Shown: piece after piece, positions 1 to 64,000 of the stretch
Numbering within the stretch: position 1 is the stretch's first letter
How the letters are laid out: every line of letters begins with the position of its first letter
Origin: Oculina patagonica
Lineage: Eukaryota
Length of the DNA stretch: 64,000 bases
Assembly (NCBI RefSeq): GCF_052425735.1
Contig: NC_135761.1
Location: forward strand, 7,998,001-8,062,000
Direction: 5' to 3'
Program-made: the position numbers and the translations under genes
The notes under the pieces: generated by a model
Seen by the model: only the letters and a program-made list of their open reading frames with translations
What the model was told of the DNA's origin: nothing
The model's database searches: none

Positions 1-955
1 TAAAAATATACTGATGCGCGCTAACACTGAATTGTAAGTCGAAGCGAGAGACAAAATGGACCAAAGTGGCTGCGGTCGTTTTGCTCCATATTTGTGGGTC
101 GCGCTCTTCTATTGTACTCGTGTACTCGGCTTAGACAATCAAGGATCGCCTGTTATAGCGGTTTTTTTTTTTAGGGAAAAAAAAAAAAAAATTTTTTTGA
201 AATAGGGAAGGAAAAAAACAAAGTATCACGATGTGAAGTGCTAGGATGCCTAGGTATTAGAAAAGAGTTGTACCCAAATAGTTGTAAAATCGCAGCGCAT
301 TTTTTTAATTCGAAATCGTATAAAAATGGAGTTTTATATATGAGTGGTGTTGGAACAAGAAAAACTGAAACCAGATGTAACTTTAAATTGCCTAATTTTT
401 TCAAAAACTATACGACAATTAAACCCGCCACATCAGAATAAGCAACACATCATGGCGCAATTTACTCAAAACTATTTTCAGTCAGTACTACGGTGAAATT
501 AAGGTTTATTCGAACTGTATGGCTAAAGAATCAATCAAACATTGCAGTCTTAAAACGTTTAGCAACACCATTCAAGGGATGAGACTTTTCGTTGACAGGG
601 CATCTCACATGCTGCCTCGTTGATTTTAAGTGCGCGCTCTCATATGTGCGTCATAGAGTTGCACGTGATCAGATGAAGAAGAATAAGACTCTGTGACGTT
701 AAAAAGGTGGAACAAGTAGCTTATTGTTGTCATGTTTTCCGACTTATTCTGCAAATAGTCGTTTCCGAGTCCACAAATTACTTTTAATTCTAGCCTGCGT
801 ACAGCTGTTCCTCACTGAATACAAACATGCTTATTAAAATTAATGAAGCCTAGGTCAGTTGTTCTGGCCGCAGATCGGTGAAATTCTGTTTCACGTTTTC
901 CCGCCACCAGAAAGCGCGCGCAGACGAAATTGGATCTGGGCGGTTGAACGCAAAT

Positions 956-1977
956 TTAAAGGGAAAAAATAGTCGACTTCTTCGAGACTTCTGTTCGTAC
1001 CGGTTGAAAAGAAACTGTGCTTGTGCATTTCTTACACCGTATCACACTTTCCTCAAAGCTGGTGGAGTGTCGATAAGTGCACGTTAATTCGATCCTTTGG
1101 GCTTCCGCCCTGGAAAGATGGACCATGTGAAATAGTCTCACGCTAATTGGGTAACTATTGTTATTTCGGCCTGATTTGTTTTATGCGTAGAAATTAATCT
1201 GTCCAAGTCACACAAACACGAAGAAATTCCTAAAAATTGAGGGCGTTACAACCAAAAGGCAAAAACAAGAAAAACAGCAAGGAAAAACAAAACACTGCAG
1301 CTGCTCAACACTACTTCAAAAAATATCCTATGCATGACAGAATACAGGGCTTATTTATTCATGCAATACTGATATAGGGACCAGTTACAACCCTGCATGG
1401 GTCGCGTTGACCTCCAGAGTATATCCCAAGCACTTATCGCCAATCATTGTCTCCTTACTCACGGTGAGACGCAAGCAATAAAACCGAGTCAAGAGAAATG
1501 GAGCAGCGAAAAGACTTAGTAGAGGTGCCAGCATCCAGCTATCCTCCATTGCAGGCGATTTTTTGTTTTTTGTTTTTCTTTGGGTCATCACATGCATAAC
1601 GCGCCCAGAATATGGCGCCGCTTTTAGGCAATTTGTACCTAACTTGCGATCAGGCGTTTTGACGCTTAGTAGTAGGGAGGGAGGGCATGATTTCAGATTA
1701 ATTTGTACCTTGCGTGGTGAGTGCAGAAACGGAAGAGAAGAGTGAATTAAATAAATGTCTCCTGCGGAAGTGGCTTGTTATTTGTTTGGAAATGTTTATA
1801 CATAAACAAATACCAAATACTTGTCTTACCGTCACGCTCTAGCTCCATGTTAGCTTGAAGAATCTGATTAAACGCAGCCTTGTCATTGGGATTAGGAATG
1901 CTGGGTAATCCAGAGGTGATCACCCAAGGACTGGGTACAAAGCACAAGAACAGGGCGACCAACAGTCGGAAAGGCAT
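956..1977 (-). CDS. Putative small secreted protein (~120 aa), 2 coding exons (1977-1830, 1171-956)
   Basis: ATG is preceded by acceptor ttttcag|ga. Signal-peptide-like start MPFRLLVALFLCFVPSPWVITS. Phase-1 donor GAC G|gtaag joins in frame to acceptor aatcag|gc, giving ...ERDGRNNNSYPISVRLFHMV...CTY...CKKC...FSL*. No family recognised. Confidence 0.45.
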
Positions 1978-2185
1978 TCCTGAAAATAATGTATGGGTAC
2001 AATCACAATCAACTCCGCTACTGGAACTTACTTTATATAACTTATAGATGAGCGGAGCGCGTTCGAGTCAATTTTGTGCGCCTTAAATCCGGGCGCTTTA
2101 CGCGATAGATAACCTACACAATTCGCTTGGCATGTGTCAAAATCACACATGATGGAATAGCGCAATAGCCGCCGAGACTGAAAAA

Positions 2186-2388
2186 AATTCGATAGATTTA
2201 CAGTGTGGCACGCTTGCCGCCGAACTAAGCATCTCAGTAGATTTCTTTTTGTGGCACAATTGCCGCCGAGTTAAACAATTCGGTAGATATCTTTTGTGGC
2301 ACACTTGCCGCATATATAAACAGTCCGGTAGATTTGTTTTGAGGCAAACTTTCCGCAAATAACTCGATAGATTTATTTTGTGACCACA
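2186..2388. repeat. Degenerate ~45-bp tandem repeat, ~5 copies
   Basis: Recurring gtagatttcttttgtggcacacttgccgc motif at ~45-50 bp spacing. Confidence 0.7.
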
Positions 2389-2401
2389 GGCCGTAACGCG
2401 T

Positions 2402-2516
2402 TGTGAGCAAGCTCTCTATTCGGTAAATGTCTTTCTTCGAGAGCGCCGAAGGCGCGAGCGCGCCTTCGGCGCCCGAAGAAAGAGTTCGTGCCCCCGAATA
2501 GAGAGTCTGCTCGCAA
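2402..2516. mobile_element. Short palindromic MITE-like element
   Basis: Inverted ends gagcaagctctctattcgg...ccgaatagagagtctgctc with an internal hairpin gcgccgaaggcgcg/cgcgccttcggcgc. Confidence 0.55.
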
Positions 2517-2617
2517 TGGCTAGATCAGAACGCGCTTTCTTTGACGTGATTCACCGTCAAAAAAGCGATAATTTCCCGTTTAATGTATTCACTTAGACGT
2601 CGCACACACCTCCCTAA

Positions 2618-2953
2618 TGGTAGATTTCCACTGACGCGTAAATTTTTACGTGCGTGAAAAAATTAGAGACAATGTATGAATGGCCTGTGTAAACGTGTAC
2701 CCAAGCCGTTCATACATTGTTTATATTTTTACGCACGTAAAAAATTACGCGTCAGTGGAAATCCACCATAAAGGTGGATTTCCACTGACGCGTAATTTTT
2801 ACGTGCGTAAAAAATTAGAGAAAATGTATGAACGACTGCGTAAATGTTTACGCCGTCCTTTCCTTTTACGCACGTAAATTACGCGTCAGTGGAAATCCAC
2901 CATAGGTGGATTCCACGACGCGTAATTTTTACGGCGTGAAAAAATTAGAGACA
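2618..2953. mobile_element. Tandem cluster of palindromic MITEs (2 full copies + 1 partial)
   Basis: TIR ggtggatttccactgacgcgtaa...ttacgcgtcagtggaaatccacc repeated head-to-tail; same family as 4272-4427. Confidence 0.8.
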
Positions 2954-3002
2954 ACGACTAAACATAACGACTAAATGGAAAGGACAGTTAGTAAAATTTA
3001 AT

Positions 3003-3317
3003 TTACCAACAGTAGGGTAAACCATACAAATCGAAGCTCCAGTGAAGGTCCACGTTGATATGTGCGATGTCGTGTCCCGGGTGTCGTGTGCGGTGAGTCA
3101 AGGTGTGTACGCGCATTAAATCAAGGTCGATAACCTGAAAGCGAGGCATTTTTGCTAACTCCAAAATCTCCCCTTGTACAGGCAGGACAACCAGTATGTG
3201 CCGAGGACACCACACGAAAAAAGGGATTCGTTTTCTTTCGTCGAACGCAACAACGAACGGCGCCGTTGCTACTCGAAGAAGTGTATACGTAGCTTCTATG
3301 AAGATCTGGTCTTCCAT
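3003..3317 (-). CDS. Possible orphan protein, ~104 aa (MEDQIFIEATY...LYGLPYCW)
   Basis: Clean ORF starts just after an acceptor-like catag|gcgatATG. A candidate non-coding first exon lies at ~5585-5423 (TATA-like tttataaag, TCAGT Inr, aag|gtaagt). No recognisable domain. Confidence 0.3.
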   Translation of the reverse strand: MEDQIFIEATYTLLRVATAPFVVAFDERKRIPFFVWCPRHILVVLPVQGEILELAKMPRFQVIDLDLMRVHTLTHRTRHPGHDIAHINVDLHWSFDLYGLPYCW

Positions 3318-4271
3318 ATCGCCTATGATCAAATATTATTTATACACCCTACCGAATATCTTGCGCTATGAGCAACAATAAATTTAATTCCCCTACAATT
3401 TTTGTCTTTTCTTTTTCCTTGATCGTCAGTCAATAAACTTAATTACGATTTAGCGAGTAAATTGTGCTAAGAAAACTCTGTTTGAAGAACGAAAATTTAA
3501 ATTATAACTGAATAAAATACAATTAGTACGTATACATAAAGGTTTCCATACCTGTTCTGTAAAAGGCGGCTCGCACTTATCTTTGTATTTTCTTCTGCTA
3601 AAAGATAACAAAGATAAAACTAAACGTTGTATTTTAACATAAAGAACCTTGCGGGAAAATATCCACATTTATTGCTTCGCTAAAGATAATTCTTTTTTCC
3701 AAAATTGGTAACAAGGGAAGAAGAAATTAAGCCGGGAAAAGTGATGACCTTGAATGACTGCAAAACATTGTTTCCGTTTGCCTTAGTTTTGTGACATGAG
3801 TGGGAAACGTACGCCCTGCGATGCGTCACTCTCAAATCTTCATTCTGCCGACATTTTATTTCTGAACAAATTTTGCCACGAGTTTGAATCAGACAAAATC
3901 CAGTTTAAATTGTTCCTCACAGAAATTTTCCAGGTGAAATCAAAGCAAATGTGACATCTGTAACAATCTCAATTTGTCAAGGTTTCCATAGAGTTTTGGG
4001 GGACGTGGGAGGGGTGGGAGGGCGGGTGCCGATTTCAACTTTTACGTCACGTTTTGTGCGTCGCAGCCGAAATGGAGCGCCCCCGTAAAGTCCAGACTTG
4101 ATATTTTGATTGCGACACAGACGAAACGACGGAAGCGCTTGCTGAATAGAAGAGTAAAGGGAATAAAATTCATTTTTAAAGATGATTGCGCGTTATGTAT
4201 TAACGACAACAACCTGACCAGCCCGTTCACTGCTAAATTCTGGGTCGTCATTTTCAAGTTGTCGGAACTTA

Positions 4272-4427
4272 TGGTGGATTTCCACTGACGCGTAATTTTT
4301 TAGGTGCGTAAAAAAATTAGAGACAATGTATGAACGGCTTGCATACACGTTTACGCAGGCCGTTCATACATTGTCTCTAATTTTTTTCACGCACGTAAAA
4401 ATTTACGCGTCAGTGGAAATCCACCAT
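4272..4427. mobile_element. Palindromic MITE
   Basis: tggtggatttccactgacgcgt...acgcgtcagtggaaatccacca, near-perfect hairpin flanked by TA. Confidence 0.8.
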
Positions 4428-7384
4428 AAGGGTAGCGTCCAAGCTTCTGAAGCTTGCATGGTACTCAATGTTTTGTCCCCGAGTTTGTCCGTACTGCACG
4501 TAAAATACCCGCTTAGACTGCAGGCAGCCCTTCTTTCGTTAGTTCGAGCACTGCATCGCCCGATTATCGATCACTCTCGCGCAAACGCTGAGAGTTAAGT
4601 ATTGGCAGTATCTCAGGCATTGATTCTTGACTTTTTTGGAAGCGGATCGTTCACAGCGCAAATTAACAGAAATTACACAGACAGGCTAAAAGAGATATAA
4701 TTACCTTAATTGCATATATGCACTCGAAATTTTTAAGAGTGGTCAAAATCTCATATTTTGAGTATAACATGGAAGGACTGTCGAAAGGCTTTCAAACAGG
4801 GCACAAATCACACCTAGATGTGATTATTTTTTCAGAGCTTTCATCACCACTGCATGATCGCTTCTTTAGATTCCAATACATTTTTTTATTGGTGATTGTG
4901 TATGTGCTTAGCATTTTATAGGTCGTGTTTTCATTGTGCACTAAATCTGTTATTTCAGGCGCACTGATTTCCCGGGAAGTATTAAACCGGCCTGATATCC
5001 AATATCAGTGCCACATTATGCTCTCTTCGCAGCGTGGTGCGGCGCTCGGCTTGCGTCAAAATGATAACATGACAAATCAAATATCTTCTGGGTTCATGAC
5101 CCAGAACGAAACACCATTCCCTGCAAAATGGAATTGACAAATGTTTTTTCCTTGTGTTTCCAAATCGGCTGTATTTTGATTATTTCTCCTTCGGCCTTTG
5201 AAGTCTGAAGCTCAAAATTGTAAAGAACCTATTGCGAAGTGCCCAATGCCGCGAGCGAGAATCAGCCACGCATGAATTGAGTACTCTTATAGAGGAATTT
5301 CCTATGAGGATTATTCTAAAAGTCGTTAATAATACTTGCATGTTAGCTAGTCAAGTCGAAGCTAGTCTAAACTCCGGGTCTAAAACGCTCCTCTCCGTAC
5401 AAAGCTACTCTAAGTCACTTACCTTGATTTCCTGGAAAGTTACGTCGCTCGGTTCCAAAGGTGCAAAAAATTTCTCACAACAGCTTCTTGCGTTTCGTAC
5501 ACAAGTTTAAGCGTAGGATTTGCTCAGCAGTTAAGTTTCTCTCCGCATAAAGGAGGAGGGCTTTGCGCAAGACCCCAACTGAAGAGGATACGCGCTTTAT
5601 AAAAAGATCATTTTGCGGCGATCGTGACAGACAGTGGGGGTATATGAACGTCATGAAATATGATGACACCAAATGATACCTTACATGACATCACCTATTA
5701 CCGATTCGGGTGCAATCTGCCTGTGAGCTAACGCACGTAGGCAGGCTAGCGCATACTGTATTGAACTCAATTGTTAAACAGTTATACACAGCGAAAAATA
5801 ATTATACCGTAAAACTCCGAAAATATGCGCTCGACTTACGTCCCTTTCAGGCGGGTTCATATTTTCAGGGAGAGTTTAAAAACGGGGAGTGAGGGGTGGG
5901 GGGGGGGATTATTTGGATGGAACTGTTTGCGTTTCAAAATTAAAATCAGGTGCGCTTATTTTCGGGGAAGCTATATATAAGGGGTCTTATTCCGGGCTGA
6001 TTTTCGGACGAATATTTGCGTTTAAAAAATGTTTGGGTTCAGACGGTTCAGTTTGGACGGGATAGACCCGGTTACTGTGACTCAAGTTTATTGGTGCATA
6101 CAAGAATACCACAAAGTAAAACTCTCTAAACATAAAGATATGAACCCCCCCCCCCCCCAAAAAAAAAGTCCTATTCAGTAGTTTACAGTACAGTCACTCT
6201 GAGTTTTCATCTAACAACGTTAAATTCAAACAATAGGGGGCTTATAATCGGAATAGTTATACATTCCTGTAAGAGCTAAAGTATAACTAAATACTCATGG
6301 GCTAATATTCGGTAGCCTGTGTACAGCCGTCCAGCTCCCTCAAAAAAATCGGGGAGCGGGACGGCTGTACACAGGCAGTCATGGGCTCCTGACACAGGCT
6401 AATATTCGGGAGGGTGTATTTTTTCGGGAATATGAGCCTGCGGTCATCCCAATGACCGGACCCGAGAAGGCGGCGGAAATCGAGCCAATATTTTAGGACA
6501 GAGACTCAGAGACAAGAGGAAATTAAACGGGTTTTAAAAATTGCGACAACCTCGTTCCCAGGGCTTTCCCTTGGTAATTTGGAACGGGCAAATTAACAAG
6601 GGAAAAGCCCTGAGAACGAGGTTGAAACTGCGAAGCAAGCATGGGAGCCGATAGACTGCAAATCAGTCGTATCTTTTGCGAACGCGCTCGGTCTTCGAAC
6701 GAGAGTGAGAGGTCTGGAGCCAATGTCATACTGTGAGTGAGACTGGGGAGAGACGCTAAGTTAGACGCTAAGTTAGAACGACTGTTGAGCAGTCCCCCCC
6801 CCCCCCCCCCCCCCCCGCGGTCAAACGACAGAAATATGCAAAAAATAATAAAAGTACTGCAAAGATAAGGTTTTAATTTTCACAGTTCAAAGTTCGATAC
6901 ATAACCGGTATCCTAAGGGTTTACTAAGTTTTTTGGAGCTTTACTAAAAAAGTTCTACGTGTTTGAAAATAGCGATATGCGGACTTGTCGGCGCCATTTG
7001 TCAAAGCACCTTTGGTTCGGATGCGAAACCGTTAAAAAGTAAAACACTGGTTTACCTGAGGGAATGGGATTATGATTTCATTCGGCAACTATTTTTATCT
7101 ATCCTTGCTCGTAATAACACTTCAATTTGAACAAAAAACGGCGAAATGGAAAGAAAACCTGCCTGAGACGTTTGACCGCGGCGAAGTTTAGCAGTCTAGG
7201 GAGCCGAGGGTAAACTGGCCGTAGGCTAAGCCGGATCCGGAACTTTTGACAGCTGGCCGCCAGTTAAATAAAGCAAAATAAGGAGTACTCGCAGGGCGAA
7301 TTTTTACATCTTTAATAATCTATTCGCATTTTGAACCAAGGGAGCCAAGTGGACCACTCGTAGTGTAGAAATTAATATTAATCA

Positions 7385-8783
7385 GGCCCTGATAGGGTAG
7401 GTATGAATGTCTCCCGTCTCTCTGAATTTCAAAGCTTGTTATGTCGCTACTAAGAATGGTTTGCATGTCGCTGTCGGAATTCCGTCATTTCGTCTTAAGA
7501 CGGACGTGGGTAACTAATACACAAGGCAGGAGTTTCTCAGGTATTTTAATTCCTCAACCAAAAAAAATAAAAACGACGTGACTAACTTAGGTACACAGAG
7601 CAGGAGTTTTCTCGGGCACTTTATTTTGCGGTTAAGACGCGTTTTTTTTTTAAGAAAACGACGTGACTCTGAACCCAGTACACAGAACAGAAGTTTCCCG
7701 TGCATTTTGAAAGATCCGTTAAAATTAATTTAATCTTTTGACAGATTAAAAAACGACATGACTAGCTTGAGTACACAAGAGCAGGAGTTTCTTGGGCATT
7801 TCATCAAGGAATTTTTATAACTGTTTTTATTCTTCACCGATGAAACTTTCTCGACTAACAAAATTAGTTCTCAGCTGATCCGAAATGAAATTTCGAAAAC
7901 TAAAACTATTTCTCCATCAACTTCTGGATCTTCTCGGACGGGTCATTATTTTTGGACTGACAAAGTGAATATATAAAAGACTATAAATCAATGCGATAAA
8001 ATAGAAAATGTTAAAACCATCTTGGTTTAAAATGTTTTAAACCTATTTTATCGCAACGTTTTATAGTCAAATTGTTCAACAAATCTCTTCTTCTACATAT
8101 ATGTGATTTTTTTTCAACGCTAAAGGGTCGTTTTGCATCTCGCTCGGCTGGACATCCGGGCTTTTTTGTCTTATTTGCTAACACTTTGTTAGTTGGTTGC
8201 CAGATAAGAGCAGCAATATTCCCGCTCTGGGTTTTTATGACGTCTTGATCAGCCACAGCCATAACGAATAAGGATCTACCAGATTGTACCCTTTGTAGAG
8301 AAATACTAGTCACACTAGTGGGTAGGACAAGCAACGAATCAACGAACGTTTTTGTTGATTGCCGTATTTAACCACTTTTCGACTTGATAGCTTTCTGCCT
8401 GAAAGCTGCGGGACCTAAAAACAAGCCCTTTATGCTGACGAACCAGGGATTTGTGACAACATCAGTTCGCCGTCGAACGTTTAAGAATCCAAGAGATTTG
8501 CCGTAGTTGTCTTATTTAACTTTTTCCTTGGCTGTCGCTATTTTCAGTAAGGCCTTCTTTTCGTTCCTCGCTGCTTGAACGCGACACAAGCGTGTCGCTT
8601 GTCGGAATTTACTCTAGCCTGTTCCAGGCGTTCGGTTAGTTGGGGAGCGCGAAAAACGGCGAGCGAAAAAAAAAAAATGAGGGGGAGGGGGGGGGGGCGG
8701 GGTCCCCCCCATTTTTTCGCCGCCGCCCGCGCCGCCCCAACAACCGAACGCCTGGAACAGGCAGAATTTACCCTAGCAGGGCC
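7385..8783. mobile_element. Non-autonomous PIF/Harbinger-like element with a nested MITE (~8616-8762)
   Basis: TIR ggccctg...cagggcc with 3-bp TSD tca/tca. Nested palindrome gcctgttccaggcgttcggtt...aaccgaacgcctggaacaggc is flanked by gaatttac repeats. Confidence 0.65.
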
Positions 8784-9429
8784 TCATTAATTGATGGCCA
8801 TCCATGGCCGTATTTATCAAACTGACATGCACAGTTCAGTAGGGAAAAAAGCTAAAAAAAAAAATCGCTACCCTAGTATTGTTTGAGATCGCCAATCCGC
8901 CGGCTCACGGTTCCTTTAAAAAATCAAAAAAAAAAAAACGAAAAAATTTGTCTCTAATTACAGAACTTGCTAAATCTTTTAAAAACAACATAAATCATTG
9001 GGCGACAAACAAATAAGGTGCCAAATCGATCATATTATAAAAAAAGAAGAATTATGCCGGGCAGACGCCGTTGGGAGAGTACGTAAATTCGGTTATGCCC
9101 CCCTCCCGGTTTTTGGCCCTTCTGGAAAAAAATTCCCCCCCCCCCCCTTTTTTTTCCCCCCCCCATAGTTGGAGAGAATTTTTATTTCGTTCGTTCTCAG
9201 TTTTACTGAGGTTTGCATAAGTAGCCAAGATAAACATAGGTGAAAAGCTGGAAAATAAATGAGCTTCCTGAGCTAGATACCACTCTTTTGTTTACAAAAC
9301 CACAGCTGTTCAGCTAGAACGTTTGGAGATCAGACTGAATTTCCTACATGGTGATAATGATAGCTAAAATAACGATTTTCAGTTTAGAGCGTTTCACTTG
9401 AGTCGAAGTTTGCGTGGTGCATACTACGC

Positions 9430-9710
9430 AGTGATTGGCTAAAAATCCGCCCACGACACCATACTCGCGCCGCCCGCGCCGCCAGGTGCCGGATTGTCCT
9501 GCCTGTGAGGCCAGAGATTGACGACACAGAAAACTAGATATACAAAAATACGCCAAAACACAAAAAACAAATACAAAAATACGCTAAATTTATAAAGACA
9601 AATGGACTTCTTGGACTAATTCCCACTGGTTTTATTCGTGCTCAGCTGACAGCTAGCTACAGCTGGCTGGAACATAATTGTGATCATTGCAGAAGATAGC
9701 TGTAAATAGG
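9430..9710 (+). promoter_or_regulatory. Candidate TEP promoter and non-coding first exon
   Basis: Reverse CCAAT (attgg), GC boxes (ccgccc), TATA-like tttataaag at ~9589, donor-like ag|gtaaat at ~9709. The ATG exon has its own acceptor at 10990, which implies an upstream exon. Confidence 0.35.
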
Positions 9711-11024
9711 TAAATGAAGGAAATACGTACGGATTAATTTCCGCAGAAAAATGAAAGCAACAGCCAGCCTTTGTTTTCGTTTTGCGCGGTTAACGAGATT
9801 CACAAATGCCGGAAAGTAAAAAAAAAAAAATGGCTTGATTAATGGACCTGATTGTAACGGATGTCAATCTACGATAGGCCGGGTGTTATGAACCATTCAA
9901 GGTTTTTTTTTTACTTTCCCGTCACGAAGCTAGCCTGCGCTCAAAAACTACACAGGCTCCAGCTAACGCAGGCTAAACGTCACGAAGTTTTGTTTTGCAA
10001 GTCTGTTTTAACACAAGAAATCACCTCTATTTGAAAATGATCTAATCACAAGTAGGAACTAAATCAAGAGCAGCTAAATGTTCAGAAAAAAGTGCGTGCC
10101 GTGCTTGCCGGCAGATTTGGTGAAAAATAGATCGTGAACGGAACTAATAACCACTTGAAAAATTTTGTTAAGTGTCAGTAAAGTATAACAAAAACTATCA
10201 GTTGGTCTATGAAAGTGCTGCTTACACACCCACGTACACAACCAATAATATTTCATGGATGATAAATGAACGAATATGTGCTTATTTGGCACATTCTTTA
10301 AAGCCTTTGTATGTTAAATTGGAATACCTCGCAAAAATGAATTTACTACGGTATCTAACTCTCTTGCTACGCAGATGTTTTTGAAAGCGTTAAAGGCTTT
10401 TCATAGACTTCAAGCTGTCTTGTTGTTACATTACAAAGCATTTATATTACTGGTGCGAATTTTCTAACAAAAAGAAATTTTTAGTGCCCCTGCACAAAAA
10501 CAAACGTAATCCTATGTAATCCGGGTTTTTCCCTCTCCCCCGCGGAGACCTCTGTAGTGACGTCATAACTTGGCGCCATTTGCATAAAAATCGAACGCAG
10601 CAAGCGGATGAACTCATTGAACTGCATAACAAGTTGTGTGAAATTGTGATCCTGCAGTTAATTATAATTTGTGCAGCTGAATTTGAGGTTTCGACACATT
10701 CGTTTTGCCTACTTTCCAATGCACTGACCGAGAATTGGTGAGATTCAGTTTGATTTTACACATTGTCAGTTTATTCGTTCCCCTGGATTCGTTCACAGAT
10801 ATTTTTTCTCTGTTCGATCGATTCTTGACCATTTCTTCGCAGCGCAGCTGCTGATTTTTGTGTCATGCATGCATGCAGGATTAAAATCGAACTCTCTTAT
10901 ACGAGACAGCTCATTTCGGTGTGAAATATTAATTTGCAAGTGGTAGACTATTATAATTCTCATTTTAAACGTTTTTTTCTTTCCACATAGGTCTAAATCG
11001 TCGCCGAGATACGAAGCTGCAACA

Positions 11025-14000
11025 ATGTTTTTCCTCGTCGCGATTTGCACTGCATTATCTCTGGCCGCGGGCGAAGTAAACAAGTAAGATTTAATAATCA
11101 AAATGCATTCTTGAACGAAAGTGTATTTTTAAAAAAGCTTACTATACATTTTAAACATTAACTATAACATAACATTAATAGGATTTTTATTTGGGTCATT
11201 TGGATGGGAAGTAAAAAGAGCACGTTTTTTCAGGAAGGTTCGAAATTTTTGCACGAATAAGCTTATCTCCGATATAGTTTGTCAAAACTGACCGTGACTC
11301 CTTAAGTGCTAATTACCGTGAGTAGTTAGCACTTAAGGCTTGTTTTAGAACTAAATCTTATATTGAGATCGGAGTTGGAATTCTGCTTTTCGTGCTTCCT
11401 TTATCTGAGGCCCTGTTAGGATAAATTTCGACAAGCGACACTGCGTTTAAATGGAAGAAGTAAAACTAATAATATGGCGAGGAACGACCATTAGGCGAAT
11501 TTATCGGTTTTAAAAATGTTCGACGGCGAACTGATGTAGTTACAAATTCCTTGCGTCAACAGCATTCAGGGCATGCACTAAGTTCCTCAGGGAACTAAAT
11601 TAAATTAATTTTAACGGCTCTCTTAAAATGCATGAAAAACTGCTTTGTGTTCTTAGTTCAGAGTCAGAAAGTTCTGCTCTGTGTACCTACATGTAGGTTA
11701 CTCACGTCTCCGCAATTCAGTTAGGCACGTCTTGTTTTAATCTGTCAAATAATTAAATTAATCTAAACGCTTTTTCAAAATGCACAAGAAACTCCTGCTC
11801 CGTGTACTAGTTCTGTGTCACGTCGTTTTATAATCAGAATAGGTCGAAAAATTTAAAACTCCTGCTCGTTTTTAATTGGTCGCGACATTAAAAAAATTAA
11901 CTGCTTTTGAAAATACCAGAGAAATACCTGCTCTGTGTACGGAGCTTACTCACGTCTTTTTAATTGGTTTGGAAATTAAAATTTTGAGAAACTTCTGCTC
12001 TGTTTCTGACATCATCATGAGACATGTATATATACCTACCCTAACAGGGCCTCTTATCTGTTATCTGCCGTACACGGCTTATATTACACAAGTTTGGATA
12101 TTTGTAGCCCTGTACTTGTCTAACCTCAGTTGAAGCTGATAGTTTAATACATGTATTTTCCTTTCTGAGGCGTGAAATTAATTAATGTATAACTGTAAAC
12201 TTAATTATGTAGAGCTTGATGGACTGATAATAGCATCACTGATAATGCTACCAATACCAATACTGTATTGTGTATGTATTGTCTTTATAATTTTGCAACT
12301 GCTAAAAGAAGCTTAAAGAAGCTTAGACCAGGCAAATGATCTGATGCTTAAAAGCCCAGGCCAAACAAGGATGTTATCGTCAACTCTCATTGACTACCGT
12401 ATTTACTTGAATAAGCGCCGCCCCCAAATAAGCACCGCCCTCGAATAAGCGCCACATTTAAGACCAAAAACTTAATAAGTGCCGCCCCCGAATAAGCGCC
12501 GCAGTCGCGATGCGGCGCTTATTCGAGGAATTTCATTTAACTAAAAACAGCACTACAAAGCAACTCTAAAACAAACTTGGACACTCTTTCTATCAAAAAC
12601 GAGGTTTTGCAGTTAAAAGTGGTTGTCGTCCATTAGTTTTCTATTCAACATTCTTACAATACGTAGTGCTCTAAATGTTATGAAGACCGCAAACTTTGCC
12701 AGGACAGCTAGTGCCACAGCTCTCTTTAGCAATGAAGAATACTGACAATCAAAAGACGCTATTTTCAATTACTGTAAAAAGATTGGATTCGTTGTGGCGT
12801 CCAAATTTTAAATAAGCGCCGCACTTGAGGCGCGAAAAATTTAATAAGCGCCGCGGCGCATATTCAAGTAAATACGGTATCATCAACTTGGGCCAAATAT
12901 GAATGAGATTTCGTCACACTCTCTTCAACTCTTATGAAAAATTGATTCGAGCACGTAAAAAGTTGGCGAGAGCATATGAGAGATGATGAGGTCTTTAGGG
13001 GAGGCTTTCAAAGCACTCAAACTTCATCAGTCTTGTCAACCACACAACCAATACAACCACTTTCAGTGTTACATGCATAGCTACCTTATTACATGAAATT
13101 TTCGTGACACTTTAATTTCGCGAATTTCGCAATTCTAAAAAAATATGATAAAATGTGACTAGGCATATAAATGTTTTTTTACTGAGTAATCCTGATTTCT
13201 CAAACCACTCAGACCAAACGCATTTCTATTGGATTTGCTTTACTCACGATCAGTCAAGCACTGTAATTTTTCCCTGCACTGTATTTGTACTGTGTACATG
13301 TTTGTATTTTGGTTCATGTTCCTTGCTTTTTGCCTGCCACAATCTTGACATCATGCAAAATCATTGTGACGAACGGCGATGTGAAGTTGATTGATAAAAG
13401 CAAGATACAAAGGTTGTTAATGGGATTTTCTTTGGGGTGTCCACTTATGGGAGCTTAAAAACAAAAAAAGTCTTAGTCGTACAAATAAATGTAATCTCTG
13501 AAAATGTCTGCTGCTTAATTAAGGGAATGTGATAGGGTAGGGATTTTCAGTGTCTAGTCTAGTATAGGGTTGCAAAAATCAGCTGAACATGGTCTGGTAT
13601 AGGGTAAGGGCTTCAAATTCCCAGCGGCACACACCCACCCAAAAATATACCGGGTGCCCCCCCCGGGGAATGTCTGCTTACGAGAATGTAAAAATACATA
13701 GTTTGTATGGGAGTTCAAATGGGGTTTCAAACAAGGTGCCAGTGGCCGTAAGTAGAGCTGTTCGCTTACATGAGTGTCTGTTTAGAGAGCTTTAACTGTA
13801 TTTAATGTTTCATTTGCAGCACCTACTTCATTACGGCCCCCAGCGTCTTCAGACCAGGGCAGCCTTTCAGACTTCGAGTGGCACTGAGTAATGCTGTCAC
13901 TCTTCCAGTGGATATAACAGCTGGCATTATGGATCAGAAGCAGAAAAGATTGATTGTTAGTCAGAGTGACACATTTGGCAAAGGTAAGCTCTAGAATAAA

Positions 14001-17000
14001 TTATGTATACAATGTAATTTAAACCTATAAATTTCCATCAAAACTGTTACAAGACAGTGTAGTATGGTGATGTAACATCTGCACTGTAGCTGTTATTTTA
14101 AAAACGTGATAAGTAGGAACTCAGTCATGTTCTTTTGGATATCCCTAATCTAACTGGTCCTCCAATTGGCTTCTTTTCACTGATAGGGCATGATAAATGT
14201 GCTTGTTGCTCTCATCTTTAAAGGAACAATATTGTTCTTGATTTTTGGCTTAAAAGTACATATTAAATAGGTGTTATCTGACTGCAATCCTTAAGAGTTT
14301 CTACTGCTAGGCCTTCCAAGGGCAACACAGTGAACATTTTAACAGCGACAAGCGACATCATTATGACACTGAAATGCGACAGTGACACAGTGTGACAGCA
14401 ACTCTACTGAACAATAATTAGACTACCCACCCTCGTTTTCTATGAACAATAGTCAACTTAGCTGCACCTTGTTCAACTGTTCACTTGTAGAAACTTGGAC
14501 TTGTAGTCTAATTGTTATGCTGCAATATACCGGTGTATTTTTACATGTTTGTTCATAATAAACTGCTTTTGGTCTTTTTGCAGGTCCCTCAAAAGAAATG
14601 ACATTACAGGTATAGGGATGTAGGTAGCAATGTAGCTACAGTGTTTTATGCAAAAACATGATGTATATTTAACTCTCACATGCGCCCAGGGGGGTACTCG
14701 GGATTTCAGGTGATGGGGATGATCAAAGGATTTTCTGGGTTCGAAATTTTCGATTCCGTGATTTTTTGGGTAGGAAAATTTGACAAGTATTTTTTTTATT
14801 TAATTAGGGATGTTTTTGGGTATTAAAAACAATCTGAAGATTCGTGGTAGTGCCTTGGCTTTGTAGTTCTGCGAATAAAGTACAAACAAAGGTGTTTTGT
14901 TGTTGATTTTTGAGAGGGCAATTTTTGATCAAGGGATTTTTTTGGGTTATGTTAGAAGCCCTAGGTTTTTTTTTGGGTCTTGACTTTTGCCGACATTCGA
15001 TCATCCCCGTCACTTGAAATGACGAGTACCCCCCTTGAGCACATGCGGCAGGGGAGGGAGCCATGCCAAGGTTAACCACTCCAGCCTCAAAGCAATAGAA
15101 AATTTAAGTCAAAAAGACAACTTCCAAAATAAAATTCCATGCTGATACAACAGTCTCAGCACCCAAAATGTTGTGTTCATAGAAGGTGGAATTAAAAAGA
15201 AACTCAGATGACGAAATGTTCAGTGTTTCATCAGTATTATAAAATTTTATTTTTAAGTAAAAATATGAGCGGGAGCGTTTACAGTGGTGCCATTGTAAAC
15301 GCCCATGCAGAAGGAAATGAAATGAAAACAATAAATTGAATGCAAAGTATTGTTATGCGAATCAGTACAGATCTGTATCGAAAGTTAATGAATACTAATT
15401 AGCTGAGCAGGAGTTTGTATCAAAAGTTAAAATTATCTACTGTTTGATTTGTATTGGGGTTTACAGTTGTGTACATGGGATCTGAATACTGTGCTGGGAT
15501 TGGTTTGCACACTCATGAATAATTAATGAATTTTACAATAAAAATTAACCCTTTAAGCCACGATAGTGCCATTTGGCACATGAGGTCATAACTTGGTCAA
15601 TATTTTTCTGACCAATTTGAATTTTTGCCACCAAGATTCCCTTGGAGAGATTTTGAAAACATGCTCTTCCCCCCTGTTTGTGACTTAATTGACCACCCCT
15701 ATAATTTTTGAAACTTTTTTCCCTGATACGTATGTGAGATGCAACATAACTGAAATTAACCACAACACTGAGAGCTGCACAAAAAGCTATAGTTTAGGGG
15801 TATACCTACTATATACGGAGATTCACACATTTTTAAACCTTTTTCTTTTTACGTTTTAAAGCAATATCTTTCAAGGCCATTACTTTTTTATTATTTGTTG
15901 ACATGTTTTATGACTAATTGTGATCGAAACATTTCAAATGGTGTATCATACATGGACATCCATATTTATTGATTTAGGGTACACGTTTGTCATCAAAATG
16001 ACTTTTGTTTTTCTTTTATTCAGATCCCCCATGGTGTGGCTTTTACATCTGTTCAGTATCAGTTGTCTGTAAATGGGACAGGAGGAGTCAAATTCTCTGA
16101 ACTGAGATATATCCGTTTCATGGAAAAGGGCTTCACTATCTACATACAGACTGACAAAGCCATATACAAACCAGGGCAAAATGGTAAAAAGATAAAAATT
16201 GTTGTATAATAAAAATTGTGCTGGACTGTATCTGATAAACTAAAAATTAAAATTATTTTGTAACAGTAACATTCAACATAAGCTTATGAACAAATTTGGG
16301 ATGGCACAAGATTTTTCAGTGGCTTGATCATCACTTGTACAGTGTAAGAGGCCCTGCCAGGGGGATCCCGTGTCGCTTGTCTAAATTTAAAAATTTCCCT
16401 TATCGCTGTTTTATCGCACTTCCCGACGCTGTTGGTAGTTGAATCAAAGGAAAATTGCTCGTCCTTGCTGGAATTTAAGTTTTCCCAAAAGGGTTGTTGT
16501 TTGTCGGGTTTTTATTTTATTTGCTGTCGCTACTTTTCTGAGCCGTGTCGCTTGTCGGAATTTACCATGACATAGCCTCGTGTAAGCTGTGAGGTTTTTT
16601 AAATACCTGGACCAGGTTTACATTGTGTCATACACTGTATGGCATTTGAATCTATTCTTTTTCTTTTTATTAGTTCTGATGCGAATCTTTGGAGTGCATC
16701 CAAACCTGAAAGTTTACACTGGCAATGTGAGTGTTGTATGTTATAATAAGTCAGAATAATTTAATTTGTATCATTGTATTTCGATGTGCCTTAAATGTTT
16801 GCTTATTAAAATTATATGTCAAAACGATAGTAGACCTGACTTTAGGTCAGTTGATGCAAGCTATTTAACAAATTGAGCGCATTTTTCATGTTGTACAGTC
16901 TTTTAGACCATAGAAATAACATCATAAAATGTTCAAAACTCAAGAGGAACCATGAGCTGTCAGGCAAGTGGTTTCACTGTAAAGTGTTGGATATTTCATG

Positions 17001-20000
17001 GCATCATTTCTATGGTCTATAAGTAGTTTAGAGTGTAGACCATGGAAAAATGTTGACGTTTTGTCGACCAATGCATGCAAGATTATTTTAATACATCATT
17101 ATGAGTAAAGACAATAAATAATAGTTACTTATTACAATAATTGTAACAGTGTTACATTTCACATACATGTAGCGTAAAATAAACTGTGATTAGAGATATG
17201 TACACGTATTGTAGGCTACGTATTATATAGATGGCCAATGTATCATTATTAATTATTATTTTTTAATTTGACGTTTGCTTTTCTCAATCAGTTGACAGTG
17301 GACATCTTGGTAAGTGATGAAGATTGATGGTTGACTTTGTGAATAATTAATTCATAATATTTAGTTTCTGTGAATTCTTGAAGAATACAAATATTTAAGA
17401 TTTTTCATCACTGAGGTTGTTTTTATAGTAATTCTTCAGTCACTGATTGTTTTTCTCAATACTCTTTCTAAGTTGCATTTTTTTTGCTGTATTATGATTT
17501 CAGGATCCCAATGGTAACAAAATGGCACACTGGGTCAATCTTAACAGCCAATCAGGTTTGTACATGTACTTGTTTGTCATACACGTAGAAGGTGACATGG
17601 TCTTCTTATTTCCCGATCAGTACACACATAAATTACGTTACAATGTACGTGATTGTAGTGGATGCGATTCGCTGTCTAAATGTCTATGTCGGTGAAAATT
17701 GTTTTGTTGCATTATGTTTAATGTGTTACATACAATTCTTTTGAATTTCAAGGTGTGATCAAGAGGGAATTTCTCCTTTCCACACAGCCAGTTGAGGGAG
17801 AATGGAAAATCTCTGTCACAGCAGCAGAGGTAATTAATGAGAATTTACACCATGGTCAGCTGTTAATTGATCGCTTGAACCTGAACTGATCCTGTGGCAT
17901 TCATTTTTTTTTTTTTTTTAGGATCAGAAAGCAGAACAAGTCATTGAAGTGAAGCCCTATGGTTCGTATCTCAATTGTAGTGTAACTTTTGACCAACAGT
18001 TGTTGCGCATCATCTTTTTATTGGCTATGCTGCATGAAAATACTAGGGCATTGTAACACAACTCCTATTTCCTAGCAGTAAAATGCTAGAACCTTGGAAT
18101 TATTCCGATTTGTATTGAAGCTTTCATTTAGATCATGAACTTGACTTGAATTACAATTAACTAATAATATTATAAATTAGTAGGAGGCTTCATAAGAAAT
18201 TGCTAAAAAAGTAGTGTCTCAAAATTAACAGACAGGAGTGCCAAAAAAGCCATCCCAAATTGTCTCAATTTTCTCAATTTGAGATACCCCATATGTCAAA
18301 CTTCACAAAAGATATTAATTTCAAACTGATTTAGATCCCTCAAATGCCTCTTACAACAACTTTCCTCCCTCCTTCCCCTGCCAAAAGATTTTTTTTTTTA
18401 ATGCATTTATTTAATATCACACGTTACACTGAGAAAGTGAAAAAAAAAAACACAGTTACAAAAAAAAAAAAAAGAAGATAAAAATACATCAAGTTACACA
18501 ATTTAACCGATAAAGCCTAACTTACTAACAAATACTTTTAACTAGTCTAAATTTTTATATAAATTTCTCTACACGGTATTTAAAATTAAGTTTCCTAACG
18601 AATTCAATTACCCCAGGCTCTATTTGATTAAGTTTCTGATTGTAAAGGTAATACTTAGCTAATAACATGCAGTAATTTAATTTCTTTTTTAGAGAGTGTC
18701 GTTGCAGTTGAGCAGAATTTAGTGATTTACCAAAGAGTAGTTCTTCATCACTTTGCGTAAAGGAGGTGCCGTTTTCTTCATTGAAGTGTTGTAAAACTTT
18801 ATGAAAGAATTGTTTAGAAAGGTGGCAGTCGATGAAAGTATGACTTATCGAATCTGGATGGCCGCAGTAGGTGCAGTCCGAGTTGTTCGATACTCCAAAG
18901 AGGTGAAGTTCCTTTTTGGAGACAAGTATCCTATGAGCAAGTTTGAAGTAAAATTCTTTAAGTTTGTTCTCTTTGCACATAAATTTAATTTGCTTAAAGT
19001 AGTTTTTCCAATGAATATCATTTGATGATAGATCTCGTTCCCATTTACTAAGTGCAGTTATTTTGGGAATACTTTTCTTTATAAAAAGCCAGTAATAGTC
19101 TTTGTTTTTTGTTTTCGTAAGATCGATCGATATTGTAGGTGACAATTGAAAATTCACACTATCAAGAAAGAGTGACTTATTTAATTGAGCATGTTTTGCT
19201 CTTTCTACTAGATGTTTCGGAATTGCAGATATGATTTGGTAATAATTTAAGAAGTTGCACTTAATTGTGTATGTTTGTTTGAATTCTTGAAATGATAAAA
19301 ACTTTCCGTTCTCGCTGAGAATATCTTGGATAGAGACAATTCCTTCTTCAAACCAGCTTTTCAGAAAAATCGGCCTATTCCCAATGAGAATTTCTTTGTT
19401 ATTGAACAGTATCATTTCTTGTCCATTGTCACTTTCATACAGGGTTTTAAGTTCTAAAAAGTACCACAATACCTGTTTGTAAAAAGGAGGTATATCAGTC
19501 TGGTTGAGAAATTTTTTATCGTAATTACAACGTAATAGAAAGTTTAAACCACCGTATTCTCTGAAAAAATGATAGGGAATTGCCTTCCAGTTCTCCTTCC
19601 TTGACAGCGCGTCGGTTATCAAAAATCTAGAAATCCAAGCAAGTTTTAATGATTTAGCTATTACCTCCATATTTGGCACACGTAATCCTCCGTCAACATA
19701 GTCTTGATACATGACTTGCCTTTTAACTTTGTCCGGTTTTTTACACCAGATAAAGTCAAATAGAGAGGTTGTAACTGAAGAGACAGTTTCCGAGGGGATG
19801 ACTAACATTGAAGTGGAGTATACTAAATGTGGAATGCCGAGACTTTTTGTTATCAAACACCTTCCAAATAAACTGAGATTCCTTGATCTCCAAATATCAA
19901 GATTAGTATTAAGCTTTCGAACCTTAAGCGTAAAGTTTCTTTTCTCATTCCCATTTTCATCGTAGGAAACAAAGATCCCAAGAGTTCTAACAGGTTCTTT

Positions 20001-23000
20001 TGTCCATTTTAGATTGAAGGGCTGATCTTCCCTATTGCGCCATGGGCCTAACCATATCGCTTTGGTTTTTGAAGTGTTTAGTTTCAGACCTGAATATGTC
20101 CCGAAATCGTTAACTATTGCAATCAAGTTTTGGACAGATAATAAATTATCACAAAAGGCTGATGTGTCATCCGCGAATTGACTTATTTTCGACTCTGTTC
20201 CAAAGATTGTGATACCTCTGACAGTTTTGTCTTGTCGGATCTTTGTGGCAAGAACTTCTGCAGCTAAGATGAAGAGATACGGTGATAAGGGGCAACCCTG
20301 CCTCACCCCTCTCGACAATTTAAAATAGTTTGTACAAAAACCATTGTTCAAGACGCTGCTCTCAGAGTTCGTATAGAACGTAGAGATCCATTTTTTAATG
20401 CCGTTACCAAAGTTGAACAGGTTGAGGGTATTTTGAATAAAAGACCATTCTAGGGTATCGAATGCTTTTTGAAAGTCTGAAGAGCAGATCCCAGGGAGAG
20501 CAGTATGCTTTTTGAAAGTCTAGAAGTAGCAGTATCCCAGGGATCTTTTGTAGCTCAGTTTGCTGGATTATGTCATTTATAAGCCTAATGTTTTGTCCTA
20601 TGTATCTCCCTTTCATAAAACCGGTCTGATCTGGATGGATAAGAGATGGTAAAACGCGTTCTATCCTCTTAGCGATAACTTTTGACGCTATCTTATAGTC
20701 TACGTTTAATAGCGTTATTGGACGCCAATTTGACAAAAACAACAAATTTGCATCTTCTTTGGGTAGAAGCGTGATAACTCCTCTTCGCTGGGACACAGAC
20801 ATTTCGCCGAAATCAAAAGCTGCATTTAGACTATTTACCAAATCCTGACCTAGGAGGCTGAAATATTGCTTATAGAACTCGGCTGTAAAACCATCGTCCC
20901 CTGGCGATTTCCCATTTTGAAAGGTGTTTAAGATTTTCTCACACTCTTCTAACGTTATTTCGCCATCAAGATTTGTCTTCTCCTCATCAGATAATTTCGC
21001 GAATTGTAAATCGCTACCAAAGTCAGTAAAAACATTACTACTGTGGTCAATATTCGAGCTGTACAAATTCTCATAAAAGGTTTGGATATCAGACATTATA
21101 TCCTGATCATGGACAATAATTTTTCCGTCAGACCTTTTGAGTTCCGATATAACTTTTTTATTGTAATTTTTTTTCTCCATGTTGAAAAAGTATTTGGTTG
21201 GCTTTTCACCTAGTTCAACCCATCTCACTTTGGAGCGAAAAATTGCGCCTTTGCCCTTGATTTCATAGAGGCGATTTAATTCATTTTTTAACCTGTCATA
21301 TTCTTTCAGTTTGTCTTCGGTATTTTGATTATCACTACTGTTGCTTATACTTTTGTCGATTTCGTCTAAGCGCTTTTGAAGGTCGGATTCTTGTTTGCGA
21401 AATTCTTTTGCTTTGCGAGCGGCGAAAGAAATAGTGATGCTTCTAATTTCCATTTTAATCAGTTCCCATCTTAGTCTTTTGTCAACTATGTTGGCATATT
21501 TCTCACTGATGATTGGATAGCTGTCTGTAATTAGAGTCAAGTAATTGTTGTCTTTTAAAAGTGAGTTGTTAAATTTCCATAATCCTGGGCCCCTTGACAC
21601 CTGGGATAACTTTAAACTGAGTTTGATTGCTTTGTGATCTGGAGTGATTGCAGTCTTTGTTTCAACGTTGTGGGCGTATTGAGTGAGGTGTTTTGCTATA
21701 AGAAAATAATCGATTCGCGATTTGACTTTCAAAAATTTAGACTCATATGAAAAACTTTTTGTATGGGGTTTTTGCTTTCGAAAAATGTCAATTAGATCCA
21801 GTTCTTCCATCATTGAGATAATACCATTCCGATAAGCCGTTGGTTTCCAACTTATGCCACCTTTCTTGTCAATGCTATCTAACGTAGCATTCCAGTCTCC
21901 ACCTACAATTAACTGTGTGATGTTTAAATTTGAAGTCATAAATTCGTTAAGAATCTGCAAGAATTTTCCTTGCGACTGACGGTTGGTAGGAGCATACACA
22001 TTACAGATAGATAGATTTACACCCCTGCAAATTACATCTATTGCAATAATTCGACCGTCAATGTCTTTGTAACTGTTTTCTACGTTTACGACAACAGAAG
22101 GGTTCACAAGAATACAAACACCTTTGCTGTGATTTGATCCGTGCGAGAAGAAAACGTCACCTCCCCATTCATTTTTCCATGCAAGTTCATCTTTTGGTTC
22201 TGAGAAAGTTTCTTGCAAGAGATAAAAATGGCAATTTTGATCTTTCAAATAACTAAAGATGGATCTTCTTTTGACACGGTTTCTTATACCTCTAACATTT
22301 AAAGTTATAAAATTACATTTTGGAGCTACCATAATCGTTTAAGGAAAGGAATATAGAATGTATTACAAAAAAAATATTGCTCATTTGCAACTCGATGCAT
22401 CTTTGGTAGCACAAAACAAAACATAGCAAAACAATAAAATAGAACGCGCGACACATTACAAGAACTACCGGTTTCCGATAATTTTCTTTTTTGTTTCATG
22501 CGGTCAGAATCAAATCGATCGCTGGAATTAAACCGAAACAAATCCCACCGAATCTGCCTAAGACAGATCACAGAGGAGTGAAATTGTGTACAATAACTAT
22601 ATACATTAAACAAAGTTCCAAGTAGAAAACACAATAACATTAGAACCGTAACGTAACGGGGAACAATTAATTTACAACTCAGGGGGCGATAATCTGAACT
22701 ACTCAACTCTGTATCACCTACCCAACGAAGACAAAATTAATCTATACTGATTAGTAACTTACATTTCCCCCTACGGTAAAAGTGAGGCCAATAATGACAG
22801 GATGGTTGAATTGTCAAAGTTCCTTGACGTCGTCGATCGAAAACATTTGTCTTGGTCTTCCAGTGGGAGAAGTTTTGACGAATAGCTTCCCGTCGAGCGA
22901 CCAAGTGCTTAGAATCTTCCCGTCTCTTCTTTTCTCAATAGCCAGTTTCATCATCTCGCTTCGGTACCCCGTTAGATTTTCGTTAATGAAAATACGCTGA

Positions 23001-26000
23001 TCGGCCAGGCTTGTTCCCGAGTAGCTCGGGAAGATGGTGGAGAGAGTTACATCTTTTAGACGAATTCTCGCCTTGTAACACTTTGCCTTGTCCTTGTGAT
23101 TAGCAAATTTGGCGATTATTGGCTTGATTCCTTTTTTTCTGTTTAAGCGATGGGAAATCTCGATTTTTTCCGGTTCCATCTCCACGCCTACCGCCTGAGC
23201 CACCTTGCAAACTACTTCATCGGTTGTAACACCTACATCCTCGGGAATGCCATGGAATTCGAGAGAGTTTTTACGGGAGTACTGCTCCAACTCGTCAAGG
23301 TTCGCTTGCAGGTCATCAATGTCACTCTTTTGTTTCTTTGAAGCTTTTTTTACACGTTCAAGTTCCAGTTCCAAAGAAGCGACATATTTGTTTTGGCTTA
23401 TCAATTCTTTCTTTAGCTTTTCGACTTCGCCGTTATTCTTCGCGATGTCCTTTCGAAGTTCAGCCACTTCACTTGACAGTTTGTTGTTGTCCTTGGCTAA
23501 CTTTGCAATATTGCCTTGAATCGCAGTAATAGCGCCTTGGATGTTTTTTAGAAGATTGTGGATGTCTTTGAGATTTGGTTCCATGTCTGGCTCTTCTATT
23601 TCCTCCTGAATAGCTTCCTCGTTAAGCGGAGAAGAAGCCGCCATATTTAAAATGTCGCCACGTGCTTGTTTGGAATCAGGCGATACTCCTGATCCGGAGA
23701 CGGCACTCCGTTTCATTCTTACTTGCCATAAGAAGTTTACACGATAGAAAGAGCGAACGGCACGAATTTTAGTCGAAATATTGCTTGAAACCACTTCTTG
23801 GGCAGGTGATACTGCGGAGCTCAATTATTTGCGTCCGGCCATGATGAGCCCCCCCGCCAAAAGATGCCCATTTTTAATTTTTTTTTCGTTTAAGAAGTGA
23901 TACCATAGTTGTTTCAATTCAAAAAACGTTTTGCCTAGCTGCTTATGCACATGTACAAAATGCACTTTTTGGTATTGTACATGTAACCACATCCTGATTT
24001 GAAAAAGTGGCCTATATTATATTTAACAATTATTTCGACTCGTAAGTGAAATTGTGTTCATTTCTGTATGTTCACAGTGCTTCCTAAGTTTGAAGTGAAA
24101 GTAAACCTTCCAGCATATGTAATTGAGAAAGAGAGTAAACTCACTGGTGCTGTTGATGTCAAGTAAGTTGTTTTCATTTTTTTTTTTTAATTTAAATCTT
24201 GTAACTTAGTGTCTTAATACCATAAGAGTTCTGGAAGTCACAACCCCCTAAAAGAAACGCCCCTTGATAAATAGCGATAAATTTTATGGTTGTTAGTAAA
24301 TCCCTCAAGTACCGGTAGTCGGTGTCTTTCTGAAAGTAAGAACTTTCTGTTTTTGTGATATCTGAAGAAGAACCTTAAATAATCTCACTCATTTTTTAAT
24401 TCCTTTCTTCTGTTAGTTAATCTGTCCACATACTATACTTTATTTTCCAGCTTATTTTCACTAAATTATTTATTAAGTAAACTTAATTACATGTAGTTTT
24501 TGTCTGTATGTTTGTGCGAGCACTGTATATATTATCCTAAGTACCTGACCCATTTTAGAAATTATTGTATTAAACACTAAGGATGGCTGCCCAATCTCAT
24601 TAGCCAATGGTGATTATTTTGGGCTGTCATGCACTTCCTTTTATAATTTTTATTCTTCTTTGTATTGTAAATTTAGTTTAATTTAGGGTGCAAATAAAGC
24701 GTTGTTGTTGTTGTTGTTGTTGTAAGCTCACAGTACCATCCAAACGCAGCTGTAAGAGAACACAGCTGCCTCTTATACCACTAACAAGAACATTAAAAAA
24801 CTGATTACTTCTGACCAATTTTTATTAAACCCCCCACCCTACCAAAACACCTAATATGAAATACTCAATTGTATTTAAGTAGAAGTTGTGTCCTTGTTCT
24901 TAAATTGGCCAAAGTGTTTTTAAGTTACATGTAGAAAAGTTACTTGTTTTTAAAAGCTACCCGAAAGTTGTGACCCTCCAAAAGATACAATAACAAGTCG
25001 GCTATACCTGAAAGTAACAAGGGCAGTTATTGGTTATCAGTTGCAGACCCCCTCCCCCTTTTAGTTTGCCTGTTAAATAAATCATAACTTATAACACTTA
25101 CTGTAATTCTTCGTAAAAAAAATAAAATGCTATAAAAGGTGATCTTAGGTAGATCCATCATTTTAAATTACAGATGGCCATCAACCTTGATGTTCATGTT
25201 TTAAGTTGAAATCAATTTTTTCAGAACTTTTATTTTTTTTGCCTTTGACCATTTTACCAAATTAATAAATTCTGTTATGGACTTTTTTTTCTTATTTTTC
25301 TTAAAGGTACACATATGGCAAGGGAGCTAAAGGAAGGGCAAATGTTCAAATTTATTTTAACTCATATGGACCAAAGAAAATCTCACTAGCTAAAGACATT
25401 CCTGTAAGTTCTAATGATAGAATTAAATTTAATTTTCCCTAAACACACCTTAAGAGGACACCGTACTTGATAAAATTATACAGCATACAAGGATGCAATC
25501 ATCTGAACTTAAGTGTACAAGAATTTTTTTTAGACACGGTTATCATGATCTTACTACAATGATTTATTTTTTAAGTCAAATCTGGCCAGAATTTCTCAAG
25601 CTTCATATCCAGCTACATTTTGTAAACCCAATGTAAATAGTTATTAACTTAACTTACTGCCCTATACGCCATTGGCACTAAGGGCAGCGACAAAGTTTCT
25701 CCACACATGCCTGTCACGAGCTTTCTTCTCGATGTCTCCCCAGGTGTAGTTTAGGGTTTTAAGTTCGCTTTCTACCATCCGTCTCCAAGTTGTTTTTGGT
25801 CGTCCACGCTGTCTTTTTCCTTCAGGTGTCCAATGAAAAAAAATAGTTATTAAGTGCAGCATAAAAACACTGGTGGTTCCGCACTCATCATTATTGTATT
25901 TTTTTTTTAAGAAAACCAGCAGATTCTATTATATTGGAATATTTCATTAATGACACTACATAACAAATATTTTTTTTGTCAATTTGCCACAAAATTAGCT

Positions 26001-29000
26001 AGGTACAATTCTCACTCGGGGATAGCTAGCATAAATCTGTTCAGTTAGCTAGGTGGTGTGAAAGAGATCACTGTTAACATTTTACCTTTACATTATCAGG
26101 TTAATGATGGCCGTGGTACATTTTCGTTTGACAAGAAAGTCATTCTTCAGTTATTTCAAGACTCTTTTCAGTATGAAAAAGATGCAACAGTCCTTTATAG
26201 CTATGCTCACATTAAACTGGAGGTTAATGCCACGTTTCACGAGGACCTTACAGGCAAAGTAGCTAGTGGCCAAGGAAGTGTTTCATTTTACCAGATGGAT
26301 GTCAAGTTGCAATTTGCAGAATTTAATCCTAAAAACTTCAAACCAGGATTACCTTTCAAGGTTTTGGTGAGTGAGTTTGGTTATATTGCTATTTTAGCCA
26401 TTCACAGGCGAGTGATTAAAACTGTCATTGGATGTTAAGAATGCAGTAGAGCATTTTATTCATGCTCAGATGTTTGGCACATAGGGCTCTTAATATTTAA
26501 TTTTCTGAGTCAAGAAAGAAAGAGGGGGGAGTAGAGGGGTTGGCTATTTTGAAGGTGGGTGCACATGTATTTGAATGGGGGCACTTATTTCATTTTTTTC
26601 ATATTTCAACCTCAATATAACAGTCTATGTTTCAAATATCTCATACTGCTTTAACATAAGATAGCAAAACACATTTTTCAGTAGAAGCACATGCCCTCAA
26701 TCTTTATTTCACAAAGAAGTATTTGTACCAAATGTTCATTGTACTGTGTATTCAGTGCATGTAATTCATTCTTTGTTGAGAGACAGGACAGGTGGGAGCA
26801 CTTAATACAGGTTTTAGAAGGGGGGGGGGGGAGACACTTATTTAATTTTTAGCCTGGGAAGTCAAATTGCAAGGAGGGCACATTTTTATGCTGCATGGAC
26901 ACTAAATTGAGTGTTGTTATTGAAAGGCATAGTTACTGTACTTCTTTCTTCTAGCTTCAAGTTGTCCAACCAAATGGTGAACCAGTCAGTCCAGATAGAC
27001 TGAAAAAACTGCAGGGTAATGTCAAAATTACAACAAAGTACGACTGGAAGGGTGACGGCACTGATGAATTTTTACCTCATTCTGATGACGGAAGCTTCAT
27101 TATCACCAAGGACATCCCTTCATCTGCGCAATACTTAAGTCTACAGGTTCGTTTGGTAAACTTTGTATTTATTAACTTATAACAAGGATCTACAAATGCA
27201 CACTAGTAATATATAATATTATGTGCGTACAAGTTTGTGATGTCCATTTGATTAAATATAACTAATTTTTTAAGGCAGTGTGGACACATAACCAACAGTT
27301 GAATTTGTCAACCCTCCTCAAAAGTGTTGTGGTTTTATTTAAATGCTTTTCATGGGTAAACGTATATACATGTAGGATTGACATCCTGTTTCCTTTCTAT
27401 GATGGCTTTTTTTTCCTTTTCCATCATCTTAAATACCATATTTATTCGATTAAGCGCCCAACCTCGAATAAGCGCCCACCTCGAATAAGCGCCCATCCTG
27501 TAGGTAGGAAAAGTTAATAAGCGCCCAGCCTCGAATAAGCGCCCACCCCCACCCCTTAGAAAATTGACATGAACAAGAGGAGTAAAATGAGAGGAGTGAA
27601 ATTGACTTAGAACTACCAAGAGACTACCCAGAAGAGCAAGCTTTCTCAAGAATTTACAGAACCTTTCAAGGATCAGTAAAAAATTCGGCTTTTGGACATC
27701 TTCACGTTCTGTTATTATTTACTTTTTTCCTGCAAAATAAGCGACTACTTGCTAAAAATGGTGAAAATTTAATAAGCGCCCAGCCTCGAATTAGCGCCCA
27801 CCTCGAATAAGCGCCCACTCTCAAGGTCCAAAAATTTAATAAGCGCCCAGGGCGCTTAAACGAATAAATACGGTAAATGACTAAGTATGCTAGCGCTGTG
27901 CCTGATTTTCCCAATTTGGTCTTTCTAAGAAATGTAACAAGGTGAAAAACCCAAGAACTGTAGATTTCAATGCTGCATATTTTTAATTAGCATTTTTAAA
28001 TTGTTGTAATTTTGTTGTTGTTGTTTGCAGGCAGAGTATTCAGAGGGTCTGAGACAAGTAATGGCCTATTTTTCTGCTTCTAAATCAGAATCGCCAAGCA
28101 ATTCGTTCTTGCAGCTATCCACTACCACATCTTCAGTTAAGGTAATAATTTATCATTGATTAATAAATCCTTGACTTCATTGTACTGAGTAATACATTTA
28201 CCGGTATGTATAATGTACAATAATGTACAAAGTCAGGCAAGTCAACCTTGTAAGATTGGCGAAGTTGATTTGTAAAATTATATGTTTATGTTACAGGTCA
28301 AATTTAAATGCAGGTTAAATTTTTTTAGCCTAGGTTATTTTTTTCAACCAAGGTAAAATTTACAATAAAAATTTACGATAAGACATTCGCTAAAAACATT
28401 ATAAACTCTGTTTAATTTTTTTTTAAAAAAGACGCGACATTTCGACGTTGACTTAACGTCATTATCAAGCAAAGAGAATATGTGATAAAATGTATAAATA
28501 CTAAAAATAGACAATGGAGATTAAAATTAATAAAAGTTGTGAAGTAAAAATGTTCAATGTCAAACAAAGAGTTTAGCACGTATGGAGTCCGCCTGCATAT
28601 TCAAATTTGGTCGCAGTTTCTTTATAAATAGCATCTCGTAAATGTTAACTAAAATATTACTGCTATTCAATTGAGCGAATCTACAAAGAAAATGTATTAT
28701 TTGTATCCTTGGTCTGTGAATTCATAACTAATAATCAGATTCTAACTATGCTATTTATACAATCACTAACATTTTCTTATGTTTAAAAAATGTAAGCTGC
28801 AGTTGGATAACAGTCTTTTCACACACAAGGTGTCAGCTACTTTTATTTACGTTAATGACAAATTTTCTCAAAATCACTTGTGAAACGTCATCGCTTCTGC
28901 ATGCATTGCGTGTCATTTATTTTTACAATGCAGTTGATTGTTAAGTAAATATATTTTTGTACTTAGCACATTGTTTTAGAACGTGTTGTATCTTTCTGTT

Positions 29001-32000
29001 CAGGCTGGTGATAATATTGCTTTGGATGTGGAAGCCACCTTCACACTCTCAGAGTTAAAATACATGGTATGCTCACTGTTCTATTAACAGTAGTTGATTA
29101 GAAGTAATTTAATGAGTGAATCAATTTATAATGCAAAGCTATGGCAAAACTATTAAAGCTATCTGAAATTTGGCAAAAATTAATGAAAAGTGGCAAGTTA
29201 ATAAATTTATTCTATTTTTGTTTTTGTTTTGTGATTAGGTGGTGGCACGTGGAATGTCAGCAGAAACAGGCACACATGTTGTATCTCCTGGCTCCACCAA
29301 AACTTCATTCACTATCCCGTCAAAGCCAGGCATGGCTCCCACTGCTCGCTTGTTGGTCTACAGCATGTTGCAAGGTGGTGAGATTGTGGTGGACTCTCTG
29401 AATGTTAAAATAGAAGACCCTTTTCAAAATCAAGTAAGGATCTAAGTGTATATGTCTTTTGTATTTATTTGACATAATTTCATCCCATTTTGAAACACCA
29501 AGAAGAGAGTTGAAAGTTTATGATGCACTGTGGATTAGTTTTGATATACTACTAGGTGTTTGAAGTAATATATCAAACATGAGAGACAGTCTTTCATTGG
29601 GATATCCAAACACCAAGAAGAAAGTTGAAAATACCACATGCAGCAGAGTATTTTTGACGAAATTCGGGGTATTTGGAAATCAATGTCTGTTGGTTTTTAT
29701 TCTCAAAAAAATCTATGCTAATTAAGACCAGGTATCCAAACCTCCTTCATGGTTACGATTTCCTTTGTTTTAACTTGATGAATTGTTAATGAGTTTGAGA
29801 AAGTGCATTATGACACACTCTCGTGTGTGTTTAATATTAATTATTGCCTCAATTCAAACTAAGGAGTAGATGTAAATGGAGAAATACAATTTACATGTTG
29901 AACCTACGGTATTATGACCAGACCAACATCGTTGTTTAATAATAATTATAATTAATAGTACAGACCAATGAACTCCATTTGGCACTATACATACTGTGTT
30001 GCTTGCAGTTCTGTCTTGTATAGGATTTTCAGTGGGGCTGTACATTATACACAGCCTTGACTTTGTAAATTCTACTTCAGGTTTCAGTGACCATTGACAC
30101 AAATAACAAAGATAGTGTCTCTCCCGGTGATACAGTGACCATCAAAGGCAAAGCGACACCAGGATCTTTTATGGCCTTCCGAGCAGTGGACAAGAGTGTG
30201 CTTCTTATGAAAGAAGATACTGATCTCTCTGTTAGAAAGGTAATTAATTTAATTTATATGGAGCCAATAACTGCAAGAGGCTGTAGATGTGTTTTCTATA
30301 ATACTGAGCAGCGAAATTTAAGTTTGAAAATAGCACCGTCAAGGCTTGTCAAATGGTTTAGAAGAATAATTTTTTCTCACACCGTTAAGCATTTATTTTC
30401 AGACTTGCATTAAAGGAGAAGTACTCGAAACTCCTTGTTTTTTTGTATTTCTTGGAGCTCTGTTTGAGCAAAATAGAGATGCACAAACAGGCATTTTGAC
30501 AAACAAAAGCCACTACGAAGAAATAAAGGAGTTTCGAGTATTTAAATTTTCCCGCCAAACTTCAGGCTGAGCTCTTTGAGGTCATGCATACATTACCAGC
30601 TCCAAGATGGTGGTGTTCAGTTATCGAGTTTTGAGAAAGATTTTGTAGGGTTATAGCGCATGTTGGAGGCTAAAATTTTGGTGAATAACATGTCTTTGTT
30701 TAAACGTTTTATTGGCGTAAAGAAAATAAATGGCCCTTCTGGACCGGAGTGAACCTCTCCTTTTAGTTTTTTTCATCTTTGATCATTAGCAGTTCTAGCT
30801 GATTAGATCCTATACACTGGGCTGTGTTCAAATCCTTCTCACTGTCATTAGATGGAAAAGGATTTGTTTGGTGGTTCGGAATTCACTTTTTTCATGCTCT
30901 AATTTCTTCAGTTAAAGGATCCAGTCCTTCCATTTTGCCAAGATGAACCTGGCAAATTGTTGTTAACTTTCTTTTTCAAATTTAAGTTTGCAATGTTTTT
31001 GTTTAGGTTCTTGAAGATCTTCAAAGTTATGATTCTGCCCAAACATGGTATCCATTTTGGGAGTGGGGCATCAGGCGGAGCCGTCGAATGATTATGCCTT
31101 TTCCAACTTCGGGACGCAGTGCAGCTAGAATCTTTGAGGTATGTGCATCTAATTAGAAGTTAATTCATTGCTCTAAAAACATATTTAAACTAAGTTTGAT
31201 TTCTTGATATCAAATGGAAGGAGAAAGCAAATGTTCCTCATTAATATTGATCTGTCTTGGAAACTGGAGATGAACCTTAAAATTCCATGTTAATGGTCCT
31301 CAATTTTCTGATAGAATAATAATCTGGCATACCTTATTATAGGAAATTAATGATACATGTTATTAACGCAAATTTCAAAAATTCGCGTTAATTTTATTGA
31401 TGTTAATTAATATAAACACGTTTACCATAAGCATTTAACCAGAACTTTTCTTAAATTCGTGGTAATTCTATCATGCGTCAATTTTGTTCGCGTTGTTAAA
31501 ATGCCTCGTTATATTCCTATAATAAGGTATATATGACCATCTGAATTGCATGCTGTTCATTGCTGGACCATCTGTGCCCTTAATATGCATTGCGTGCCTA
31601 TAAAAAGAAATCCAAGACATAGGCTTCTATCTCTTGGCCTTTCGGCCAGCTCTCAATTAGCAGCTAGACGGCAATCAAACTAAGTGAAGTATTATCTGAA
31701 GTGTGGCAAGTTTAACATAATTTGTTTTGGCAAATCTTTATTGCCAGTTTGTTGTTTTTGATTCTTGTTTCATACACATTTTCCAAGTTTAGTGGCTTAT
31801 AGCCACTTTGATTTACCACTTTAATTTTGACCCATTTCATATTTTTACTTCATAGAACTCTGGTGTTATTGTGATAACTAACTACAACTTGCCAGGAGGC
31901 TATGATGACTATATGATCATGTATGGTAGACGTCCAGTCATGGAAGGTTGGTGCAGTTGAATAAAATGCTTCATTACTAAGACATCTTTTGTAAATAATG

Positions 32001-35000
32001 TATTTTTAAAAAGAAATGTAGGCACATAAATTGACAGATTGTTTAAATCCGCAGCGTCAAATTCATTTCCATTTGGGTAGTTTCCAAGTTGCCTTTGGCC
32101 TCTGTTTCAAACTGTTTCACAGGAAGACTCGTTCTGCCTCAGAGGCAAAAGGCAACTCAGAAACGGGCTATTACCATGGGCTGTGGCGACAAAACAAGAA
32201 AGCAAGGTCTACATTTATAGAGGTTAAAATGCAGTAAAGAAAAAAATGATAGAACAGTTTATAAAGTTCATCTCAGGATCACAGCCAATCATATAAGTAA
32301 AAAAGTTGTTTATTATAAGAAAGATTATAAAAAATAAAAATCATATTAGGACAGACATTGTTGATGGACGTAAGGATTGCTTAGTTCCTTGCCCCAGGGT
32401 GGGGGATAGGGCCGGAGGACGTAAGGAATGCTGCGATTTATGAAAGTTCTACAATCTTCAGATGAACGTGAAAAGTCTCTGAAACAAAAAGAAAGTATAT
32501 AAATGTGATGGGAGCGTTTTCAGTTTACATACTTACTAAACCTCCTTTGTGTCTCTTGCCTTAAGCCCTGACCAAGGAGCAACGCAAGTAGACGCAAGAT
32601 GAAAACTTGCGTCTACTTGCGTCTCCGTTTGGCCAGGACTTGCGTGCACTTAAACTGAATTGCGTTCACTTTAGTCGAGATCAAATTTGCACTTAAGTTT
32701 TTCACCGTTTGGCCACCCAATGCAAGTCAAGGCATTTTTTCCAGTTTACTTCAAATACTAAATTGCACCTCGCAGCATTTTAAATGGCTTTTTGCAAACT
32801 TGCTTGCACTTGCGACTAAACTTGCCTGTTTGTTTGGCCAGCCAATGCAAGTCTGTATGCAAGTTCACCTTGTGATTACTTGCGTTCACTTGCGTTACCG
32901 TTTGGCCAGGGCTTAACCTGAGCAGTGTGATGTCCAATGATGATTTATTTTGTTGCTACTGTATGATAGCAGAAGCAGATGATTCAGACACGTTGGGAGG
33001 CAGTGTTGGCGGTGGAAAGCCAGAACTGGCTGAAGTAAAGCGTGTCAGAAGTTTATTCCCTGAAACATGGATTTGGTTGGAATATGATGCAAGGTAGGGA
33101 ACTTTATACTTCAGGGTTGCCACGGTCAGGGAATAACAAAAAATTTTTAACGTTAGGGAATTTTGCAAAAAGTTAGGGAAAATCTAAGCTCTTGTCGAAG
33201 TCAGTGAAAAGTCAGGGAATTCAAATGCCACTGATGCGTTCAAAACCTTGTAAAAAACGTAAAGAGATCGAAAATGAAGAGAAGACTATCGATGGTCTGG
33301 AGAAGAAGCTGAAGCAAATGTAAAAGTGGCTTTGGCTTTGCTTATTTTAAGGTCAGGGGGGAAAAGTCAGGGGATTTTTTTGGTTCTAATGAGTGGCAAC
33401 TCTGTAACGGGTTAGGGACACAAACGTACCCCTCTCGGACAAAAAAGTGGGTTGCTCCAAAGGAATAATCATCATATTCCAACCAGTTTTACGTTTCAGG
33501 GAATAAACTTCTGACACGCTTTACCTCAGCCCGATGTGGCTTTCCACCCGGCGCCGGCATTTTTTTAACTGGATCAATGAATCAGCTGCGCTATCATACA
33601 ATAACGAAATAAACCATTATTATATGCCATACTTTCTGACATAGTGATACGCAACACAAAAAAAGTTTTGCAATCATAAGATTAACATGAAAATGCGCTG
33701 AAACAAAAAGAAAGGATATGGATGTGATGGGAAGCGTTTTCAGTTTTCCATACTTATGTGAGCCTCCTTTGTGTTATTGGCTGACCTGACCAGCGTGACA
33801 ATGATTTATTTTGTTGTTATTGCATGATAGCAGGAGCAGGTGGTGGTGTAGATATGAGAGAAAAATCTAGCGGCGGTGGAAAGCCTGAACTGGCTGAAGT
33901 AAAGCGTGTCAGAAGTTTGTTCCCTGAAACATGGATCTGGTTGGAATATGATGCCAGGTAGAGTACTGAAAGAGGGAAATGGGGGAAATGTGGTAGGTGA
34001 AACATTCCCCTCTGGGACAACCCAATTGCAGGTTTAATCATGGGCTGCACCAAACGAATAATCATCACATTTCAACCAGATCCACGTTTCAGGGAATGAA
34101 CTTCTGAATCTGGCTGAGCTCCTGCTATCATACAATAACAACAATATAATCCATCAATGTCAAACTTTCTGATATAATGATATGCTATGCAAAAAAGTTC
34201 TACAATCGTCAGATGAACATGAAAAGTCGCTGAAACAAAAAGAAAGGATGTGGATGCGATTGGGAGCATGTTCAGTTTTCCATACTTACTGGGGCTTCCT
34301 TTGTGTCTCTTGCGTTACATGACCACCATGACATTGTCGTTTTTGTATGATAGCAGAAAGAGCTGATTCAGAGATCCAATTTAAGAGTGCCGGCGGTGGA
34401 AAACCAAAACTGGCTGAGGTAAAGCGTGTCAGAAGTTTATTCCCTGAAACATGGATTTGGTTGGAATACGATGCCAGGTAGGAAACTTACTTTAGCGGAT
34501 AAGGAATAGAAACTTACCCCTCTCGGACAAAAAACATGGGTTGCTCCAAAGAAATAATCATCATATTCCAACCAGATCAACGTTTCAGGGAATAAACTTC
34601 TGACACGCTTTACCTCAGCCACTTCTGGCTTTCCACCGCTGGCATTGCTCACTGGATTTCTGAATCAGCTACGCTATCATACAATAACAACAAAATAATC
34701 CATCAATGTCAAACTTTCTGATATAATGATATGCTATGCAAAAAAGTTCTACAATCGTCAGATGAACATGAAAAGTCGCTAAAACAAAAAGAAAGGATGT
34801 GGATGCGATTGGGAGCATGTTCAGTTTTCCATACTTACTGGACCTCTTTTGTGTCTCTTGCGTTACCTAACCGGCACGACAAAGATGATTTATTTTGTTG
34901 CTATTGCATGGCAAGCAGCAGCTGTTCCAGGCCTCCGAAATAGGGCCGGCGGTGGAAAGCCAAAACTGGCTGAAGTAAAGCGTGTCAGAAGTTTATTCCC

Positions 35001-38000
35001 TGAAACATGGATCTGGTTGGAGTATGATGCCAGGTAGGGAACGTACGTTAACGCATTAGGGACACTAACGTACCCCTGTCGGAAAAAAACATGGGTTGCT
35101 TCAAAGGAATAATCATCTTTTTCCAACCAGATCCACGTTTCAGGGAATAAACTTTTGACGCGCTTTACCTTGGCCAGTTGTGGCTTTCCACTCAGCGCCG
35201 GCATTACTCAACTGGATCTCTGAATCAGCTGCTCTTTCTCCTCTGCAGGCTACTCCATTTAAGCCTTAATATTGGGTATCCTGTGTAGCAGAGGGGAAGA
35301 GAGAAAACTGGGACTTGTAGAGAGGAAGACTGGGGATGTAAAATGTAAAAATGTAAATGTAAATGTTGTTTATAGTGGTCATGCACTTAGCTTCATATCT
35401 CAACGAGATAGCTAGTTTACAGGCATGCCACTGAAACAGAGGAAACAAATATTTTAAATGAAAATAACAAGGTTAAAAATCCCAACTGGCAGGAGGCAGA
35501 CCAGTTGGCTATGTACAAAGCGTGATCGAGGATTTGAGCTCGGGACAACCGAGAAACAAATCCAGCTAGTGGCAAGGGCAGGTGGTCCCAGTCTTTCTTC
35601 CGTAACAAAGGGAGTTGCCTGCTGAAGAGGGTACAGCTGCGCTATCATACAATAACAACAAAATAAACCATCAATGTCTAACTTTCTGACAAAATGATAT
35701 GCAATGCAAAAAAGGTCCTTCAATTAGTAGGTGAACATGAAAAGTCGCTGAAACAAAAAATCAAACAAAAGGATATGGATGCAATTGGGAGCATGTTCAT
35801 TTTACCATTCTTACTTGGCTTCCTTACCTGGGCTGACCAGCGTGACATTGATGGGTTATTTTGTCGTTATTGTATGATAGCAGGAGCTGCTGATTCAGAT
35901 GTAAGAATAGCCAGTGCTGATGGTGGTGGTGCAAAGCCTAAACTGGCTGAAGTAAAGCGTGTCAGAAGTTTATTCCCCGAAACATGGATCTGGTTGGAAT
36001 ATGATGCCAGGTAGGGTACATTCAGTAAAGAGGGTCCAAATGGAAGAAACGGGGTAGGGACACAAACTTACCCCTCTCGGACAATCCCATTGGAGGTTCA
36101 ATCATGGGTTGCACCAGAAGAAAAATTCTACACTCTGCAGTAAGAATTTGTTACTTGGTACTGAAGGTGTGTCAGGTATGCTGACCCAGTGATACGTGCA
36201 TCACCCTTTGGATCAAGCAGTCCGAGTTCAAGCCCCGGCCGGGATCATTGTAATGTGCTTTTGGACAAGACACATTCCTCTCTCAGTGCCTCTCACCACC
36301 CAGTTGATTAAATGATTACTGGTGTGTTAGAGGAAGCCTAAAAAATGGTGGGGGTGCTGCGATGGGCTAGCATCCCATCCAGGGGAGAAACAATACTCCT
36401 GGTCACTTTATGATTCTAAGTCTTAAATTATGCGCCGGCCTGGCAGTCAAGGGCTTAACCTCCTGGAAAAAGTTGGGCAATCCTATCCTGGGCTCAACTC
36501 TGGGCTGCACAGGAAAAATGATTTTCCTACACTCAATCTTCACAAAGACGTGCTCTCAATACTTTTATTTAAAAAAATACAGAAGTGAGTAGTCACTGCT
36601 AGGGATAAACAGGTTGAAAATTTAAAACTTGCTTAAAATTCCAGCAAACAGTCAGTGTTTCTGATGTTGTCAGTTCTGCAGGGGAGGTTGAATTCCAGAG
36701 GGCTGTCCCTGACACACTGACTACTTGGGTAGCCAGTGCTTTTGCTGTGTCAAACTCTACAGGGCTGGGTGTTGGAGAACTTAAACCTCAGGTAGGTCTC
36801 GTATGCATAGCACAGTATACAGGAAAGCAAGAAACGTTCACAAAAAAAGTCAAAGAGGTGGTTTGAAAATATACTTCTTGACTGGGTTAGCTCAAGGCGG
36901 ACGGGATCATAATTATTTGGCTGTCTCGTACGCCATGACCTGACCCAAATATTTTCGCGTACAACTAACACAGCGACGAGGAGCTTTATGGCTCAGTTGA
37001 TAGAGTATCCCACAAAGGTCCTGGCTTCAAATCCCATTACAGCCTCGAAATTGTTTTCAGGCTTCATTGCTTGCAAGGACAACTACGAGGACCATTTGTT
37101 AATTACAATTAAGTCTTTAATTTTGTGGCCTTCAGGTTCAAGTGTTCCAGTCCTTCTTTGTGTCACTCAACCTTCCATACTCTGTTGTTCGTGGTGAAGA
37201 GGTCGCTCTGCAAGTCACGGTCTTCAATTACGAGTCTGAGGCGCAGCTAGTGAGTATGCGTTGTTGACAGCCAAATATATACCGGTACCCAACAAACGTC
37301 TCCGTGAACTTAGTAGCGCGATCTGTTGGCGCAACCTGACGAAATACTAGGAAGTTACTTGCAATACTCCCGGCCTATTGAATCCCTATAAAAAGAGGGT
37401 TTGATTTCTTTAGTAATGTGTAGGCTTATTCAAGCCAAGGTGTGTTTTCCCAGATACTTTCGTTCTTGCCCGTTCTTTCTGGTGTTTTGAATGTGAATAT
37501 TACCCGATGATAAAGCTATCAAAATCGCTAATTTCTTGATAGGCAGTACAAAAAAGGACTGCTCAACCCTTAATTTGAGGTTGGAGTGCTCACTCATTAT
37601 TTCAACTTTTAGGATATAGCAAGAAGTCATTGCAGTGCAGCTGAAACGTCCACCAAACGGCCTACAGTGGGCTTTTTTTTGGCTACAGTCAATCATACTT
37701 GCGACGTCAATTTTCTAAAAACTGATTGGAGGTGTTACCCTTGTGACGCCATTCTGTAATATTTGGTTGCTTAGGTAACCAGGAAAATCGGCATTTAAAA
37801 GCCAGCTATTAGTAGGCGGTTGAATTTCTCAGTCCGTGCGTATTGCAAAACTTTAAAGCTGATTTCCAGTCCGTACTGCGCAGACTCGGGGTTTGTTTTC
37901 GTTTTTGTTTTGAATTCGTTGAAACGTTACACTTCGGTGACAGCATACATGACGTTTTTTAGTCCGCCATTACGGTTCGTTTCGTTCAAGAGTTTCCGAT

Positions 38001-41000
38001 GAGCTGAAACGTCGGTTTGAAATAGCGTCAAGGTTCTTCTACTCTTTATTATTTGTTCTGCAAGGATATCTGGCGTTAATAATGAAGAAAAAGGTAAGTT
38101 TGTCGCGGAATTTTTAGTTTTGCTTGTAAACATTCCCTTCGAGTGGGCTCACATAAACATTGCAGCCGAGATTGCGCAGTACGGACTGGAATTCATCTTT
38201 AAGTTCGGACGTATTTCAAAACTCTGTAAACAGATCGAATGTTTGGTTGCTTAATAGGTAACCAGGGAAAATGGCATTTAAAAAGCCAACTATGGGTAGG
38301 CGGTTGAATTTCTCTGAAACACAGGTTCCCTGCATGAGCATTCTGTCAATGAGCAAACTATTGTTGCTTGTTGTCAAGGTAACCATTACACTGAAAGGAT
38401 CCAAAGACTGGGCCATCATTGATGAGGTCAACAAACTTGGGCTAAGAGGCGAGAATTCCGTAAACAAAGATTATGTGGACAAAGAAATGGACCTTAAAGT
38501 CGAGATAACTGTGGGAGCTGGTCAAGGAAAAGCCGTGTCTTTCCCTGTGGTCCCTAGAACTTTAGGCCTCGTGCCAATTGAAGTGCGAGCTCAGTCCTCG
38601 AGGAGCGCTGATGCTGTCAAGAGAAACTTGCTGGTGGAGGTAAATATTGATTAATTAGAATGAACATTTTTGTCATAAGTGTAGTAGCCTCCTACACTGA
38701 AGTTCTTTTGGCTTGTCACGCAATCCAGCGATGAGGGAAGAAAGGATTGCGTGACGAGCCGAAAAAAAACATCTGTGTGATAGGCTATAAATGTAGTAAA
38801 CACCGTGAAACTCACCACTTTAAAGTTGACTGTTGGAAGGATTTGGCGTAAACACAAAGCCAATGCGGGAGAAAGCGTGTGAAAAAATTGGTGACACAGA
38901 AAAAAAAAGAGATGGGAGGGGGCGCTGGTTTTTAAGAGACTGTTACCCTTCCCACCAGATATATTTCTTTTGCTTCATTATCTGATTGGTTTATTACACT
39001 CTTGCTGTTACACTGAAAGGTAACAACGTTGGTTCTTGTCTTATCACTTTCAAGAGGAAAGTGGTGAGAGAACGTTCTTTATGTAGAGACACTTTACTCA
39101 CACAGCTTTGACTTAAATATATTTATTGTATTTTTTTCTTAGCCCGAAGGAGTTCCACAGGAATACTCCATCAGTATGTTGTTGGATCTTAATTCAAGTA
39201 AGCAAAAACTGTTACCATTTTAGTTCTAGTGTCGATTTTAGTAAATTATTGCTTAGCAACCTCTAACTTTCTAACAAAAATCGCGAGCTCAGTCATTTCT
39301 CAGAGACATCAGACTAGAAATGGTCTTTATCACTTCTGCTGCATAGATCCAGAACTCAGCCGGTATAAGTTCAAATTTTTCACGAAATTGTTCACTTAAC
39401 ATGCTTTACAGAGAATTTTATTTTGACCGTGTTATTCAAATACTTTTTTGAATTTTTATTTCTTTTTATCGTGTATTAAAAGCAATTTTTTATAAAAAAA
39501 AAAATTTTTCTATTAAGATTAGGCGCTTAGTGTGCAAGAGTAAAACCTAGAAAATAATTAGTGAGAGATGAAAAAAAAATTCCAACAATTTAACTGGTAA
39601 ATTTCTATCAGAATGTTTGCCTTTGTTCTCACAACCTTGGTTAGTCTTCAATCTCACCGTGACTAACCGTTGTGTGACCTTGTTGCAGCCTCAAGCCTGT
39701 CACACACAGTGGCTCTTAGTGTGCCACCAAACACTGTCAAGGGATCTGCGCGAGCGACAGTGTCAGTGATGGGTATGTTTCATTTCAGAAGACGAAGTGT
39801 TCAACATGAGTAATTATTTTGTTCACAATCATTGCTAGCAAACAGTTTTCAATTTAGCAGTTTGAAAATGCCAGCTCTTTCTCAATGTTCAGTACAAATT
39901 GTAGCTTATGTGTAGCTGTACCCACCCCCCCCCCCACCCCGAGGTAAAACGGACAGGTGGGGGGGGCGTGGTACGGCTACACGTAGGCTATACAGTTTGA
40001 TGACTTGCTCTTATATTACTGGCAAACGATTTTTTTGGTTAATTATTCTCTACGGGTGATTTTTCGTGATCTCAACTTGCTTGGGAGTAGGTGGAGTAGC
40101 TTGGTTGTTAAAGCACGCGACGGCTGGGAACTGGACACCAAAAAACGTATTCTGTTTCGTCATTGAGTCATTACATGTAAGACCACCCTGGATATCGATA
40201 GCGTCTCATTTCTCTAACTGAATTAATAACTCTTTCTCTTTATGCGGAGGCGTAGTTATCCTCGATTGAGGGATGCCTATACGAGTTGAACTGTTGTAGA
40301 TTTTATAACATTTTTGACTCGTACGTTTTCAATCGCCCCTGGTACCAGCTCTGTGTTTGATACAATCTCATTAACAAATAAAGCCATCGCTCAACGCGTA
40401 ACGCTTTCAACGCGAGCTGCCTCTGTGATTTGTATGACCCATTTGTCTTGATTGTTAGGTGACATTCTTGGTTCTTCCATAAACAACCTGGATCAGTTAG
40501 TGCGCATGCCCTATGGCTGTGGAGAGCAGAACATGGTGAACTTCGCTCCGAACATCTACGTCATGAAATACTTGAAGACTGTTAACCAGCTGACTCAGAG
40601 TATCCAAAACAAAGCCAAAAACTTCATGATCGCAGGTCAGTGATATTGAGTTTGTCAGTGCCTATTAGACCTGTATTGATCCGGCCGTGATATTGTGAAC
40701 AGGGCCTTACGGTTTTCAGACCAGGTTGAACTGTTCTTGAACTATTCACTTTTTCATCCGTGTGCCCTCCCCCCTCCCCAGGGATATTTGAGTCAACACA
40801 AATCTACAACCCCTGACAAAAGTGTTGGGAACTTTTGCACTTCTGTTCCTCCCCTACCCTCCTCCATTCAATGTTGAGCGAAAAGCACACACATGATTGT
40901 AAAGTAAGAAACCAACATTGATAAGAGGGAACGGGGCGATATTAGAGAAGTACAGTAATGGGGGGTGGCTACATTGAATTCGAAACTGTCTTTAATAGGG

Positions 41001-44000
41001 CATGTTTTGAGAACCATCCCAACTATTTTTGACTGGGATTGTAGAATGTTCCCTGTTCTTGTTTTGTTTCCCTCCACGAACTTATTTTCTCTTGCATGGC
41101 TTGGTACCGAGCCTAATTAAATCTAGCATGTGAAGTTTAAGTAAAGAACAGTGGATTAAAAAAACTAATTTTAGTAGTGTGAGATGGAGGGGAAATAAGT
41201 CGATCCCGTACTGTTGGGGTGAAGTGGTGGGGTTATGACCTGAAGGGGAATCGAAATAGGTTCGAGTTAGCGGGAGGTTTGAGTTACTGAGGGTTCGAGT
41301 TATCGGGATTCAAGTGTATTCAATTCTTGGTTACATGATGCATTCTGTATGCGTCAGAATTCTGTGCAGTTCGGGGTTGTGTTTGAGTAACCTTAGGTTA
41401 AGTTTTTCCTTTGATAATATCTCAATTCCTTTACAGGTTATCAACGTGAACAGACCTATCGCCACAAGGAAGGTTCTTACAGCGCTTTTGGTGAACGTGA
41501 TGGGACTGGAAGCATGTGGTAAGAACTGGACCGTAGTGTTAACCCTGCGCCCCAATATCCACACAAAAATTTTCCTGACTGATCGCCATACATTTTCTTG
41601 TAGTATTAGTTGGGAGATTTTTGTTAATGTCGTAAAACCAAAACCAAAGTAATCACTCTAGTCAATCACAAACAACATAGACAGTCCAGTAAACCAATCA
41701 AAACTCATAGGAAATACATGTAGCTGGCACGAAGTGCGGGAAAATGTGCACAATGTTGGAAAGCGAGAGCCAAGCAATTTCCCTTTGGTGATCATTTTAT
41801 AAATTCTCTTAAGCCTTTCTCGGTCTTGATTAAGAACTGTTATTGTGAGGAGAAATGTGATGTTGGTCACTTTTAAGACTTGAAGGGATAAGGAACTGCA
41901 GACTGCAGTCAGACGCTTTAACACCTACAACAGAATAACTTTTATGGAAATTTGTTTGCGTTCAGTGGCTAGTTTGGAACTTTCCATTTACTTGGAGCGG
42001 TTTCTTGTCTCTTCGTAGGCTGACTGCGTTTGTTGCGAAATCGTTCGCACAAGCACGAGCATTCATTCCCGAATACATAGACGACAAGTTGCTAGAGGAA
42101 AGCCTTGCATGGATGGCTCGTCAAACTAACAGAGATGGATCCATCAAAAAAGTTGGCCAGGTTCACAGCAGTGTGCTGAAGGTACGCTACTTACTACCGC
42201 TAATTTGTTTTCTTCGATTTAAAGAATACATTATCCAGGTTGGTCGATATACGGAAGTTGTCTTCCATTCCTGTTGCAAGACTTTAACATCTTACAGACA
42301 GACAGACAGACGACAGACAGACAGACAGAAGAAGAAGAAGAGGGGGCGGGCGCGGGGAGACAGACAGACAGACAGACACTTTATACAGAATTCATAAAGG
42401 TTGCACTTATTTACAATGCAGCAGAGCTGTGCGTCTAAAATTAATTTATTCAAGTTAATCTAAAATAATTTAAAACAGTATAATTAAAATAGTAATACTT
42501 ATTCCAAGCAGGCTATAAAGTATGTAGTACGGTTCTTTTTTCTTCTTCTTAGAATTTAAGTGTAAATATTTTAACTTTAAATAGCTTAGATATATAATAA
42601 TGTAAATAGTGTCCACAGTTTTCAGACACTTTAATAAAGTATTTCAATTTCAAATTTCAAGACATCTTGCCAGTGTAGTAAACGTCTGTTTCTTTGTGTT
42701 TTAGGGCGGTCAGACGGGTGTTATTTCTCTTACCGCATATGTGCTCATTGCTTTGGCTGAAGCGAACTCCAAGTCTCGGGTAAGATGTGGTGGAATTGGT
42801 GGGTGTAGGGGCAGAAACAAAAAGAGGAAGAAGAATACGCGAACGTGTCACCAGCAATCAACAAAGTTATGATATCTTGTTATAGAATAATGCATAAATA
42901 TCCACTTATTCAAGAAGTTCGTTGTATAAGGCACAAAACAGATGTTCCTTTTTATTTTCAACCGAATTACTAAGTCTGCATTTAAAATTAAAGTGCGACA
43001 GACGTGGCTGTTAAGTGCTATAAATCTGAAAAGAAACCTTGGAAATGTTTGAGTAGGGTCATGTAGAAATGGCTGTGTGTATAAAAGCTAGTGACAATCT
43101 AAAGGTTATCTAAAACTCTGTATATCTTATGTCAGAAGCTTGTTGGGGCACAAAATGTATATCAGAAGCTTTGCTGTGCAAGCCATATACAAGAAAGCTA
43201 TCGATTCGTTATTTTTTACACGGTTACATTTGTTTGCATTGCAGGCTGTCATTAATGCCAAGAATAACGCAATAACTTTCCTGGAAAACAAGGTTAACGC
43301 GATGTCGAGTGATATAAAAGACTCCTACACCTTAGCTATCACTGCGTACGTATTGTCTTTGGTTGGAAGTGCTAAGAAGACAAAAGCCCTTACAGAACTG
43401 CGTAAAATGGCTATTGAAAAAGGTTAGGCTAAAATATGAGGGGATGTTACTACAGAATAGCAATGGTTAATGATGACGTTTTCGTTGTTGTAACCTTGCT
43501 TTGCTTTAAAGCATTCGCGGGAAAATTCTCGTTTAAGCAACAGATATTGGTATGGCTCTGTATTCTTGCTTTAGCTAGAATTGTGCTTGTGCTCATCAAG
43601 TATTCGCACCTTTGCAACGAGAAGAAAGCTGGGGCGAGTCTTATCTCGTAGTGGCTTGTGGGACCGTTGCTGGGGACAATTTGGCTACATCAGTATCGGA
43701 CCCACAAACAAGGGGAGATGCACCCCAGATTTCTCGTTTCTGAAGAGGGGAGTGTTAAAGGCGTTGTATAGACCTCTGAGTCAGGGAAGCGTGGTGACCT
43801 AAAGTGTTTAGTTAGTGCACTTGATCCCGGATTGAGCGGTCTGGGTTCAAGCCTTAGCCGGTCACTGTGATGTGTTCTTGGGCAAGACACTTTACTCTTA
43901 TAGTGCCTCCCTTCACTTAGGTGTATAAATGTGTACTTGCGATTTTAATGCTGGCGGGTAGCTCTGCGATGGACTAGCATCTCATCCAGAGGAAGTAGAA

Positions 44001-47000
44001 ATACTCCCAGTCGCTTTATGCTACAGTAACCGGCATTAGCTCACTCCTGGTGGGCGGCCCACTAGGCTCGTATGTAGACTTTACCTTACCCTTAAAGACC
44101 TTTGAAATTTTTTGTTTCTATATCCTGTACATGTTATGCCTGCGTGCCTTTATGCGAGTCGCATTACATATTATTCTGCTCAACGTTTCAGATGGTCTGA
44201 TTTACTGGGAAGAAAAGCAAGATGTTAGCAAACCGAGCGACAATCCGTGGTTTCGACCATATTACCGGCCTCGCTCGGCTGATATCGAAATCACTGCCTA
44301 CGCTCTGTTGGCTTACTCGGTAAACAAGGACATCAGTGTCGGCCTGCCAATATCACGCTGGTTATCCCAGCAGAGGAACTCAATGGGAGGTTACTCTTCA
44401 ACTCAGGTATACTATATCTCATTTACAGCTTTTGTAAAATATCTTTTCCAAGTTGTGCTGTTATTTCACCATTTGCTACCAGTTACATATTTCCTTTGGT
44501 TGTCGCTTGTTTAGTGTTTTCCGCGCTTGCCACCCGTGACGCGTTTTCCCGCGCTTCTTAGCGGATGCAAGCTTCCCGCGCTTTCCTTTGCTGACATGTT
44601 TCCCCGCACTTGCCAGTGGTTACATATTTTCCCGTGCTTCTCGCCGTTTACGTGTTTTCCCGCTCTTGCTAATTGTTACAAGTTTCCTGCCCTTTTCACA
44701 GGTTACATACAGTCGATTACATGGTTTCCCCTGTTAGTTTTTTTTTTTTTTGTCACTGGTGGCATGTTTTCCCGTTCTAGCCTTGTGATAATGGGTGGGA
44801 GGGTTTGCCACCGATTACAGCCCCCCCCTCCGAGATAAATCTTCCCGGCCTTCCATTTTGTTTGTTGCTTGGGGTCGTGGTTATTTGCTTTGTAAAAACT
44901 GGTTGCAGTTTTGCGACAGTCATAAGAAAAGTAATCAATGAATGCATTTTTCAATTTCGTAGGATACCGTGGTTGGCCTCCAGGCCCTCTCGGAGTTCGC
45001 CGAGCTGATTTATACCCCGGATATTGACTTTACTGTTCAGCTGTCTTCGAGTGCAGATTCTAACTTCAGGAAAATAATGACTGTCAATCAACAGAACTCC
45101 ATGGTACTGCAGTTAGTGGAGGTAATACATTATTCTTACTTAATTTCATGAGTTATTATTATACAGTCAACTCTCTCTTAACGGACACCTCTATAAGACG
45201 GACACCTCCATAAGACGGACACCTGGTTATGGTCCCTGCCGTTTTTCAGTCATTTTACCGTAAGAAAACTCTCTGTAAGACGGACACCTCTCTAAGACGG
45301 ACAACGGACACTTTGAAACCGCCAACGGACAGGCATTAAAAGTTATTTTTTCGTGAATAATACTTCAAAACTTGTTATCGACATATAGCAAAGCAGGTCA
45401 GCGCCTTTAGAATACCAAATTTACCAAAAAACAATCCGCTAAAACGCATTACTTCTCTGCTTAAACTTGTAGATTTAGTTTTCTACTTACAGTATCACAG
45501 TTTGTTATTAACAAACAAGTCGAATCTCTGATATTATTTAACGTAAGCGACTAAAACAGACGTGTATTCGTTGTGCATAGCCGTTTAGCTTTATCGTCTC
45601 AAAATTTCTGGTGTCACGTTACCTCGACTCTCTATAAGGCGGACACCTCTATAAGACGGACAGTTGGGGCCGGTCCCGACGGTGTCCGTCTTAGAGAGAG
45701 TTGACTGTAATCCATTTATTGTAGTCCTACAGCCTCGAATTAACTAGTGTTCTGAAAACTTGTAAATTTGTAAAAGTCTGTGAACGAAATCTTATTAATT
45801 AACCATTCAAATGAAAGCTAGTGAGTAATAAATTAATGTGCCACTATATATAATGCCGTACGAGGTGCTTGAAACTATTTAATTTGTGGATGAAAACCCT
45901 TAGGTGTGAACATCCAAGCGTAATGGATTCAATAAAAAAATCTGTGGATAAATTACCATGCGAATTTTTGAACTTTTGCGCGTGGAGTTGTTCGTGATTT
46001 TTACGATTACAAGAAAACACGAAATGAAAGTGTAATGTAACAGTTTCAATAAAGACGGTTTGAGTAATCAGCGAGTAGCAACAGTTTATTGTTTTTCTTT
46101 AACAGATTCCAAATGTGGCTGGTTCCCTTTCTGTGTCGGCAAATGGGCGCGGAATAGGAATGCTACAGGTAAGATATAAAAAGCTTAAAACACGTGTATA
46201 CAGTCGATATTCTTTTTATACCTCTTAGAAAACCAGCCTTGGAAGCGGTTTTAAAAAATTAGGGGAAAAAAAAGGGGTACTATATACCACCACCTCGTGC
46301 AATCGAAGAGATACGAAATCTCTCAGGTTTGCCTGGTGCAAACACAAGGGCACGGGAATTTCTCGTTTTCAAAACTTTTCTGAACAGTAAATAAGTGAAT
46401 TTTCAGTGTGAGTTGTACCTCCAAGACCCATCCAAGGCCACATAATCCAGCGATTTGCTTGAACCTCGCCATAGCTTTCCTCGCGAACACTCGTCGCGCT
46501 CTCCTTGGCACGCTGTCCTCGCGCGCATAGTTATGGGAGCACTCTCCACTGTTGACTTAGTCGCATGATAAATGGCTGTCGTTATTTCACTTCAGGTCGG
46601 TGTCACTTACAATGTGGACAAAGCTCCTGACGAGAGTTCTTTCGATTTCTTGTTGGAAGTCATCCGGGAAACTAAGTATGAAATCGAGGTCAAAGCGTGC
46701 TCGATGTGGAGTGAGAACGACCAGGATTCGGGTATGGCCGTCATGGATGTCGGGATACCCTCGGGATTCGAACTGGACTGGAACAGTGTCGAAAAGGTAA
46801 CGATGGACACAAAATTAATAGCTCTGTGGCTTCTTTTATTGCTAAGAGAAAATATGTCGCAGAAGTTCTTTTGTGTGTGACAAGTAACGCAATTTCTGTC
46901 CAATAGATTGCGAGATGACAAAAGAATCTCCTCATGTGAAAGTCGAGTTAATCAATTGCGTATAGTTGTTGTTTTTCTTTATCTCATCCAGATCATGTCA

Positions 47001-48798
47001 GATCCATCTCTGAAACTCAAGCGCGTGGAGTCTCCAGATCGCAAAGTGCTTTTCTACTTTGACGAGGTAATCATTTGCATCCGTGTTTTAATTTCAGTCA
47101 AGAATCCAGTAATCCTTACTCAGGCCCTGCTTGTTGTAATGGTTGGATAACACTATCCACCTAATAAATCACTATCCAATGGATTAATAGTTGGCGAAAT
47201 CAACAACGGTGTCCGCTGGATAGCGTTATACATCATTTCAACGACTGGGTACCAGCTAACTGCTGTCGGGAAACGCCGCAAAATTCCCCGTGGAGACGTG
47301 TGGGATGGAGGTAGGAGGGCTGGCTTGAATCCTGCGTTAGACTCTCTTCCTATTCAGGGGGGTAAAATGAAATATCTAGGGAGCGGGCTGAATAAATCCA
47401 GAGGGTTGCACTCAAACTATTCTAAACACCCCGTTTGTAAAGGCCAGGCCAGACGTGCCGTCGTTTCTTACGAGAAAACTGTGAGGCAGCTTGGGGACGA
47501 GACAGGCAAAAAAAAAAAAACAGGCCTTGGAGCCAAGAACTATACATTTGAAAATGAGTTAGTTTCTTATTATGTCTAAATTTGTCGCGGGGGGGGGGGG
47601 GGGTGTCATTAACAAATGTTAAATGTGGTTTTCAGATCCCATCAAGTCGGATGGTATGCGTCACAGTGACGTTTCAACGTGCTTATGACGTAGGCAAACC
47701 TCAACCTTCCTCGGCATCCGTGTACAGTTACTACGAACCAGGTAAAATAAGCTGACACTTCATTTTCTTACGATTAAGAGTTTGTTTGAGACAGGGTTTG
47801 TATCGGCCCTGGAAACGCTGGTAAGTCTTGCATTCCGGCACTCCAGTATTCTCTAGGATTGGGAAGATCTGGAAAATGCGTGATTTATTTGCTTGCCCAA
47901 GAAAGTTCTGGAGACGGTAAAATCGAGTGGAAAACTGAAGTGACTCAGAAAAACTGCCCGTCTCGAAACAAACTAACGAGGATTTTGCTAAAGTCACTAG
48001 TAATTTTCAGAGGGCTCTGCTTTTCTGATTGCGCATTTTAAAAGAACCGAACCTTCGGTTATTTCAACGAGGATTTGTGCAATAAAGTCACTGCTTAATC
48101 CAAGCCAGTCGTAAAAGTCATAAGAAACCTTAACATAGTAGTGCAATACGACAGAGCGCAAGAGACGCGGTAGCCTAATAGTTTGTGCGCAGGACTCCGG
48201 ATCGAACGGTCCTGGTTCGGGCCCTGGCAGGGTTCACTGTGTCGTGTTTTTGGGCAAGACACTTTACTCTCATAGTGCTTCTCTCCACCCAGGTGTATAA
48301 ATGGGTACTGGCAAATTTACTGCTGGGGGGCACGATAGACTAGTATCCAATCCATGTAGAAGTAGAAATATTCCTAGTCGCTTCATGCTGCGGAAACCGG
48401 CCTGATCGGCGACTAGGCTCAAACGCAGACTTTACCTTAACCTTAAAGGTAGAAAAGCAACAAAGAGCTAATTATAAACCAAAAAGGAGCAGGCATGATT
48501 AAAATTTGGGAAGACAGAGATTATGAATGACAAACTAAATTTTAAAAAGTGCACCACCCGTCTCGTTTAACTGATCGTTCGTTCCTTTGCTGTAGGAAAC
48601 CGTGCCGCTGCCCTGTATGCCGTGGACTCACTTGCAGATCAAGGCGTTTGTCGTGTCTGCCCCGATTGCGTCAACTGCGAAGTAAGGGACGAGCCCACAG
48701 GGCAACCAAAAAAGAGCTCGGCACCAGGATTGATGGCTGCGATTGGCAGCGGGGGAATGGCGCTACTGTCGCTGATGTTGTTGGTTGCATTGAAGTGA
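11025..48798 (+). CDS. CD109: CD109-like / iTEP thioester-containing protein (A2M superfamily), 37 coding exons, predicted GPI-anchored
   Basis: Exons: 11025-11083, 13820-13983, 14584-14609, 16024-16183, 16674-16726, 17292-17309, 17504-17555, 17753-17829, 17922-17961, 24078-24162, 25307-25403, 26100-26366, 26955-27146, 28031-28141, 29004-29066, 29239-29433, 30081-30239, 31007-31138, 31856-31946, [one of five cassettes in 32970-36010], 36674-36791, 37136-37249, 38379-38639, 39143-39197, 39689-39772, 40459-40635, 41437-41518, 42019-42181, 42705-42779, 43245-43422, 44192-44406, 44963-45121, 46106-46168, 46596-46796, 46992-47066, 47636-47741, 48596-48798. All junctions are GT-AG and phase-compatible. 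Motifs: signal peptide, [92 protein letters not shown], CxxCxxCxxC, hydrophobic C-tail. Strict CD109 orthology is untested. Confidence 0.93.
11410..12051. mobile_element. Harbinger-like non-autonomous element, same family as 7385-8783, opposite orientation
   Basis: ggccctgttagg...ccctaacagggcc termini; internal ctcctgctctgtgtac repeats are the reverse complement of those in 7385-8783. Confidence 0.6.
12395..12879. mobile_element. Tc1/mariner-type MITE
   Basis: TA-ccgtatttacttgaataagcgcc...ggcgcatattcaagtaaatacgg-TA, with internal aataagcgccg repeats. Confidence 0.8.
18555..22332 (-). CDS. LINE ORF2: APE endonuclease + reverse transcriptase + CCHC, split by one 43-nt frameshifting duplication at ~20462-20504
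   Basis: APE motifs LNVRG, LQET, NVYAP, GGDWN, SRIDY, DH. RT motifs [38 protein letters not shown]-terminal CTYC...H...C. Confidence 0.92.
22814..23715 (-). CDS. LINE ORF1 (coiled coil + RRM-like, L1/Transposase_22 type)
   Basis: Heptad coiled coil followed by [33 protein letters not shown]. First ATG at ~23715. Confidence 0.88.
25648..25840 (-). mobile_element. 5'-truncated RTE-clade LINE 3' fragment
   Basis: [18 protein letters not shown]...ARDRHVWR; 13-bp TSD aaatagttattaa at 25635-25647 and 25841-25853. Confidence 0.85.
27434..27875. mobile_element. Tc1/mariner-type MITE
   Basis: TA-ccatatttattcgattaagcgcc...ggcgcttaaacgaataaatacgg-TA, with internal gaataagcgccca repeats. Confidence 0.8.
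28431..28640 (-). mobile_element. Penelope-like retroelement 3' remnant
   Basis: Minus strand reads [26 protein letters not shown], the E..I....P.LN.Q tail of a GIY-YIG domain, followed by pLTR-like cttgataatgacgtt...aacgtcgaaa. Confidence 0.7.
32563..32914. mobile_element. MITE inserted upstream of bait exon A
   Basis: ttaa-gccctg...cagggc-ttaa termini with internal gcaagt/acttgc repeats; interrupts the conserved array spacer. Confidence 0.75.
32970..33093 (+). CDS. TEP alternative bait exon 20A
   Basis: gatag|cag...gcaag|gtaggg; 124 nt, phase 1->2; [41 protein letters not shown]. Confidence 0.85.
33112..33404. mobile_element. hAT-like MITE in the linker after exon A
   Basis: TIR cagggttgccac...gtggcaactctg; absent from the other linkers. 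No clear TSD. Confidence 0.6.
33470..33616 (-). repeat. Inverted non-coding copy 1 of bait exon plus its 3' splice region
   Basis: Reverse complement reads ttattgtatgatag|...[25 protein letters not shown]; in-frame stop and no donor. Confidence 0.9.
33831..33957 (+). CDS. TEP alternative bait exon 20B
   Basis: gatag|cag...gccag|gtagag; 127 nt, phase 1->2; [42 protein letters not shown]. Confidence 0.85.
34063..34162 (-). repeat. Inverted non-coding copy 2 (internally deleted)
   Basis: Keeps the antisense of the acceptor region (cctgctatcatacaataacaac) and of the FPETWIW end; the middle is deleted. Confidence 0.88.
34354..34477 (+). CDS. TEP alternative bait exon 20C
   Basis: gatag|cag...gccag|gtagga; 124 nt, phase 1->2; [41 protein letters not shown]. 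Confidence 0.85.
34559..34711 (-). repeat. Inverted non-coding copy 3
   Basis: Reverse complement gives [30 protein letters not shown], out of frame with its own acceptor and lacking a donor. Confidence 0.9.
34919..35033 (+). CDS. TEP alternative bait exon 20D
   Basis: Tandem acceptors aag|cag|cag (34916/34919/34922, all in frame)...gccag|gtaggg; [38 protein letters not shown]. Confidence 0.83.
35114..35679 (-). repeat. Inverted non-coding copy 4, split by a ~400-bp insertion
   Basis: 35114-35232 is antisense to the exon body ([26 protein letters not shown]); 35634-35679 is antisense to the acceptor region. Confidence 0.88.
35233..35633. mobile_element. Non-autonomous insertion inside inverted copy 4
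   Basis: Direct repeat cagctgc at 35226-35232 and 35634-35640; imperfect TIR ctcctctgcaggctactcc / ggagttgcctgctgaagag. Confidence 0.7.
35881..36010 (+). CDS. TEP alternative bait exon 20E
   Basis: gatag|cag...gccag|gtaggg; 130 nt, phase 1->2; [43 protein letters not shown]. Confidence 0.85.
36170..36410 (+). mobile_element. tRNA-derived SINE (degenerate)
   Basis: B-box-like gagttcaagcc plus core ttggacaagacac...ctcagtgcctctc shared with the copies at 43785 and 48160. Confidence 0.7.
37856..38200. mobile_element. MITE lying between ~70-bp direct repeats (37762-37830 / 38243-38313)
   Basis: TIR aaagctgatttccagtccgtactgcgca...tgcgcagtacggactggaattcatcttt. Confidence 0.65.
42295..42378. repeat. 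Interrupted (GACA)n microsatellite
   Basis: acagacagacag runs on both sides of a short G/A-rich insert. Confidence 0.85.
43785..44091 (+). mobile_element. tRNA-derived SINE
   Basis: A/B-box-like head (gtggtgacct...gggttcaagcc), core gtgttcttgggcaagacactttactc, tail agactttaccttacc. Confidence 0.8.
44515..44780. repeat. Degenerate ~29-bp tandem repeat (ttttcccgcgcttg); second array at ~49900-50035
   Basis: Repeated ttttcccgcgctt...ggttacatg units. Confidence 0.7.
45162..45709. mobile_element. Tc1/mariner-type MITE
   Basis: TA-cagtcaactctctc...gagagagttgactg-TA, with internal taagacggacacct repeats. Confidence 0.85.
48160..48445 (+). mobile_element. tRNA-derived SINE
   Basis: gcggtagcctaa...ggttcgggccc head, same core and agactttaccttaacc tail as the copy at 43785. 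Confidence 0.8.
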
Positions 48799-50601
48799 GA
48801 GGTTTCAAAGCCAACAGACCAAACAAGAAAACGAATCTTTTGTTTTTGTACTTATGTCCAACACCGCCTAGTAGTGTACAAGTATCTAGGTTTAGACTGC
48901 GTACAGCACAAAGCATGACTCAAATTCTAAATTTGGAGGAAATGTTTTATTAGACATTTATTGTGAAGTGTCGCTGTACATTTTCACTCGTCATTTGCAT
49001 TAGCGGCGAGAATGGAAAAGTATGACAAGTTTGACTGCCTCAGATTTGACGCGAGTTCCAGACTTTGAAGAAAATATTGCTGCAACATGGAATTTGTGAA
49101 TTTTGGAATTTCTTAATGCAGTATTCCATGAATTCAGTGAATTCATATCAGTGAATTCATAACAGTTTACTAAATAGAAACAAGGCTCCTTTTAGAAGGC
49201 TGTGCTTTAAGCACCATTGTATTGACTTTAATGTGTATATGTGACCTTTTATCGAATGACAAGATAGTTGGTTTATTCTCGAAAATCTCAGAGGCAGTTC
49301 TGGCGTTCGAGCGTTTGACTGAACATGCATAATTTGTAGTACTTTTCTAGTACGCCGATCCATATTACTCAGTATTTTATGTACAGCTTTGCACATTATC
49401 CGTGGCACGGGCCAAATCATTTCTACAGAAAGCAGTTGTCAAAGACTGAAACAACTACTTTTGGAAAAGAAATGACTTTACTTTTTATCCTTAGTGTAGT
49501 TTGTCACCCATTTAAGTGTGACGATAAATCTTTCTAAAGGTTGTATTAAATTAAGCAAGGTCTTGGACCGAAAATCACGAAAGTGAAACCCCATTTCAAG
49601 AATTTCACATTATGTATTGAAATCAAGCTTAAAGCTGTGCTTGGTCATAGAGTCGTAGAATGTAATATTGAACGACTATAAGAGAACATTTAGTAATGTC
49701 TCGCTGATCACAGTTGTTTGTAGTAGGATAAGATTTTAATTTTAAATCCAGTTTTATTAGCTGAAAGTTTTTCGTTTTTACGAATGACTTTCGAATAACG
49801 TTTTTTAGGAAGCCGCTCTTCAAGAAACTCCTGCCTTATCAGAGCAAAGCTTTCTATTTGGCCAGTCAAGTGCAATTTTTTTTCGGTGCTTGCTGCCGCC
49901 CGGTTTCCGTGCTGGGCAATGGTTGCATTTTTTCCCGCGCTTAGCAGTGGCTTACATGGAGTTTCACGCGCTTGACACCGGTTACATGTTTTCCTGCGCT
50001 TGGCATTGGTTACGTGTTCAGTTCCCCGCGCTGATTTTTTAAACAACTAGGCAACGGTCGATCGTAGGGTGGTTTTATTAGAAAATTCTGTAAGGACAGT
50101 TTGCTCATGTCTGTAACTCCTTATTAGACAGATCTATAACTGAGAACAGTTTAATTTGCTTCTATCTAAAACTTTTAAAACGACTTAACCGTTTAGAATG
50201 ATGTACAAACGTATATTGTTAATTGTTCTCTCCAGACTAATGCACATAGTATAAATGTAGTATAAGACTTGTAGATAGAAATAACATATTTAGCTTTTAT
50301 CTGTTGTTGTATTATAAGTAAATAACACAACCTGTAAGAGCAATTTTAAAAAGTATGACTAGAAATTGTAACGTATTCATTTACCACCATATATCCATGA
50401 AATAAACTTTTTCACCTGTTTGATGCATACATACTTTTATTTTGTGACCTTTCTTTCTGCAATTACCTAACATGTTTCCGATGTACACGTGATACAGTGG
50501 GATCCCGATATCTCGAATCTCCAAGGGAAACGAAAATTGGTTTGAGAAATCGGGGGGGGGGGGGGGTGGGGTAAAATAACAGTGTTTGACTTTGTGAAAC
50601 A

Positions 50602-50829
50602 ATAGGCCTTATGCATGATAACGTCATATGCTCAAAATTCACCACCAAGCCTCGTTTACGCGTATTATTCTCAACCCTCTGCCACCTTCATGCAGTTTTC
50701 ACGTGGGTATTCTTTTCAACTTTGCTGCTTTGGGAATTCGTTCATGATAAAATTTACAAGTTTGCGCTTCGAAAGCGAGGCTTGGTGGTGAAACTAGCCA
50801 GTCTGACGTAAACATGCATAAGGGCTATT
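50602..50829. mobile_element. Palindromic MITE
   Basis: ataggccttatgcatg...catgcataagggctat termini; internal inverted pair tcaccaccaagcctcg / cgaggcttggtggtga. Confidence 0.7.
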
Positions 50830-51108
50830 GTAAGGTAAATTGTTTAGGAAACCCGGCAAACATCGAAGGAACAAACAAAGAGGCCACGATTTATGTTGGA
50901 AGGTCCACGACCCTGCACATCTTTTGATTTGCGCTCATACACTATGCATGAATTACGTTATCGCAGTGTTTTTATTGGCTGGTTGCATGAACCACGTAAC
51001 CAGCTATTGTATTTTGTCAGGTTTTGTGTAGGGTCTACCCCCAAAATAGAGAACAAAAGCATATACAGCAAAGACCTTTACCGGGCTTCCTCCTAACCAT
51101 TTCCCTCT

Positions 51109-51243
51109 ATAGAGTGTGTCCATGGCGGCCATATTGGAGGAGTTAAACAATGGAATGATTTTCCTTTGGAAAAAAAATCATTTTTATGCAAATATCTTTT
51201 AATGTTTCACTCCTCCAACATGGTTGCCATGAAAACACTCTAT
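51109..51243. mobile_element. Short palindromic MITE
   Basis: atagagtg...catggcggccatattggagg / cctccaacatggttgccatg...cactctat. Confidence 0.7.
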
Positions 51244-51330
51244 TAACTATGCTGGGAGGCTCGAGGAAAGGGGATTCCGCTCACTGTATTTATTGAATTA
51301 TCTCCTGTCTTTCATGTTTGTCACGACGAT

Positions 51331-54185
51331 TCATTCGTTATCGATGGACGAAACTTTTTTAATCTTCTGAGCAAAGTCGGTAAGCATCGAATGGACCTCG
51401 CTCCAATGTTCTTGACCTTTGACCCTGACGAGCCACTCCGAGAGCCTGGGCCATAGTGTAAAGTCAAATTCGACACACTCAGCTTGGCACAAGATGGTCG
51501 CCACATAACTGTCAGCTACTGTTAGTTCAGATCCACACAAGAAAGGTTTCTCTCCAAGATAGAAGTTCTCTATGGTCTCTAAAAGTTCACTCGCCTGTGC
51601 GAGTCCTTTCTCTACTAGTTCTTCCGTGCCGACCTCGCACGAAAGGTGGTATCTTTCCAGCAACTGAGGATACACGAATTTGTAGCCCAGCACACTGTAA
51701 ATTAAGACAAAGTATGGTCAGTATGCAGAACAACTATTGGTCACATCATCGTCATCATCATCATCATTTCTTTTCACCCAACTGGGAAACAGTCAGAAAT
51801 TTATAGACCAAATCCAAAGTTAATTTTGTCTAAAACTGACTTCCCTCTGCACGTTAATTGCCACTTTTTTGCATGTATGGTAAGCCAATCAGTCTTAAAA
51901 GATAAAAACATTTTCCAACTGCACACCATTTGAGACTGGGTCTATATATGTACTATGCATTACAAAAAGTTATTCTGCCAGGGCCTGAGAAAACGAAAAT
52001 GGGTAAATTCAGAACAACTCAGCTCTCTCAAATAAGTGGTCAAAGTATGAGGACTGACTCAGTGCATTCGCTATCTCAAGGCACCAGAGAGCCAACAACA
52101 GTTAATCATATTTACACTGTGTAAGATTCATGGTTACTCCACTCACTTAGAATATTGTGCTCACTGAGCGCTTTGATAGCTTTTGACGTCACCTGTCCAA
52201 AGCGAGCATATTTTCAAACCTCTACTATTCCCAGTCTCCTCCGCCCTGTTTTCGCGCATTTTCGTCCGTTCTCCACAACTACAAGCAGGACAAATAAGGG
52301 CTTCGTGTGGAATAACGCCCCTACTGTAACCTTCAATGGCCAGCTATTCTCTCCAGCGAAGAGCGTTCTTTTACAAACTTCTCGCTGGCCAACCCTTTGC
52401 GCAAATACGCTGATTGCAAATCTACCGTTTTTACTTTTGAGAGGGTATGATTCTTACTTCAATAACTTGGAACTCGCCCAGTCTAAAACAGAATGAACTC
52501 TGTACCGATCCTCGGGCGCCTTTCCCCAGCCGGCAAAGTTCGTGTACTTCTGAGATATGTAACGTAATATCGCTAACCTAACGAGAAAAATAAGTACAAA
52601 GTTACTTAACCTTATGCATGAAAACTATTTTTATAAAAAAAGAGATTACTACTTGATCAGAGGCAAATTGACGCGTAATTAGAATATAGAAAATCGTCAA
52701 TAGGTCTCTTATTGCATCAGGAAATTTCATTGATAATATCTGCTATCAGTTTAAAGTTTTATTTCCCTTTTACTTGTACAATAAAAAAAATGTTGCTATA
52801 GAATTGTAAAATAAAGAGTAGCGCAGTTATTGTAAAAAAGTGAATAACCTCTCAGCAAGAAACATTTTTAAAGTGATTCCATTTGGGTTAAACAAACCTA
52901 TTTTTAGCCTCAATTATCATTTTCCGCTTTGTCTGTTACAGCCGACTAATCAAAGGGACATATTTTGGTAAAACAACTGAGAAATTAATTACTGGAAAAA
53001 ACAAGTATGTAAATTAGTTGCTTGAAGGCGTAGCTCGAAAAAAAATAAGAATGATCGGAAACAAACCCTCCAAAAACTGTCGTGCTCCCGTCGGCCAGTA
53101 TCGGAACCTCTTCGTGCGGATTCATCGCCACGAACTTCGGCTCACGGTGCTCCCCGTTGAAAACTTTGACGTCCGTTAATTCGCAAGGTATATTGTGCTG
53201 AATAAACATGAATACAAATAGGATTAATATGTGCGCTGTTTGCAGCACACAGACAATGAAAACAAAGAATTGAAAATGACGAGGTTCTGTAAAGAGATGT
53301 GTCAGAAAAAAGTGTGAACTGTATTAAAATTTTGCTGGTAATCACTTTCGATAGCGTGGTTAACGCTTTATCTAGGTGAAGATTTTGTGGTAATTATTGT
53401 TACTTGGCAAAAAGAATTTGGCTCTTTTTGTAATTCCCTCCAGGCCACTCGTAAATGAACCGTGAACTGAGTACTGTGAAATTCATATTGAATACTACTT
53501 GAAAACTGAAATAATTCATTCAGAAAACCTTGAAAGTAACTATAGTGGCACACGAAAAGCCATGCAGTGTTTCCACTGATCCCATGCTGTTCAAATTCCG
53601 TTCGCGGCTGTAAGACCGTTCTTTGGAAAAATTGAGAGCCACTACATGTACTGTGTAATTGTTTTAGCAGCTTGAAAACATGAAATGAATAAAGCGCATT
53701 AGCGGCGAAAGCCGGTATCGATAAGTTTATAAAGATGCAAAAGATTATACTGAAACTGGCTCCATTTGCAAGTTTCTTTCAAGTTAATGTTATTAACTAG
53801 GGACAGAGTTCGGTTCTGTGTCTAGCAGTTGAAAAACAGAAAAAATAAGGCAAAGCCCGTGAGTATTGTTATGGATTTCTTAGATTCTTCCAAAACACCT
53901 CGCATGTTTCCTAGTTACACAAACCAAAACGAAATTTTGATAAAATCTCATCAGTGCGCGCGGGTAATAATCATTGATGGTAAAATTTAGCTTGTTTTCT
54001 TTTCGTCGTAAATAATATCTTAACAATTGCCCTATGATTTACAAAGCGAAAGCTACATAAAGTCGAGCAATATTGAATATGGGATCCCTTACCTGTAGTG
54101 CGTATAACCAAACAATGCGACAACACGGCGAAACTCGCACAATATAAAGTTGCAGTGGTGTTTTGGAGTCCGTTTTCCCCGACAT
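51331..54185 (-). CDS. Glutathione S-transferase, theta/delta-like (~235 aa), 4 exons: 54185-54093, 53197-53067, 52577-52458, 51694-51331
   Basis: LQLY..SPCCRIV, GEH..PKFVAMNPHEEVP.L.DG, AILRYI, FLCGSELTVAD (N-cap box), WPRLSEWLVRV. GT-AG junctions are phase-consistent. Confidence 0.9.
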
Positions 54186-54707
54186 TGTAACAGCCAGCTA
54201 GTCGGGGAGGTATTTCAAACTGAGAATTTCACATCGTATAGTTCTATTTCCGTGCAGATGGTAAGCGGCGACCGAAAACGGAAGTTGTTAAGAACGCATT
54301 TTAAATACACGTCATATCCATGCACCATTACTCGCGCCATTTGAATAATTTAAACGGCGCGAACTGTCGGTTTGGTCAATTTTGAAGTTTCATTCATTCC
54401 GCATACTACCAAATATTTACTTTTAAGCACTTTTTAGGAGATGGATTCTATTTGGAAGTCTTGTTAATTCAAAAAATAAATACCATTTCGCGGTTATACT
54501 GAAAAACAATCTACTTTCTAAATTTTCAGGTACATATTTGTTGAGTCATTCTTATTGCCAGTAATTGAATAATTCCATTCACCTGGCATATTTAAAGCAA
54601 ACATGGATAAAATTACATAAGAATGGAATATAAATTCATGTCTATTTTTTTAAAGGAACGAAAACATTCTAGTTTATTTTTAGATGTGTTTTGTTTTAAT
54701 TAAATGT

Positions 54708-54819
54708 TAAACCAAATGCAAGGTTGATTAGACAGCTAAAAAGGCTAAATAAATGTTATTTTATTTTTTGAAATTGATTTAGCGTTTTTAGCTGTCCGAT
54801 CAGCCTTGCATTTGGTTTT
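54708..54819. repeat. Imperfect inverted repeat (MITE-like) in the divergent promoter
   Basis: aaaccaaatgcaaggttgattagacagctaaaaaggctaaa / tttagcgtttttagctgtccgatcagccttgcatttggttt. Confidence 0.75.
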
Positions 54820-55157
54820 ATTTAATATTGCTGATCCTGATCTACGCCAAGATCCGGCTTCACTTCACTGCTGTTTGTACAAGTGGTCCTTAATTGCATT
54901 ATTCCAGAGGTACCTTTGTTTTAATACATTGAAATATATCAGTCAAATCCAAATTCCCCCCCCCCCCCCCCCTTCGCCCCCCAAATCATTTGACTTTTTT
55001 GAGAATTTTTGGTGAAATTCTCCCCTTTGTTCGGAGTTTATACGGTCAAATACCCCACGATACCCCACTGGTTAGGGCTTTCGCGCAGTCCGCTTGCAGA
55101 GAGACTGGAAACGAATCACAAGTGATGACGCGCAAAGTCTGGGTACTAGTTTTCATT

Positions 55158-55171
55158 GTCGCAACGGTTAC
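55158..55171. promoter_or_regulatory. RFX X-box-like motif upstream of TSNAXIP1
   Basis: gtcgcaacggttac (reverse complement GTAACC-GT-TGCGAC) resembles GTNRCC-N-RGYAAC and lies ~85 bp before the ATG of a cilia/flagella-associated gene. Confidence 0.55.
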
Positions 55172-55254
55172 CAAGTCAACAAAACAAAATGGCCGAAGAG
55201 ATTGCAAGTTGACCCAGACAAAATAGTGAATCGAATTTTATACCAAACAGACCC

Positions 55255-58200
55255 ATGTCTCACACAAAGCTTCCCCCACTTCCACCGTAAGTATATTTAA
55301 CTGATATCTGCTCTAGCTGTATCCTGCGATTAAGCCCTAGCTTTCGTTTCGCAAGATGCTAAAAGGTTTAAAATCGTGATTGCATTGGTACGGTCCGACA
55401 GGCGAGAGTCCGCCCGAAAAGAAAAGCAACAGCGATTAGGCATGATTGCTTGCTGATATTTGGGTCCTTGATCAGGTCTACAGTTATCGTAAAAAATACT
55501 TTGAAACCCCTGAAGAAACTAGATACATGTACACATTCGAGTTAGCCTTTTACTTTTACCTACTAAATTGCCTGTCTTGAACAAGACTACAAATAACGAA
55601 ATTACATGTACAATATGCGATGGCATAGTTGACAATCTATCTTGTTATTGCTTGTAGTTTTATTACAAATGTAGTCCCTTAAAGGTTTCTACGGCTTAAC
55701 TTAAAGACACTATTACCTGTATTGTGTCGTAGAATTCCGACCCTACATGTAGTTGTTTTTTATATCAAAATATTGTAATAATTTTGTAAAATTTACAATT
55801 AGGATGGACCTATAAATTCATTGCATTGTATTGCACCTTTCTTAAACAGAATCTAGTTGTTCTTTGCGTGTTCTTAGCTTTTTCCCAGGTTCTTTGGTCG
55901 GCTTTCCTTACTTTTAAGGGACTCGTGCTATATAGGGAAAACAACTGTCTAAATTCACGCGCAAAATGGCAAATTAACTGTTAAGCGATGTACGCGCAAA
56001 TGACAAATTTATTGAAAAAACGCACCATGTTCTTCAGTTTGCTTGCGGTTAGTTCCACTCCGGTTTGCTCGCGGTTAGTACCACTCCAGTTTGCTTGCGG
56101 TTAGCTTTCATTTGTTAGTAAGGGCGGCACTTTTTTTAAATTGATAACTGTATCACTAGCGTAGTACTACTTTTGTTTACGCCATTTTGCGCGTGCATTT
56201 AGACGGTTGTTTTTTCTATATAGCGCAAGTCCCTTAAAAGTAAGGAAAGCCCTTTGGTCTTCAAACTTGTGAGTTCACAAACAACAACAGCAATGAAACT
56301 TCCAAGAATTCTGTTTGAATCGTAACTGATACTTATGCATTGTATTGATCGTCCATTTTATAAAAGGAGCTACAGTAAGATGTTGAAAAGTTGAGCCTAG
56401 ATATTCAAATTTGTCCTTTTATCAACTATCAGTACCTATTAGTTTGAGATTTGCTCTGATTGGAAGGTTTTATACACATCATTTGCAAAAATCATATTGA
56501 GACATAATATTTGTTTATTAAATATTTTAAAAAAAGTTTTAGACTAGTTTATTTACATAATTAGATCAGTTTTGTAATTTGCCACCTGTAGCTTATTAAT
56601 TACCGGTAATTGTTCCTTTATTTTCTTGTAGTTCCCTAACAACATATCCTCAAACTAACACCAAAGCTGTAAAACAATACACTGGACTAAGTGGCCCAAG
56701 TTACAGCCTCAGTGGTCCATCAGGAACACAAAAGTATGCGCTTCCATCAGCTGCTGTACTGCAGGTACTCAGATTTCTCTTTCTCTGGCTTTTGAAGCTA
56801 CTCCCAAGTGCCCCTCCCTTCCCCCTGGGGAGGGGGTACTTGGAATGTTTTTATATGCCACGCTCTGCCTCGAGGTCTAAACCCTTCCCCTTCCATATAA
56901 CTCTTTTGACAGAATTTAAAATTAATGTAACCCTTTCATATACCTTCGATAGGAAAATGGTACCCCTTGCATATTTAACCTACAGTACTTAGGGAAACTG
57001 CATCTCTTTTCTGAATTTTTCACTTTAATAAATGAATCTTACGTTTGATATTTTGAAAGTTTCTTAAATTAAATATCTAAATGACAGTTTTTTTCTTCCC
57101 TTTTGTCTACTATGGCCTATGAAAACTCTACCCTCTTATTCACTTACCAGCAGCCTGAAAAAGGTACCCCTTACAGGTAGAGCCTCCCTGTATAGTCCAC
57201 TATAAGGAGTACATCCCATCCCCCCTCCCTTCCAGGTAGAGCCTCCCTGTATAGTCCACTATAAGGAGTACATCCCATCCCCCTCCCTCCAGGTAGAGCC
57301 TCCCTGATAGTCCACAAGGAGTACACCCCATCCCCCTCCCTCCAGGTAGAGCCTCCCGTATAGTCCACAGGAGTACATCCCATCCCCCTCCCTCCAGGAG
57401 AGCCTCCCTGATAGTCCACTAAAGGAGTACATCCCACCCCCCCCTCCAGGTAGAGCCCCCGATAGTCCACTATAAGGAGTACACCCCATCCCCCCCCTCC
57501 AGGAGAGCCTCCCTGATAGTCCACAAAGGAGTACATCCCATCCCCCTCCCTTCCAGGTAGAGCCTCCCTGATAGTCCACAAAGGAGTACACCCCATCCCC
57601 CCTCCCTTCCAGGTAGAGCCTCCCTGATAGTCCACAAAGGAGACATCCCATCCCCCTCCCTTCCAGGTAGAGCCTCCCTGTATAGTCCACTATAAGGAGT
57701 ACATCCCATCCCCCCTCCCTTCCAGGTAGAGCCTCCCTGTATAGTCCACTATAGGGAGTACACCCCACCTCCAGCGCTGGTTTTGAAATATCCATTTGAA
57801 AGGCAAAAGAGCTATCTGGATTTTTATTATTTTTTTTCCTTGTCTTGTAGCCTTATATAGACACAAGAGCAGGCACCTTGGACACATGGCCAGCACATGC
57901 CCTTGGTCCCAGTGCCCCAGATCTCAACCCAGGAGCAGCCAAACAAACAAATGAGTTCATGCCAAAGGGAGTCCATAAGCCAAAGTTTCTGGAGCAACTG
58001 GAAGCTTTCTTACAAAAAGAGCTGCGCTCCTTAGATTGTGCTGAGATGGTTCCAAGTGAAAAGAGATTGCAGGTTAGTTTTGCAGTGAACTCATTTTTAA
58101 AGCCAGTGGTTATTATAATTATAGTAAATTAACTTCTTAGTGAAGGGGGTCATAGGGTGGCAGCCTGGGAGATTAGGGGGCGGACGGGGTACAGGAGGTG

Positions 58201-61200
58201 GGGCAAGAGAGGGCGTGGAGCGGGATTCTCAAGATGTTGGGAATCCGGAGAAATAGAGAAAAGTTTGCAACATTTCGTAATATTAATATTTACAATAGGA
58301 ATAGCACTTGTAAAGAGGTGGAAACCACTAAGGAATGGGGCAGGAATTGGGAGAATAAGGTACATGAAGCAGGAGATTCTAACTCTCTGTTTCTCCCCTG
58401 CCTCCGTTTCATATAATGAGTCAACTTTGATAGAAGGTAATGTGCAGAATTTGTTGTCTGGACAGCAGACAGATTTATGAACTTCACTTCACTTGTCCCC
58501 TGGCGCCAAGTTGGCGCATAGGGCCTCCACATGTGCTCTCCATCGATTCCTGTCTTGTGCTGCAGTGCGCACCTCTCTCCAGGACTGCCACCCTGCATTG
58601 GACCTCTCCTTTTCTACTGTGCGCCGCCAGGTTGTTTTTGGCCTGCCTCTCTTTCTCTTTCCCTCTGGGGTCCATGTCAGGGCTGTAACACAGTCATTGT
58701 CAGGTTGTTGTCTGAGGATGTGTCCAATGAATCGCCATCTCCTTCTTCTTACCTCTTCACTCAACCTCTCCACGTTAGCCCTTTCCAGTAGCTCTCTATT
58801 ACTAATCTTATCTTGCCATTTAATCTTCATTATCCTCCTCAGGCATCGGTTCTGAAACACATCGATTTTCTTAGCATCACCTTCGTTCATTTTCCATGTT
58901 TCGCAACCATACATGAGAACTGGTTTGACCAATGTTTTGTATAGCCTGATGTTCGTCTTCCTCGACACACTGCTGGAATTCCATACTCGATTTAGCTTCA
59001 CAAATGCTCCCCTCGCTTTCCCTAGCCTAGCCTTGATGTCTTCTTCTCCGCCCCCTTGTTTACATACTGTGGCTACTAGATAGATAAACTTCCCTACATC
59101 TTCCAACGCCAGACCAGATTTATGAACTACCGGTAGGTTAATCCAAGAGTGGATATAGCCTGGCACAAAAAAATATTTATCTTTGCTTTCTTCTCAGGCT
59201 TTTAGGGAAGTATTTGAGTATCTGATAGAGGACTTCAAAACTTACAAGCCTCTGCTGTCAGCAATAAAGCATGAATATGAGATGATGCTGGTTCATCAAA
59301 GAGAAAAGATCCGAGAATTGGAGCCTTTGAAGGTAATGTATATAAGAAATATAAAAAATAGGTACACCGCGGCAAAAAATTAAAAGAACTATGCATGTAT
59401 ATATAGCTGGCTACTAGAACAAAACGGTCACATTTTGTGCATGAGCTGATTATTGTAAAGCTACACAGAAGTCAAAAAATTCATCCACTCAGAGGGAAGT
59501 GCCCTTTTTCATGTAAAAAGACATAAATGGTCATAAATTGATTTTGTGGTGTACACAAACCATGCATTTAGATGTTCATCCACACATCACAAGAGTAAGG
59601 TCAGTAGAAAATGTTTGCAGTAAACAAAGAAATGGGTTCTTACAATGTATATTGATGGGTGTTCTTCTTTTCAGAGCATGTTAGTCACAGTATCTGAACA
59701 GTGTGAGAAGAAACTCTTAGCTGTTAAACAGGAAGAAAAATCAGGTATGTACCTTATTCTCACTAAATTTCGCGAGTACTTAATTTCACGAAAAATCAAG
59801 AGCCATATTTCGCGAGTACTTAATTTCGCGATTTGGAGAGGAAGGTACAATTGGAGTGTATTAAATTTCGCGATTTTTATCTATTCTTCAATATGAAGCT
59901 TTGACCTGGAAACTGTAACAACATAATTAATATGAAAGTCATCATAAAAACAGCAAACAAAACAATATACACATAAAAAAACAAGGTATTCAACAGTCAT
60001 CTACGACTGCAAGAGCGAGATTTTGAAGAACTTGGCAGCAGAAAATATTGGACAAAATTAAACAAAAAACTCCTAAACATGAAGCTCAGACATGTTAGAA
60101 TAACTATGATAAAACACATCGAGTTTCATTATTTTTTTTTATATTATCCGTACGATATTAAATTTCGCGATTATAAACTTCGCGTGTCCTTTATTTCGCG
60201 AGTATTAAATTTCGCGATTCTTTCTAAATCGCGAAAATCGCGAAATTTAGTACTCGCGAAATTAAGTGAGAATAAGGTAAACAGATTTATCTGTGAGCAG
60301 GTTTACTACTGAAACAGTTATGCAATTTTTCACAATACACAGAATGATTTCATTATTATTTTGCAATTGGTGAGCTGCTTGTTTTTGCTGTGTCGTATTT
60401 TCCTCCCACTGAGGAACTGATGAACAGTTTGTCTTTTAACTTTCAGACATGCTAGAGATGAGGAAAGAGAATCAAAGACTACAAAACATAATATCAAAAC
60501 TAAGGTAATCTACCACTTATATATACACTTACCTACAGGTGATAACGAGGGACAAAGAACAGATGGACTACATGTACCTCTTTTCAATCTAACTTTCCTG
60601 AACCCATGCAATCCTTTTAAAGTTAAAAAATGGATGAGTAACCAGAGTACATGTAAGTCATAATAAGATTTTTTAAAACGTATTCTGGTTAAAAATTAAA
60701 AGATAAATGAGCTTTCGACTGCCAGTCTGCAATCTTTGACCTTTTAAAGTTTTGACTTTTTTTACTTTTTGACTTTTTAAAGTTAATTGCAACAAAATTG
60801 AAAAAATTGATACACTCGACTTGTTGCTTGTAATGTAGCAGTAGATTTGTCAACAGCCTCAAAATAAAGTAAATTAATTCTGAATGATTGGTATTTTTAG
60901 AGAGGAACAAGTTTCCCTTCAAGTCCAAGTAGAAAAGGTAATCTAGAATGTGTTTTTGTTGTTTTTTTTTTACTTGGAGACTGTTAATTACAGTAGAATA
61001 CCTATTGCTTTCAGTTTTTTTGGCAGCTAGCGTGGGCCAAACAAGATAAAGTTGTCAACGATTCTGAAAGAAAAATTTGAGTTGGTTCAAATCCGAGAGA
61101 GCGTGCGAGAGATCCTAGCCTGCGAACGTATTACCGGCCTAAGCCCGCGTAAGCCTTTAGACGTCTTCCTCTGGTCGTGCGCTCCCGAGTAATGACGTGC

Positions 61201-63751
61201 GACCAGAGAAAGACGTCTAAAACTCAGGCTATTTTTAAATTACTTACATGTATATCAGAGAAGCACACCTGTAACATATAACTCACACTCCTCTATTTTA
61301 ATGTTTACATTGCAGCTCCAAGAAGAACTAGCTGCCGAATACTTGAGATATAGGAACGAGTGCGACGCGAGGTAAGTAAATACAATTCTTGGACGGTATG
61401 TTCGAAGGCCGATTTAATTTCTTTTCTCTAAAAGTGCTTTTTATTGCTAATATACATGTATATATCTTATTAACCACGCGCGAGGGCCGTACTGGGCGAA
61501 TATTGGCCCGAGGTCTTGACAGTACGGATCGAGCGCAGCGAGGTCCGTACAAAAAAGACCGAGGGCAAATATTCGCCCAGTACGGTCCCGAGCAAGCTTG
61601 GTTAATAAGAGATTTATTACACGACTGGAAACTTTGTGTAGTGAAAATTGCTACCCGGTCGATGTCGTGGAAAACAATGTGCGCGCTAAAGGAGTTATAA
61701 TTATTTCTGTGTTTAAGGTCATTTCATTTTCAAAGCAATAAAAACTCCGAAAAAATATTGCAAAAGAAATCTTGCAAAAATCTCGCGCTAAATCGCCCGG
61801 GATCATCCGGGACACAAACCCAGTCCGATACTTGGAAAATATCGGCCCTAGCGGGACCGGAAATAAAGTTATCTGATTGGCTGATTTAGTTATTGGCCCT
61901 CGAACCGCCTTAGTCGTGTAATAAGATCTTTTAACGCTTGTTTTCTAAACATATAATTTATATAGTATACTGTGTATATAACGTTATTTTTTTTTCACTT
62001 GGAACATTGCTAAAAGCGTTATTGTGTGATATAATAATGGATAAACGTTTGTGTTCTTACTCTTTGCATTACGTCAGACGGATTATTCATTTTCATTTTC
62101 GGCTTATTCAGTTTACGTATCCAAATTAAAAGTATGTTTTTACTCCTTGTAGAAAAATGTTAATAGCGGACATAAATGAACTGAAATATCAACAAGAGGA
62201 CGCGAAAAAACCAAATGCAGAAGAAGAAGGAGAAGGGAAAGAAGATGTCACGTTCCTAAAACTGGCACTAAAGTGAGTAACAAAACATATAGCAACCAGT
62301 GTAAAGGCCCTATTTGACGGGCATAATAATCGGGAAGTGAAAAAGCGCGTGCGAATGACGATCCGATGCGCTAGTGACTCCAGTCCAGTCCAGGGTTAAT
62401 ACACTGTACCTACGACGCTAATGCATTGCAGGCTAGTTTTCTTGTTGTATCGGACAAAGTGATTGACATTACGATGTGTTTTCTTGTGTCAGGAAAGCGC
62501 GTGAAGACCTGGATGCCAAGAATCAAAAGCTCGCAGAAATGGAGGCTGATTATGGTGACGTTGTACCAAGAAGAGACTTTGAAAGACTCGAAGCTCAGTT
62601 TAATGTAAGCAACTCTCTACTCCTTTCCGGTGGAGGCAGTGACTTCTTGAAAAGCCATGCACACGCGCATTTTCCGCGTATTGAAAAGTCCTTGTTCAAA
62701 ATCTGGCATGCCAGCTTTTCACCAAGAGGCTTGTAAGGGGAAAATGTTGTTAAGTTTTACCATACCTTATTACATGAAATTTTCGCGACACGTTAATTTC
62801 GCGATTTTGAGGAGCGCATATTTCGCGACACTTAAATTTCGCGATTTTGCGGAAATTTTGTATTTTGAATCACTTTAATTTCGCGTTTTTGAGTAAGACA
62901 CAATATACATTTCCGTGGCAGTATTATTAAACATGCCCTTGAATTAAATTAAAACGGCTTTATCAAAGGAACAATAACGTCAAAATTAACAAAAACGTAA
63001 GGTCGGGTCTAAATCTCGGCATTAGCAACAACACTATGTCTACAAGTAGGTCATGCTTGTACGTGCATGAAATATTGTTCTTGAGTCAATTGAGGACAAC
63101 ATCCATTTTACATTGAAGATTCCTTCCTTCAGTGGTACTAAACTTATTCTTTCTTGATTATTGACATAATGTGAGTCACTTAATTTTCACGTCATGTTAT
63201 GTTCGCGACACTTATTGTTCGCGTCACTTTAATTTCGCGATTTTTTTGGAATCGCGAAATTCGCGAAATTAACGTGTCGCGAAAATTTCATGTAATAAGG
63301 TACCATACGATTTTTTTTTCAGTTCAAGAAAAACTTGCTTGCATGCATTTCGTTTAGTTGTGACAAGGAGAGTAACTGTCTGAGTTAATACATTATTGTA
63401 TTTAATTATCTACCTATTTATTCAAAATAGTAATTCAAACATTAATTTTCTTTTTACAGAAATTGCAAAAAGATATGGAGACTTTCACGGTGGATAATCA
63501 AAAACTCATGCAGGAACACAAGTAAGTACTAATATAGAGGCTAGCATAAAATTGTGTTTGTTGTTTAGGAATAATCCCACGCTTCTAAGCGGAATAAACC
63601 CTTTACACGTCGTATAGGAATGCCCATTTTCCCTAGTTGATTTATATTTTCATCTTCACAGCGCCATTCTGGAAGTACACAAGAAAGTTGTAGATCAAAG
63701 AGACCAGTACGCTCAGGACTGTGAACAGATGAGGAGAAGCGCCACGCCTAG
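55255..63751 (+). CDS. TSNAXIP1: Translin-associated factor X-interacting protein 1 (5' part; continues beyond the window)
   Basis: Exons 55255-55286, 56632-56764, 57851-58072, 59198-59332, 59675-59744, 60447-60504, 60901-60937, 61316-61371, 62153-62272, 62493-62604, 63460-63521, 63662-63751. Peptides KPKFLEQLEAFLQKEL, RLQAFREVFEYLIEDFKTYKPLLSAIKHEYE..L.HQREKIRELEPLK, LAAEYLRY..E.DARKMLIADINELKYQ, YGDVVPRRDFE and ATPR match the family as I recall it. Confidence 0.9.
55900..56251. mobile_element. MITE with ~70-bp TIRs and 8-bp TSD
   Basis: ggctttccttacttttaagggact...agtcccttaaaagtaaggaaagcc; TSD ctttggtc at 55892-55899 and 56252-56259. Confidence 0.88.
57174..57770. repeat. Minisatellite, ~52-59-bp unit x 11
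   Basis: caggtagagcctccctg(t)atagtccac...aggagtacatcccatccccctccctt repeated; C-rich on +, G-rich on -. Confidence 0.92.
58484..59114 (-). mobile_element. 5'-truncated RTE-clade LINE
   Basis: Open RT C-terminus ([34 protein letters not shown]), (GTGAA)n tail, 14-bp TSD cagatttatgaact at 58470-58483 and 59115-59128. Confidence 0.92.
59750..60279. mobile_element. TA-flanked MITE
   Basis: TA-ccttattctcact...agtgagaataagg-TA, with internal aatttcgcga repeats. Confidence 0.85.
61468..61924. mobile_element. Composite palindromic repeat element
   Basis: ttattaacca...tggttaataa hairpin followed by ttattacacgact...agtcgtgtaataa. Confidence 0.6.
62763..63302. mobile_element. TA-flanked MITE related to 59750-60279; a fragment also occurs at ~13082
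   Basis: TA-ccttattacatgaaattttcgcgacacg...cgtgtcgcgaaaatttcatgtaataagg-TA. Confidence 0.87.
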
Positions 63752-64000
63752 GTCAGACAATTTCGTACTTGCTTTCTTTACCCTGTGTGCACATTCAGTT
63801 TTCAAATGTTTTTTCTTCGTAGTGTCATTAAAAGCTTGAAAATTATGCACCCTTTCCTCAGAAGCCTTCTATTCCCACTGTAGACCATTTATCCTATTGC
63901 AAATTGTATATGCACAGGCACATTTCGAGATTATTTAGAATACAAGGCTTTCTGTATTTTACAAAGGGTCCACTTAGCCTATGTTTACACGAGACCGTTT

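Follow-up and report, generated by a model that had tools for sequence, protein, structure and literature searches.

Gene Family and Position of the Bait Exons

The window, i.e., the whole 64-kb stretch of DNA that was analyzed, contains on its forward strand a gene whose Pfam hits follow one another in the order A2M_BRD (30069), A2M (36674), TED (40452, 41939, and 43999) and A2M_recep (46572). Sequence inspection revealed five tandem alternative cassettes between two of its constitutive exons (Table 1). Their place is exactly between the bait-region domain's end and A2M-domain position 10, where a first-pass annotation of this DNA had already placed the bait region; its assignment of the gene to the CD109/TEP family is likewise borne out by the domain order, the GCGEQ motif and the closest solved relative, human CD109. 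The thioester exon matched CD109 at 1.2e-20, A2M at 8.9e-18 and TEP1 at 1.5e-10 (values for this one exon only), with C3 and C4 as the weakest solved matches, and an Atlas search with the thioester-domain exon confirmed the family. The constant part of the cassettes matches residues 705-719 of human CD109, the only solved protein to match that strand. The segment from VITN to FPETW comprises about 45 residues with no cysteine in any isoform, and the bait position lacks an anaphylatoxin domain, which sets the protein apart from C3/C4/C5. A search of solved structures with nothing but the upstream exon produced no more than a chance hit, and a protein search for full-length homologs with exon 26049-26435 returned fragments only. 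Judged by these comparisons, the gene encodes a thioester-containing protein (TEP) of the A2M/CD109/iTEP branch, most like CD109/A2M. The product is probably GPI-anchored. About half of the array's words occur in a DNA run labeled "coral metagenome", and an orthologous locus (L021) is exon-collinear, in keeping with the initial guess that the host is non-bilaterian.

Table 1. Exons, alternative cassettes and intronic antisense copies of the TEP gene (positions within the window).
Feature	Position	Strand	Remarks
Exon with end of bait-region domain	30069-30244	+	Pfam A2M_BRD profile positions 98-140 of 140; L021 collinear, 83% identity
Constitutive upstream exon	31856-31946	+	91 nt, ends in phase 1; contigs stop at 31946 and join cassettes
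Cassette 1	32970-33093	+	124 nt; 12-residue variable peptide; without spliced junction in contigs
Antisense copy a1	33470-33625	-	Cassette and acceptor region; pseudo-exon with stop
Cassette 2	33831-33957	+	127 nt; 13-residue variable peptide; donor 33957 to 36674, run X1
Antisense copy a2	34063-34165	-	Shortened by internal deletion; about half its length gone
Cassette 3	34354-34477	+	124 nt; 12-residue variable peptide; donor 34477 to 36674, run X4
Antisense copy a3	34559-34715	-	Predicted hairpin with cassette 3, -204 kcal/mol
Cassette 4	34919-35033	+	115 nt; variable peptide AVPGLRNRA; joint 31946/7 to 34917, run X4
Antisense copy a4, exon-body part	35114-35239	-	From sequence comparison
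Repeat insertion splitting a4	35240-35633		394 nt; contig depth in thousands in all 4 runs
Antisense copy a4, acceptor-complement part	35634-35678	-	95% complementary to cassette 5 acceptor region 35844-35881
Cassette 5	35881-36010	+	130 nt; 13-residue variable peptide; junction in X1, X3, X4
Constitutive downstream exon	36674-36791	+	Phase 2 needed; begins at Pfam A2M profile position 10
Next constitutive exon	37136-37251	+	Joint 36791 to 37136 in 3 runs
Open frame with thioester exon	40452-40640	+	PYGCGEQNM; GCGEQ intact; Pfam TED
Last coding open frame	48571-48795	+	Small residues, then hydrophobic tail; GPI-signal-like, read by eye

Anatomy and Reading Frame of the Cassette Array

The coordinates, lengths, peptides and phases of exons and cassettes in the first-pass annotation were all correct on re-check. 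Every cassette has AG/GT boundaries and a length of 3n+1 (5/5 each) and is open solely in the frame of the upstream exon. As tandem homologous exons of equal phases and similar lengths, they have the build of a mutually exclusive cluster. When all ordered inclusion patterns were enumerated, only 5 of 32 kept an open frame, each of them a single inclusion, which upholds the earlier proposal that single inclusion is effectively enforced. Joining four cassettes restores the length, yet a stop falls within the second of them, and with no cassette a stop follows after 15 codons of the downstream exon. Since cassettes of 3n+1 stand between phases 1 and 2, messengers with several cassettes or none stop early, leaving five isoforms only; such messengers would undergo nonsense-mediated decay or give a truncated protein. 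Every cassette acceptor is a tandem one, NAG followed by CAG, which would allow the splice site to move by 3 nt (one residue). Exclusivity of a steric or U12 type was considered and rejected, as the introns between cassettes measure 396-847 nt and the donors are all ordinary (GTAGG/GTAGA).

The constant 3′ part of the cassettes (27 residues) is invariant apart from E/K and G/A at two positions, whereas the 5′ peptides differ, just as had been described. Each cassette would supply the central 9-13 residues of the bait or hypervariable linker together with the invariant strand that opens the next macroglobulin domain, and the isoforms would differ in protease or target specificity; the idea that they offer acidic, basic or hydrophobic P1 sites has these peptides of 9-13 residues as its basis. 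In the 529 Mb genome, the cassette was found at this locus only.

The four unit-to-unit junctions of the repeat each contain an antisense copy of cassette and acceptor, and none lies downstream of cassette 5. With a for the copy and c for the cassette, the unit structure reads S c L, followed by four times a S c L. Sequence comparison identified cassette 3 as the nearest to the ancestral form preserved in the antisense copies.

Transcript Evidence

Contigs were drawn from runs of three studies and are presumed to be RNA, for which their GT..AG joints speak. They support splice boundaries at 31946, 35881, 33957, 34477, 36674, 36791, and 37136. Runs X1, X3, and X4 each contain the joint of 31946 with cassette 5, and this cassette is the only one with a junction in all three expressing runs. 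The contigs break within the shared constant part, and no single molecule covers both junctions of any cassette; what they contain are half-junctions, which link the upstream exon with cassettes 5 and 4 and the downstream exon with cassettes 2 and 3. Use of one cassette only, an outcome envisaged at the start, is not what the contigs record, as junctions support four (2, 3, 4, and 5). The junction check proposed in the first-pass annotation yielded the expected joints for these four; no spliced joint of cassette 1 was found in the contigs of these runs, among which one of 227 nt consists of intron running unspliced into this cassette. No cassette-to-cassette joint is listed in the contigs, which drop rare forms, so that double inclusion is possible. 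Contig depth is a per-contig value, and we rejected a ranking of cassette usage by depth.

The array units are 78-99% identical, a type of repeat that assemblers mishandle, and alleles or haplotypes might in principle have been stacked in tandem. We consider such an artefact scarcely credible: in three studies, four distinct cassettes have joints with one and the same pair of flanking exons, 53-59% of the array's words recur in DNA-like runs from two further studies, and the variable parts are much too different for alleles.

Selection on the Cassettes

The intronic pseudo-copies offer a rare neutral yardstick of the same age as the cassettes. In the constant parts, the five cassettes differ by 11 synonymous and 3 nonsynonymous changes; the antisense pseudo-copies have 8 synonymous and 27 nonsynonymous changes and, in addition, one stop (Fisher p = 0.0007). 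The constant 3′ part is under purifying selection in all five cassettes. The 5′ parts, in contrast, have diverged much faster than their own non-coding copies, with a variable-part identity of 0.58 among cassettes vs. 0.82 among the antisense copies, a comparison in which the variable-part alignment is uncertain and gene conversion among antisense copies could inflate the difference. The comparison of 5′ and 3′ halves called for earlier comes out, relative to the pseudo-copies, as a 3′ part constrained by synonymous/nonsynonymous counts and a 5′ part fast by identity: measured by this yardstick, the bait peptide outpaces non-coding DNA, next to a strand that is kept constant.

These counts also bear on whether some cassettes, cassette 1 especially, are recent duplicates decaying to pseudo-exons, with their splicing being noise. 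The array is young, cassette 1 has no junction in the contigs, and a repeat of about 360 nt separates its acceptor from its upstream unit sequence. Yet AG/GT boundaries, open frame and 3n+1 length have stayed intact in 5/5 cassettes despite indels, and constant-part change is mostly synonymous in each (in cassette 1, two synonymous changes and one nonsynonymous), whereas pseudo-copies of the same age have acquired stops, deletions and the 27 nonsynonymous changes. With junctions for four cassettes in addition, we regard decay as improbable.

Intronic Antisense Copies

All antisense copies can pair with all cassettes, with 82-93% complementarity over at least 78-90 nt and predicted duplex energies of -99 to -209 kcal/mol. 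The predicted duplexes start some 40 nt upstream of the acceptor, take in the polypyrimidine tract and stop 3 nt short of the donor, and for the hairpin of cassette 3 with a3 the in silico energy corresponds to z = -23. Exon and 3′ splice site would hence lie in a stable stem, as in exon-masking hairpins. In a minimum-energy fold spanning the whole cluster (3.2 kb), an antisense copy is the pairing partner of each of cassettes 1-4, and cassette 5 has no such partner.

It is tempting to see a switch in this arrangement, in which each copy, lying between two cassettes, would pair with one or the other and conceal its splice signals and body. Four maskers for five exons would leave exactly one exon accessible, and structure, besides the reading frame, would enforce and perhaps bias the choice. 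Besides the general complementarity and the coverage of the acceptor through to near the donor, this reading could draw on the coincidence that the exon spared in the fold, cassette 5, is the one whose junction alone is present in all three expressing runs. A system of docking site and selectors as in Dscam was rejected as an alternative, since a comparison of the flanking introns with the five unit spacers gave chance-level matches of 7-10 nt only. Other observations weigh against the switch. The number of N-1 copies is automatic, because the copies sit at unit junctions and reflect the history of duplication. Neither divergence nor the synonymous/nonsynonymous comparison detected constraint beyond neutrality on the copies, whose constant parts diverge by 12% pairwise, in the range of other unit intron segments (78-99% identical) and of cassette synonymous sites. 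Two of the copies are damaged, a2 by the loss of about half its length and a4 by the 394-nt insertion; a comparison of all copies with all cassettes found no specific match of a copy to its adjoining exon; and cassettes 2, 3, and 4 are spliced although an antisense copy adjoins them. A conservation comparison finds no material in the remaining coral loci read, which lack both array and copies. We therefore treat the switch as a tentative idea with the odds against it, and a role for the antisense copies in splicing, as modeled here, as putative. Somewhat more doubtful still is the stronger form, that the interleaved chain of exons and antisense elements represents a new guarantee of single choice, in which each of the N-1 copies would pair with its left or right neighbor, giving exactly N perfect pairings, each with one unmasked and spliceable exon. 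If interleaved masking were true, the device would have been made in one step, by duplication with an inverted junction, and single maskers would be tunable by deletions and insertions.

The antisense copies might alternatively act as editing-complementary sequences, with A-to-I recoding by ADAR adding diversity past the five isoforms. ADAR recoding sites use exon-to-downstream-intron duplexes of such geometry, a C stands opposite the A of an ACA threonine codon in 4/4 copies, and A>G differences occur in the cassettes at 34403, 34407, 34989, and 35920. The same runs, however, showed no excess of A>G over T>C or G>A and had similar differences in constitutive exons. Position 35920 behaves like a polymorphism (100% in two runs, 0% in a third), and the change at 34403 restores the base of other cassettes, making cross-mapping likely. 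Editing is thus a very unlikely explanation.

Other Loci and Origin of the Array

The orthologous locus L021 has one cassette, and each of 10 further loci with usable flanks has one cassette and no antisense copy. With 11 loci read elsewhere being single-cassette, the array appears to be lineage-specific and recent. Two types of scaffold, each named in Tara style and bearing a single cassette, are identical in 14/23 positions of the variable part and differ there by a 12-nt indel, while their flanks are 96-97% identical; by this comparison, they share the hotspot of divergence in the variable part with the array. L022 and L023, short scaffolds of one sample, differ in their cassettes and have 88% identity over 897 nt; possibly they represent two units of a further array.

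Taken together, we favor, with a probability of about 0.8, the reading that five mutually exclusive bait exons, forming a recent tandem-duplicate array, are present in a CD109-like, probably GPI-anchored TEP of a stony coral. One ancestral bait exon would have been tandemly duplicated recently in the lineage of this coral, with the first duplication depositing an inverted copy of exon and acceptor at the unit junction. Later unequal crossovers would have amplified the junction-bearing unit, yielding five exons with four antisense pseudo-exons in the introns. Rapid diversification of the 5′ parts, with the 3′ parts kept constant, would have followed the duplication.

Comparison With Known Systems

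Human CD109 is GPI-anchored, and the C-terminus of the coral gene product resembles a GPI signal by eye. To our knowledge, alternative bait exons are absent from human CD109, whose bait region is single. Among solved structures it is the best match of the coral thioester exon (PDB 8s3o, 9fx2; E = 1e-20).

The cassettes share with exon 6B of chicken beta-tropomyosin, where a stem has been reported to repress the exon, the placement of exon and splice signals in a stable stem with the neighboring intron, which in the coral is predicted. Stems of the beta-tropomyosin type are short and conserved, whereas the coral duplexes are 100-160 nt long, derive from inverted duplication and occur four times over. 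The docking-site/selector system of Dscam exon 6 resembles the coral cluster in having competing pairings, in the coral predicted ones, within a mutually exclusive cluster. Unlike Dscam exon 6, the coral cluster has no single docking site, and its complementary element is the exon copy itself; as modeled, these elements would mask rather than activate, and they number N-1 and alternate with N exons. A model in which an exon is duplicated in tandem along with one stem-loop arm or both has been described as a source of competing RNA pairings (Ivanov and Pervouchine, 2018; PMC6071210). The coral locus offers a natural test of whether one duplication event can bring forth, ready-made, a structure-based control of mutually exclusive splicing.

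Bait-exon switching is a classic invertebrate route to diversified innate immune recognition. The arthropod and mollusc cases mentioned in the first-pass annotation are found in the literature: Drosophila Tep2 occurs as five bait-exon isoforms and Chlamys farreri CfTEP, with six mutually exclusive exons, as seven isoforms (both as summarized in PMC7016707), and bait splice variants of A2M in tick and shrimp are cited in PMC12939704 and PMC7016707. In all of these, as in the coral gene, the variation sits at the same position of the protein and one bait is chosen per messenger, but all hosts are protostomes. The literature searched contained no report of bait-exon switching in a cnidarian, the cloning of sea-anemone TEPs by Fujito (2010) lying outside its scope.

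The most detailed parallels come from Biomphalaria glabrata, where BgTEP2 has 12 mutually exclusive exons over 30 kb and BgCD109 has eight predicted variants, of which four were found (PMC7016707). As in the coral array, the exon peptide's C-terminal portion shows strong conservation and its N-terminal portion is variable. Unlike it, the 12-exon array of this mollusc is much larger and older, with no intronic antisense exon copies reported, whereas the coral array is young, compact (3 kb) and missing from the other coral loci read. A young array in a stony coral indicates that the same solution has emerged repeatedly and quickly, and coral immunology gains a source of recognition diversity that can be assayed, e.g., under Vibrio challenge or heat. 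Bait-exon switching being already known in arthropods and molluscs, the coral array is a further variant of it, one with antisense copies.

Gene identity and position of the cassettes in the protein

The open frames on the forward strand carry Pfam domains in the order expected of a thioester-containing protein (Table), the GCGEQ thioester motif is intact, and among solved structures the thioester exon ranked human CD109 first (1e-20), followed by A2M (9e-18), A2ML1, mosquito TEP1 (1e-10) and C3/C4 (∼1e-4), in line with the CD109/iTEP-type assignment of the first-pass annotation. The downstream constitutive exon aligned to residues 745-782 of A2M and 729-757 of CD109 in solved structures, and CD109 chains were the only solved proteins to match the constant strand of the cassettes (the tandem alternative bait exons), at 705-719. 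The Pfam positions and these alignments indicate that the cassettes encode the end of the bait or hypervariable linker and the start of the next macroglobulin domain. No cysteine occurs in the ∼45 residues between the strand ..VITN and FPETW, so that there is no anaphylatoxin domain and the gene is not a C3. Judged by eye, the small residues and following hydrophobic tail with which the final open frame closes look like a GPI signal; in this the C-terminus of the coral protein would resemble that of human CD109, which is GPI-anchored. Within the thioester-domain part of the gene, an intronic microsatellite (42223-42455) spells repeated DRQT in two reading frames, and a second gene of coiled-coil type lies downstream (open frames 59159-63836, + strand, e.g., ..EDFKTYKPLLSAIKHEYEMMLVHQREKIRELEPLK..).

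Cassette anatomy and reading frame

Reading of the sequence from 31700 to 36900, together with scripted checks, confirmed the five annotated cassettes in their coordinates, lengths, AG acceptors, GT donors and open frames, the sole open frame of each being the continuation of the upstream exon. The frame arithmetic behind single inclusion also held: upon full enumeration of the 32 ordered cassette subsets, an open frame was kept in the five single inclusions only, while zero cassettes or at least two lead to a stop after a few codons; with four cassettes the total length fits again but the frame inside them is lost, and a stop follows here too. The 27 C-terminal residues (constant part) are the same in all five cassette peptides save two positions, whereas the N-terminal 9-13 residues (variable part) are wholly unlike among them. 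On the hypothesis of the first-pass annotation, the resulting isoforms would respond to different proteases. All cassettes have a tandem acceptor (e.g., 32967-32972 and 34914-34921) of the form TAG/CAG, in cassette 4 AAG/CAG/CAG, and a 3-nt shift there would gain or lose one alanine with the frame unchanged. The cassette 5 joint uses the upstream of its two sites.

Table. Positions in the window of protein domains, exons, antisense copies and observed splice joints
Feature	Position	Strand	Basis or remark
Bait-region domain, terminal part	30069	+	Pfam
Upstream exon	31856-31946	+	91 nt, ends 1 base into codon
Cassette 1	32970-33093	+	124 nt
Antisense copy a1	33470-33625	-	repeat search
Cassette 2	33831-33957	+	127 nt
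Antisense copy a2	34063-34165	-	shortened by deletion
Cassette 3	34354-34477	+	124 nt
Antisense copy a3	34559-34715	-	repeat search
Cassette 4	34919-35033	+	115 nt
Antisense copy a4	35114-35239 + 35634-35678	-	split by ∼394 nt repeat (35240-35633), one of three high-depth stretches
Cassette 5	35881-36010	+	130 nt
Downstream exon	36674-36791	+	requires 2 carried-over bases
A2M domain, from profile position 10	exon at 36674	+	Pfam
Thioester domain	40452, 41939, 43999	+	Pfam
Receptor-binding domain	46572	+	Pfam
Joint	31946 to cassette 5		runs X1, X3, X4
Joint	31946/7 to cassette 4		run X4
Joint	cassette 2 donor to 36674		run X1
Joint	cassette 3 donor to 36674		run X4
Joint	36791 to 37136		three runs

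Expression and splicing

Sequencing runs were screened by their share of the window's words, and contigs of four runs from four studies, with a share of 10-18% that approximates the exonic one, were placed on 31500-37400. The gene was expressed in three of the four, whose contigs contain GT..AG joints skipping introns, so that these runs behave as RNA. Of the splice junctions anticipated into and out of the cassettes, half-joints were recovered for cassettes 2, 3, 4 and 5 (Table), which supports alternative splicing for four of the five, and none for cassette 1, across whose acceptor one contig of the four runs passes unspliced. No cassette-to-cassette joint was present among the joints listed. 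Since the contigs break within the shared constant part, no molecule shows both sides of one cassette, and contig depth is unfit for ranking cassette use.

In its first codons (35881-35890), cassette 5 departs from the reference through a 3-nt deletion in runs X1 and X3 and through another string, of 7 nt, in X4; RNA contigs of different studies also carry Gly in place of the reference Asp at 35920. These differences suggest that the bait peptide itself varies between alleles. Over three intronic stretches (32288-32900, 35240-35633 and 36228-36424), contig depth ran into the hundreds or thousands in each of the four runs, the non-expressing one included; these stretches are probably abundant or transcribed repeats, and the one just upstream of cassette 1 has tandem 'ttgcgt' motifs (32600-32914).

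Origin of the antisense copies

A repeat search revealed one inverted cassette copy, with polypyrimidine tract and acceptor, in each of the introns after cassettes 1-4, and none after cassette 5. In an alignment of the five cassettes with the four reverse-complemented copies, the latter share derived changes, ending in ..GATGATTATT at the donor position of the exons and having one A-to-G change in common, which shows that all four descend from a single inverted duplication. In the variable part they resemble cassette 3. The cluster is built of a spacer, exon and linker followed by four units of antisense copy, spacer, exon and linker, an order that identifies the antisense copy as the junction between units. 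Five exons and four copies would result if a first duplication left an inverted junction and unequal crossing-over then multiplied the unit; the 5:4 count would then be an automatic product of the duplication history, for which no selective explanation is needed.

Selection on the constant and variable parts

The antisense pseudo-copies were used as non-coding controls of the same age. Over the 27 constant codons, the sense cassettes have accumulated 11 synonymous and 3 nonsynonymous changes, as compared to 8 synonymous and 27 nonsynonymous changes and one stop in the antisense copies (Fisher p = 0.0007), a contrast indicating that each cassette, including cassette 1, has been kept translatable. 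Pairwise identity in the variable part is 0.58 among sense cassettes versus 0.82 among antisense copies. The coding variable part has changed faster than its non-coding twin, in a comparison where the variable-part alignment is uncertain and gene conversion among the antisense copies possible. The same hotspot appears in a single-cassette lineage as well: two of its scaffold types, L003 and L006, both bearing Tara-style names, share 96-97% identity across the two introns and the constant part, but match at only 14/23 positions of the variable part, with a 12-nt indel in addition.

Possible masking of cassettes by the antisense copies

Going by predicted folding energies, the antisense copies must matter physically to naked RNA: the hairpin of cassette 3 with a3 is predicted at -204 kcal/mol versus -91 for shuffles (z = -23), any copy can pair with any cassette at a predicted -99 to -209 kcal/mol, and the predicted duplex begins ∼40 nt ahead of the acceptor and stops 3 nt short of the donor. 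That the copies have a working role in cassette choice is nevertheless rather doubtful, as their divergence is about that of other intron-unit segments and of synonymous sites, two of the four are damaged, none preferentially matches its neighbouring exon, cassettes 2-4 are spliced all the same, and other loci offer no counterpart for assessing cross-species conservation. When the entire cluster is folded to minimum energy, every cassette from 1 to 4 is held by an antisense copy and cassette 5 is free; this fold and the finding of junctions to cassette 5 in each of the three expressing runs are consistent with a specific 'one hole' masking chain, which we regard as more improbable still. No Dscam-like docking site was found in either flanking intron.

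Distribution in other genomes

The cassette sequence is confined to this locus in the 529 Mb genome to which the window belongs. An assembly artefact as source of the array is countered by the presence of 53-59% of its words in DNA-like runs of two studies, one labelled 'coral metagenome', which also speaks for a coral origin. Other loci were collected through open frames with similar cassettes, located on contigs from further assemblies and from metagenomes. The closest of them (L021) is collinear with the window exon by exon at 80-94% identity, with unalignable introns, and has one cassette between the two flanking exons but lacks an antisense copy; the remaining loci with usable flanks likewise have a single cassette and no antisense copy. 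In scaffolds of several metagenome samples with Tara-style names (L003-L009), the ortholog is much more tightly packed: a single open frame of 243 residues holds the bait-region domain, and the cassette lies ∼9 kb from the receptor domain, as opposed to ∼12 kb in the window.

Different cassettes, ..NADSGVPEIARAGGG.. (L022:1558-1692) and ..AADSDVRERAGGG.. (L023:285-437), were present on two short scaffolds of a single metagenome sample, whose name is Tara-style. The two scaffolds are 88% identical over 897 nt, a divergence too great for alleles, and may represent two units of a separate, more widely spaced bait-exon array in another coral.

Comparison with known systems

The literature searched contained no account of a cnidarian thioester protein that switches bait exons, nor of intronic antisense exon copies in a bait-exon cluster. 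For mutually exclusive clusters, it has been proposed that competing structures can originate from the duplication of stem-loop arms (PMC6071210). The coral array is recent in origin, and this, together with its built-in antisense copies, raises its interest, bait-exon switching itself being already known: bait exons that are used alternatively, and in many cases exclude one another, are described for Drosophila Tep2, scallop CfTEP, snail BgTEP2, BgCD109 and BgA2M, shrimp A2M-2 and tick A2M, and the snail exon peptides have a conserved C-terminal part (PMC7016707), as do the coral cassettes.

Follow-up and report, generated by a model that had tools for sequence, protein, structure and literature searches.

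Exon-length antisense copies alternate with the bait-region cassettes of a coral thioester-protein gene and are predicted to pair with them

Bait-region cassette arrays are a route by which several invertebrates diversify thioester immune proteins. To our knowledge, how a single bait cassette is chosen is known for only a few arthropod genes. Arrays of mutually exclusive bait-region exons are described for Biomphalaria BgTEP2 (12 exons) and BgCD109, Chlamys CfTEP (six exons) and Drosophila Tep2 (five exons) (PMC7016707). The array reported here lies within the window, a 64,000-nucleotide stretch of the Oculina patagonica genome that was analysed as a whole and to which all coordinates refer. 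It shares with the invertebrate TEP/CD109/A2M arrays the gene family, the position within the protein and, as its reading frames predict for productive mRNAs, the use of one cassette per transcript, as well as tandem homologous cassettes that encode a hypervariable protease-sensitive region, with a variable 5' half and a conserved 3' half that ends just past the FPETW motif (PMC7016707). The coral array differs in containing interleaved antisense copies of its exons, a feature unreported for those arrays (PMC7016707). Competing RNA structures that consist of a docking site and selectors are described for Dscam exon 6, 14-3-3 zeta, Mhc and srp, together with a duplication model for the origin of such structures (Ivanov and Pervouchine, PMC6071210; Yue et al., PMC4691838). 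Common to those systems and the coral array is pairing that exposes only a subset of exons at once (PMC6071210, PMC4691838). However, docking/selector systems use intronic elements of tens of nucleotides, and many selectors, which activate the exon to be used, share a single docking site. Each coral arm, in contrast, is as long as an exon (about 130-170 nt) and takes in both the exon and its 3' splice site; the arms number N-1 per N exons and are predicted to act, if they do, by masking. The coral array is a natural experiment, in which exon-length antisense copies between cassettes are predicted to hide 3' splice sites.

Pfam matches to A2M_BRD, TED and A2M_recep on the open reading frames identify the locus as the bait-region cluster of a coral A2M/TEP/CD109-family gene on the + strand. 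The A2M_BRD domain (29239-30210), the TED domain (40452-44511) and the A2M_recep domain (46572-46877) are all encoded on the + strand, and the domain order of the family is present, running from the bait-region domain through the variable region, the FPETW motif and the TED to the receptor-binding domain. The thioester exon of the same gene (40452..40640, +) contains GCGEQ, within PYGCGEQNM in the open reading frame, and matches Pfam TED_complement (E = 4.6e-20); CD109 was its top match among solved structures (E = 1.2e-20). RNA evidence came from assembled contigs of four public runs, X1, X2, X5 and X9, for which depths are crude. A constitutive exon that follows the A2M bait-region domain 5' of the array (31007..31138, +) has an open frame and contigs in all four runs, and a GT..AG joint (31136->31854, with a cut 2 nt further right fitting equally) connects it to the constitutive exon directly 5' of the cassettes (31856..31946, +), which RNA joints and translation show to end after the first base of a codon. 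On the 3' side of the array, a constitutive exon (36674..36793, +) is supported by contigs in four of four runs, by joints from cassettes B and C and by its frame.

Between these constitutive exons lie five cassette exons on the + strand, each of length 3n+1. Exon A (32970..33093, 124 nt) has an open frame and RNA contigs in X1 and X9, and exon B (33831..33957, 127 nt) is joined to the 3' constitutive exon in X1 (33954->36671, depth 89; the joint skips GT..AG, and a cut 3 nt further right fits). Exon C (34354..34477, 124 nt) is connected to the 5' constitutive exons by a contig in X9 and to the 3' constitutive exon by joints in X2 and X9. Exon D (34916..35033, 118 nt), whose acceptor context is altered to ggcaag, has an open frame and a contig in X2, and exon E (35881..36010, 130 nt), the last cassette, has joints from the 5' constitutive exon in X1, X2 and X5 and a contig in X9. 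In these public runs, B, C and E are thus spliced to constitutive exons, and A and D are covered by RNA contigs. Taken together, the RNA contigs, Pfam matches and frames confirm that the five exons listed in an earlier note on this DNA, which had been made from sequence, are genuine: they are expressed and serve as alternative cassettes for the bait region of an immune-type thioester protein. The 3' halves of the cassettes are 92% identical to each other and their splice phase is identical; identity between the variable halves falls to 57%. Translation showed that skipping every cassette shifts the frame into stop codons and that double inclusion of B and C does likewise, and productive mRNAs are single-cassette only; the remaining transcripts would be cleared by nonsense-mediated decay. 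Because all cassettes are 3n+1 and both skipping and double inclusion give stops, frame alone explains the presence of one cassette per productive mRNA. No cassette-cassette joint was present among the 15 joints listed of 21, which derive from assembled contigs rather than long reads.

Repeat analysis and alignment confirmed the interleaved arrangement that had been proposed, in which the five forward cassettes alternate with four inverted copies, J1 to J4 (inv1 to inv4), in the order A-inv1-B-inv2-C-inv3-D-inv4-E. Measured from the start of one direct copy to the start of the next, the five copies are 864, 520, 556 and 977 nt apart, and complementarity is 85-93% in 15 inverted pairs, each 78-90 nt long. 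The unit measures about 520-590 bp once the insertions at about 33111-33404 and about 35239-35625 are left out. Alignment upheld the claim that the complementarity of every inverted copy covers the exon body, the AG and the pyrimidine tract, with homology that runs from about 45 nt 5' of the acceptor to GATG, 4 nt short of the donor. Repeat pairs and alignment place all four copies on the - strand. J1 (33470..33625) comprises the exon part and the acceptor arm and contains an in-frame stop and a 4-nt insertion. J2 (34063..34162) has lost the 5' two-thirds of its exon part, of which 45 nt remain, and retains its acceptor arm at 34117-34162. J3 (34559..34711), which folding also supports, is the most intact and lies 85 nt 3' of the matching arm of exon C. 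The exon part of J4 (35114..35238) is separated from its acceptor arm (35641-35678) by an inserted repeat of roughly 390 nt (about 35239-35625). The deleted and the interrupted copy both keep their acceptor arms, as the earlier note had observed. The accompanying claim that all four copies had lost coding capacity needs correction, in that J3 and J4 still have open frames across the conserved part, although these are frame-shifted relative to their own acceptors. The inverted copies show no diversification in their variable halves, all of which resemble exon C. Loops of ~100-200 nt, longer where an insertion intervenes, had been anticipated; the gaps between conserved arms are 84-109 nt to the left-hand (upstream) exon for B, C and D, but 380 nt for A and about 300-740 nt to the downstream exon. 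The inserted repeat inside J4 showed very high RNA depth.

A collapsed or mis-joined repeat could in principle have produced the interleaving, and short-read DNA runs contain at most 53% of sampled array words. However, in the four RNA runs both exon-spacer-J and J-linker-exon joins are bridged by contigs at 95-100% identity, and contigs from independent runs cross the exon-to-J and J-to-linker joins at 34435-34595, 35010-35125, 33605-33917 and 34695-34901, which argues against an assembly artefact. Furthermore, the copies bear distinct substitutions, indels and insertions, and we consider this explanation extremely unlikely.

At the ends of the array, no exon-complementary copy was found before A or after E, as had been stated, although a remnant of the sequence that precedes every inverted copy, a spacer and a 45-nt extension, does follow E. 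This right end (36027..36135, +) is 77% identical to 33969-34062, and its homology stops at the would-be start of an inverted copy, which marks it as the end of a unit that we call X. The left end (32420..32563, +) is the 3' part of the inter-unit linker and the start of X; it is 83% identical to 34732-34865 and 34183-34313, homology is absent further left, and an insertion at about 32564-32920 follows it. The outer limits of array homology, at about 32420-32432 on the left and about 36126-36140 on the right, coincide with the two J boundaries. We infer that the array reads X(JX)4, in which X would consist of linker, acceptor arm, exon, spacer and 45-nt extension, and each J would be a duplication-junction fragment, non-coding and intronic, that consists of the inverted acceptor arm and the exon to a point 4 nt short of the donor. 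Because J sits exactly at the junctions between tandem X copies, the N-1 count is automatic. The N:N-1 ratio, which the earlier note had taken as the sign of a counting device, follows from this geometry and needs no selection. Whether or not the copies matter for splicing, X(JX)n geometry provides a simple rule to apply before interpreting "N-1" repeat counts.

FoSTeS/MMBIR-type template switching yields duplications whose junction contains an inverted fragment. The coral X-J-X arrangement is alike in that J repeats part of X in inverted orientation and homology ends at the J boundaries, but such events are usually described as pathogenic human rearrangements, whereas in the coral the event would be the seed of an alternative-exon array. 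Replication template switching may have founded the array through a single duplication that left an inverted fragment at its junction, and unequal crossing-over between X copies would then have brought the count to N exons and N-1 inverted copies. The J copies have states in common and retain G at two synonymous sites that are mostly A in the forward exons, and G is also found at both sites in the relatives L001, L005 and L006, which suggests that one inversion preceded amplification. The forward variable halves diverged while those of the J copies stayed alike. The junction model is drawn from two coincident boundaries, as opposed to a dated duplication history. Some ten related coral loci each contain a single cassette and lack an inverted copy, and no orthologous multi-cassette array was found among the relatives fetched, all of which are single-cassette. 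Because the related loci sampled have a single cassette, the coral array looks recent.

Folding predictions indicate that the inverted copies could pair strongly with the cassettes. One unit folds at -243 kcal/mol compared with -134 +/- 6.6 for shuffles (z = -16), which argues against chance complementarity, and each J is predicted to pair with either neighbouring cassette along the exon body and its 3' splice site. Such a duplex, which a J could form with any cassette, would be well over 100 bp long (at most about 130 paired bases in the large fold) and would conceal the exon body in pre-mRNA together with its AG and pyrimidine tract. Intronic exon-complementary sequences are familiar as the ECS of ADAR targets and as stems that sequester splice sites. 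The coral copies share with them an intronic complement of an exon and its splice site that forms a stem in pre-mRNA. However, the familiar stems are single, of modest length and conserved across species, whereas the coral gene contains four near-full-length inverted pseudo-exons in a young array.

The earlier note had proposed that the four antisense copies are selected to pair with four of the five cassettes, such that the uncovered one is spliced in. Several predictions are consistent with this proposal, including the stability of the duplexes over tract, AG and exon. Four copies cover at most four cassettes, and folding recovered all five nested states in which one exon is free, each free of pseudoknots and of similar energy (-615 to -657 kcal/mol). 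The minimum free energy structure of 4.3 kb pairs A with inv3, inv1 with C, B with inv2 and D with inv4, and leaves the body of E free. The lack of a cassette-cassette joint among those listed and a coarse test that found no classical docking site also favour the proposal, as does a weak excess of conservation. The J copies show about 84% pairwise identity compared with about 78% for the rest of the intron, a difference that is significant in two of six pairs, and 13 J transitions keep G-U pairing with the exons compared with two that disrupt it (22 and 17 in the linker; p about 0.1). These patterns are weak hints of constraint on J; the G-U-preserving transitions could reflect selection for pairing, with gene conversion as an alternative.

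Other findings argue against such a switch. Junction geometry alone explains the N-1 count, frame already explains exclusivity, and the predicted pairing is without neighbour specificity (20 of 20 exon-by-J duplexes between -99 and -209 kcal/mol). Local hairpins with loops of 84-109 nt should form first, such that during transcription A to D would each meet their own downstream J and E would remain free as the default, but B and C dominate some runs. C has the best hairpin partner of any cassette, yet it is well used, as is B despite its adjacent J copies. In addition, J2 is mostly deleted, two copies are broken by insertions, and the two fixed differences between forward and inverted copies are A-C mismatches. 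The single-cassette relatives lack J, and other TEP arrays work without inverted copies (PMC7016707); two unrelated ones, L041 and L043, with eight and four cassettes, are without inverted repeats. We therefore regard the proposed switch as improbable, though it would be an RNA counting mechanism without prior description. Similarly doubtful is the corresponding history, in which the founding duplication left an inverted copy between two cassettes that made them mutually exclusive at once and later expansions kept N-1 maskers that choose one cassette. If the copies do matter, they would represent a new route by which a tandem exon duplication becomes mutually exclusive at once.

We favour, at somewhat better than even odds, the explanation that the duplexes are by-products which the gene tolerates; at most they would modulate how the cassettes are used, and they are probably not the guarantor of a single cassette. 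Should the copies not matter, the spliceosome tolerates duplexes well over 100 bp across alternative exons. Against this explanation, one would expect duplexes of such length to influence splicing when they cover 3' splice sites, the presence of E in every run fits masking of A to D as well, and no other cassette-choosing signal was found in a docking/selector search that stayed at the level of shuffles. The inverted copies may yet have some role in splicing. For example, exon-J hairpins might damp A to D or tune cassette ratios, with E as the default and use of the others dependent on helicases or RNA-binding proteins, while leaving exclusivity unenforced. E, the sole cassette that lacks a downstream J, is present in four of four runs and is essentially the only cassette in X5, and the predicted hairpins are strong and close to the exons, with modestly raised J conservation. 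However, B in X1 and C in X2 and X9 match or exceed E in contig-based depths, which are crude, and individuals may differ in genotype, so we hold that such tuning is rather unlikely.

We also considered whether a conventional docking site with selectors elsewhere in the introns chooses the cassette, which would render the inverted copies irrelevant. The mechanism is established in several arthropod clusters (PMC6071210, PMC4691838), and linker sequences recur 5' of every coral cassette. In a coarse test of the flanking introns against linkers and spacers, however, duplex energies were no better than those of shuffled controls, and this explanation appears very unlikely.

Finally, long predicted duplexes could allow the inverted copies to serve as exon-complementary sequences for A-to-I editing of the bait exons or as a source of small RNAs. 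Across the four runs, A>G was the commonest single class of difference between RNA and reference, although it shared that rank in X5 and came after T>C in X9. In contrast to the ECS of ADAR targets, no editing signature was found for the coral array in the RNA contigs: A>G sites were scattered and matched states of other cassettes, unspliced contigs across the hairpins (34435-34595 and 35010-35125) were without A>G clusters, and we judge a double-stranded RNA function to have very little probability. The A>G sites in exon C (34403 and 34407) give states that are carried by other cassettes, so alleles or gene conversion would explain them.

The array lies in a gene whose plus-strand ORFs match, in order, an A2M bait-region domain (29239-30210), a TED domain (thioester motif GCGEQ in 40452-40640, continuing through 42005-44511) and an A2M receptor-binding domain (46572-46877). 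Among solved structures, human CD109 is the best relative for the thioester exon, with alpha-2-macroglobulins and insect TEP1 next; this result and the domain order place the array in the variable-region cluster of exons and introns in a CD109/TEP-like gene. A representative-protein search with an MG-domain exon returned only short single-exon fragments and no full-length protein. Within a TED-region intron, a (CAGA)n-type microsatellite at 42274-42438 reads as a TDRQ-repeat ORF. Just upstream of the TEP exons, which are seen from 26058 onward, three long minus-strand ORFs (18555-23824; 598, 642 and 336 aa) look like a non-LTR retrotransposon, with endonuclease/reverse-transcriptase-like text and a coiled-coil ORF.

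Repeat search found five direct copies (starts 32999, 33863, 34383, 34939 and 35916), which fall in cassette exons A to E (32970-33093, 33831-33957, 34354-34477, 34916-35033 and 35881-36010). As RNA evidence we used contigs of four public runs (X1, X2, X5 and X9) placed on 30900-36899, which define plus-strand constitutive exons at 31007-31138, 31856-31946 and 36674-36793. Position 31946 is joined to cassette E in X1, X2 and X5, an X9 contig connects cassette C with the upstream exons, and joints into the downstream exon leave from cassette B in X1 and from cassette C in X2 and X9; contigs also lie on cassette A (X1, X9) and cassette D (X2). The acceptor in use is the AG of 'gatag', 3 bases upstream of CAG, which gives cassettes A to E lengths of 124, 127, 124, 118 and 130 nt, all 3n+1, and keeps the frame open across each cassette, starting in the upstream exons and continuing in the downstream one. 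These results bear out a reading of the array as five phase-matched alternative bait exons. Among the 15 joints listed for these assembled contigs (6 further joints were not listed), none connects one cassette to another. In translation, skipping of all cassettes or joining of B to C runs into stop codons, so the frame alone makes only single-cassette mRNAs productive. The 5' end of cassette E (35881-35888) varies by run, reading CAGG or CAGAGGG against CAGGAGC in the reference, so that the bait region differs in length between individuals without loss of frame.

Fifteen inverted pairs of 78-90 nt, with 85-93% complementarity, tie the five forward copies to four inverted ones (inv1 to inv4), whose exon-part matches lie on the minus strand at 33470-33548, 34063-34107, 34559-34648 and 35114-35191; the acceptor regions are tied by further, separate inverted pairs. 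In alignment, every inverted copy is homologous over a stretch that starts some 45 nt ahead of the acceptor AG and finishes at GATG, 4 nt short of the donor, in agreement with the earlier description of copies that complement the acceptor region and exon. Each of the four is disrupted: inv1 contains a stop codon plus 4 inserted nt, the 5' two-thirds of the exon part are gone from inv2, inv3 is frame-shifted by small deletions, and inv4 has a 4-nt insertion and an inserted repeat of about 390 nt that parts the exon part from the acceptor arm. Repeat search and alignment agree on the alternation of A-E with inv1-inv4, which confirms that the interleaved pattern is real. Such interleaving is unusual; the cassette array and the gene that contains it are of a known kind. 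We rejected the inverted copies as minus-strand exons, because they are covered only at the depth of pre-mRNA, none of the listed joints uses their borders and all are frame-broken relative to the acceptor. They were likewise rejected as gene-conversion donors for diversification, since their variable halves are all alike.

Predicted pairing between exons and inverted copies is strong. The unit 34300-34880 folds to one giant hairpin of -243 kcal/mol (shuffles -134 +/- 6.6; z = -16.5), and any forward arm paired with any inverted copy is predicted at -99 to -209 kcal/mol, against an average of about -49 for shuffled controls. The earlier note had proposed that four antisense copies mask four of the five exons and leave one free, and had called for five alternative one-exon-free folds; all five nested states could be computed, with close summed energies (-615 to -657 kcal/mol) of which 'E free' is lowest. 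Consistent with such a switch, the body of E stays unpaired in the minimum-energy fold of 32400-36700, where the partners are A and inv3, C and inv1, B and inv2, and D and inv4. That four arms mask at most four exons is true as arithmetic, but trivial as evidence. Furthermore, duplex energies of forward arms against inverted copies revealed no preference for neighbours, and cassette C is not silenced despite having the most intact inverted partner. The inverted copy downstream of B, C and D is reached only 84-109 nt after each of these cassettes, so each would meet its own copy first in transcription and E would be expected as the default. Judged by the crude depths of assembled contigs, cassette E occurs in each of the four runs and is nearly the sole one in X5. 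In X1, however, B is deeper than E, and in X2 and X9 the depth of C is at least similar to that of E.

The N-1 count itself is explained by how the array is built. With units aligned after removal of insertions, and with a flank search, array homology was found to start at about 32420-32432 in the linker, the point just past an inverted copy in internal units, and to stop at about 36126-36140, the point just before one. Because both boundaries coincide with those of the inverted copies, the array can be written X-J-X-J-X-J-X-J-X, where X comprises the 3' part of the linker, acceptor arm, exon, donor, spacer and a 45-nt extension, and J is the inverted copy of acceptor arm plus exon. Copies joined by junction fragments necessarily have one junction fewer than copies, and this X(JX)4 geometry leaves the earlier reading of the ratio as a sign of a counting device unsupported. 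In the simplest history, one duplication would have left an inverted junction fragment, as from replication template switching, and unequal crossing-over between X copies would then have added one J and one X each time. Four observations would fit a single ancient inversion. The J copies have states in common with one another; they have kept G at two synonymous sites, as in relatives L001, L005 and L006 (most forward exons have A); and spacer and extension indels are common to units B and E. Lastly, forward variable halves have diverged down to 57% identity, while those of the J copies are still alike and resemble exon C, which indicates that diversification acted on coding copies only. Since geometry supplies the N-1 count and the frame supplies one cassette per productive mRNA, a counting switch is not needed, and we regard a true N-1 switch as quite improbable. 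On balance, we favor the view that the inverted copies are a tolerated by-product.

We also considered whether the inverted copies modulate splicing, which we judge unlikely. Pairwise identity among units is 92% in conserved exon halves, 88% in the matching J parts, 85% in the extension, 81.5% in the linker and 66.5% in the spacer; whole J copies are 84% identical against 78% for other intronic parts, significant in 2 of 6 pairs. On the plus strand, the changes counted in J copies comprise 8 C>T, 5 A>G, 1 G>A and 1 T>C; 13 of them would keep G-U pairing and 2 would break it, compared with 22 and 17 in the linker (p ~0.1 with linker rates as expectation). This conservation and the pair-keeping changes may offer a weak hint of selection for pairing but do not amount to evidence of it. 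However, the two differences fixed between the forward and inverted groups give A-C mismatches, the extension is as conserved as J though it pairs with no exon, and slower J divergence could come from gene conversion, as nine similar copies lie within 3 kb. The extension precedes each inverted copy (33425-33469, 34010-34062, 34515-34558, 35068-35113) and recurs at the array end (36060-36135). The opening CTTACC is complementary to the GGTAGG at the cassette donor some 35-40 nt upstream, and the minus strand of the extension resembles a good donor (GGTAAGT). An origin of the extension as part of an older, longer exon was rejected, since the short exon and donor position are common to all outgroup loci.

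In a coarse test, neither flanking intron yielded a docking site, duplex energies against linkers and spacers being no better than shuffles, and an Rfam scan of 31000-37500 gave no match. Among RNA-versus-reference differences in the four runs, A>G was the commonest single class (tied in X5; second to T>C in X9), with RNA-contig differences of this class inside cassette arms at 34403, 34407, 34989 and 35920. A-to-I editing was not convincing, because the A>G sites in exon C turn it to states present elsewhere among the cassettes and so point to alleles or gene conversion instead, and unspliced contigs spanning the hairpins contain no A>G clusters.

In related loci on metagenome and Logan contigs (L001-L007 and L085-L097), the conserved half of the exon is 77-94% identical and the donor sits at an unchanged position. 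All of these loci have a single cassette, flanked by the same exons, and lack an inverted copy, which indicates that array and J copies alike are young or limited to one paralogue. The closest relatives are on metagenome scaffolds, several named TARA, and half of the words sampled from the array occur in runs labelled 'coral metagenome', from which a coral host follows. Antisense and linker ORFs, together with a scan of metagenomes, were used to look for orthologous arrays; only these single-cassette relatives and unrelated arrays emerged. Two eukaryotic contigs, L041 and L043, carry unrelated TEP cassette arrays of 8 and 4 copies with splice-donor-like ends, and exon-length inverted repeats are absent from both. 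Similarly, the arrays of Biomphalaria BgTEP2 (12 exons), Chlamys CfTEP (6) and Drosophila Tep2 (5) are described without such inverted copies (PMC7016707). Taken together, these arrays indicate that inverted copies are no general requirement of TEP cassette arrays. Ivanov and Pervouchine proposed tandem duplication of a stem arm as the source of competing selectors in mutually exclusive clusters (PMC6071210); in contrast to their model, the competing arms in the coral are the exons themselves and inverted junction copies, and they would mask, not activate. Text searches of a limited literature did not turn up any array described as having inverted copies of exon length between its alternative exons. 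In L041 (900-6000), a GC-rich metagenome contig, the eight tandem cassettes (...VTRVRQEFPE[AST]WIW) have GTA donors and a spacing of 380-1109 nt. The four units of L043 (100-1359) measure 300-390 nt, with a conserved 66-nt intronic element upstream of each cassette that is a candidate selector-type element.

RNA word depth reaches several hundred to about 8,000 in peak bins of the intron stretches 31300-31700, 32300-32900, 35300-35700 and 36300-36500, far above exon depth and with many loose ends; these stretches are evidently copies of abundant interspersed repeats. They have no other copies within the window and no Rfam match. Two of these repeats, at about 35239-35625 and 33111-33404, break array units, and an insertion at 32563-32914, between the first linker and cassette A, contains three copies of a motif of about 42 nt and an internal inverted match.
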